Source: an uncultured Fidelibacterota bacterium
GTDB lineage: Bacteria; Fidelibacterota; Marinisomatia; Marinisomatales; Marinisomataceae
DNA: 39,649 nt
Assembly (NCBI GenBank): GCA_913045065.1
Contig: CAJWPX010000001.1
Location: 1-39,649, forward strand
Direction of reading: 5' to 3'
The notes under the pieces were generated by a model. The model was not told the DNA's origin. It worked only from the letters and a program-made list of their open reading frames with translations, and made no database searches. The number at the start of each line of letters is the position of its first letter. Position 1 is the stretch's first letter. A program made the translations under genes and the position numbers. Positions 1 to 39,649 of this stretch are shown in pieces.

Positions 1-2
1 TA

Positions 3-863
3 GATGAAAATTTTAACTCAATTAAAGGAAAATTAAGGCTAGAATTAGCAAAGATCGAACTAGACAGAAATAACCTAGATTTTGCTATACAAAGCTTGGA
101 TCAGGTAGCCCAAGACAATCAAAATACTGAGGTTGCGGTGGAAGCATACTATTTGCTTGGGAATAGCTTTCTTAAAAGCCCCAATATTGATTTTGAACGT
201 GCAATTTTTTTTATGGATCAGGGGATGAAGCAAAATTTTAATTCTCCTTATAAAATTATTATTTCTAATAAACGAGATTCGGTGAATAAGATTATTGCAC
301 TTACCAAAGATTCAGAGGAAGACATTACTAATAATCCATCAATTTTATATGGAATTGCAGAAATTTTAGCATTTGATATTGGCAATACTTATGAAGCATT
401 AGATTATTTTGAAAGAATCATTAACAGTCATGTAGAATCAGATTTTTATACAAAATCGTTATTTGCTGCTTACTCCATATATAACAGGAAAAATGCTTTA
501 GAAGGAGATCAGTATAAGGAAATAATTTTAAAACAATATCCACAATCAGATTATGCAAAAATGATTATAGAAAATGAACAATTAAATATTCAGCATGAGC
601 CTTCAGAGCTCCTGTTAACTGCCGAGTCACTTTGGGCTGTTGATCAAAAGAAATCTTTAAGTGTTTATAGACAAATTTTAGACAAAGATTCGTCAACATT
701 ATCCTCAAATATTGCAGCATATTTTTTAGCATATTACTATGATTATGAATTATCCCAAAAAGATAGTGCTATTGTATATTACCAATGGATTAAAGAAAAA
801 CATCCATCTTCAGATCAAGGAATAATTGCTCAGAAAAGATTGGAAGCACTCAATGTTGAGTAA
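3..863 (+). CDS. TPR-like helical repeat protein, 5'-truncated by the window edge
   Basis: The frame is open from nt 3 with no stop, so the track ORF 96..863 starts at an internal TTG. Composition looks like helical repeats (AYYLLGNSF, ALDYFERII, AAYFLAYYYDY). No catalytic motif recognised. Confidence 0.5.
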   Translation, partial: DENFNSIKGKLRLELAKIELDRNNLDFAIQSLDQVAQDNQNTEVAVEAYYLLGNSFLKSPNIDFERAIFFMDQGMKQNFNSPYKIIISNKRDSVNKIIALTKDSEEDITNNPSILYGIAEILAFDIGNTYEALDYFERIINSHVESDFYTKSLFAAYSIYNRKNALEGDQYKEIILKQYPQSDYAKMIIENEQLNIQHEPSELLLTAESLWAVDQKKSLSVYRQILDKDSSTLSSNIAAYFLAYYYDYELSQKDSAIVYYQWIKEKHPSSDQGIIAQKRLEALNVE

Positions 864-1917
864 TGTAAGAGCAAAAATATTCTCAATAAATTATCGTTTT
901 ATAAGAAGAACAATAATTAATCTATGTGCTCGAAGACCTAAAGATTTAGAACAGGCTATCATGATTGGGGATAGGCTAAATAGTAGTTTAATGAATTCTC
1001 CACTACGTAATTTTTTTAAATTTTCTATTCCTAAAAACATCAGTACATCGTTATTTGATTTAGAGTTTCCTTCACCATTAGTTGCAGCTTCTTTTAAAGA
1101 TGATATAGATGCATTGTTTCAATGGCAATTATTAGGCTTAGGCGGTATCACATACAAAACAGTGCTCAAAACTCCATCAGACGGGAATAAAAGACCTAGA
1201 ATACAAGAAATTTACTATAATTCACACTATGGATTGATTAATTCATTGGGTTTGCCAACAAAAGGTTTAGAACATTTTGTTTCTAATTTTGACAATAAAC
1301 GAATATTGTCTTTTAATCGTCCTGTAGGAATTAGCATTGGAGGGAATAATTTAGACGAATATTTAAGTGTTTTTAGTAAAATTCATCTCAAAGTACATTC
1401 TCTGGATTTTAAAAAAGTTTTTTATGAGATAAATATAAGTTGTCCAAATACACAAGACGGAAAATGTTTAAGTGATAATTTAGAGAATCTGTCATCTTTA
1501 CTGACAGCAATTCGATCTGTTTCTTCAAATGTAGTTATCGTTAAAGTGTCCCCTGATAGTAGCAATGAAGATGTTCTAAATATATGTGAATTGCTTTCTA
1601 ATTTTGAAAAATGTGCTATTAATGTGGGGAATACAAAGCATATATCAGCCCAATCGGTTGGATTAAATGCTAATGAGTTTTCAGAAGAAGGTGGAGGATT
1701 AAGTGGGATTGCTTTATTCAAAAATACTTTAAAGAGAGTTGAATTAGTGCATAATAATTCTAAAATTCCAATAATTGCTACAGGAGGAATCATGGACTAT
1801 AATCAAGTAAAATCCGTACAAGGTAAAGGAGCAGTATTAGTTGGTATGGCGACTCAGTTAGTAACTGATCCATTTAAGATTCCTCAGATTAATATTAAAC
1901 TATCTCATGCGCTTTAG
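853..1917 (+). CDS. pyrD: dihydroorotate dehydrogenase family protein
   Basis: DHODH motifs are present: GNKRPRI, LINSLGLPTKG, INISCPNT (nt 1432-1452), GGLSG, IIATGGI. The track start at 826 is possible, but the ATG at 853 gives MLSNV... with a smaller overlap with the upstream gene. There are about 70 aa ahead of the first barrel strand. Confidence 0.7.
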   Translation: MLSNVRAKIFSINYRFIRRTIINLCARRPKDLEQAIMIGDRLNSSLMNSPLRNFFKFSIPKNISTSLFDLEFPSPLVAASFKDDIDALFQWQLLGLGGITYKTVLKTPSDGNKRPRIQEIYYNSHYGLINSLGLPTKGLEHFVSNFDNKRILSFNRPVGISIGGNNLDEYLSVFSKIHLKVHSLDFKKVFYEINISCPNTQDGKCLSDNLENLSSLLTAIRSVSSNVVIVKVSPDSSNEDVLNICELLSNFEKCAINVGNTKHISAQSVGLNANEFSEEGGGLSGIALFKNTLKRVELVHNNSKIPIIATGGIMDYNQVKSVQGKGAVLVGMATQLVTDPFKIPQINIKLSHAL

Positions 1918-2350
1918 AATAATATTAATAATCTCTCTTATGACGATAAGTTGCGGTCCAAGTGTTGCTTATGGTGATTATGTTAATTCGGATGGAATGA
2001 CTCGGAAACAAATTGAGGCAATACGCAATCATCCTAAGGTTCAGGTAGGGATTGCTTCGTATTATGGGAAGGAATTTCATAGAAAACTAACAGCAAACGG
2101 ACAAAAATTTAATATGTATAAAGTTAGTGCTGCACATAAAACTCTGCCTTTGGGTACAAAAATACGAGTAACCAATCTAAATAATGGAAGATCGCTTAAA
2201 GTTATTATTAATGATAGAGGACCATTCGCAAAAGGTCGCATACTGGACCTATCGTATAGGGCTGCACAAAAACTAGGATTTGTTAATCATGGAACAACAA
2301 AGATTCGTATTGACGTACTGAATCTTGGTGACAATAAATATTATAAATAA
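1907..2350 (+). CDS. rlpA: septal ring lytic transglycosylase RlpA-family lipoprotein (DPBB domain)
   Basis: Lipobox LMTISC is present. The core GIASYYGKEFHRKLTANGQKF...AAHKTLPLGTKIRVTNLNNGRSLKVIINDRGPF is typical of the RlpA double-psi beta-barrel. Confidence 0.85.
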   Translation: MRFRIILIISLMTISCGPSVAYGDYVNSDGMTRKQIEAIRNHPKVQVGIASYYGKEFHRKLTANGQKFNMYKVSAAHKTLPLGTKIRVTNLNNGRSLKVIINDRGPFAKGRILDLSYRAAQKLGFVNHGTTKIRIDVLNLGDNKYYK

Positions 2351-2352
2351 TT

Positions 2353-3243
2353 ATGAAATCTATTCTTTGTATCGTTAATCCTGTCAGTGGGTTAAAAAAA
2401 TCACTTAAAGTATATTATGAAGTAGAAAAAAAGATAAAAGATGCGGGATTTTCTCCTACATTATTTACCACAAGCTATGTTGGTCATGCTACTGAGTATG
2501 TTTCTACCTTAAAACCAAATGAATTTGATAGGGTATTAGTCTTTGGTGGGGATGGGACAGTTAATGAGACGGTAAATGGACTATATCAAGCAGACTTATT
2601 GACACATTTTCCCCTTGGTATTATTCCTACTGGATCTGGTAATTCAGTTATGCACGATATTGATTGTCTTGATTATCATGATGCAATAGATAGGGTTTTA
2701 GAGGACAATATTCAATTAATGGATGTCAATAAGGTTATTTTTGATGATGGAGTACGATTGAGTATTAGTATTATAGGTTGGGGAATGTTCTCTTATGGAA
2801 ATCTTCTGGCCGAAAAGTTAAGATTTTTGGGGACAATACGTTATGATGTTGCCTCAATAATTAAGTTGTTGCAACGATCATTTTATGACGCAAAAATGAC
2901 AATTAATAATAACACATCTGATATTTCATGCGCATTTATAGTAGGATGTAATAGTATTCATACTGGAAAAGGTATGAAGGCAGCTCCAAATGGAGGATTT
3001 TTCGACGGAGTAATAGATATATTAATTGTCAAAAATGATGTAAACCGATTGCAATTAATTAATTTATTTTCAAAAGTGTTTAAAGGGGAACATATTCATC
3101 TGCCGTACGTGCACATAGAGAAGGCAAAATCATTCAAAATTGATGCCCTAGGAGAATCTCTATTTAACCTGGATGGAGATTTAGTTAAAAGTAGTAAAAT
3201 TAGCACTGAAGTAATTCCAAAAGCGATTAAGCTTTTGGTATAA
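2353..3243 (+). CDS. diacylglycerol kinase catalytic-domain lipid kinase (YegS/BmrU-like)
   Basis: VLVFGGDGTVNETVNGL and IPTGSGNS motifs of the DAGK_cat family are present, and the ~300 aa length is typical. Confidence 0.75.
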   Translation: MKSILCIVNPVSGLKKSLKVYYEVEKKIKDAGFSPTLFTTSYVGHATEYVSTLKPNEFDRVLVFGGDGTVNETVNGLYQADLLTHFPLGIIPTGSGNSVMHDIDCLDYHDAIDRVLEDNIQLMDVNKVIFDDGVRLSISIIGWGMFSYGNLLAEKLRFLGTIRYDVASIIKLLQRSFYDAKMTINNNTSDISCAFIVGCNSIHTGKGMKAAPNGGFFDGVIDILIVKNDVNRLQLINLFSKVFKGEHIHLPYVHIEKAKSFKIDALGESLFNLDGDLVKSSKISTEVIPKAIKLLV

Positions 3244-3268
3244 TTAGGAACTATTCTTAGCTTCTAAT

Positions 3269-3919
3269 ATGAGTTCTCTTCAATCAAGACTTCCCGTTTA
3301 TCTAATAGGTCTTCCTCTCTCTCTATGGATTGTCTTAATTGGTGGGTGGGCTTTCAAGCTTCTTGTGGTATTTTTTATGACAATGGCTTTCATCGAATTT
3401 CTCTCTTTGAGGTCAAAAGATAGCAATTTTATTCTTTGGGCTTTTCTTGGTATATGTTATGTGTGTGTTGGTCTTTCATCTTTACTTGTTTTGCGCAGTA
3501 TCGATAACGAGCTAAATTCTTATTTTACACTTATGTTATTCTGTGGAGTAACGTTAAATGATACCTTTGCGTACATTTTTGGTAGTTTGATTGGTGGAAA
3601 GAAAATTGCGCCATCAATTAGTCCAAACAAGACTTATGCCGGTCTATTGGGTGGCCTGATAGCCTCCATAGTGTTTATATTGCTATTTGATCGCTTTGTT
3701 TTCCCTCTTAGCATAGGTGACCAGTGCATATTCGTATTAATCTTCAGCATTGTTGGATTTTTAGGCGATTTATTGGAATCTTTCTTAAAACGACAAGCGA
3801 ATGTAAAGGATTCGTCTCGTCTATTAATGGGGCATGGTGGTGCACTAGATAGAGTTGATTCTTTAATATTGACATCTCCATTAACATTGTTATATGTTAT
3901 TGGGCAATATTTGTTATGA
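3269..3919 (+). CDS. cdsA: phosphatidate cytidylyltransferase (CDP-diglyceride synthase), short form
   Basis: Polytopic membrane protein with the C-terminal CTP-transferase signature SFLKRQANVKDSSRLLMGHGGALDRVDS. Confidence 0.8.
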   Translation: MSSLQSRLPVYLIGLPLSLWIVLIGGWAFKLLVVFFMTMAFIEFLSLRSKDSNFILWAFLGICYVCVGLSSLLVLRSIDNELNSYFTLMLFCGVTLNDTFAYIFGSLIGGKKIAPSISPNKTYAGLLGGLIASIVFILLFDRFVFPLSIGDQCIFVLIFSIVGFLGDLLESFLKRQANVKDSSRLLMGHGGALDRVDSLILTSPLTLLYVIGQYLL

Positions 3920-5742
3920 GTAAAAAGATCAAATCTATATTAGCAACAGATTGTGGTAGTACAACCACAAAAGCAATTTTAATTGAATGGAAAGACAATC
4001 GTTATCGTCTAACATTTAGAGGAGAAGCCCCCACGACTGTAGAAGCCCCTTTCGAAGATGTTACTAAGGGTGTTTTGAATGCTGTAATGGAAGTAGAAGA
4101 GTTATCTGGCAGAACCATTCTTAATGGGGATGAAATTATTACCCCTGATAATGGAGAAAAAGGGGTTGATATTTATGTGTCCACAAGCTCCGCAGGTGGT
4201 GGATTACAAATGATGGTAGCTGGAGTGGTAAAATCTATGTCTGGTGAAAGCGCAGAACGTGCTGCTTTAGGAGCTGGATCAATCGTTATGGATGTTTTGG
4301 CATCCAATGACGGTCGATTACCTCATGAAAAAATTACTAGAATCCGTCAGTTAAGACCTGATATGATCTTACTATCAGGTGGTACAGATGGAGGAACCAC
4401 AACGCATGTGATGGAATTAGCAGAAATATTAGCAGCTGCTAACCCTAGACCTAGGCTTGGACAGAATTATAAATTACCTGTAATTTATGCTGGCAACAAT
4501 AAGGCACAGGATAATATTCGAAAGACATTGGGCGAGATATCAGACTTAGATATTGTGGAAAATATTCGTCCAGTTCTTGAACAAGAAAATTTGGAACCTT
4601 CTCGAGATAAAATTCATGATTTATTTATGGAACATGTGATGGCACAAGCGCCAGGATATAAAAAATTAATGTCTTGGACAGATGCCCCAATTATGCCAAC
4701 ACCTGGAGCTGTTGGTTCTTTAATTGAAATGATTGCAAAGAAAGAAAATATTTCTGTGGTAGGAGTTGATATTGGTGGAGCAACAACAGATATTTTTTCA
4801 GTGTTTGAAGGAAAGTTTAATCGTACGGTGAGTGCCAATCTTGGAATGAGTTATTCAATTTGTAATGTATTAGCTGAATCTGGTCTAGACAATGTATTAA
4901 GATGGGTTCCTTTTGATATCGATCATAGGAATTTAACAAATCGTATTGGAAATAAAATGATTCGTCCAACTACTGTTCCTCAATCGTTAGAAGAATTGGT
5001 AGTGGAACAAGCAATTGCGAGAGAGGCTTTAAGGCTTTCATTTATTCAACATAAAGCATTTGCTACGAGTCTCAAAGGTGTCCAGTCAGAAAGAACAATT
5101 TCTGATGCCTTTGAACAATCATCTAGTGGACAATCTCTTGTGAACATGATGGAATTGGATTTATTAGTAGGGTCTGGAGGGGTTTTGTCACATGCTCCTC
5201 GTAGACAACAAGCTGCTAGAATGCTTATTGATGCATTTATGCCAGAAGGAATTACGCAGATAGCAGTAGACTCAATTTTTATGATGCCTCAATTAGGAGT
5301 TTTAGCCAATATCGATAGTAAAGAATTAAAAGATGATGCAAACCAAGCAGCTTTAGAAGTTTTTGATAACGATTGTTTAATTAGATTAGGGACATGTATT
5401 ACGCCAATAGGTAAGGCAAAACCAAAGTCTGAAATGGCCCAAATATCTTTGAGTTTTGAAGATGGTTCAACAAAGAAAGTTGCTATTAATGAAGGTTCTT
5501 TAGAAATGCTTGAAGTTCCTTACGAACCAGTAAAGATTGAAATACAACCTTCAAGAGGAATTGATGTAGGAGCTGGAAAAGGAGAGCCATTAAGTTCTAC
5601 AATCTATGGAGGAGTTGTTGGATTAATCTTCGATGGTAGAAATCGACCAATTAACTTACCAAAAGATTCTTCGGAGCGTATCCAAAATTTACTTAATTGG
5701 TCTGCTGCGGTTAATGAATATCCTAAAGGAGATTTGTTCTAA
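3916..5742 (+). CDS. GlmL/MutL-family (hydantoinase-like) actin-fold ATPase with no mutase partner nearby
   Basis: ASKHA phosphate motifs DCGSTTTK (nt 3949-3972) and DIGGATTD (nt 4768-4791) are present, plus GGTDGGTTT and an adenosine-type GSGGVLSHAP. Overall it resembles the glutamate mutase accessory protein family, with an extra beta-rich C-terminal region. Its start overlaps the cdsA stop (ATGA). Confidence 0.7.
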   Translation: MSKKIKSILATDCGSTTTKAILIEWKDNRYRLTFRGEAPTTVEAPFEDVTKGVLNAVMEVEELSGRTILNGDEIITPDNGEKGVDIYVSTSSAGGGLQMMVAGVVKSMSGESAERAALGAGSIVMDVLASNDGRLPHEKITRIRQLRPDMILLSGGTDGGTTTHVMELAEILAAANPRPRLGQNYKLPVIYAGNNKAQDNIRKTLGEISDLDIVENIRPVLEQENLEPSRDKIHDLFMEHVMAQAPGYKKLMSWTDAPIMPTPGAVGSLIEMIAKKENISVVGVDIGGATTDIFSVFEGKFNRTVSANLGMSYSICNVLAESGLDNVLRWVPFDIDHRNLTNRIGNKMIRPTTVPQSLEELVVEQAIAREALRLSFIQHKAFATSLKGVQSERTISDAFEQSSSGQSLVNMMELDLLVGSGGVLSHAPRRQQAARMLIDAFMPEGITQIAVDSIFMMPQLGVLANIDSKELKDDANQAALEVFDNDCLIRLGTCITPIGKAKPKSEMAQISLSFEDGSTKKVAINEGSLEMLEVPYEPVKIEIQPSRGIDVGAGKGEPLSSTIYGGVVGLIFDGRNRPINLPKDSSERIQNLLNWSAAVNEYPKGDLF

Positions 5743-6863
5743 TGGCACATTCGTATACCCCAGGATTAAAGGTTTTAAAAAAGACATTATTTAGCAAAGA
5801 AAGAATCTTACCACTGAAGGGAGAAGTCTTAGTAAAGCAAGGGGATAAATTATCTCCAGAAACGATTGTAGCATCAACTTCTCTTCCAGGGAATATCCAA
5901 ATGTTAAAAGTAAATAATATCCTCAATATTGAACCAGGAGATGTGAAAGCTTGTTTGGTTGTCAAAGAAGGGGATAGTGTTAAAAAAGGTGAAAAAATTG
6001 CTGAAACAGCAGGATTATTAGGTATGTTCAAATCATCTGTTGAATCTCCAACGGATGGTACTGTTGAATCTATTTCAGATAGTACAGGGCGAGTTGTCCT
6101 ACGTGAAGCACCAATTCCAGTAGAAGTAGATGCTTATGTAAGTGGTAGAGTAGGAAAAGTAATTCACAATGAAGGAATTATAGTAACTTCTAACGCTTCT
6201 TTTATCCAAGGTATTTTTGGTATTGCAGGGGAAAAACAAGGGGCATTACAACTGGTTTCTCAAGATCCATCCGAAGAATTAACTGCAGAAAAAATTACAA
6301 ATGATATGGCTGGAAAAATTTTAATCGGAGGAGCATTTTTAAGCTTAGAGGCATATAAAAAAGCAATGTCATGTAATGTTGCTGGGATAGTTATTGGAGG
6401 ATTTAATTATTACGATCTAAAGGAAATATTAGGATACAATTTGGGTGTTGCAATTACCGGAACTGAAAAATTAAAAACAGCACTTATTGTCACTGAAGGA
6501 TATGGATCAATTCCAATGAGTAAGGCAACATTTGATTTATTGAAATCACATAATGGAAAGGATGCATCCATTAATGGAGCAACACAAATAAGAGCTGGGG
6601 TAATCCGTCCAGAAATTGTTATTCCACTTAAAGATGAGAGTAGCGAAGATATATCTTCAAATGTACAAGAAGGAATTCAAAAAGGAAGTGTTGTTAGAGT
6701 AATCCGTTCACCAAATTTTGGAAAAATAGGTACCGTTATTTCTCTGCCAGCCGAATTACAGAAAATGGAATCTGAGACAATGGTGAGAGTAGCAGAAATT
6801 AAAATTGATGATAAAAATTTTTTGATTCCAAGGGCTAACTTAGAGATGGTTGAATTACAATGA
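5742..6863 (+). CDS. hypothetical soluble protein with an N-terminal barrel-sandwich hybrid (NqrA/RnfC-like) domain and a C-terminal KOW-like motif
   Basis: VKEGDSVKKGEKIAE...SPTDGTVESI (nt 5961-6074) fits the hybrid-barrel pattern. KGSVVRVIRSPNFGKIGTV (nt 6681-6737) fits a KOW-like G-x-V-x-V...G-K-x-G-x-V pattern. There are no TM segments and no Cys clusters. Its start overlaps the upstream stop (TAATG). Confidence 0.6.
   Translation: MAHSYTPGLKVLKKTLFSKERILPLKGEVLVKQGDKLSPETIVASTSLPGNIQMLKVNNILNIEPGDVKACLVVKEGDSVKKGEKIAETAGLLGMFKSSVESPTDGTVESISDSTGRVVLREAPIPVEVDAYVSGRVGKVIHNEGIIVTSNASFIQGIFGIAGEKQGALQLVSQDPSEELTAEKITNDMAGKILIGGAFLSLEAYKKAMSCNVAGIVIGGFNYYDLKEILGYNLGVAITGTEKLKTALIVTEGYGSIPMSKATFDLLKSHNGKDASINGATQIRAGVIRPEIVIPLKDESSEDISSNVQEGIQKGSVVRVIRSPNFGKIGTVISLPAELQKMESETMVRVAEIKIDDKNFLIPRANLEMVELQ
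6807..6823 (+). repeat. 17-nt direct repeat copy 1 (GATGATAAAAATTTTTT)
   Basis: It matches nt 6881-6897 exactly. It lies in the last 20 codons of the 5742..6863 CDS and encodes DDKNFL. Confidence 0.9.
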
Positions 6864-7132
6864 ATCAAAATTTAACAATAGATGATAAAAATTTTTTAAC
6901 AAAAATTGCTAAAAAAATTATAGAATTGAAACTAGTAACTCCTGCTATTTTTTTTCTTGAGATGGCAAAACCATTAAATTTTATTGGTAGCCAAACTATG
7001 GTATTTTTTGGTCCAATAGTTAGTGCATTTGTCAAAACAGATGGTTATTATAGGGCTGCAGAATTATTTGAAAGTAACGTCAGCGTAGAATTTTTAATCT
7101 CTGAATTGGAAAGATTGGGTAAAAATGGATAA
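6860..7132 (+). CDS. small hypothetical protein with a central hydrophobic hairpin
   Basis: 90-aa ORF whose start overlaps the upstream stop (ATGA). The hydrophobic core is VTPAIFFLEMAKPLNFIGSQTMVFFGPIVSAFV. It shares the heptapeptide IDDKNFL with the C-terminus of the upstream protein. Confidence 0.55.
   Translation: MNQNLTIDDKNFLTKIAKKIIELKLVTPAIFFLEMAKPLNFIGSQTMVFFGPIVSAFVKTDGYYRAAELFESNVSVEFLISELERLGKNG
6881..6897 (+). repeat. 17-nt direct repeat copy 2 (GATGATAAAAATTTTTT)
   Basis: It matches nt 6807-6823 exactly. It lies in codons 8-13 of the 6860..7132 CDS and encodes DDKNFL in that gene's own, different frame. Confidence 0.9.
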
Positions 7133-7988
7133 CAAACGTGTTCTAATATATGCAGGAGGTATTCTAGGAATTGTTATCCTGACCTTGATCTTATCCCAGT
7201 TTCATATCTTTAATTCAAGTCGATCATTTATGTTTATTGTTTTGCTTACCATTATAATGGTATTGTTTAATGAAATTCAAAACGCAAGAAAAGATTCTGA
7301 TTCAATTTTTTTACGTACAATTCCTGGATTAAAAGCTGTTGAAGAAGCTGTAGGTCGTTCCACCGAAATGGGTAGGCCAATTCTTTATGTTCCAGGCATT
7401 ATGGATATGAACGAAGTTGAAACAGTTGCTGGTGTTATTATTCTAGGACATGTTGCACAAATGACTGCGCAATATGAAACTGGTCTTGATGTACCTGTTG
7501 CAAGATCTATTGTAATGCAAGCAGCACGGGAGTCCTGTAAAGAAGCATATCTTAGCCAAGGGCGACCAGAAATGTTTAATGAAGATATGGTTCATTATAT
7601 TACCGATGATCAATTTGCTTATGCAGCTGGGGTAAATGGTATAATGCAAAGAGATAAACCTGCTGCATGTCTGTATATGGGTAAGTTTTATGCAGAATCA
7701 CTCTTATTTGCGGAAACAGGAAACGGGATTGGTGCAATTCAGATTGCTGGAACAGCATCCCAAGCACAAATTCCTTTCTTTGTTACAGCTTGTGATTATA
7801 CTTTAATGGGGGAAGAATATTTTGCAGCAAGTGCTTACCTTTCTAGAAAACCTGAATTAATTGGTGGGGTTAAAACACAAGATACAGTCAAGTTGATGTT
7901 GATTGGACTAATCATTGTTTGTTTGGTAATGCGTGCGTTATTTGATCTTGATATTGTTTCGTTTAATCTTTTGGATATGATTGGATAA
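7125..7988 (+). CDS. hypothetical bitopic membrane protein (2 N-terminal TM, ~190-aa soluble domain, 1 C-terminal TM)
   Basis: TM-like stretches are VLIYAGGILGIVILTLILSQF, FMFIVLLTIIMVLF and a C-terminal LMLIGLIIVCLVMRALF. It overlaps the upstream gene by 8 nt. No known motif recognised. Confidence 0.6.
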   Translation: MDNKRVLIYAGGILGIVILTLILSQFHIFNSSRSFMFIVLLTIIMVLFNEIQNARKDSDSIFLRTIPGLKAVEEAVGRSTEMGRPILYVPGIMDMNEVETVAGVIILGHVAQMTAQYETGLDVPVARSIVMQAARESCKEAYLSQGRPEMFNEDMVHYITDDQFAYAAGVNGIMQRDKPAACLYMGKFYAESLLFAETGNGIGAIQIAGTASQAQIPFFVTACDYTLMGEEYFAASAYLSRKPELIGGVKTQDTVKLMLIGLIIVCLVMRALFDLDIVSFNLLDMIG

Positions 7989-7992
7989 TAGT

Positions 7993-8922
7993 ATGATTTG
8001 GAAAAGATATATACCAATTGCTATTGTAGGATTTTTCGGATCTCTCACTCTATTTGGTTGGTTCATTGAGAACGAAGGTATCAAAGCTTTTATTGATGAT
8101 GATGCAACTCAATGGTATGATATTATTGCCAGTTTTGCGATTTTTCTTGGAGCATTAAATTTATTAAAACTACAATTTTTAAAAGTTCTTAAACGACAAT
8201 CAGGTTGGGAATATAGTGTTGTTGCAATTCTTTCTTTCTTTATTGTTTTTGTTATAGGATTCTTTATGAGAGGTGCTTTTGTTGTCGATATTCCTAATAC
8301 CGATATACAGAGTACATACTTTACACAAGGAGCTGCAGAAGAAGCGGTTAATCACTTAAAAGATTCAGGTATTACTGCAAGTATTACACCTGCACAATGG
8401 GGAGCCCACATACAAACAGAAGGAGGGCTATTTAAATGGATGTTTGATAACATTTTTACCCCTCTTTCAGCAACTATGTTTGCTCTATTAGCGTTCTATG
8501 TTGCGTCAGCATCGTATCGTGCGTTTAGGGCAAGGAATTTCGAAGCAACATTACTCTTATTAGCTGGTATTATTATTATGATTGGAAGAGTTCCGATTGG
8601 TAGTCTTATTTCAAGCTGGATGATTATGTATTTATTGGTATTGGTAATTGGAATTCTTATTAATACATACTTTAGAAGTCGTCAACTTGTATTTGGTTGG
8701 GTTGCATTAGGGTTAATAGGTGTGACAGTTCTTGGCTCATTTATGGGTTGGCCTATAGATCAACCTGCAGTATTTTATCTGCCTGCTTTACAGGAATGGA
8801 TTTATACAGTACCTAATTTAGCTGGAGCACGAGCTATTATGATTGGTATTGGGTTAGGGGTAATTGTAACCAGTCTGAGATATATATTTGGACTCGAAAA
8901 ATCATATATAGGTGATCAATGA
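7993..8922 (+). CDS. hypothetical polytopic membrane protein (~8 TM) with a ~70-aa loop after TM3
   Basis: Hydrophobic segments run throughout (IAIVGFFGSLTLFGWF, IIASFAIFLGALNLL, VVAILSFFIVFVIGFF, MFALLAFYVASASY, LLLLAGIIIMIG and others). I chose the ATG at 7993; the track uses the TTG at 7981. Confidence 0.6.
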   Translation: MIWKRYIPIAIVGFFGSLTLFGWFIENEGIKAFIDDDATQWYDIIASFAIFLGALNLLKLQFLKVLKRQSGWEYSVVAILSFFIVFVIGFFMRGAFVVDIPNTDIQSTYFTQGAAEEAVNHLKDSGITASITPAQWGAHIQTEGGLFKWMFDNIFTPLSATMFALLAFYVASASYRAFRARNFEATLLLLAGIIIMIGRVPIGSLISSWMIMYLLVLVIGILINTYFRSRQLVFGWVALGLIGVTVLGSFMGWPIDQPAVFYLPALQEWIYTVPNLAGARAIMIGIGLGVIVTSLRYIFGLEKSYIGDQ

Positions 8923-9767
8923 GATTTCTTGAAGACATTATCGTAAAGTTTGGATCAGTTGATAGAAGGGTAATCTTTGTATTAATTGGATTAGCAGTAC
9001 TTGTCCCATTGTTGAACCCTATTGATCTTGCAATACGACCAACACCATCCTCTCAAAGAGTTTATGATGCTGTTGATAGTATACCTGATAATTCTAATGT
9101 TTTAATCTCATTTGATTATGGGCCTAGCACTAGACCAGAAATTCATCCAATGACACTAGGTATTATGCGCCATATTCTTAGTCAAGATCGTGGACATAAG
9201 ATTTATATAACTTGCTTGTGGCCTGATGGATTATATATGGCAAAAGATGCCTTAAAAATCATTAATGAAGAATATGATCTAGTTGAACATGAAGACTATG
9301 TTTTGCTAGGGTTTAGGCCTGGAAATGAAGCAATTGTAAAAGGTTTAGCAAGCGATTTACGTAAAGTGTTTACCGTTGATGCAGCACAAACGCCAATAAG
9401 TGAGATTCCAATGATGGAAGGAATAAATAATCTAAACGATTTCCAATTTATGTTTACAGGTTCTGCGGGATATCCTGGTACCTTTGAATGGGTACAATAT
9501 GGAGCAGATCCAACAGGCGTTCCTCTTTCATCTGGTACAACTTCTATTCAAGTAAATGAAGTGATGCCTTACGTACAAAGTGGCCAACTAAAAGGAATTC
9601 TTGCAGGTATGCCTGGTGCAGCAGAATATGAAAAATTAATTGATACTCCTGGTATTGCTATTCAAGGAATGGCAGCACAATCGTATGGACATGTTGTTAT
9701 TGTCCTATTTATCATTTTGGGAAATTTAGCTTACTTTATTACCGAACGAAGAGAGAGGAAATACTAA
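8919..9767 (+). CDS. hypothetical bitopic membrane protein (N-terminal TM, ~220-aa soluble domain, C-terminal TM)
   Basis: N-terminal VIFVLIGLAVLVPLL and C-terminal HVVIVLFIILGNLAYFI flank a soluble domain. The architecture parallels the 7125..7988 product. Its start overlaps the upstream stop (ATGA). Confidence 0.6.
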   Translation: MRFLEDIIVKFGSVDRRVIFVLIGLAVLVPLLNPIDLAIRPTPSSQRVYDAVDSIPDNSNVLISFDYGPSTRPEIHPMTLGIMRHILSQDRGHKIYITCLWPDGLYMAKDALKIINEEYDLVEHEDYVLLGFRPGNEAIVKGLASDLRKVFTVDAAQTPISEIPMMEGINNLNDFQFMFTGSAGYPGTFEWVQYGADPTGVPLSSGTTSIQVNEVMPYVQSGQLKGILAGMPGAAEYEKLIDTPGIAIQGMAAQSYGHVVIVLFIILGNLAYFITERRERKY

Positions 9768-9768
9768 G

Positions 9769-10542
9769 GTGTCATTTTCAACAATACTCGGTGCTTGGAT
9801 TGCTGCATTTCTTACGTTAGGAATTTTCTCATATCTCTATAAAGATAATCCATTTTATAAGATAGCCGAACATGTATTTGTTGGTGTATCTGCTGCTTAT
9901 TGGGCTGCCACATTTTATTGGACTCAAATTTATCCTAATTTATTTGGTAGGTTATTTGCTGTAGATAGTCCATTTGCAAGCATGTATGTTATTGATAAAG
10001 GCCATGAATACAATGGGTTATATTTCTTTCCGTTGCTTTTAGGCATTATGATGTTATTAAGTGTATTCAAACAGATTAATTGGATGGCAAGATGGGGTAT
10101 TGCTTATACGGTTGGAATTGCTGCTGGATTGAAAGCTTTTGGATATTTAAGCTCCAATGTTATTAGCCAAATTAAATCTACTGCAGTAGAATTGTTTAGT
10201 GGAGAATTATCATTCTTTGCAATGTCAGGCGATAGTATTTTCAATAATATTGTTATTTTTATTGGCACAATAAGTGCTCTAATGTACTTTTATTTCTCAA
10301 GAGAACAGTCTGGAGCATATGGACGTTTTACGCGTTTAGGAGTTTACTTTCTAATGATTAGTTTTGGTGCATCATTTGGGTTTGCTGTTATGGGCCGAAT
10401 TTCTTTGTTAATTGGGCGTTTTAATGACTTAATCTTATTTTCTAATCCATCGTACAATTATGGTACGTTTTGGATGTTAGGATTGATTATAGTAGTGCTT
10501 GGTTATTGGTCATTCCAAAATCCTGAAAGAACAGAGGGATAA
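9769..10542 (+). CDS. hypothetical polytopic membrane protein (~7 TM)
   Basis: The GTG start lies 1 nt after the upstream stop. Hydrophobic segments include ILGAWIAAFLTLGIFSYLY, VFVGVSAAYWAATFYW, FFPLLLGIMMLLSVF, IVIFIGTISALMYFYF and FWMLGLIIVVLGYWSF. Confidence 0.6.
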   Translation: MSFSTILGAWIAAFLTLGIFSYLYKDNPFYKIAEHVFVGVSAAYWAATFYWTQIYPNLFGRLFAVDSPFASMYVIDKGHEYNGLYFFPLLLGIMMLLSVFKQINWMARWGIAYTVGIAAGLKAFGYLSSNVISQIKSTAVELFSGELSFFAMSGDSIFNNIVIFIGTISALMYFYFSREQSGAYGRFTRLGVYFLMISFGASFGFAVMGRISLLIGRFNDLILFSNPSYNYGTFWMLGLIIVVLGYWSFQNPERTEG

Positions 10543-10546
10543 TTGA

Positions 10547-11893
10547 ATGCAGTCATCTGATATTAGAAAAGTTATTGGTAACAGTATCTTAGCAGATGGG
10601 ATGTCCCCAATCATTGATTTAGAAAAATCTCATGGTTCTTGGCTAGTAGATAAAGTGACTGGGAAAGAATATCTTGATTTATTTTCAATGTTCGCTTCAT
10701 TATCTGTTGGATACAACCATCCTTATGTATTGGAGCAATCAGAGCGCTTAAAAATTGCTGCTATTAATAAGCCTACCAACTCGGATGTCTATTCTTTAGA
10801 ACTGGCAGAATTTATGGAAACATTTAAACGTGTTGCCCAACCTAGCTATTTACCTCATGCTTTTTTTATTGAAGGAGGAACATTGGCTGTGGAGAATGCG
10901 CTCAAGGTTGCTTTTGATTGGAAGCGTAGAAAAAATTTAGCTAAAGGAAGTAATGTAAAAGGGGAGAAAGTAATCCATTTTAAAGAATGTTTTCATGGTC
11001 GTTCAGGATATACAATGTCATTAACCGATTCTCCCGATAAAAGGAAAACCATGTATTTTCCTAAATTTGATTGGCCAAGAGTTACTAATCCAAAAATTAC
11101 GTTTCCTTTAGAGAAAAATTTAGATCAAGTGGTTGCATTAGAGAACCAGGCTTTCACAGAAATAAAAGATGCTATTTTTGCCAATCCAGACAATATTGCT
11201 TCTATGATTATTGAGCCGATTCAAGGAGAGGGAGGCGATAATCATTTTCGATGTGAGTTTTTCCAAAAATTGAGAGAAATTGCCAATGAAAATGATATCA
11301 TGCTTATTTATGATGAAGTGCAAACAGGGATTGGCGTTACAGGAAGAATGTGGGCACACCAACATTTCGCAGCACACGAATGTAGCGATTGTTGTTGTGG
11401 GGAAGATTCATCTGCTAAACCTGATATTATTGCATTTGGGAAGAAAACTCAGGTATGCGGTATTGCAGTTAGCAATCGCGTGGAAGAAGTAGAGAACCAT
11501 GTATTTGAAGAATCCAGTCGAATAAATTCCACATGGGGTGGCAATTTGGTTGATATGGTGCGGCTGACCATCTATCTAGAATTAATAGAAAAAGAGAACC
11601 TAGTAGAAAAAGCTGAAAAAACTGGAGATTATTTGTTGAATTGTTTATACACACTTCAAAAACAATACCCAAATCTTGTTTCTAATGCGCGAGGAAGAGG
11701 ATTGTATTGTGCATTTGATCTTCCTTCTGGAGATAAAAGAGATAAATTGGGAGCATTGCTTTTAGAAGAAGGGTCAATTCTATTAGGATCGGGACATCAA
11801 TCTATACGTTTTCGTCCTCATTTAAATGTAACAACTGAAGATATTGATTTTGGGATAGATTGTTTTAAAAAAGCTCTAGATAAGTTAGGGTAA
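10547..11893 (+). CDS. lat: L-lysine 6-transaminase (class III PLP aminotransferase)
   Basis: The N-terminus GMSPIIDLEKSHGSWLVD...FASLSVGYNHP, plus IEPIQGEGGD, YDEVQTGIGVTG, IIAFGKKTQVCG (PLP lysine) and INSTWGGN, match my recollection of characterised LATs. It contains an extra Cys-rich segment at nt 11369-11416. Confidence 0.8.
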   Translation: MQSSDIRKVIGNSILADGMSPIIDLEKSHGSWLVDKVTGKEYLDLFSMFASLSVGYNHPYVLEQSERLKIAAINKPTNSDVYSLELAEFMETFKRVAQPSYLPHAFFIEGGTLAVENALKVAFDWKRRKNLAKGSNVKGEKVIHFKECFHGRSGYTMSLTDSPDKRKTMYFPKFDWPRVTNPKITFPLEKNLDQVVALENQAFTEIKDAIFANPDNIASMIIEPIQGEGGDNHFRCEFFQKLREIANENDIMLIYDEVQTGIGVTGRMWAHQHFAAHECSDCCCGEDSSAKPDIIAFGKKTQVCGIAVSNRVEEVENHVFEESSRINSTWGGNLVDMVRLTIYLELIEKENLVEKAEKTGDYLLNCLYTLQKQYPNLVSNARGRGLYCAFDLPSGDKRDKLGALLLEEGSILLGSGHQSIRFRPHLNVTTEDIDFGIDCFKKALDKLG

Positions 11894-12585
11894 TGTCTAA
11901 TAAAGGTAGATTATATATTATCGCCACTCCGATTGGCAATTTAAAAGATTTCACATTTCGAGCTGTCGATATTTTGCAAGAGGTTGATCATATTTTTGCC
12001 GAAGACACGCGTACATCTATTACATTAATGAAACATTATAATATCACAACCAATTTAGATAGTTATCACGAACATAATAAAACTCAAAAGATTCCTAAAA
12101 TTATCAAATTATTAAACGAGGGAAAAAACATTGGATTAATTTCTGATGCTGGGACTCCAACCATTAGTGATCCAGGGTACAAATTAATCAGAGCATGTAT
12201 TGACGAAGAAATTAATATTATTCCTATCCCAGGAGCTTCCGCTGTAACAGCAGCCCTGAGCGCATCAGGACTTCCATCTGATTCGTTCTTTTTTTTGGGG
12301 TTTCTTCCGCAAAAAAAAGGAAGAAAAAAGAAAATTTCTTTTTTAAAGAGTTTAGAAAATACTATAATTATATTTGAGAGTCCTCATCGATTATTAAAGA
12401 CGTTGAGAGAATTACATGATGAATTAGGTGAAAGACCGATTATTGTTGCAAGAGAGTTGACAAAATTATACGAGGAAATTATACGAGGAAATTTTAACAG
12501 TGTAATTGAATTTTTTGAATCAAAGAAAGTAAAAGGTGAAATAGTAATTATTATTGGAAAAGATGATGACAGAATCTACTTCTAG
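11893..12585 (+). CDS. rsmI: 16S rRNA (cytidine1402-2'-O)-methyltransferase
   Basis: LYIIATPIGNLKDFTFRAVDILQEVDHIFAEDTR and SDAGTPTISDPG are typical of RsmI (tetrapyrrole methylase fold). Its start overlaps the lat stop (TAATG). Confidence 0.85.
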   Translation: MSNKGRLYIIATPIGNLKDFTFRAVDILQEVDHIFAEDTRTSITLMKHYNITTNLDSYHEHNKTQKIPKIIKLLNEGKNIGLISDAGTPTISDPGYKLIRACIDEEINIIPIPGASAVTAALSASGLPSDSFFFLGFLPQKKGRKKKISFLKSLENTIIIFESPHRLLKTLRELHDELGERPIIVARELTKLYEEIIRGNFNSVIEFFESKKVKGEIVIIIGKDDDRIYF

Positions 12586-13195
12586 AGGAAAATTTATTAC
12601 ATTTGAAGGCATTGATGGCTGTGGAAAAACTACGCAAGCAGCAATGCTGTTAGAATTGCTGGAAAAACAAGAATTATCAATTAGTTTTGTAAGAGAACCT
12701 GGTGGCGATCCCATCTCAGAATCGATTCGCAAACTACTATTGCATTCAGAAGAAATAATGTCTGATCGTGCAGAAGCATTATTAATGATTGCAAGTAGAG
12801 CACAATTAACCGATAAAGTTATTCTTCCTTATTTGATGGATGGAAGGTGGGTGGTTGCAGATCGTTACGCCGATTCTACGCTTGCATATCAAGGTGGAGG
12901 CAGAGGATTAAGTAGTACTGCTCTTGAAGAAATTAATTATTTCGGAACATATACCCTTAAACCTGATTTAACTTTCTTTATTGATATTTCTGTTGAAGAA
13001 GCAAACAAAAGAGTGTCTGTTTCTAGAGATAGGATTGAAAAAGAAGGAGTAGAATTTCAGCAAAGAGTGCGTGATTTTTATACAAGCCTACACACAAAAG
13101 AACCAGAACGTGTGATACTAATTAATGGAGAGAATTCAGTTGATGCAATTCATAGCGAAATTTGGTCCATTGTAAATGAAAAATTAATGCCATGA
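12563..13195 (+). CDS. tmk: dTMP (thymidylate) kinase
   Basis: P-loop FEGIDGCGKTTQ, the VADRYADSTLAYQG motif and a lid region are present. I chose the ATG at 12563; the track uses the TTG at 12554. The gene overlaps the 3' end of rsmI. Confidence 0.9.
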   Translation: MMTESTSRGKFITFEGIDGCGKTTQAAMLLELLEKQELSISFVREPGGDPISESIRKLLLHSEEIMSDRAEALLMIASRAQLTDKVILPYLMDGRWVVADRYADSTLAYQGGGRGLSSTALEEINYFGTYTLKPDLTFFIDISVEEANKRVSVSRDRIEKEGVEFQQRVRDFYTSLHTKEPERVILINGENSVDAIHSEIWSIVNEKLMP

Positions 13196-14868
13196 AGCAG
13201 TTAAAAAAATTATCTTTTATAGCCTTAATAATTACAGTTTGTTTCGTTGGATTATTACGAAGCCAACAGCTTGATATTTATCGTGAAATTGCACGATCTC
13301 AACAGCAAATTATGACGGTTTATAAGTATCTTGTTACTGAGTATATCCATGAATTAGATATCCCACAATTAACATCAAAGATTATCAATTCGATGTTAGA
13401 AAATTTTGACCCATATACAGAATATTATGAAGAGAAAGATTTGGAAGATTTAAATATCAAAACTACAGGGGAATTCAGTGGAGTAGGGTTGCAGATTTAT
13501 ATATATGAAGATAAACTAACAGTGGTGGGACCAATCGAAGGTTCTCCTGCATTTCGTGCTGGTATTTTTACTGGGGATCAAATTACCCATATTGATGGGG
13601 TTGCTACTGATGGAATGGAGCTAAAAGATTCGACCAACAAGATTCGAGGGAAAAAAGGTACAGATGTAGTATTAACTATTAGAAAACCGATTACAGAAGA
13701 AGTGCATGATTATACCATTAATCGTGACATTATTGTTGTCAAAGATATTCCATATTATGGGATGATTGATCCAGCGGTTGGATACCTCAGAATAACAAAT
13801 TTTTCAGAAAATACTCCAAGAGAAGTAAATAATGCTTTTCTGTCCTTAATGAACCAAGGAACAGAAAATATTATTATTGACTTAAGAGATAATCCTGGAG
13901 GATTGCTTTCCTCATCATTGGATGTATTAGATTTGATGTTGCCAAAAGATTTAGAAATGGTTTCAACAAAGGGACGTGGTGGAAAAATATTAAAAAAATT
14001 CAGATCATTAAATAGAGCATTGCTACCTCAGGATATTGATATTACAGTCTTAATTAATGAAGGAAGTGCATCTGCAAGCGAGATTGTTGCTGGTGTGTTG
14101 CAAGATCATGATAGAGCGGTGATTGTTGGATCACCATCATTTGGAAAAGGATTGGTCCAATCTGTGATTGCAATCAACAATAGCTCTGCATTAAAAATCA
14201 CCAATTCAAAATATTATATTCCAAGTGGACGCACCCTACAGAAAAGAGAATACATTGATAAAGAATTGCTTACAGACAAAGCAGCGATTGAAGATTCATT
14301 ATTTACTACAAAAGCAGGACGAAAAGTATTTGGAGGTGGAGGTATTGCTCCTGACGTTCTAGTGGAGAACAAAGAAGCATACCCATTAGCTGTCTCGATT
14401 TTAAGGAATGGAGGATTTTTCCTTTTTGTACAACAAACAAGCGATCAATATGATTCATTGGATGCAGTAGCCAATGACCTTACTCTAATGAACAAATTTG
14501 CTGATTTTATTCAAGAAAACGATATTGCAGGATATGTGGATGGTAAAGGCGATTTAGACAAAGCAAAAGAAAAACTAATTAAGGAAGATGAACCAAAAAA
14601 TATATTCTTAAACAATGCGTTTAATGTCATTGAAAACCAAATTAAGAAATCACAGACTGCAATGCTTGATGATGAAAAAGATTTTATTAGAAAAATGTTA
14701 TTAGGAGAATTTGCTTTCTATTATGATGGAGACAAAGGGAGATATGAATTCTTGCTTCAAGGGGATAAAACAGTGCAAAAATCACTAGAAATCCTTCTTG
14801 ATAATGCCTTGTATTCTTCTATACTAACTGCCCCTGAAGAACAACAAATTGCGTCAACGGAAAATTAG
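13192..14868 (+). CDS. S41-family carboxyl-terminal processing peptidase with a PDZ domain
   Basis: There is an N-terminal signal or TM segment. The PDZ region is GVGLQI...GSPAFRAGIFTGDQITHIDG. The catalytic Ser context is NEGSASASEIVAGVLQD and the Lys context is FGKGLVQ. Confidence 0.85.
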   Translation: MKQLKKLSFIALIITVCFVGLLRSQQLDIYREIARSQQQIMTVYKYLVTEYIHELDIPQLTSKIINSMLENFDPYTEYYEEKDLEDLNIKTTGEFSGVGLQIYIYEDKLTVVGPIEGSPAFRAGIFTGDQITHIDGVATDGMELKDSTNKIRGKKGTDVVLTIRKPITEEVHDYTINRDIIVVKDIPYYGMIDPAVGYLRITNFSENTPREVNNAFLSLMNQGTENIIIDLRDNPGGLLSSSLDVLDLMLPKDLEMVSTKGRGGKILKKFRSLNRALLPQDIDITVLINEGSASASEIVAGVLQDHDRAVIVGSPSFGKGLVQSVIAINNSSALKITNSKYYIPSGRTLQKREYIDKELLTDKAAIEDSLFTTKAGRKVFGGGGIAPDVLVENKEAYPLAVSILRNGGFFLFVQQTSDQYDSLDAVANDLTLMNKFADFIQENDIAGYVDGKGDLDKAKEKLIKEDEPKNIFLNNAFNVIENQIKKSQTAMLDDEKDFIRKMLLGEFAFYYDGDKGRYEFLLQGDKTVQKSLEILLDNALYSSILTAPEEQQIASTEN

Positions 14869-14874
14869 TGATTT

Positions 14875-16602
14875 ATGGCATCTGAATCACATGCCGGTTT
14901 TTCCATAAGTTCTTTTTTTAAAGACAATAATATTTCAACTGTATTTACGCTCTGCGGAGGACACATCTCACCCATTCTAGTTGGGTGCGAATCTGAAGGA
15001 ATTAATATTATTCAAGTAAGAGATGAAGCTTCTGCAGTGTTTGCTGCAGATGCTACTTCAAGAATAACGGACACCATTGGTGTTGCAATTGTGACTGCGG
15101 GTCCGGGAGTGACCAATACAATGACAGCAATTAAAAATGCACAATTAGCTCAATCTCCTTTGTTATTGATTGGTGGAGCAGCTGCAACCTTATTAAAAGG
15201 AAAAGGTTCGTTGCAAGATATTGATCAATTATCATTAATGAAACCACATGTTAAATCCGCAACTTCTGTAAAAAGATGTAGGGATATTATTCCGGTACTC
15301 CATAATGCTATTAATCGTGCTGTTTCTGATGTGCCTGGCCCTGTATTTGTTGAACTTCCTATTGATTTGCTCTATCCAGAAGAAATGATTCGAGAACAGC
15401 ATTTGTCACAAGTTTCTTCAAATTCATTGGTTAATAAAGTGTTTAAATGGTATGTAGAACAACATTTAAAGAATGTATTTTCTAAAAGAAAATCAATCAT
15501 CATCCCTCGGAAAAAAAGCATTAAGAATGCAAACCAATCTGCAATTGATAAAGCGGCGATTACAATTCATGAATCAGTAAGACCAGTTGTATTGCTTGGA
15601 AATCAAATTATCCATAATAAAGAGTTTTTGGATCGGTTTATTCAAAGTTTAAAAAAACTATCTATTCCAACCTATACATCAGGAATGGCTCGAGGATGTC
15701 TTGGTAAAGAAGATTCATTTTTCTTGCGTCATAATCGTAAACATGCCTTAAAAAATGCAGATGTTGTGATTACCGCAGGCGTTCCACTAGATTTTCGTTT
15801 AGGGTATGGATCTTCCATCAATTCTGATGCAAAGATTATTGCCTTAAACAAAAGCAGAAAAGATCTTGTAAAAAATCGAAGACCATACCTACAGCTTAAA
15901 GGAGATCCATCAAGAAGTATTTATGAGATTGCTAAGATTATCAATACCCCAGATTGTAAAGTGTGGTTAGAAGAATTACAACAAATGGAACAGGAAAGAG
16001 ATAATGAAATTTTAGCACAAGCAGAAATGGACACAGAATTTGTTAATCCGATTAAAGCCTGTACTACCATCAATGATGTATTGGATGAAAATAGTATTAT
16101 TATTGCCGATGGAGGTGATTTTGTAGGAACAGCTTCTTATGTTTTACGTCCTCGAGCTCCATTAAGTTGGTTGGATCCAGGGGCTTTTGGAACACTAGGG
16201 GTTGGCGGTGGATTTGCCTTAGGAGCAAAAAGTGCGTTTCCAGACAAAGAAGTATGGATTATTTATGGGGATGGAGCCTGCGCATTTAGCTTAGCAGAAT
16301 TTGATACCTTTGTTCGTCATAAATTGCCCGTGATTGCTATAGTAGGGAATGACGGTTCTTGGCAACAAATTGCTCGAGAACAAGTCGCAATGCTCGGTAG
16401 CGACATCGGAACCACCCTAAACGATACCAATTATCATCAGGTAGCAGAGGGGTACGGAGGAAAAGGATTTTTGGTAACCGAAATTTCCCAGTTACGTGAT
16501 GTTTTATTACAAGCCAAGTCTGATGCAAAAACGGGAACTCCCGTCCTCATTAATATGCGTATCGGGAAGACGGACTTTAGAAAAGGATCGATTTCGATCT
16601 AA
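14875..16602 (+). CDS. thiamine diphosphate-dependent enzyme, acetolactate-synthase-like (ILVBL/2-hydroxyacyl-CoA lyase-like)
   Basis: The N-terminal Pyr domain reads FTLCGGHISPILVGCE...AVFAADATSRITDTIGVAIVTAGPGVTNTMTAIKNAQLAQSPLLLIGGAA. The TPP motif is GDGACAFSLAEFDTFVRHKLPVIAIVGNDGSW. Confidence 0.8.
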   Translation: MASESHAGFSISSFFKDNNISTVFTLCGGHISPILVGCESEGINIIQVRDEASAVFAADATSRITDTIGVAIVTAGPGVTNTMTAIKNAQLAQSPLLLIGGAAATLLKGKGSLQDIDQLSLMKPHVKSATSVKRCRDIIPVLHNAINRAVSDVPGPVFVELPIDLLYPEEMIREQHLSQVSSNSLVNKVFKWYVEQHLKNVFSKRKSIIIPRKKSIKNANQSAIDKAAITIHESVRPVVLLGNQIIHNKEFLDRFIQSLKKLSIPTYTSGMARGCLGKEDSFFLRHNRKHALKNADVVITAGVPLDFRLGYGSSINSDAKIIALNKSRKDLVKNRRPYLQLKGDPSRSIYEIAKIINTPDCKVWLEELQQMEQERDNEILAQAEMDTEFVNPIKACTTINDVLDENSIIIADGGDFVGTASYVLRPRAPLSWLDPGAFGTLGVGGGFALGAKSAFPDKEVWIIYGDGACAFSLAEFDTFVRHKLPVIAIVGNDGSWQQIAREQVAMLGSDIGTTLNDTNYHQVAEGYGGKGFLVTEISQLRDVLLQAKSDAKTGTPVLINMRIGKTDFRKGSISI

Positions 16603-16967
16603 TGAATATAGTTAAGCTTCTTACCATTGGATTAATGTCTTTTTTTTATATCACTACGGGTATTAGACATTTTACTGAACCAGATTGGTTTCTACAAATT
16701 TATCCACCATTTCTACCATTTGGACTTGCAGCAGTATACATTAGTGGATTTTTTGAAGTATTGCTTGGTATTTTGCTTTTAATGCCCAAAACAAGGTATT
16801 ATGCAGCTTGGGGACTTATCGTACTGTTAATTGCTGTATTTCCAGCAAATATTTATCTAGCATATACCAATGGAGCTGCAATGGATATTTCTCCCGAAGT
16901 CGCATGGGGAAGATTACCATTTCAAGCATTATTTATTGGGTTAGCATATTGGCATTCTCATGATTGA
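16602..16967 (+). CDS. small DoxX-like 4-TM membrane protein
   Basis: 121 aa with four hydrophobic segments. The pattern (GIRHF...P, GFFEVLLGILLL, VFPANIY) recalls DoxX-like family proteins. Its start overlaps the upstream stop (TAATG). Confidence 0.5.
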   Translation: MNIVKLLTIGLMSFFYITTGIRHFTEPDWFLQIYPPFLPFGLAAVYISGFFEVLLGILLLMPKTRYYAAWGLIVLLIAVFPANIYLAYTNGAAMDISPEVAWGRLPFQALFIGLAYWHSHD

Positions 16968-17045
16968 AAAAATATTTAGCTTATTGCCGGAAAAAATTCA
17001 AAATAGAATCATGCATTTCTTTGCACGTTTAATTATATTTGTAAA

Positions 17046-17119
17046 GGGCGATTAGCTCAGCTGGTTAGAGTACCTGGTCGACATCCAGGGGGTCACTGGT
17101 TCAAATCCAGTATCGCCCA
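17046..17119 (+). tRNA. tRNA-Val (anticodon GAC), no encoded CCA
   Basis: Manual cloverleaf: acceptor GGGCGAT/ATCGCCC, D arm GCTC-AGCTGGTTA-GAGT, anticodon arm CCTGG-TCGACAT-CCAGG, variable GGGTC, T arm ACTGG-TTCAAAT-CCAGT, discriminator A. The backbone resembles bacterial tRNA-Val. Position 33 is C rather than U. Confidence 0.85.
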
Positions 17120-17122
17120 CAA

Positions 17123-17461
17123 ATGAGAAAATTATTAACTGTAATATTATTATTTGGAGTAACATTTGCTCAGACTCCTGAAAAAGTATCTCCGGATGTA
17201 TACAACGTCGTTTTTGAAAATGAAAATGTTAAGGTTTTAGAAGTGACTTTTGAGCCGGGTCAAAGCGACAAAATGCATCGTCATAATCGTATGGTCTACT
17301 ATGTAATTGAGGGTAGTACTATGCAAATTACCTCATCTAATGGAACAGTGAATGTTGCAGAGATTAAAGAAGGTTCTTCTGCTCAACAAGATCCTGTTGT
17401 TCATCGGGTAAAAAATATAGGCAAGACCAGAGCAAGGCTTATCGTTGTTGAAGAAAAGTAA
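17123..17461 (+). CDS. secreted small cupin-domain protein
   Basis: The signal peptide is MRKLLTVILLFGVTFA-QT. The region MHRHNRMVYYVIEGS...VHRVKNIG resembles a cupin_2 barrel. The ATG lies 3 nt after the tRNA-Val discriminator base. Confidence 0.6.
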   Translation: MRKLLTVILLFGVTFAQTPEKVSPDVYNVVFENENVKVLEVTFEPGQSDKMHRHNRMVYYVIEGSTMQITSSNGTVNVAEIKEGSSAQQDPVVHRVKNIGKTRARLIVVEEK

Positions 17462-17489
17462 TAATAAAACAAGAGAAAAAATAGAACAA

Positions 17490-17518
17490 GGACTACTGTT
17501 GTTGTAGCCTTTTTTTTT
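17490..17518 (+). terminator. rho-independent terminator
   Basis: An imperfect hairpin GGACTAC...GTAGCC is followed by a T9 run, 29 nt after the cupin stop. Confidence 0.7.
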
Positions 17519-17565
17519 GTAGATTCGAACCCGAAAATTAAATAAACATTAATAAGGAGAATTAT

Positions 17566-18255
17566 TTGAATACTAAAGAAAAGAAAGTTAGAAAGTTTTT
17601 ATCCAAACAAATACAACAGTTAAATAATATAGTGGCTGATTTGGATACAGTGATTACTGATATGGGCACAGAATTTTATAGAGTCAGCATATTCGGTTCA
17701 GCAAGAATAAAGCCAGACACAAAAGAATATAAAGGAGTATATACATTAGCTAAAGAATTGGCAGAAAATGGTGCTGATATAGTTACTGGCGGAGGACCAG
17801 GTTTAATGGAAGCTGCGAATGCAGGCGTCAAAAAAGGTAGTTCATCAAAATCAAAATCATTTGGAATTCGTATTGACCTTCCTTTTGAAGCCACTCCAAA
17901 TGAACATTTAGATATAAAATTTTATCACAAAAGATTTTCTTCTCGTTTAGATGAGTTTATGCGTATAAGTCATGCTGTTGTTGTCACCCCTGGAGGCATC
18001 GGTACTCTTCTTGAATTATTATATACCTGGCAGCTAATTCAAGTAGACCATATTTCAGCAAGACCAATAATTTTAGTTGGTGATATGTGGAACGGTTTTT
18101 TCGACTGGATTAAATCGGAACCATTAAAAGCACAGTTACTTGATAAAGCTGATCTTGATAATATTATCATTGTAAAAAATGTTCACGAAGTGACTAAGTT
18201 GCTCAAGCCAGAGATAAAAGCATTTTATGTAAACAAGTTTAAATCGAAGTCTTAA
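17566..18255 (+). CDS. LOG/TIGR00730-family Rossmann-fold nucleotide-binding protein (nucleotide 5'-monophosphate nucleosidase-like)
   Basis: GGGPGLMEAAN and PGGIGTLLEL signature motifs are present. The TTG start lies 5 nt downstream of AAGGAGA. Confidence 0.8.
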   Translation: MNTKEKKVRKFLSKQIQQLNNIVADLDTVITDMGTEFYRVSIFGSARIKPDTKEYKGVYTLAKELAENGADIVTGGGPGLMEAANAGVKKGSSSKSKSFGIRIDLPFEATPNEHLDIKFYHKRFSSRLDEFMRISHAVVVTPGGIGTLLELLYTWQLIQVDHISARPIILVGDMWNGFFDWIKSEPLKAQLLDKADLDNIIIVKNVHEVTKLLKPEIKAFYVNKFKSKS

Positions 18256-19373
18256 ACAAATTTATAAACATATTCTCCTATTGATAAACAAGAAGTCAAC
18301 CCTGGAGAATCAATTCCAATCAAATTGATAAGATTAGGATATCCATTTTCTGATTCTTCTTGAATATAGAAATCAGAAAACTGATTGGAAGAATAAAAGA
18401 GTTTTGGTCTTACCCCAGCATAATCAGGATGTAAATCGGTTATATCTAAGTCTTTAATATAGTTTTTTGCAAGAGCATAGAATTTTTTCTTTGATTGGAC
18501 ATCAACCGAATAATCCCATGCATCATCTTCAACATGTTCATAATCTGGACCCAATTTCGATTTTCCTGTAGAATCAAACCCTACATGTACGCCAAGCGAG
18601 TCATTATCAGAGGGAAGAGAGTATATTAATCGATTAAACTTGTTTGTCCATTGCGGGGATAATGAAAAATAAGAACCCTTGTAAAATTGCATAGTTGGTA
18701 TTTGTAGTGCTTCGCCCATAATGTGATGTGCAATCTTGTAGCTTTGGAGTCCAGCAGCATTAATAATAACTCTAGATTTGATGTGTTCGATTTCTTGATG
18801 TTTTCTCTGAATTGTTAAGTGATACTGTTCATTTTCTTTTGTTATTTCTACTGGAGTACTGCCAAAGATATATGTATGGTGGTTGCTGGATATACGATAC
18901 AACTGATTCATTAGTCCATGTGAGTCAACTATCCCAGAATTGTTAATCAATATTGATTGATCTGAGAGAATGGAAGGTTCAAGTTTTTGTGTTTGTTGGG
19001 AGTTTAAAATGTCAAAATTAAATTCTTTTTCTTCTAATGTGTGTACAAAATTTTCAAAATTATTCTGTTCATGTTTTCCAGAAACAATCATCTTCCCACA
19101 TTGGTTTACCCATACCTTATTCTGGTCACAAAAATCATATAAGAGCTTTTCTCCTTTTACACAAAATTGATACTTTATACTGTCGATATGATTAAAGATT
19201 CCTGAATGGATAACTTCACTGTTTCTGCTGGATGTTTCTTGTCCAAAAGATTCATTTTTCTCAATCACTAATACGGACAATTTTCCTTGTTCAGCCAGTG
19301 TTTTTGCAATGGATAATCCGACTACTCCAGCTCCGATAATCGTAATATCAAATTCAATATGTTTTTGTGCCAC
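18252..19373 (-). CDS. FAD-dependent oxidoreductase, L-2-hydroxyglutarate oxidase/dehydrogenase-like (DAO family)
   Basis: N-terminal dinucleotide fold ITIIGAGVVGLSIAKTLAE, then SSRNSEVIHSGIF and C-terminal GIDSPGLTS. As far as I recall, it resembles LhgO/L2HGDH. Confidence 0.7.
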   Translation of the reverse strand: MAQKHIEFDITIIGAGVVGLSIAKTLAEQGKLSVLVIEKNESFGQETSSRNSEVIHSGIFNHIDSIKYQFCVKGEKLLYDFCDQNKVWVNQCGKMIVSGKHEQNNFENFVHTLEEKEFNFDILNSQQTQKLEPSILSDQSILINNSGIVDSHGLMNQLYRISSNHHTYIFGSTPVEITKENEQYHLTIQRKHQEIEHIKSRVIINAAGLQSYKIAHHIMGEALQIPTMQFYKGSYFSLSPQWTNKFNRLIYSLPSDNDSLGVHVGFDSTGKSKLGPDYEHVEDDAWDYSVDVQSKKKFYALAKNYIKDLDITDLHPDYAGVRPKLFYSSNQFSDFYIQEESENGYPNLINLIGIDSPGLTSCLSIGEYVYKFV

Positions 19374-19420
19374 TTATAAATCCCTTATTAGTGATAAATT
19401 TATTAATTTTTGTAACTTAT

Positions 19421-20728
19421 ATGAAACTAGAAGATTTAGTAAAACTCATTCCTTCTGAATCGATTCTTAGGGCAATCCGATCTTCTTTGATGACACGGTT
19501 TGCCGATCTTAGTCTGCGAGATAAAAAAAGAAAAGAATTTGAATTACGAAGAAAACAACGGGTTGAGCCTCATAGAGTGTTATTTTTCTTTCAATCCAAT
19601 GATCCGTATTCAACCTTAGCAGCACAATTTCTCCATCAAATACAAGCCTCGTATGCTGTCAAATTAGAAATTCATTTGGTGGGAGAAGAAGGGTATGATG
19701 CACTTCCAGAACCTGAAATGTATCGGAAATATGTGTTTAGCGATGTGCAAAAAATCGCTCCATACTACGGAATTGACTTTTCCAACACACATATTCCTTC
19801 TGAAGAGGAAAAAAATCGTTTTTTGAGCCATTTATGTAGCTTAAATCAAGAGGAATTAATCCAGCAGCTTCCTAGCATAAGTTTGGAATTCTGGAAAGGA
19901 CAATTTTCAGGAAATACCTCGTCTGACACAATCATTAAAGATACTATAGAACAAGGCAACCAAAAACGCGATGAATGTGGCCATTATTTAGGCGCAATCT
20001 TCCACTACGGAGGGGAAAATTATTGGGGCATTGATCGTATTAATTTTTTATTAGAACGATTAGAAACATTGGGAGCAAATAAAGGCACATCATTGCGTGT
20101 CAATCCAGCATTGAATCCTCATCCAAGTCGCCAGTTGTCCGACGTAAAACTTGAAATCTTTTTCTCGGCAAATAGTCCGTATACTTATTTGGCATTTAAT
20201 CGCGTCAAAGAGTTAGGAAAAACCTACGGAATTCCCGTCATAGTAAGGCCTATTATGCCAATGTTGATGCGTAAAATGGACATATCACGAAGGAAAGGAT
20301 TTTATATCCTTTCGGATTCTGCACGCGTTGCTGAAAAACTAGAAATTCCCTTTGGAAAAGTTAAAACCCCAATTGGGTATCCTTTACGAAGAATTTATTC
20401 GTTATTTCCATATGTGAATTCCCATGATAAAGGATTTGATTACTTATACAAGTGTATGGAAGCAATTTTTGCAACAGGAACCCAGGTGGGATCAAAAGAA
20501 TTCTTACGACAATTATTAACCGATTTGGGGTTGGATGCTGATGAAGGATTTAAACATTTAGATGCAACCGATTGGGAAGCGGGGTTTGAGAAGAATCGAT
20601 TGGATATGTATAAAGTGAATTGTTGGGGAGCTCCTACCTTTAAATTGTTTCACAAAAATAACAATATTTTATCCATATGGGGGCAAGATCGTATTTGGTT
20701 GGTTGAAGAAGAATTAAAGAAGTTGTAG
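19421..20728 (+). CDS. tandem DsbA-like thioredoxin-fold protein (2-hydroxychromene-2-carboxylate isomerase / kappa-GST-like, two domains)
   Basis: There are two repeats of the HCCA-isomerase-type start, VLFFFQSNDPYSTLA and LEIFFSANSPYTYLAF, with no CxxC. I chose the ATG at 19421 because the track start at 19367 would overlap the divergent gene. Confidence 0.6.
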   Translation: MKLEDLVKLIPSESILRAIRSSLMTRFADLSLRDKKRKEFELRRKQRVEPHRVLFFFQSNDPYSTLAAQFLHQIQASYAVKLEIHLVGEEGYDALPEPEMYRKYVFSDVQKIAPYYGIDFSNTHIPSEEEKNRFLSHLCSLNQEELIQQLPSISLEFWKGQFSGNTSSDTIIKDTIEQGNQKRDECGHYLGAIFHYGGENYWGIDRINFLLERLETLGANKGTSLRVNPALNPHPSRQLSDVKLEIFFSANSPYTYLAFNRVKELGKTYGIPVIVRPIMPMLMRKMDISRRKGFYILSDSARVAEKLEIPFGKVKTPIGYPLRRIYSLFPYVNSHDKGFDYLYKCMEAIFATGTQVGSKEFLRQLLTDLGLDADEGFKHLDATDWEAGFEKNRLDMYKVNCWGAPTFKLFHKNNNILSIWGQDRIWLVEEELKKL

Positions 20729-20758
20729 ATTAAGATAATAAAGAAAGGGGATTTCATA

Positions 20759-21418
20759 ATGAATTTGAACGAACTAAATAATAGGCTAGACAAATTTCAC
20801 CTATTAAATCATCCGTTTTATGTCGCATGGGAACAAGGAGAATTAACTCAAGAAATACTGCAAGATTATGCAGAACAGTATTACCAACATATTAAAGCAT
20901 TCCCTCGGTACATTAGTGCGACTCATTCTATGTGCGAAGATATCGAAAAAAGAAAAATACTTTTGGATAATTTAAGCGATGAAGAAGATCTTAATAAAGA
21001 TCATCCAATGCTTTGGAAACAGTTTGCGTTGGCAGCAGGTGCAGATGAGAGCAATTTAGATTTAGTAAAACAAGAAGATTTTACTTCAAATCTGATTGAA
21101 AATTTCTTTCGTTTATCGCGTTCTTCTTATGCAGAAGGACTTGGTGCATTGTATGCGTATGAACGCCAAGTACCTGAAATTGCTGAGACCAAAATTAAAG
21201 GACTGATTGATCATTATAATATTTCAACAAATCAAGGGTTAGAATATTTTGTTGTGCATAAAGATGCTGATGTGTTGCATCGTGAACAGAGTGAACAACT
21301 GATGTTACAACTCAATGAAGAAGAACAAATTCTTGCCAAAGAAGCTGCATTATCTACTGTGCATATGTTGTGGAGTTTTTTATCTGGTCTTTGTGATAAA
21401 CATAACATTAAGAATTAA
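20759..21418 (+). CDS. heme-oxygenase-like diiron enzyme of the CADD/PqqC family (candidate CADD-type p-aminobenzoate synthase)
   Basis: HPFYVAWEQGELTQEILQDYAEQYYQHIKAFPRYIS...LLDNLSDEE...HPMLWKQFALAAG...YAYERQVPEIAE...HKDADVLHRE closely parallels the Chlamydia CT610 (CADD) sequence as I recall it. The SD AAAGGGGA lies upstream. Confidence 0.7.
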   Translation: MNLNELNNRLDKFHLLNHPFYVAWEQGELTQEILQDYAEQYYQHIKAFPRYISATHSMCEDIEKRKILLDNLSDEEDLNKDHPMLWKQFALAAGADESNLDLVKQEDFTSNLIENFFRLSRSSYAEGLGALYAYERQVPEIAETKIKGLIDHYNISTNQGLEYFVVHKDADVLHREQSEQLMLQLNEEEQILAKEAALSTVHMLWSFLSGLCDKHNIKN

Positions 21419-21441
21419 ACATTGTTTTAATTCAAACCAAA

Positions 21442-22107
21442 TTGAAAATACAAAATAAGATTCGACAACATTTCTACTCTGAAAGAGAAGAGAAGATTAA
21501 CATATTAAGCCATGGATTTGGATTAATTCTAAGTATCATTGGGTTTGTGTTTCTATTATTGCGTGCATTAGAGAATGGAAATTCAATTTATATTTTTAGT
21601 CTTACTGTTTTTGGCCTAAGTCTAATATTATTGTATACTGCTTCAACTTTGTATCATAGCACACAAGAACCTGTTGCACGTAATCGCTATAGAATGCTAG
21701 ATATGGCTGCGATTTATGTGTTAATTGCAGGTTCCTATACGCCTTATGCTCTTGTAATGCTTAAAGGAACTGAAGGATGGAAGTTGTTTGGAATTATATG
21801 GTCAATTGCCTTTGTAGGAATAATCTGGAAAATTTTTACAACAGGAAAATATAACGTCATCTCCACCTTGTTTTATCTGTTTATGGGGTATTTATGTCTT
21901 TTTTATATTAATCCATTATTAGCGAAATTGCCTTACGAAGGTTTGATGTGGTTGATTAGCGGTGGTGCGGCATATACAATCGGGGTATTTTTCTATGCTA
22001 TGGATGACAAGATTCCATACAATCATGCCATATGGCATGCCTGTGTATTATTTGGAAGTTTCAGTCATTTTATATCGATATTTTTCTACGTATTACCATC
22101 ATCATAG
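21442..22107 (+). CDS. hemolysin III / PAQR-family 7-TM protein
   Basis: There are seven hydrophobic segments. The family pattern is EEKINILSHGFG...LYHS...D..AIY.LIAGSYTP...HAIWH. The start codon is TTG. Confidence 0.8.
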   Translation: MKIQNKIRQHFYSEREEKINILSHGFGLILSIIGFVFLLLRALENGNSIYIFSLTVFGLSLILLYTASTLYHSTQEPVARNRYRMLDMAAIYVLIAGSYTPYALVMLKGTEGWKLFGIIWSIAFVGIIWKIFTTGKYNVISTLFYLFMGYLCLFYINPLLAKLPYEGLMWLISGGAAYTIGVFFYAMDDKIPYNHAIWHACVLFGSFSHFISIFFYVLPSS

Positions 22108-22156
22108 ATATTGCTTTGAAGTTTAATCTGTTTTCCCTATTATAGCGCCAATATTT

Positions 22157-22684
22157 ATGAATATAGAAGATATTAAAAAGACGATTACAATAGTTCATGA
22201 CTACCCAATTCCTGGAATTATTTTTAGGGATATTACAACTCTGTTAGAAGATCCTGAAGCATTTAAAGCAACTGTAGATATTATGGTAGAAAATGTTTCC
22301 GATTTGTCATTTGATAAAATTGTTGGAGTTGAATCAAGAGGATTTTTTTGGGCAGCTCCAATTGCTTATGCATTATCAAAACCTTTTGTATTGGCACGTA
22401 AACCTGGAAAATTGCCACGCAGAACAGTAAGCAAGCCGTTTACCTTAGAATATGGTACCAATAGTGTTCATATTCATGCTGATTCAGTCCACAAAGGAGA
22501 TACTATTTTAATTGTTGATGATTTGATTGCTACGGGCGGTACAGCTATTGCAACCGCTGATTTGTGCCAAGAGTTAGGCGCAACTACTATCCATACACTT
22601 TCTTTAATAGATTTACCAGAGTTAGGTGGATCAAAGAAAATAGCAGATAAGTATGGTGAAGTTCGAACCTTGATTGATTACTAG
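22157..22684 (+). CDS. apt: adenine phosphoribosyltransferase
   Basis: PGIIFRDITTLL, GVESRGF and the PRPP loop ILIVDDLIATGGTAIA are present, and the 175 aa length is typical. Confidence 0.9.
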   Translation: MNIEDIKKTITIVHDYPIPGIIFRDITTLLEDPEAFKATVDIMVENVSDLSFDKIVGVESRGFFWAAPIAYALSKPFVLARKPGKLPRRTVSKPFTLEYGTNSVHIHADSVHKGDTILIVDDLIATGGTAIATADLCQELGATTIHTLSLIDLPELGGSKKIADKYGEVRTLIDY

Positions 22685-24396
22685 TCTTTATCAAACATCG
22701 AAAAGAATTGCGCAAATTTTAGTTTACTTCCATCAATAACTAAATCTCCACTTGATATTTCTTTTTTTGCATCGGTAAGACCAACAGAAATTCTTTTCCA
22801 AGTCGATGTATTTACTGTCGCTATTGCAACAGGATTGTTAGGGATAGTATGCGTAACCTCAATAATATTATTTCTTAGAATCATTCCAAATGTTTTTTCT
22901 GTATCAGACATGACAAAACCAACTGCCATAGATTTTCCATCTGCTTTTTTAGGATCAAGCCTTGGAGGCATGGCTCTAAAAAATATTTCAATTGGAAGTC
23001 TTTCGACTTGTCCTTCTGATGCAGTGTATCCTAGCATGGGGGTGATGAGCCCCATTATTTCATATGCTTCGGAGAGATACCAATTTCGAGCGATAGGATT
23101 GGTTTCTTTTTTTCCCAAAGTTATTAGAGTATTTCCATATAATTCTTTAATGGTATTATCATTAGGAAAATTAGAAATACCAATTTCACATAGTTCTGCT
23201 GCCCATTGAAAATCCCCCTCATCATTCGCTTCGTTGACTAATTGAATTAATGCTTCTTTAGAGCCAATAACATTTAACAATCTCTTATTACGTTGTTTAG
23301 CAGATAACGGTTCAAGATTGATTGCTTTACCATCAAAAAATCCAAGATATCCATTGTATACATTGCGAATGCTCCAACTTACTTTTCCATATTTTTCTTG
23401 TAAATCAAAGCTGTCTTTAAAGAACGCAGGGTACTCAAATTCTTCTACCAATTCGTCCGGTGTTTTGCCTTGATTGGCTCCTCTTACTGCATAATCATGA
23501 ATATATTGAACAGCATCTCTATAAACAGTTAATCGCTCTTGAACCTCTTCTTTTCCTGACAAATAAGGACCATGACAGCTAATCAAGTATTCTGGATCGT
23601 AGGCACGCATTTCATCGACTGATTTATACCACTTATAAGTATCGCGATAGGAGGTACCACGAATGGTATATAAATTAGGAAAACGCATGTAATAATTATC
23701 ACCAGAAATCACCACCTCTTTGTCGGGATAATACAGAATAATCTGATCATCTGTTTCTCCGGGAGTATGGCTTATTTCTAAGGTGATACCAGCAACATTC
23801 ACCGTATTTAATTTTCCTTGCAGTAGATTTGTTGGATACATAATCGGAGGTTGTATAAAGTCCCAACCAAAAGCAAGTCCTAGTCCATGACCCCATTGTT
23901 GAACCCCTTCTGGAAGAAAAAATCCAAATTGTTTCATTCCTCTTTTTGTTATAATAGGTCGTAATAAATTCATTGAGTCATAAAACCCTTTTTCAAAGGT
24001 TTCATGCGCATACACTTTGGTTCCTTCTTGAAAAAATGCTTCGGCACCTCTCCAGTGATCTGGATGGGAATGGGTATAAAAAATTGCTTTAATTGGTTGA
24101 TCAGATATTTTTTGAAACTCTTCAAAAATTTTACGTGCTGTATCATGGCTTTCGGTTGTATCAATAATAATATTTCCTCCATCACCAACAATAAGGATAG
24201 AATTTGCTAAAGCATATCCAATGGCTACATATACATTATCTACAACTTGATAGATGCCTTCTTCAACATGAAATTCATCCACTATTTGAATTTTTTTATC
24301 AAATTCACGAGCTGGTAATTGTATTTTTTCTTCTTCTTTAGAACAACCAATTACAAGGATAAAAAAGAGGATCGGAATAAATAATTTTTTTAGCAT
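22681..24396 (-). CDS. MBL-fold alkyl/aryl-sulfatase (SdsA1-like, type III sulfatase) lipoprotein
   Basis: The metallo-beta-lactamase motif YTHSHPDHWRG is followed by a dimerisation-like helical region and a C-terminal SCP2-like region. I chose Met44 of the track ORF because it gives the signal peptide MLKKLFIPILFFILVIGC with a lipobox. Confidence 0.8.
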   Translation of the reverse strand: MLKKLFIPILFFILVIGCSKEEEKIQLPAREFDKKIQIVDEFHVEEGIYQVVDNVYVAIGYALANSILIVGDGGNIIIDTTESHDTARKIFEEFQKISDQPIKAIFYTHSHPDHWRGAEAFFQEGTKVYAHETFEKGFYDSMNLLRPIITKRGMKQFGFFLPEGVQQWGHGLGLAFGWDFIQPPIMYPTNLLQGKLNTVNVAGITLEISHTPGETDDQIILYYPDKEVVISGDNYYMRFPNLYTIRGTSYRDTYKWYKSVDEMRAYDPEYLISCHGPYLSGKEEVQERLTVYRDAVQYIHDYAVRGANQGKTPDELVEEFEYPAFFKDSFDLQEKYGKVSWSIRNVYNGYLGFFDGKAINLEPLSAKQRNKRLLNVIGSKEALIQLVNEANDEGDFQWAAELCEIGISNFPNDNTIKELYGNTLITLGKKETNPIARNWYLSEAYEIMGLITPMLGYTASEGQVERLPIEIFFRAMPPRLDPKKADGKSMAVGFVMSDTEKTFGMILRNNIIEVTHTIPNNPVAIATVNTSTWKRISVGLTDAKKEISSGDLVIDGSKLKFAQFFSMFDKD

Positions 24397-24448
24397 AGAC
24401 AAATATACATTATAATAAATATAATTTTTAGATAAATTATTCATCAAG

Positions 24449-25135
24449 ATGTTTGCAAAAAATAATCCATATTTAAGAAGCCTTCTAATACAAGTATTGT
24501 TTATCCCATTTTTAGGATTAGCCATTCTTTTCTTTAAAGGGGGAACCGTTAACGACCCAACAACGGTAGGATATTCTTTCTATAAAAATTTCATTAGCGA
24601 ACTTGGAGCTTTTACTGCTCACAATGGGGAATTCAATAATCCTTCGATGTTTTTCTTTATCGCAGCAATGCTTTCAGTTGCGGTAGGATGTTCACTGTTT
24701 TTCTTAGAGGAGAAAAAACTATTCGATTCTACAAAAAATACATTTGTATTTGTCAAGATTGGTACATTATTTGGCATATTAGCTGGTATTTGTTTTGGTT
24801 TGGTTGCAATTCCATTTGATGCTTTTGATATAAGCATCAAAATCCATACCTATAGTGCACAATATGCATTTAGATTTATGTTGTTAGCATTAATGTTTAA
24901 CGGAATTGGCATTGTGTTTGATCCTAAATTTCCTACCTTTTATGGTATTCTAAATTTTTTAGCGGTGTTTCCAGTTGCAAAACATTCTGTTGATATGTAT
25001 TTAAATGATTTTTATCAAGGATCTATTCCAATTGAAGACGTTGTTCTTTCCCAGAAAATTGCTGTGATTGCATTAATATTATGTTTTGTTATTCGCCTCA
25101 TCGCCGCAAAAAGTATATTTAAAAAATTGGCTTGA
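24449..25135 (+). CDS. hypothetical polytopic membrane protein (~6 TM)
   Basis: Hydrophobic segments run throughout. An ISELG motif after TM1 is reminiscent of DUF998-type proteins, which is a weak recollection. It is divergent from the sulfatase gene. Confidence 0.45.
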   Translation: MFAKNNPYLRSLLIQVLFIPFLGLAILFFKGGTVNDPTTVGYSFYKNFISELGAFTAHNGEFNNPSMFFFIAAMLSVAVGCSLFFLEEKKLFDSTKNTFVFVKIGTLFGILAGICFGLVAIPFDAFDISIKIHTYSAQYAFRFMLLALMFNGIGIVFDPKFPTFYGILNFLAVFPVAKHSVDMYLNDFYQGSIPIEDVVLSQKIAVIALILCFVIRLIAAKSIFKKLA

Positions 25136-25203
25136 AAATCTAATACATTATCTAAAAAATTGTCCTTAATATAGATGATATTAAAAACAAGAAAGGTGAA
25201 CCT

Positions 25204-26697
25204 ATGAAAAAATATTCTTTTATTTCTATTGTAGTGTTATTAGCAATGCTTTTTGTTAGTTGTGGCACTTCTGATGGAAAACTATCAAGACAAACAGGTA
25301 CTGCTGGTGATGAAGTTGAAGCTGGTCTGTATTTGGCACATAATGTAATGTGGGATTTGGCACGAGACAAATTTGATGAAGGGATTGCAAAAGACCCAAA
25401 TTGTGTATCTTGTTATTTAAACAAGGGACATGTTGAAACTGACAGAGTGCAACGAAGAGAATTGTATGAGAAAGCATTAGAGTTATCAAGTACACAACAT
25501 CCTGAAACAAAATTAGCACGCGATGCAGTTAATTGGATAAATGGAGAAGGCGGCAGATTTGATAGTTATGAGAATTTGTATAAAAAATATCCAAATGATC
25601 CATATCTAGCAAATGGTGCAGCAAGAAGTTTAATGATAAATGATAAGTTAGATGAAGCAAGAGTATTGCTTGAGGAAGCATTCAATGCGATGCCATCTGC
25701 TGGGTTCTTATCCAACTTACTTGGTTATACTTACATGAATAATGAAGAACCAGGATCTGATGAATTTGAAAAAGCATCTGGTCATTTACGAAGATATATG
25801 CGTACAGAAAATGGCAAGGATGGTTTAGCGAACGCACTAGATTCAATGGGTGAATATTATTTAATGAAAGGCGATTTTGAAAATGCATTAGCACATTATA
25901 GAAGAGCTATAGGAGCAAACCCTAATTATAAATGGGGTCCAATCAATGTTGCAAGAACTATGAGGCAAGCAAAACGAGCTAATGGTGAAGCAAGAATTAT
26001 GCCTTCTTCTACAGAAAATCAAGATGCAAAAAATGCATTTAATGTTGGTGGATGGTATCTATACAATATCGATTGGGATAGAGCATATGAAAAATTTAGC
26101 GAAGCAATTGAATTAGATCCAAATTTTGCATTAGCATATGCAATGAGAGCCAGAACTAGTTTCTTTTTAGGGAATACAGATGATCTTGTTGATGATTTAG
26201 ATATTGCTGTGAGCATGTCATTAAATGCATCTGAAGATGAAGGATTATTAATCAATGCTTTAGCTATAGATGTTAAAGATGGTACCAGCACTTTTAACGA
26301 TTTAGTTGAAGGATTAGCTAAGAAATATTCAGATGATTCAATGCTAGCATTCGAAACTGTATTTGCCACGATGAGTGCTATTGGAGCTGATGCAGTGATT
26401 GAAAGAGCGAACGCTTTACTTGCTATGGATCCTGATTTTACTCCCGCATATAACATGTTAGGATATGCTTATATGGATAAAGGAGATTTAGAGAATGCTG
26501 GTAAAGTACTTCAAGAGCAAGTCAGGTTGGCACCAGGTCTTGCAAATCCATATGATTCTATGGGAGATTATTATCTTACGGTAGGAGATAGCGAATCAGC
26601 ATTAAAGTATTTTGAAAAATCTGCTTCCATGGGATTAACTGCTAGTACTACAAAAGCAGATAGCCTTAAAAATATTCCAGAAACAGAAGAAGAATAA
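25204..26697 (+). CDS. TPR-repeat lipoprotein
   Basis: The lipobox is LFVSCG. Multiple TPR-like units are present (ALDSMGEYYLMKGDFENALAHYRRAIGANPNY, YNMLGYAYMDKGDLENAGKVLQEQVRLAPG, YDSMGDYYLTVGDSESALKYFEKS). The SD AAAGGTGA lies upstream. Confidence 0.65.
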   Translation: MKKYSFISIVVLLAMLFVSCGTSDGKLSRQTGTAGDEVEAGLYLAHNVMWDLARDKFDEGIAKDPNCVSCYLNKGHVETDRVQRRELYEKALELSSTQHPETKLARDAVNWINGEGGRFDSYENLYKKYPNDPYLANGAARSLMINDKLDEARVLLEEAFNAMPSAGFLSNLLGYTYMNNEEPGSDEFEKASGHLRRYMRTENGKDGLANALDSMGEYYLMKGDFENALAHYRRAIGANPNYKWGPINVARTMRQAKRANGEARIMPSSTENQDAKNAFNVGGWYLYNIDWDRAYEKFSEAIELDPNFALAYAMRARTSFFLGNTDDLVDDLDIAVSMSLNASEDEGLLINALAIDVKDGTSTFNDLVEGLAKKYSDDSMLAFETVFATMSAIGADAVIERANALLAMDPDFTPAYNMLGYAYMDKGDLENAGKVLQEQVRLAPGLANPYDSMGDYYLTVGDSESALKYFEKSASMGLTASTTKADSLKNIPETEEE

Positions 26698-26713
26698 AAG
26701 AGAATAAGAAATG

Positions 26714-26737
26714 AGGCGGCAACATTGCCGCCTTTTT
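26714..26737. terminator. bidirectional rho-independent terminator between convergent genes
   Basis: The GC hairpin AGGCGGCAA-ca-TTGCCGCCT is followed by T5 on the + strand and preceded by an A-rich tract that serves the - strand. Confidence 0.8.
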
Positions 26738-27220
26738 CTATCTAAATAAAAATTTTCCAAACCACCTTGCAAGCCAAAGCTGAAATCGCATAGATCGTGG
26801 CATATCATAACATGTTATTAATCGAGTATCTCTCAAGCCTGCTTCACGATGTTGTATAGCTTCTTTGTACCAGTCGAAATTAACCATTTCGACAAACTTA
26901 TCTAGATTAGGATACATTACAATTCCAACATCATCCCATTCATGCAAATCTGGACCAATCATTGTTAATCGTACTTTGGAATACCATAAGAATCTTCCAC
27001 CGACTTTAGTAACTGCTTTCATAGCAACTTTTGCATATTTTTTATAAGCTTCTTCACCTGATATAGTGTTTAAACTTTCATCTTCATATTTTGCGGTTTT
27101 ATGATAGGATAAAAGATTAACCTGTATGAGAGGTTTCCCATCATTATGATTTTTTCTCGCCTCTTCCATAGCTTCTTCACTTGGAAAAAGAAATGCATTA
27201 TCTGGATTTGTATAGAGCAT
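26738..27220 (-). CDS. DUF1330-like (dimeric alpha/beta-barrel) protein
   Basis: 160-aa ORF isolated on the - strand. The central IQVNLLSY...EAYKKYAKVAMKAVTKVGGRFLW...WDDVGIVMYP resembles DUF1330 family proteins, which is only a recollection. Confidence 0.45.
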   Translation of the reverse strand: MLYTNPDNAFLFPSEEAMEEARKNHNDGKPLIQVNLLSYHKTAKYEDESLNTISGEEAYKKYAKVAMKAVTKVGGRFLWYSKVRLTMIGPDLHEWDDVGIVMYPNLDKFVEMVNFDWYKEAIQHREAGLRDTRLITCYDMPRSMRFQLWLARWFGKFLFR

Positions 27221-27327
27221 TATTTACCACCTTGTTGTTATGTTTGTTTAATTTATTTGAATCTTTTATTATTTATCATTATAAAATTTAAAACTTTTGT
27301 TAAATTGTCGAAAGTAAAAGGATTCAA

Positions 27328-28908
27328 TTGAGTAAAAATTACCAGATTTTAGCGCTAAAATGGCGACCAAAACACTTTGAGGAAGTTGTAGGGCAAGACC
27401 ATATTACAAAAACTTTAATCAAAGCCTTTGAGAAAAATCGTATTGCACAAGCTTTCTTGTTTGCCGGACCGAGAGGCGTTGGTAAAACTACAGCAGCAAG
27501 ATTGCTTGCAATGTGTTTAAATGGATCAGATAAACCATCTATTAAATATGATATCGAATCGGATGTTATTAAACAGATTATTGAAGGAAGATCCATGGAC
27601 GTTATTGAGATAGATGGTGCCTCAAATCGAGGAATTGATGAAATAAGAGAATTACGAGAAAATATTAAGTTTGCACCCCTAGAAGGAAAGTTTAAGGTGG
27701 TGATTATTGATGAAGTACATATGTTAACTACACAAGCTTTTAATGCGCTTTTAAAAACACTTGAAGAACCACCACCACATGTCAAATTTGTTATGGCTAC
27801 TACAGATGTTCATAAGGTACCACAAACTATTATTTCTCGTTGCCAACGCTTTGATTTTTTACCAATTACTAATGAAGTAATTAAAGAAAGATTAAAACAT
27901 ATTTTAAAAGTGGAATCTGTTAAGATTGATGATTCTTCATTGGATTTAATTGCATCAAAATCTGATGGCAGCATGAGAGATGCTTTAGGGTTTTTGGATC
28001 AGATTCTGGTGTTTAGCGATAAAAAAATTACAGACAAGATAGTTATTGATTTATTAGGGGTAATTCCAACAACAGTTTATTTTGATATTACTAATGCGTT
28101 ACATGATAAGAATGGAGAAGAATTAGTAGACACTCTTCGCCATGTAAAAGAGAAAGGATATATTGTTGAAGATTTAATCAAAGGGTTAATTACTCATATG
28201 CGCAATTTGACTCTGATGCACTATAAGAATGGATTAGATTTAATGGGGTTGTCTCCGGAACTAAAAAAACTCTATAAAAAAAATAAATATGATTGGTCTT
28301 TAAAAGATTTGGTGCGTATTTCCAATAGTTTATCAGAATTATACGCATCTATTAAACGTTTTTCCGACCAAACATTGATATTTGAAATGACATTAATGAA
28401 ATTCCTTCAATTTGATAAAAGTGTTGATATTGAGAAATTCTTACAGTCAGATGTTCCACAAGAAGATTCTTCTATTCCAGAACCTAAAAAGACCAATAGT
28501 GTGCCAAAAAAAACAGTAAAAAAAACAGTAAAAGAAACAGTAAAAAAAACAGTTAAAAAAACATCAGAAGTAACTATCGATCAAGTGAAAGATTCTTGGG
28601 ATAAAATTTTAGGTAAAATATCAGAAGAAAGAGGAACAATCCATGCACTATTAAGTGATTATATTATTAAGGAAATGAATGGTAATAATCTTGAATTAAT
28701 CTCTTATGATAGCAATAAATTTAACCAAAAATTAATGAATGATAATTTAGGTTTTGTTAAAGACTCTATTAATGGAGTACTCAATACTTCTATAGGGGTA
28801 AAAATTATAGTAGATACAAAAGTTGAAAAAATTGAAGAAGAATCAAAGAATGATTCAGTTAATCAAAATGATGTGGTTGAATTATTTCAAGGAAAGGATA
28901 CAATGTAA
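27328..28908 (+). CDS. dnaX: DNA polymerase III subunits gamma/tau
   Basis: LALKWRPKHFEEVVGQDHI, Walker A GPRGVGKTT, Walker B VVIIDEVHML and sensor SRCQRF are present. The TTG start lies 5 nt after AAAAGGA. It is followed by ybaB-recR, as in many bacteria. Confidence 0.9.
   Translation: MSKNYQILALKWRPKHFEEVVGQDHITKTLIKAFEKNRIAQAFLFAGPRGVGKTTAARLLAMCLNGSDKPSIKYDIESDVIKQIIEGRSMDVIEIDGASNRGIDEIRELRENIKFAPLEGKFKVVIIDEVHMLTTQAFNALLKTLEEPPPHVKFVMATTDVHKVPQTIISRCQRFDFLPITNEVIKERLKHILKVESVKIDDSSLDLIASKSDGSMRDALGFLDQILVFSDKKITDKIVIDLLGVIPTTVYFDITNALHDKNGEELVDTLRHVKEKGYIVEDLIKGLITHMRNLTLMHYKNGLDLMGLSPELKKLYKKNKYDWSLKDLVRISNSLSELYASIKRFSDQTLIFEMTLMKFLQFDKSVDIEKFLQSDVPQEDSSIPEPKKTNSVPKKTVKKTVKETVKKTVKKTSEVTIDQVKDSWDKILGKISEERGTIHALLSDYIIKEMNGNNLELISYDSNKFNQKLMNDNLGFVKDSINGVLNTSIGVKIIVDTKVEKIEEESKNDSVNQNDVVELFQGKDTM
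28506..28563 (+). repeat. 12-nt tandem repeat (AAAAAAAACAGT x ~4.8) encoding (KKTV)n and carrying three A8 runs and one A7 run
   Basis: Read directly: units start at 28506, 28518, 28530 (one A>G) and 28542, with a partial unit at 28554. Confidence 0.9.
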
Positions 28909-29222
28909 TGTTTGGCAACATGAAAGAAATGCTTAAGCAAGCACAAAACATGAAATCTCAAATGAATGAGATAAAAAAAGAATTAGAAAAAATTGAAGTC
29001 GAAGGATCTGCCGCAAATGGTTCATGTGTCGTTAGAATGACTGCTGATATGAAAACAACCCAAGTTTCAATTGATGAAACGCTTCTTAGTGGCAATAAAG
29101 ATATTATTGAGAATGCAATTAAGGTTGCTACAAATGGAGCTTTGGATAAGGCAAAAGATACAGCCTCAAAAAGATTAAAATCAGTTACAGGTGGATTAAT
29201 GGATAATCTTCCAGGTTTTTAA
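28908..29222 (+). CDS. ybaB: YbaB/EbfC-family nucleoid-associated protein
   Basis: 104 aa. MLKQAQNMKSQMNEIKKELEKIEVEGSAANGSCVVRMTADMKTTQVSID is typical of the family. The position between dnaX and recR is conserved. Confidence 0.85.
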   Translation: MFGNMKEMLKQAQNMKSQMNEIKKELEKIEVEGSAANGSCVVRMTADMKTTQVSIDETLLSGNKDIIENAIKVATNGALDKAKDTASKRLKSVTGGLMDNLPGF

Positions 29223-29821
29223 TGAGTAATATTGCAACATATATTGATCAATTAATAGAAGCTCTAACCAAACTTCCCGGTATTGGAAGAAAAGGAGCAG
29301 AACGCATTGCATACTTTATTATTCATTCCGATGATAAAACTGCAGAGGATATAGTATCTTCATTAGAAGATATCGGTGATAAACTGGAGACCTGTGAAAA
29401 TTGTGGGATGATTTTTCTTAAAAAAGATGAAGAATGTAGTTGTAGCTCCGCTAGCAATACAAAACATATCTGTGTCGTTGAAAATATTGAAGATGCAATT
29501 AAAATTCAAAACACCCATAGTTATGATGGATTATACCATGTGTTGGGTGGAGCAATCTCTCCTTTGGATGGTATTGGCCCATCAGAACTTTCTTTTGATA
29601 AACTTCTAGGCCGAATTGGTAATGGGGTAGAAGAGGTTATTATTGCGACAAATCCAAGCACATCAGGGAATGCAACCGCAATGTATCTTCAAAAAATTTT
29701 AAAAGAACATAGTATCACAGTATCGCGTCTTGCAATTGGTTTACCAGTGGGAAGCAATCTTGAATACATTGATGATAAGACGGTTGCAACGGCGATTAAA
29801 GAAAGAGTAGAATTAAATTGA
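29222..29821 (+). CDS. recR: recombination protein RecR
   Basis: The N-terminal HhH LPGIGRKGAERIAY, the Cys4 finger CENCG...CSCSS and the Toprim region CVVENIEDAIKIQNTHSYDGLYHVLGG are present. Confidence 0.9.
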   Translation: MSNIATYIDQLIEALTKLPGIGRKGAERIAYFIIHSDDKTAEDIVSSLEDIGDKLETCENCGMIFLKKDEECSCSSASNTKHICVVENIEDAIKIQNTHSYDGLYHVLGGAISPLDGIGPSELSFDKLLGRIGNGVEEVIIATNPSTSGNATAMYLQKILKEHSITVSRLAIGLPVGSNLEYIDDKTVATAIKERVELN

Positions 29822-30372
29822 GCATTGCTGATTTTTTTACCTTTTCTAGAATTTTAGTCACTCCCTTTGTTGTCTATTTTATCTTTGTTAATAATTTTGT
29901 CATTGCATCTATTCTTTTTATCTACTGTAGCATTAGTGATCTTCTTGATGGTTATCTTGCAAGAAAATATGATTTGGTAAATGAGAGAGGCAATTTCCTT
30001 GATCCTTTGGCAGATAAAATTTTAATGACTGGAGTACTAACTGTATTTCTATATCAGGGGGTAATAGCAGTATGGGCATATAGTATTATTATCGGACGGG
30101 ATGTTTTAATCACATTCTATCGTCAATATCTACGCAATAAAAATCGACCGTTGGTTACTTCAAAATATGGAAAGTTCAAAACAGTATTTCAACATCTTGC
30201 TGTAATTTTTATCTTGGTTGCACTTCCAGATCCTGCCACTCCAAATTTGGTAGTACAATTTTCTTCTGGACTTCAAATCTATTACCAAGAATCTATTAAT
30301 TTGATAATAGGATTGAATGCAATATATGCGGGAGCAACAGGTATGCATTATATGGTGAAAAATGGATTTTAA
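29818..30372 (+). CDS. pgsA: CDP-diacylglycerol--glycerol-3-phosphate 3-phosphatidyltransferase
   Basis: The CDP-alcohol phosphotransferase motif DLLDGYLARKYDLVNERGNFLDPLADK is present in a polytopic protein. The start codon is TTG. Confidence 0.85.
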   Translation: MSIADFFTFSRILVTPFVVYFIFVNNFVIASILFIYCSISDLLDGYLARKYDLVNERGNFLDPLADKILMTGVLTVFLYQGVIAVWAYSIIIGRDVLITFYRQYLRNKNRPLVTSKYGKFKTVFQHLAVIFILVALPDPATPNLVVQFSSGLQIYYQESINLIIGLNAIYAGATGMHYMVKNGF

Positions 30373-30919
30373 AAAGAATGGAATGTATCAACTTGCAACC
30401 CTTTTTGGGTTGGGCAGACTGCCAGGTGGTGGAACATGGGCTTCTTTAGTTGTTTTATTGACAGCTATTCTGGCCAAAGATCCATTTAATCCATTGTTCT
30501 TTTTTGGAATATTTACGATGTTGTTAGCATCTGCTATATATGAAAGCTCACTCCCTTTTTTTACATCTAAAGATCCAAAGGAATTTGTATTAGATGAAGT
30601 CCTTGGAATGGCTCTTGCTCTTATGATAGTATGGATGTTTTCTGATATCTTTGGAGGTTTTTCTTTTAATCTTCCAGACTATATCAATAATCAAGAATTA
30701 TTATTTGTGATAACATTTATACTGTTTCGATTCTTTGACATTAGCAAAATTGGTCCTGTAGGTTGGATCGAAGACCCAACAACTGCTCCTTTGTGGTGGC
30801 AAAAGTCAGATACCACCGATGATACGTATATGAGAGTTATAGGCGATGATTTGATGGCAGCATTTCTAAGTTCTGGTATCGTCATTATTATGTTAAGTAT
30901 TTATTTATGGGTTCTGTAA
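30362..30919 (+). CDS. pgpA: phosphatidylglycerophosphatase A
   Basis: LFGLGRLPGGGTWASL near the N-terminus and DEVLGM...FRFFDISK are typical of PgpA. It encodes the step after PgsA. Confidence 0.8.
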   Translation: MDFKKNGMYQLATLFGLGRLPGGGTWASLVVLLTAILAKDPFNPLFFFGIFTMLLASAIYESSLPFFTSKDPKEFVLDEVLGMALALMIVWMFSDIFGGFSFNLPDYINNQELLFVITFILFRFFDISKIGPVGWIEDPTTAPLWWQKSDTTDDTYMRVIGDDLMAAFLSSGIVIIMLSIYLWVL

Positions 30920-32139
30920 TGAAGATTGGGATCATTGCTATTGGAAATGAATTATTAAGCGGATTTACCATTGATCGTAATTCTGCCTGGATTGGTCAAC
31001 GATTATTAGAAATTGGGCTCAAAGTCCATGTTAAAAAAACTATTGCAGATGATGCTGATATGATTACTAAATCTCTTGATGAATTTTCACAGGACTGTGA
31101 TCATATTATTATAACAGGAGGACTAGGTCCAACCCTTGATGATATTACTGTAAAAACGTTGTATGAGTATTTTGGAGATAACCCTGTTTTTGATGAAGAA
31201 TATTGGAAAGAATTAGAGAAACGTTTTAAAGCAATTAATATGAAAGTTCCAACCCTAAATCGTAACCAAGCGCATACAGGGGATAAGGTCAAAATGATTG
31301 ATAATTCTTTTGGTACCGCAAGAGGAATGCATTTTGAAAAAGATGGATCCAATTATTTTGCCTTGCCTGGCGTACCAAAAGAAATGGAAGGAATGATATT
31401 AAGTTATATTTTGCCCCATTTAGAAGAGAAATTAACATCAAAAGTACATTGTGAGACTATTCGTACCACGGGACTTCCTGAATCAATCTTACAGGAAAAG
31501 ATTGTTGATTTAATTGAATCAAATAAGAATTGTGATGTTGCCTTTTTGCCGCATCGCATGTTGGGAGTTGATATTAGGTTGACAACAAGCGATCATAAGT
31601 CGCTTTTAGATTTAAAAGATCAAATCGTAAATCGAATTAGTAAATATGTTTATGGATTTAATAATGATACAATTGAAGCAATAGTTGCAGACAAATTAAA
31701 AGAACAAAATTTGACGGTTGCAACTGCAGAATCATGTACTGCTGGAATGTTGAGTGCAAAACTAACAAATTTATCAGGGAGTTCTCAATATTTTAATGGA
31801 GGCGTAGTGTGTTATAGTAACGCTCTAAAAAGAGACATTGTGGGAGTAGATGGTGATTTATTGGACAAATATGGTGCAGTTAGTGAAGAAGTAGCGTCAG
31901 AACTTGCATCTAAGATTGCAACGAAATTAAAGAGCGATATTGGGATCGGTATTACTGGGATAGCGGGGCCAAAAGGAGGAACTGAAAAAAAACCAGTTGG
32001 CTTAACATTTGTTGGAATATTTTATAAAAATAATGTCTATATTAAACAGTATAATTTGACACCAAATCGTAAAATTAATCGACAACTTACTGTGGTGTTA
32101 TGTTTAAATGAACTAAGAAAACTTTTGGAAAAGAATTGA
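30919..32139 (+). CDS. cinA: CinA-family protein (MoCF-like N-domain plus nicotinamide-nucleotide amidohydrolase PncC domain)
   Basis: MKIGIIAIGNELLSGFTIDRNSAWIG, ITGGLGPTLDD and the C-domain ATAESCTAGMLSAKLT...GITGIAGP are present. I chose the ATG at 30919 (TAATG overlap with pgpA) over the track start at 30907. The pgsA-cinA-recA order is known from Bacillus. Confidence 0.85.
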   Translation: MKIGIIAIGNELLSGFTIDRNSAWIGQRLLEIGLKVHVKKTIADDADMITKSLDEFSQDCDHIIITGGLGPTLDDITVKTLYEYFGDNPVFDEEYWKELEKRFKAINMKVPTLNRNQAHTGDKVKMIDNSFGTARGMHFEKDGSNYFALPGVPKEMEGMILSYILPHLEEKLTSKVHCETIRTTGLPESILQEKIVDLIESNKNCDVAFLPHRMLGVDIRLTTSDHKSLLDLKDQIVNRISKYVYGFNNDTIEAIVADKLKEQNLTVATAESCTAGMLSAKLTNLSGSSQYFNGGVVCYSNALKRDIVGVDGDLLDKYGAVSEEVASELASKIATKLKSDIGIGITGIAGPKGGTEKKPVGLTFVGIFYKNNVYIKQYNLTPNRKINRQLTVVLCLNELRKLLEKN

Positions 32140-32160
32140 AATATAAGGGAATGAATTAAG

Positions 32161-33153
32161 ATGTCAGATAAGAAGAAACATAAAGCAATTGAAACAGTAG
32201 AACAACAAATTATTAAAGAGTATGGTGCAGGTTCTATTATGCGATTGGGTGCAGATACTAAATTAGCAGTTGATACAATTTCAACTGGATCTCTTTCATT
32301 AGATATGGCATTAGGTATAGGTGGACTTCCAAGAGGAAAGGTGATTGAAGTTTTTGGACCTGAATCATCTGGAAAAACAACCTTAGCGCTACATGTGATA
32401 GCAGAATGCCAAAAAATTGGAGGACATGCTGCATTTATTGATGCTGAAAATGCATTAGACCCTATCTATGCAAAAAATTTAGGATGCAATACGGATGACT
32501 TACTTGTTTCTCAACCAGATTCAGGGGAACAAGCACTAGATATTTTAGAGAAATTAGTACAAACTGCAGCTTTAGGTGTTGTGGTTATAGATTCTGTTGC
32601 TGCATTGGTTCCAAGGAAAGAACTAGAAGGTCAAATTGGGGATGTCACTGTGGGGTTACAGGCACGATTGATGTCTCAGGCATTGCGAAAATTATCTGGG
32701 CCAATTGCCAAATCAAATACCTGTGTTATCTTTATTAATCAAATAAGAGAAAAGATTGGAGTAATGTTTGGAAGCCCTGAAACAACTCCTGGTGGCAGAG
32801 CTTTAAAATTTTACGCATCTGTTCGATTAGATATTCGTAGAATTGCTGCAATCAAAGCTGGAACCGATATGATCGGGAATAGAACACGAGTAAAAGTGGT
32901 AAAGAACAAGGTCGCTCCACCATTTAAAAAGACTGAATTTGACATTATGTATGGAAAAGGAATATCTTATAGCGGAGACATATTGGATATTGCTTTAGAA
33001 GCAGGCATTATTAACAAGATGGGTTCATGGTTTTCTTACAAAGAAGAAAAATTGGCACAAGGAAGAGAAAAAGTTAGATTGTTACTAGAAAATGATGCAA
33101 AGCTTATGAAGAGTGTTGTTTCTGATGTCAAAAAATATTTAGATCTTAAATAA
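32161..33153 (+). CDS. recA: recombinase RecA
   Basis: [13 protein letters not shown] (Walker A), [12 protein letters not shown] (Walker B), [13 protein letters not shown] and [37 protein letters not shown] are present. Confidence 0.97.
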
Positions 33154-33189
33154 TTAGCATTATTTTTTAGATAAAAATAGAGGTTATCA

Positions 33190-34371
33190 TTGCAAAGAAA
33201 TATATTATTATTAAGTATTATTTTTCTTTGGACATGTAGTTCACCAACCAAAAGTGAACTATCTCAACCACCACCCACTTTAAACGACCTCAGTATTACC
33301 ACTAGTGAAGATACCCCTGTTGATATTACCTTACAAAAATATAGAATAGACGGGAAGATCTTAACCTACACGATTGTAACTGATGCTACAATAGGAACAA
33401 CAAGCATAAATAATAATATTATCACCTATACACCATTAGCAAATCATAATGGAACCGATACTTTTGGATATAAAGCAAATGATGGCACTAATGATAGTAA
33501 TACATCAACCGCAATGATTACGATTAATGCCGTCAACGATGCTCCCACAGTAGATAATATGAATGATTTATCCATAACTATTAATCAATCAATGGATGTG
33601 ATTTTAGCTGGTTCAGATGTAGAAAATGATAATCTAACATTTAGTATTGTCGATAATCCAAACAAGGGTACCGTTTCAATATCAGGGAATGTAGCACATT
33701 TTTTTGCAACTAATCTCGGAGCAGATACCTTTACTTATAAAGCAAACGATGGTATGGCTGATAGCAATAAAGCTACAGTTTTTATCGAAGTAAACTCTTC
33801 TAATACTAATCCAGGTGACGATACAATTTATGGTACTGCAAATGCAGACACATTATATGCTGGATCAGGCGATGATGTTTTATATGGTCTTGATGGAGAA
33901 GATGTTCTATATGGAGAAGCTGGAAATGACATTATTGATGGAGGAGCTCAAGGAGATAAGCTATATGGTGGGGATGGCAATGATATTTTATATGGTTCCG
34001 ATAACTTTGATGAGTTATATGGCGAAGATGGCGATGATATCATTGATGGTGGCGATGGTAAAGATAGGCTATATGGAGGAAACGGCAACGATATTTTCAT
34101 AGGACGCCCAGGTGATGGTTCAGATGGTTTTCTTACTACAAACGTTCTTTACGATTTTGAAGATGGAGTTGATAAGATTCGCTTAGAAGGCGGTTTAAAT
34201 TTCTCTAATCTTTCTATTACACAAGGCACTAAAGGTTCAGTTACTGTGGCAGGATATACTTTTCATTACGATTTCAGGAATCATACTTTAGTAAAAGCTG
34301 GTAGCGAATATTTATTTACGATAACTGACACCCAGCATAACACCCTTACATCAGAAGATTTTATTTACTAA
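33190..34371 (+). CDS. secreted calcium-binding protein with two cadherin/VCBS-like repeats followed by RTX nonapeptide repeats
   Basis: There is an N-terminal signal with a possible atypical lipobox (FLWTC). Two units end in YKANDG..DSN...I.(I/V)N..NDAP/N. They are followed by about 9 GGxGxD-type repeats (LYGGDGNDILYG, IDGGDGKDRLYGGNGND). The start codon is TTG. Confidence 0.75.
   Translation: MQRNILLLSIIFLWTCSSPTKSELSQPPPTLNDLSITTSEDTPVDITLQKYRIDGKILTYTIVTDATIGTTSINNNIITYTPLANHNGTDTFGYKANDGTNDSNTSTAMITINAVNDAPTVDNMNDLSITINQSMDVILAGSDVENDNLTFSIVDNPNKGTVSISGNVAHFFATNLGADTFTYKANDGMADSNKATVFIEVNSSNTNPGDDTIYGTANADTLYAGSGDDVLYGLDGEDVLYGEAGNDIIDGGAQGDKLYGGDGNDILYGSDNFDELYGEDGDDIIDGGDGKDRLYGGNGNDIFIGRPGDGSDGFLTTNVLYDFEDGVDKIRLEGGLNFSNLSITQGTKGSVTVAGYTFHYDFRNHTLVKAGSEYLFTITDTQHNTLTSEDFIY
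33814..34104 (+). repeat. 27-nt-periodic RTX nonapeptide repeat region inside the CDS
   Basis: GAT-GAT/GAA-GAT...TAT-GG units recur every 9 codons. This periodicity generates the spurious Met-rich ORF 33815..34102 in another frame. Confidence 0.8.
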
Positions 34372-34383
34372 AAACAGAACGAA

Positions 34384-35946
34384 TTAATGTTTTTCGAAAT
34401 AACTGTTAGACAATCCTTTTAGCTTGGTACTAAGTAATATAATAGCAATTAGATTTGGAAATGTCATAAAACCTAGAGCAGCATCACCAAAAATCCACAC
34501 AGCTTCCAACATTAAGGTAGAACCAACGAATACCATGAATACATAACAATAACGATAAAATGGAATCGCTTTGGTTCCAAAAAGATATTCTGTTGCTCTA
34601 TCTCCATAAAATGACCAACTGATTGCAGTTGAGATTGCAAACAATACTACCGCCAATGTCACAATTTTGTCTCCGCCAGGAATGCCTTGAGCAAAAGCAT
34701 AGCTTGTTAACACACTGCTATTCATCCACATATCTTGTGTAATAGAAGGATCAATTCTTTGACCATAGAATTCTGTATAGTGCCAAGAGCCAGTTACCAT
34801 GATTACCAATCCAGTTAAGGTACAAATAACGATGGTATCAATATAAGGTTCTAAAAGGGCCACCACTCCTTCTCTAACTGCATACGGTGTTTTTGCAGTT
34901 GAATGCGCAATAGCAGCAGATCCTTGCCCTGCTTCACTGGAAAATAATCCTCGTTTTACTCCCATCATCATTGTATTAAGAAATGCAATAAATGCACCCG
35001 CAGTAATACCAGCAATTTCTGCTGGAGGGTTAAAGGCCATACTAAAGATTGTACCAAATGATTCGCCTACTTTATCATAATTGCTTGTAATGATAAATAA
35101 AGCAGCAAAAACATAAATAACAGCCATAATTGGTACTAGGTATCCAGTTACATTGCCAATACGTTTAATTCCGCCTAAAATAACCATTCCAACGGTAGTT
35201 GCAATGATAACGCCAAAGATGATTTGGAAAATAGAAGGTTCGAATATACCAGGAATGAGTACAGATTTTTCCATTAGTACATGTTCTGCTCCTAATAGAG
35301 GCAAAAATTGACTATATAATTGATCGGTTAATGTAAAAGATTGAATAGCATTTCCAGTAAAAAAAGAACAAATAATTGCAAAGGAAGCAAAGGCTACAGC
35401 AAGCCATCTCCAATTAGGTCCTAATCCATTTTCAATAGTGTACATAGGACCACCAGCAGTATTTCCAAGCTGATCAGTTTCTCTGTATTGAAGGGCTAAT
35501 GTACATTCTGCATATTTTAATGCTGATCCAAAAAATGCGGTAATCCACATCCAAAATAATGCGCCTGGACCACCGTAATAAATTGCAATAGCTACCCCGG
35601 CAATATTTCCAATTCCAACAGTTGCTGCTAATGCAGTAGAAAGAGCTCTAAAATGGTTTAAATCGCCTTCATCCTCTACATTATCATAGTCTCCTCGGGT
35701 TACTCTCATTCCATGTAATACATGTTTTAATTGAGGAAATCCTAATTTGAATGTCATGTAAACACCGGTTCCAAGTAATGAAACCACCATTAATGGAACG
35801 CTGGCCAAAGGAAATGTTTCTAAAAAATTCTTATCCAGTAAATTGCCTGGGAATGACCAAACACTATCATAAAATTCTACCCCGGCAAATAAAAGTAAAA
35901 CCCCAATAATGGCGAAAGCTATTAAAGCATATCGTTGTTTTGACAT
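34384..35946 (-). CDS. alanine/glycine:cation symporter (AGCS family)
   Basis: The polytopic protein carries FRALSTALAATVGIGNIAGVAIAIYYGGPGALFWMWI and GLFSSEAGQGSAAIAHS, which are typical of sodium:alanine symporters. Confidence 0.85.
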   Translation of the reverse strand: MSKQRYALIAFAIIGVLLLFAGVEFYDSVWSFPGNLLDKNFLETFPLASVPLMVVSLLGTGVYMTFKLGFPQLKHVLHGMRVTRGDYDNVEDEGDLNHFRALSTALAATVGIGNIAGVAIAIYYGGPGALFWMWITAFFGSALKYAECTLALQYRETDQLGNTAGGPMYTIENGLGPNWRWLAVAFASFAIICSFFTGNAIQSFTLTDQLYSQFLPLLGAEHVLMEKSVLIPGIFEPSIFQIIFGVIIATTVGMVILGGIKRIGNVTGYLVPIMAVIYVFAALFIITSNYDKVGESFGTIFSMAFNPPAEIAGITAGAFIAFLNTMMMGVKRGLFSSEAGQGSAAIAHSTAKTPYAVREGVVALLEPYIDTIVICTLTGLVIMVTGSWHYTEFYGQRIDPSITQDMWMNSSVLTSYAFAQGIPGGDKIVTLAVVLFAISTAISWSFYGDRATEYLFGTKAIPFYRYCYVFMVFVGSTLMLEAVWIFGDAALGFMTFPNLIAIILLSTKLKGLSNSYFEKH

Positions 35947-36007
35947 GGAGACATTTTAAAAAATATTTTTAAAAGTAAACATCAATTTTATTATTAATTT
36001 TATTTCT

Positions 36008-36562
36008 ATGTTAATTGCTGGAGTAGATGAAGTAGGAAGAGGGGCATTGGCTGGGCCGGTAGTCGCAGCAGCAGTCATCTTAAAAAAAGGTATTAATGGA
36101 TTAAATGATTCCAAAAAAATATCGGAACCAAAACGACAAACATTGTATAAAGAGATAATGAAACATGCGTTATCTATCGCGGTTGGAATTAAGTGGAATA
36201 ATTATATTGATGAACATAACATCAAGGTTGCATCTGAACATGCAATGATTGATGCCATCAATGATTTATCCAAACAACCAGACAAGGTATTAGTAGATGG
36301 ATTTGCATTAGATATTCCGATTACTAATCAAGGAATTGTGAAAGGAGATCAGAAAATAAATGCTATTATGGCAGCATCGATTATTGCAAAAGTTACGAGG
36401 GATGAAATTATGCGTTCGTTTCACTATATTTACCCGATGTATGATTTTCTAAACAATAAAGGATATGGTACTCCAAATCATCGTAAAGCATTAAAAAAAT
36501 TTTCTTTTACAAAGATACATCGTCAAACATTTAAACCTATATCTAGGATGATAAACAAATGA
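36008..36562 (+). CDS. rnhB: ribonuclease HII
   Basis: IAGVDEVGRGALAGPVVAAAV, LNDSKK and GYGT..H are catalytic or structural motifs of RNase HII. Confidence 0.9.
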   Translation: MLIAGVDEVGRGALAGPVVAAAVILKKGINGLNDSKKISEPKRQTLYKEIMKHALSIAVGIKWNNYIDEHNIKVASEHAMIDAINDLSKQPDKVLVDGFALDIPITNQGIVKGDQKINAIMAASIIAKVTRDEIMRSFHYIYPMYDFLNNKGYGTPNHRKALKKFSFTKIHRQTFKPISRMINK

Positions 36563-37536
36563 ATAAATTTATTGCTGAAGTAAAGTCGATATTGATACTT
36601 ATCATTATCATCCTATTTTTAAAAGAAACAGTGGTAGAAGCCTATATTGTTCCTACAACTAGCATGGAAGAGAATATTTTAAAAGGAGATTTCCTCATTG
36701 GAAGTCGTTATATCTATGGAATGAAAGTTCCAGAAAAAATATGGATTCCTTTTAGCGCGATTAGCATTCCAACATTTCTCCCTGAATATCGTTTTCCTGC
36801 CTTTAAACAAGTAGCACGAGGAGATGTAGTAGTGTTTGAATATCCCAGAGATCCAGTATATAAATATGTAAAACGTTGTATTGGAATTGCAGGAGATATC
36901 GTAAAAATTGAAGACCAAAATGTATATATAAATGGAGAATTTGTTCCATTTCCAGAAGGCGGTAAATTTATTATGAATAATTATTTATCAAAGGAAGTTA
37001 TTGATCCTGATATTTTTCTTGGCAGACAAGGTAATAAAGATCAATATCCTGAAATTACCATCCCAAAAAAAGGAGATTCATTTATTTTGGATGAGAATAT
37101 GGATTGGAAATTGGTGCTCCCATTATTATTGTATGAAGGAAATAAAGTCCAATATATTTTTGGTGACAATTCTTTAACATTTACAAATATTAGTCCAAGA
37201 GATATTGAAAGAAGAACTGGCGATAAAAATATCTATAAGGAATATTTTCCAAGTACCAATGCTACATTAATTACCCCTTGGTCTAACAGATTTAAAAAAG
37301 AGCATATACAATATTTATATATTAATGGAAAGCCAATTAATGAAATAGAGGCCTATACATTATCGCAAGATTATTTTTGGATGATGGGTGATAATCGGGA
37401 TAATAGTGAAGATTCACGTTTTTGGGGGTTTGTTCCAAAAAGCCATATTCTTGGACAGCCAATTATTACATGGTTTTCGATTAATTTGGATAATTATATT
37501 CCAAGATTAAATCGAATCGGAAAAATTCCGAATTAA
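36559..37536 (+). CDS. lepB: signal peptidase I
   Basis: There is an N-terminal TM, the Ser box PTTSMEENILKGD, the Lys box YVKRCIGIAGD, and GDNRDNSEDSRFWGFVP. Its start overlaps the rnhB stop (ATGA). Confidence 0.85.
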   Translation: MNKFIAEVKSILILIIIILFLKETVVEAYIVPTTSMEENILKGDFLIGSRYIYGMKVPEKIWIPFSAISIPTFLPEYRFPAFKQVARGDVVVFEYPRDPVYKYVKRCIGIAGDIVKIEDQNVYINGEFVPFPEGGKFIMNNYLSKEVIDPDIFLGRQGNKDQYPEITIPKKGDSFILDENMDWKLVLPLLLYEGNKVQYIFGDNSLTFTNISPRDIERRTGDKNIYKEYFPSTNATLITPWSNRFKKEHIQYLYINGKPINEIEAYTLSQDYFWMMGDNRDNSEDSRFWGFVPKSHILGQPIITWFSINLDNYIPRLNRIGKIPN

Positions 37537-37611
37537 TAAAAAAAAGTTTTCATATTGAAGTTTCATTTATTAGTTTCAATCATCTCAAAACAAAGAAAGG
37601 GATAATACAAT

Positions 37612-38100
37612 ATGTTAACTAATACAGAAAAAGTCTTAAGTGTCCTCATGTTTTTTCTTGTTGTAGCGGTTTCAGGTTCATTTTTTCAAACAAAATCTGC
37701 AATGGAAGAAATGGTAAGACTAGAAGCTGATCATAAAGAACATGTAGACGATGTCAATACAGAATTTAGAGAAAGAGTTAAGAATGTTGAGCTTGATAAT
37801 ATTGGTCAAGGAAAGAAAATCCAAGAAGGAAGACAAATGATTCTTGCAAACACAAAATTAATTTATGCGAAAGCTGATTCACTTGGAGATTTAATAGATG
37901 ATTTAGCATATGAAATTAAACGAGTTGACCGTGATTTATCGAAGAAGATAAAAAACGTCGAACGTGATCTTGAGGGAATAGAAGACAACCTTAATAGAAA
38001 GATACGTAATAACCAAAGAGATATTTCTAGTTTGAAGAAAGAAATTAAGACACTAAATAATGAAGTATTTCCTCCAGAAGAAGAAGAGGAGAAAAAGTAA
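37612..38100 (+). CDS. membrane-anchored coiled-coil protein, function unknown
   Basis: An N-terminal TM (VLSVLMFFLVVAVSGSFF) is followed by charged heptad-like sequence with recurring K-x-V-(E/D)-R-D-L units and an acidic tail. The SD AAAGGGA lies upstream. Confidence 0.5.
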   Translation: MLTNTEKVLSVLMFFLVVAVSGSFFQTKSAMEEMVRLEADHKEHVDDVNTEFRERVKNVELDNIGQGKKIQEGRQMILANTKLIYAKADSLGDLIDDLAYEIKRVDRDLSKKIKNVERDLEGIEDNLNRKIRNNQRDISSLKKEIKTLNNEVFPPEEEEEKK

Positions 38101-38128
38101 TAACGTTTTAATAAGTTAACATAATTGG

Positions 38129-38162
38129 AAAAAAAGGGCTTTATTCGAGGCCCTTTTTTTTT
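38129..38162. terminator. probable bidirectional terminator (A7-GGGC...GCCC-T9)
   Basis: A short GC stem GGGCT/AGGCCC is flanked by A7 and T9 runs. It lies between the end of the + strand CDS and the 3' end of the - strand tRNA-Leu. Confidence 0.6.
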
Positions 38163-38163
38163 G

Positions 38164-38247
38164 TACCGAGGGTCGGGTTCGAACCGACATGAGGAAATCC
38201 TCACTGGTGTTTGAGACCAGCGCGTCTACCAATTCCGCCACCCCGGC
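38164..38247 (-). tRNA. tRNA-Leu (anticodon CAA), long variable arm, no encoded CCA
   Basis: The reverse complement folds as acceptor GCCGGGG/CCTCGGT (two G-U pairs), D arm GCGG-AATTGGTAGA-CGCG, anticodon arm CTGGT-CTCAAAC-ACCAG, variable arm GAGG-ATTT-CCTC, T arm GTCGG-TTCGAAC-CCGAC, discriminator A. Confidence 0.9.
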
Positions 38248-38289
38248 AAAAACAATTGACTAATTTGGCTTAAAGTACTTATTTTGTCA

Positions 38290-39649
38290 ATGATTAAAGA
38301 CATGAGCAAAAATTCACATCCAGGATATCAAGGCATAGAAGCTACATTTACCACTATTCCTCAAATGTTTCAACGCGTTGTTTCTGAAAACCAAGGAATT
38401 GAAACCTATTTTGTTAAAACTGATGATAAATGGAACGGAACTACTTTTGAAGATTTACAGACTTGGGTAGAAGGGTTCGCGAATGGTTTGAAAAATTTAG
38501 GGATTAATGAGCATGATAAAGTAGCAATTATTGGAACAAACTGCCCTCAATGGTGTGTTTCCGATTTTGCTATTGCTCATATCCGTGCTGTTTCCGTTCC
38601 GGTATATCCAACTTTAATTCCTGAACAATCCCAATACGTTGTAAAACACTCTGAAAGCAAGATTGCAATTGTACAAGATGAAGTACAATTAGCAAAAATA
38701 TTACCGTTATTAAATGATCATGAATGTGATCTAAATAAAATTATTATTATGGATGATAGTTATTCTGGATCTGATGCAATAACATACTCATCAGTAACAG
38801 CGTTAAATAATGTTACACACGATATTAAAGCACTTTCTCAAACGGTCCAACCTAGTGATTTGTTAACATTAATTTATACCAGTGGAACCACGGGTGTTCC
38901 AAAAGGAGTGATGTTAACTCACGATAATGTTTGTAGAAATTTACTTTCTATTGGAGAACTGATTGAATTAATTGAGTCGAGATACAATATGGAAGAAAGA
39001 GTATTCTTATCTTTTTTACCTGTTGCACATAGTTTTGAAAGAGTAGGAGGTCATTACGGTTGTTTTAACGCAGGAATGCAAATTTATTATGCACAGAGTA
39101 TGGAAACTGTAATTCCAAATATTCAAGAAGTTAGACCAACATTTTTAACTGCAGTTCCAAGAATTTTTGAGAAAATCCATGCAAAAGTTATGGAAGGCGT
39201 TGAAGCAATGACAGGCGTTAAAAAAATACTAGCTGAATGGTCTATTGGTGTAGGATTAAAAGCTGCGCCATATTTTCAGCGAGACGAAAAATTACCATTC
39301 TTTCTTGGGTTAAAATACAATCTAGCTGATAAATTGGTATTACATAAATTTAGAGCAGTTTTAGGGGGTAGAGTTGCAGCCGCATCTTCTGGTGGATCAG
39401 CCTTATCTCCGGAAGTAGGATCATTCTTTTGTGGTATTGGAGTTTCAATTGTAGAAGGATATGGATTAACAGAAACAAGTCCTGTGATGACAGTAGGACA
39501 TCCTGAATTTTTTAAATATGGTACGGTTGGAAAGCCAATTCCAGGTGTGGAAGTTAAGATTGCAGAAGATGGAGAAATCTTATGTCGTGGACATAATGTA
39601 ATGAAGGGATATTATAAAGAACCTGAAGCTACTGCTGAAGTTATGAAAG
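38290..39649 (+). CDS. long-chain fatty-acid--CoA ligase (AMP-dependent synthetase), 3'-truncated by the window edge
   Basis: The ORF is not in the supplied track because it has no stop before the window end. My translation from 38290 gives MIKDMSKNSHPGYQGIEATFTTIPQMFQRVV... with the AMP-binding motifs LIYTSGTTGVPKGVMLTH and EGYGLTETSP. An alternative start lies at 38302. Confidence 0.85.
   Translation, partial: MIKDMSKNSHPGYQGIEATFTTIPQMFQRVVSENQGIETYFVKTDDKWNGTTFEDLQTWVEGFANGLKNLGINEHDKVAIIGTNCPQWCVSDFAIAHIRAVSVPVYPTLIPEQSQYVVKHSESKIAIVQDEVQLAKILPLLNDHECDLNKIIIMDDSYSGSDAITYSSVTALNNVTHDIKALSQTVQPSDLLTLIYTSGTTGVPKGVMLTHDNVCRNLLSIGELIELIESRYNMEERVFLSFLPVAHSFERVGGHYGCFNAGMQIYYAQSMETVIPNIQEVRPTFLTAVPRIFEKIHAKVMEGVEAMTGVKKILAEWSIGVGLKAAPYFQRDEKLPFFLGLKYNLADKLVLHKFRAVLGGRVAAASSGGSALSPEVGSFFCGIGVSIVEGYGLTETSPVMTVGHPEFFKYGTVGKPIPGVEVKIAEDGEILCRGHNVMKGYYKEPEATAEVMK

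Follow-up and report, generated by a model that had tools for sequence, protein, structure and literature searches.

A probable new type of ATP-driven machine of the cell envelope: a recurrent bacterial gene set combining a MutL-family actin-fold ATPase with DUF6754 membrane cassettes

Seven consecutive genes (g1–g7) of a marine Marinimicrobia (SAR406) bacterium, at positions 3916–10542 (+ strand) of the window, by which we mean the whole 39,649-nucleotide stretch of DNA that was analysed, probably encode an ATP-driven machine of the cell envelope that is of a new kind, and the set is found again in hundreds of species of bacteria belonging to many phyla. It corresponds to no system described in the literature searched. 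An earlier note on this DNA had read the block as an uncharacterised ATP-driven membrane machine; that reading is supported, and neither the family searches nor the synteny comparison refuted it. We infer ATP-driven action because the ASKHA (actin-fold) nucleotide-binding motifs of g1 are invariant. In its fuller form, to which we tentatively give a little less than an even chance, the reading is one of two modules, in which an ATPase pair would drive a membrane complex for periplasmic work. The gene content and order, modularity, predicted topology, conservation pattern and absence of known motifs described below are observations.

All seven ORFs are present at the coordinates given earlier and, as had been claimed, are tightly packed on one strand; overlaps or gaps of at most 4 nt join them, the junctions from cdsA through g1–g7 to lat measuring −4, −1, −4, −8, −8, −4, +1 and +4 nt. 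The adjacency is not due to chance, because 160 independent genomic and metagenomic loci (160 g4 genes; 80 genome loci) show these genes again with their order preserved. Across many phyla the genes are syntenic independently of cdsA and lat, and no gene family besides the system's own is common to the loci across phyla. The envelope association suggested by cdsA, dagK and rlpA persists as a weak hint, since that neighbourhood is confined to Marinimicrobia. The single seven-gene unit, on the other hand, had to be refined to two separable modules, g1-g2(-g3) and g4-g7.

Within the second module gene order is strictly collinear, the run being complete for 127 of the 160 g4 genes: g5 always follows g4, g6 follows g5 and g7 follows g6. 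Contig ends account for the incomplete runs, except at a handful of loci with g4 alone (L065, L075) and where two ORFs are split. Given this collinearity and the joint divergence of the four genes, they are best explained as a single unit. Genes g1 and g2 are almost always neighbours; both are found in 103 of the 160 loci, at most 200 bp apart in 80 of these 103, and g2 is best explained as an obligate partner of g1. The two modules are linked in Marinimicrobia, Planctomycetota, Zixibacteria, Ignavibacteriales, Fermentibacteria and others, with g1-g2 placed relative to g4-g7 in at least four kinds of arrangement, including upstream, divergent and downstream; such recurrent linkage in varied arrangements would be best explained by the modules belonging together. 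Of the 31 loci anchored on g4 whose flanks are complete, 15 have no g1-g2 within 10 kb, and of the 28 anchored on g2, 5 have no g4 nearby. Some lineages therefore keep the modules apart or may be missing one of the two, which counts against the machine reading.

The first gene of the block, g1 (3916–5742, + strand), encodes a 608-aa cytoplasmic ASKHA ATPase with no predicted transmembrane (TM) helices, whose proposed membership of the GlmL/MutL family was borne out by a match of Pfam MutL (PF13941) to residues 8–469 (416 bits, E 2e-124). Nucleotide motifs are located at residues 12–19 (nt 3949–3972), 285–292 (nt 4768–4791) and 421–425 (nt 5176–5190), and are followed by an additional, conserved domain at the C-terminus, 140 aa long (residues 470–608, nt 5323–5739). 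The phosphate-1, phosphate-2 and adenosine motifs, as well as this C-terminal domain, are invariant across phyla, where mean column identity is 65%; with a between-phyla identity of 58–66%, compared to 30–45% for cdsA even within Marinimicrobia, g1 exceeds all other genes of the block in conservation and stands well above the flanking housekeeping genes. Pfam models of MreB, FtsA and PilM gave zero matches to g1, and the NCBIfam model of actin-like FcmB gave a non-significant one (E 0.06). Equivalence to GlmL was rejected, as g1 scores below the cut-offs of all NCBIfam GlmL/Or-4 models, be they equivalog or subfamily (NF040745, NF040744 and TIGR01319; 222.8 bits vs 475, 210.8 vs 600 and 158.2 vs 204.05).

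GlmL/MutL is the reactivating chaperone of coenzyme-B12-dependent glutamate mutase (PMC4682846), with which g1 shares the ASKHA fold and nucleotide motifs over the PF13941 region. It differs in its sub-cut-off scores and additional domain and in never lying beside mutase subunits; unlike GlmL/MutL, it is paired with g2 and a membrane complex. B12 mutase subunits (glmS/glmE, oraS/oraE, kamD/kamE) are absent from the neighbourhood in the window, as well as from the recurrent gene families of the 160 loci. The MutL/GlmL family is known solely in the role of soluble chaperone to a B12 enzyme (PMC4682846), which counts against the machine reading.

The partner protein g2 (5742–6863, + strand; 373 aa, cytoplasmic) consists of an all-β N-terminal part with a barrel-sandwich hybrid (residues ~11–171), a middle α/β domain (~190–295) and a C-terminal KOW/SH3-like barrel (~315–370). 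Pfam RnfC_N matches residues 70–116 (E 6e-7), a segment also matched by the NQRA_N model; Biotin_lipoyl matches as well, and KOW does so weakly at residues 314–334. Foldseek searches with the AF2 model of g2 (pLDDT 82) returned domain-level matches alone, to NusG/Spt5 KOW domains, BCCP, the fusion protein BesA and PA-like ectodomains, every one with a whole-model TM-score below 0.25. The KOW-like C-terminal motif seen previously is recovered by Pfam, weakly, and by Foldseek, whereas of the suggested NqrA/RnfC likeness there remains a generic barrel-sandwich hybrid domain, Foldseek having matched neither NqrA nor RnfC. The hairpin of the hybrid barrel has no MKM motif, and its lysine is not conserved among orthologues. 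Invariant in these orthologues (alignment A5) are the N-terminus MAxxYTPGL, the motif NGATQIRAGVxRPE and a further, enzyme-like motif, QGIFGxGGE.

In the membrane module, g4 (7125–7988, + strand; 287 aa) belongs to DUF6754 (PF20539; E 3e-110, 367.9 bits vs a gathering cut-off of 27), a family without known function. Rather than being simply bitopic, as had been supposed, it has three TM helices, two near the N-terminus and one at the C-terminus, between which lies a cytoplasmic domain of ~190 aa. The cytoplasmic domain is Rossmann-like and highly conserved (residues ~57–248, nt 7293–7868), and 36 columns of the protein are invariant among 34 diverse sequences. The AF2 model of g4 has a pLDDT of 70, which falls below 50 in the most conserved stretch (residues 165–227); that the most conserved segments of both g2 and g4 are left unplaced in the monomer models is as expected for interface segments. 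The enzyme-like invariant residues C223, D224, E230 and E231 would equally fit a catalytic role, which counts against the machine reading.

These residues are central to an alternative that we regard as unlikely, in which the DUF6754 domain, perhaps together with g2, would be catalytic and g1 would serve as its ATP-dependent activase or reactivase, by analogy with GlmL/MutL, EutA and DdrA for B12 enzymes, while g5–g7 would couple the reaction to the membrane through, for example, substrate access or ion movement. Such an arrangement would agree with the place of g1 in a family of glutamate mutase reactivating chaperones (PMC4682846), with the many invariant polar residues of g4, with the QGIFGxGGE and NGATQIRAGVxRPE motifs of g2 and with a conservation far higher in the cytoplasmic than in the membrane parts. 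It is at odds with the absence of B12, Fe-S, flavin, biotin and lipoyl motifs from the seven proteins, the lack of mutase subunits in all 160 loci, the score of g1 far below the GlmL equivalog cut-offs plus its extra domain, and the Foldseek search of the g4 model, which gave no significant match to an enzyme or any other structure (best E-value 0.29).

The remaining subunits of the membrane module are g5 (7981–8922; 313 aa), g6 (8919–9767; 282 aa) and g7 (9769–10542, GTG start; 257 aa), all on the + strand. The polytopic g5, for which translation may in fact begin at the ATG at 7993, has 8 hydrophobic segments, matching the earlier estimate of about eight, but its conserved core is of 6 TM helices, two segments at residues 206–254 being a Marinimicrobia-specific 2-TM insertion. 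Described before as a second bitopic protein, g6 instead carries an N-terminal (N-in, with a conserved DRR) and a C-terminal TM helix that flank a periplasmic α/β domain of ~206 aa (nt 9045–9662). The polytopic g7 is predicted to have 6–7 TM helices, in line with the earlier estimate of about seven, and is not homologous to g5. Single-sequence and per-member scans of Pfam, searches of NCBIfam and PADLOC and profile searches of PDB sequences found no relative of g5 (38-sequence profile included), g6 (alignment A3 profile) or g7 (alignment A4 profile), so that DUF6754, of unknown function, is the only match among proteins 4–7, none of which falls in a characterised transporter or respiratory family. 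Sporadic per-member matches were to TMD0_ABC in 8 of 38 g5 orthologues (best E 2e-4) and, in the g5/g7 scans, to ABC2_membrane_3 in one orthologue. PADLOC anti-phage defence models matched none of the seven proteins.

A motif scan of all seven proteins found no Walker A, ABC signature, CxxC, DxHxxG, [ST]GA[ST] or biotin/lipoyl motif, in agreement with the claim that ABC Walker, Fe-S, DxHxxG and flavinylation motifs are missing. Cysteine is absent from g5 and g7, and none is conserved in their alignments; the predicted TM helices also contain no conserved acidic residue, which argues against ion-motive coupling. Known identities were rejected as follows: ABC transporter (no Walker A/LSGGQ, no significant ABC ATPase or permease match), Rnf/Nqr oxidoreductase (g2 match partial; no Fe-S/flavin motifs and no RnfD/G/E/A or NqrB-E homologues), Na+-translocating decarboxylase (no biotinyl-lysine motif, no OadB/GcdB-like membrane subunit match) and, for g4–g7, Tol-Pal/ExbB-ExbD-TonB (no MotA_ExbB or ExbD match, no conserved TM acid), genuine tolQ/tolR being separate neighbour genes in some loci.

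What g2 shares with Rnf/Nqr is ~50 residues of a widespread fold, the RnfC_N/NQRA_N hybrid, which also occurs in biotinyl carriers and membrane fusion proteins. Together with the alternation of ~6-TM proteins and single-domain periplasmic ones, loosely reminiscent of RnfD/G/E/A, this would be compatible with a very diverged Rnf/Nqr-like, Na+-decarboxylase-like or ABC-2-like complex that has drifted beyond recognition. We consider such an origin highly improbable, given that the g4–g7 profiles match no solved Rnf, Nqr, decarboxylase, ABC, Lpt, Mla or Tol chain at E-values up to 5, that the confidently modelled g2 retrieves no NqrA/RnfC chain, and that conserved cysteines are missing from g5/g7, as are flavinylation, biotinylation and Walker motifs from the set.

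Between g2 and g4 lies g3 (6860–7132, + strand; 90 aa), a likely membrane-associated connector in which a hydrophobic hairpin marked by proline and glutamate is followed by a helical tail. The hairpin reported earlier is present, but falls below the standard TM threshold; P28, E34 and P52 are invariant and P38 nearly so. Without family matches in Pfam and NCBIfam, or in PADLOC and the PDB, g3 has orthologues in 37 genome loci out of 80 and in numerous loci from metagenomes; depending on lineage it adjoins g1 or g4. In many phyla there is an eighth gene, c18, which encodes a 2-TM protein.

The modules also differ in copy number: Zixibacteria and Ignavibacteriales have up to three g4–g7 cassettes with a single g1-g2 pair. 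Cassettes 1, 2 and 3 are old positional orthologues across genomes, same-position copies of g6 being 50–75% identical between genomes and copies within one genome 28–54%, and the four genes of one cassette diverge together. Conservation is highest in the cytoplasmic parts, which favours the machine reading, and decreases from g1 to g4 and g2, then g6 and g7, then g5 and g3; between paralogous cassettes, the DUF6754 cytoplasmic domain is the best-conserved part (49–69%).

In the machine that we propose, module 1 would be cytoplasmic or peripheral and comprise g1 and g2 with g3, joined by c18 in many phyla, and module 2 would be a four-subunit inner-membrane complex of g4, g5, g6 and g7, presumably held together physically. 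The g1-g2 pair would dock on the cytoplasmic DUF6754 domain of g4, which is nearly invariant, as well as on conserved cytoplasmic turns of g5–g7; ATP binding and hydrolysis by g1 would power a conformational cycle, which the membrane complex would relay to its periplasmic face, formed by the g6 domain and, in other phyla, also by FN3 or β-propeller domains on g4 or g5. There the cycle would move or extract a bulky envelope component, the nature of which is a guess, and one ATPase pair could serve several paralogous membrane cassettes.

The proposed cycle would therefore work like LptB2FGC, LolCDE and FtsEX, with an actin-fold ATPase replacing the ABC ATPase. By functional analogy, these systems and MacAB have a similar general layout of a cytoplasmic ATPase, two ~6-TM subunits and periplasmic-domain subunits, with the work taking place on the periplasmic side; they differ in their ABC ATPase, the actin-fold one here being devoid of Walker and signature motifs, and g5 and g7 are related neither to any solved permease nor to each other. 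Like ECF transporters, the system has a shared energising module; the ECF components are unrelated to these proteins, and each cassette here has four subunits. We know of no actin-fold ATPase that powers a transporter, which counts against the machine reading. To our knowledge, the Hsp70 motors (TIM23-PAM, Sec61-Sec63-BiP) are the sole well-known actin-fold ATPases that dock on membrane complexes and power movement through them; g1 is not an Hsp70, a J-domain and a substrate-binding domain are both lacking, the membrane subunits of the two bear no relation to each other, and the present system is bacterial and at the inner membrane, with a cytoplasmic ATPase.

An extracytoplasmic working face is the best explanation for the accessory domains of other lineages: some g4 homologues carry a signal peptide and an FN3 or PQQ/BamB-like β-propeller domain before the TM helix, and in one g5 homologue the loop at residues 105–156 has FG-GAP-like repeats. 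Lineage-dependent extracytoplasmic domains would also suit a trans-envelope sensor, in which those of g4, g5 and g6 perceive a ligand or the state of the envelope and regulate g1-g2, with g2, whose terminal barrel resembles those of NusG and Spt5, as the output on nucleic acid or the ribosome. There is little to recommend this option, for the fold of the KOW-like barrel is small and generic, Pfam and NCBIfam reveal no recognisable kinase, receiver, GGDEF or HTH domain, and Marinimicrobia g4 has no sizeable extracytoplasmic domain while all else is kept.

Apart from the machine reading, the fold of g1 raises the possibility, in our view a minor one, of a membrane-tethered cytomotive or scaffolding system, in which g1 would polymerise like MreB, FtsA or ParM, g2/g3 would act as tethers and g4–g7 would be positioned, possibly for division or envelope constriction by analogy with MreB-MreC-MreD-RodZ. 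The pairing of an actin-fold protein with one bitopic and one polytopic partner is reminiscent of mreBCD, and genes for such partners likewise accompany those for MreB, FtsA and PilM (MreB-MreC-MreD-RodZ, PilM-PilN-PilO), proteins whose relation to g1 in sequence does not extend beyond the fold. The between-phyla identity of g1 is unusually high, at a level that is common in proteins making contacts over many surfaces; upstream of the block the window contains an rlpA-like gene, and the division-associated tolQRAB-pal-cpoB operon is found directly downstream of g2 in 13 loci. The MutL/GlmL/hydantoinase-A branch of ASKHA proteins, however, is not known to polymerise, and up to three anciently diverged cassettes per genome better fit substrate or partner specificity than a single scaffold.

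The recurrence of envelope genes beside the system, tol-pal in these 13 loci and TonB genes in others, favours the machine reading. Against it, such proximity is confined to particular lineages, and clusters of this type are commonly found in genomes. In Fermentibacteria a TonB-dependent receptor gene with ExbB, ExbD and TonB genes is located downstream of g7, and in WOR-3 the genes for ExbB, ExbD and TonB are a few kb away, on the downstream side of g7.

The block of interest comprises g1 (3916-5742, 608 aa), encoding a MutL/GlmL-type ASKHA ATPase, g2 (5742-6863, 373 aa), encoding its partner, g3 (6860-7132, 90 aa), encoding a small hairpin protein, and a four-gene membrane cassette made of g4 (7125-7988, 287 aa), g5 (7981-8922, 313 aa), g6 (8919-9767, 282 aa) and g7 (9769-10542, 257 aa); the ORF listing places all seven on the plus strand, bearing out the uninterrupted run described in an earlier note. 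Successive junctions, starting at cdsA and ending at the aminotransferase gene downstream of the block, measure −4, −1, −4, −8, −8, −4, +1 and +4 nt. The overlap of g5 with g4 (8 nt) is that of its TTG start at 7981, four codons downstream of which lies an in-frame ATG (7993) that may be the real start; g7 begins with GTG at 9769. As the earlier note had cautioned, the tight spacing is not enough to define an operon, because the first 17 kb of the window is all on one strand and tightly packed, and scans for promoter-like sites (53 versus 73.8 in shuffled controls, that is, fewer than in the controls) and terminator-like sites (11 versus 8.2, within chance) are uninformative.

Chance adjacency can nevertheless be rejected, since the gene order recurs across phyla. 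A DUF6754 profile scan of one genome per GTDB species, anchored on g4, identified at least 590 species, and the best 80 loci include Marinimicrobia, Zixibacteria, WOR-3, Eisenbacteria, Ignavibacteriales, Fermentibacteria, Stahlbacteria, Aegiribacteria, Rifleibacterium and others, as well as Planctomycetota (Phycisphaerales, Planctomycetaceae and Isosphaeraceae); protein searches added Latescibacteria and Acidobacteriota names. These 80 loci contain 103 g4 genes, and 88 g4-g5-g6-g7 runs are complete; except at a few loci with g4 only, the others are truncated at contig ends. When all neighbouring ORFs of the same loci were clustered, g1-g7 were the sole families common across phyla; cdsA, dagK, the aminotransferase gene and rsmI are neighbours in Marinimicrobia only, and the g4-g7 order is kept outside this group in the absence of cdsA. 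A second scan, of metagenome contigs and anchored on g2, found at least 598 relatives; among the best 80, loci with enough flanking DNA contain g1 in 24 of 28 cases and g4 in 23 of 28. Taken over both sets, g1 and g2 are both present in 103 of 160 loci, with a gap of at most 200 bp in 80 of the 103. The source of the window is a Candidatus Marinimicrobia (SAR406/Fidelibacterota) bacterium, the name borne by nearly identical proteins, and one of these loci (L001) is 98% identical. At 50% identity DUF6754 comprises more than 2,000 clusters, and the g2 and g4 searches returned at least 8,000 matches each.

The genes belong to a coherent, ancient and widespread set built from two modules, the g1-g2 ATPase module and the g4-g7 cassette. 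Marinimicrobia have the arrangement g1-g2-g3-g4-g7; Planctomycetota, Fermentibacteria and some Zixibacteria have g3-g1-g2-g4-g7, which may be preceded by a further gene, c18; in L035 and L046 the cassette comes first and g3-g1-g2 follows; and in loci of the Zixibacteria/Ignavibacteriales type, cassettes are divergent from g1-d3-g2, where d3 is an additional family. The cassette stands alone in WOR-3 and others (15 of the 31 loci with full flanks). Moreover, Zixibacteria and Ignavibacteriales can possess two or three tandem cassettes together with a single g1-g2 pair. For all four cassette genes the closest relative is the cassette at the same position in other genomes (g6, for instance, is 50-75% identical to same-position copies versus 28-54% to paralogues of its own genome), so that the cassettes must be ancient and their four genes have diverged as a unit; the best-conserved part among paralogous cassettes is the DUF6754 domain (49-69%). 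The c18 product, of about 150 aa with two TM helices and a weak bacterial-PH match, probably belongs to the system as its eighth component: its gene lies directly before g3 in 25 loci outside Marinimicrobia (L024, 8610-9113; L043, 5700-6173; L076, 4917-5372; L083, 6373-6828; L151, 11135-11593; and 20 further loci). The window has no significant copy of it, a c18-like match at 36547-37536 (E = 0.006) being rejected as insignificant. Toxin-antitoxin-like genes are found inside two clusters with the gene order undisturbed (L081, 4259-4878; L045, 10915-11802), one insertion being a nucleotidyltransferase and HepT-like pair and the other a set of small genes.

The set shows no relation to any described system. 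Searches of Pfam, NCBIfam and PADLOC with all seven proteins recovered only MutL, fragmentary RnfC_N/KOW matches and DUF6754, while g3 and the membrane subunits g5, g6 and g7 (all but g4) matched nothing in these collections and have no Pfam family at all. Profiles of g1, g2, g4, g5, g6 and g7, built from 15-39 diverse orthologues, gave nothing significant against all PDB sequences; when 38-39 orthologues of each of g5, g6 and g7 were scanned individually against Pfam, the matches were all weak and scattered, an effect of hydrophobic composition. Comparison by hhalign of g5 with g7, g4 with g6 and g4 with g2 found no homology in any pair. Walker A, LSGGQ, CxxC, DxHxxG, [ST]GA[ST], MKM and DKA motifs are absent from all seven proteins, in agreement with the ABC, Fe-S, flavinylation and B12-binding signatures that the earlier note had found missing, and g3, g5 and g7 contain no cysteine. 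An ABC transporter is rejected on the first two motifs, a biotin-dependent decarboxylase on MKM, and a defence system on the lack of any PADLOC match to the seven proteins. Neither the system nor DUF6754 is described in the full-text literature searched, whose sole relevant paper gives GlmL its chaperone annotation; the earlier judgement that the block is not assignable to any described system is upheld by family, PDB-profile, Foldseek and literature searches alike. That the system was overlooked until now is explained by its distribution, chiefly in phyla that are uncultured or little studied.

Judged by its motifs, g1 is an intact nucleotide-binding actin-fold protein. It matches Pfam MutL (PF13941) over aa 8-469 (E = 2e-124), and the ASKHA phosphate-1 (D12-K19), phosphate-2 (D285-D292) and adenosine (G421-S425) motifs are invariant, as is much of an extra C-terminal domain of 140 aa. 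GlmL/MutL is described as a chaperone that reactivates glutamate mutase (PMC4682846). From GlmL itself g1 differs in score (it lies far under all three NCBIfam GlmL-type cut-offs), architecture and context, and a mutase operon is rejected on the cut-offs, the context and the absent DxHxxG. A membrane enzyme with a GlmL-like activase is a rival reading that would sit well with the MutL match and less well with these three departures from GlmL. In every comparison g1 is the most conserved protein (92% down to 64% identity within Marinimicrobia, 58-66% to other phyla), followed by g4 (51-56%), g2 (43-52%) and then g7, g6, g5 and g3 (27-45%); it also exceeds the adjoining housekeeping genes, the flanking cdsA reaching just 30-45% even within Marinimicrobia. 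This conservation, together with the wide spread and abundance of the system and its retention in the streamlined genomes of marine SAR406, points to an important function.

Pfam matches of g2 are restricted to barrel-sandwich hybrid models (RnfC_N at aa 70-116, Biotin_lipoyl and NQRA_N) and a weak KOW. Its AlphaFold2 model is confident (pLDDT 82), with an all-β N-terminal region, a central α/β part and a C-terminal KOW/SH3-like barrel; Foldseek against the PDB gave domain-level matches only, to NusG/Spt5 KOW domains, biotinyl carriers, the fusion protein BesA and PA-like ectodomains, and these include no NqrA or RnfC chain. Of the "NqrA/RnfC-like" description in the earlier note, the barrel-sandwich hybrid domain therefore stands and the likeness to NqrA or RnfC does not. 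An Rnf/Nqr system is likewise rejected by this result and by the absence of CxxC and [ST]GA[ST]; a highly diverged Rnf/Nqr-like complex, the corresponding rival, would suit the hybrid domain but not these findings.

The membrane cassette evolves as a four-protein unit. Over its full length g4 is a DUF6754 protein (E = 3e-110), and in its homologues from other phyla a signal peptide leads into an extracytoplasmic region that varies (100-700 aa, with Pfam matches to FN3 or a PQQ/BamB-like β-propeller in some); the DUF6754 domain, about 200 aa long, is framed by one TM helix before it and another at the C-terminus, an arrangement that predicts a cytoplasmic DUF6754 domain. A sensor, another rival, would fit such variable external regions; in the window's g4, a vestigial first TM helix is predicted to replace the external domain. 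Of mediocre quality (pLDDT 70) and poor in the most conserved region, the g4 model places a Rossmann-like α/β domain between the TM helices; Foldseek found nothing significantly similar to this model. Invariant segments coincide with low-confidence regions of the models (g2 aa 1-8 and 283-286; g4 aa 165-227) and may be interface segments. In g6 the predicted layout puts a periplasmic domain of about 206 aa between two TM helices, the second of them C-terminal, with a conserved DRR motif on the cytoplasmic side ahead of the first; g7 has 6-7 predicted TM helices. The roughly eight helices previously counted in g5 are present, but the conserved family core has just six; the two extra hydrophobic helices (aa 206-254; window 8596-8742) are poorly conserved and occur only in Marinimicrobia versions. 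No predicted TM helix contains a conserved acidic residue. Homologues of g5 of about 600 aa bear large insertions in the loop predicted to be extracytoplasmic (aa 105-156 of g5): a helical repeat region in L078 (4182-6020) and, in L050 (14761-16536), about seven FG-GAP/VCBS-like repeats, an assignment that is motif-only because the insert matched no PDB sequence.

In 13 loci of the Zixibacteria/Ignavibacteriales type (L053, L054, L067, L096, L113, L114, L136 at 9178-16358, L137, L154 and others), g1-d3-g2 lies directly upstream of a complete tolQ-tolR-tolA-tolB-pal-cpoB set, d3 (also c36) encoding a protein of about 260 aa that is secreted and anchored at its C-terminus. Fermentibacteria have a TonB-dependent receptor with ExbB, ExbD and TonB downstream of g7; in WOR-3, the ExbB, ExbD and TonB genes follow g7 by a few kb, and beyond them come one more gene and a TonB-dependent receptor. 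A Zixibacteria chromosome (CP070824; L075, 9500-11887) encodes a stand-alone 795-aa fusion of DUF6754 with a C-terminal periplasmic Peptidase_S49 (SppA-type), which is not followed by g5-g7 and adjoins pilin-like genes. Though lineage-specific, these surroundings point to the envelope, and the recurrent tol-pal and TonB adjacency, with cdsA in Marinimicrobia, marks the system as a candidate for steps of envelope trafficking that are still unresolved in these phyla.

Tentatively, and as something possible rather than probable, the system may represent an unrecognised class of primary-active envelope machine, conserved in at least 590 species (Fidelibacterota/Marinimicrobia, Zixibacteria, Planctomycetota, Ignavibacteriales, WOR-3, Fermentibacteria, Latescibacteria, Eisenbacteria and others) and powered by an actin-fold (MutL-type ASKHA) rather than an ABC, AAA+ or P-type ATPase, which would serve envelope biogenesis or trafficking, for example of a lipid, lipoprotein or other bulky component between the inner membrane and the periplasm or outer membrane. 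In such a machine g1-g2 would bind the cassette from the cytoplasmic side, with the DUF6754 domain as the main docking site, and ATP turnover by g1 would be passed to the periplasmic face, moving or extracting an envelope component; a single motor could serve several specialised four-subunit cassettes. Its working mode would resemble that of LptB2FGC, LolCDE and FtsEX, whereas its motor would be actin-fold, and the sharing of one motor by several cassettes would recall ECF transporters. A cytoskeletal or scaffolding system is a less likely rival that the fold of g1 would also suit; the anciently diverged tandem cassettes, up to three per genome, speak rather for specificity of substrate or partner. 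If the envelope-machine reading is true, an actin-fold ATPase, known so far only as a soluble chaperone of a B12 enzyme, would drive a four-subunit inner-membrane complex, a new energy-coupling principle in bacterial membrane biology.

Elsewhere in the window, the first ORF (96-863, 255 aa) carries a TPR_6 repeat of the CpoB/YbgF kind and is not significantly similar to the cpoB genes that neighbour the system in other lineages. The 393-aa product of 33190-34371, which has RTX calcium-binding repeats, Big_9 and cadherin-like domains, is probably secreted, as an adhesin or surface protein. Among the few minus-strand genes interrupting the otherwise plus-strand window are those for an alkyl-sulfatase-type metallo-β-lactamase protein (22681-24525) and a sodium:alanine symporter (34384-35946).
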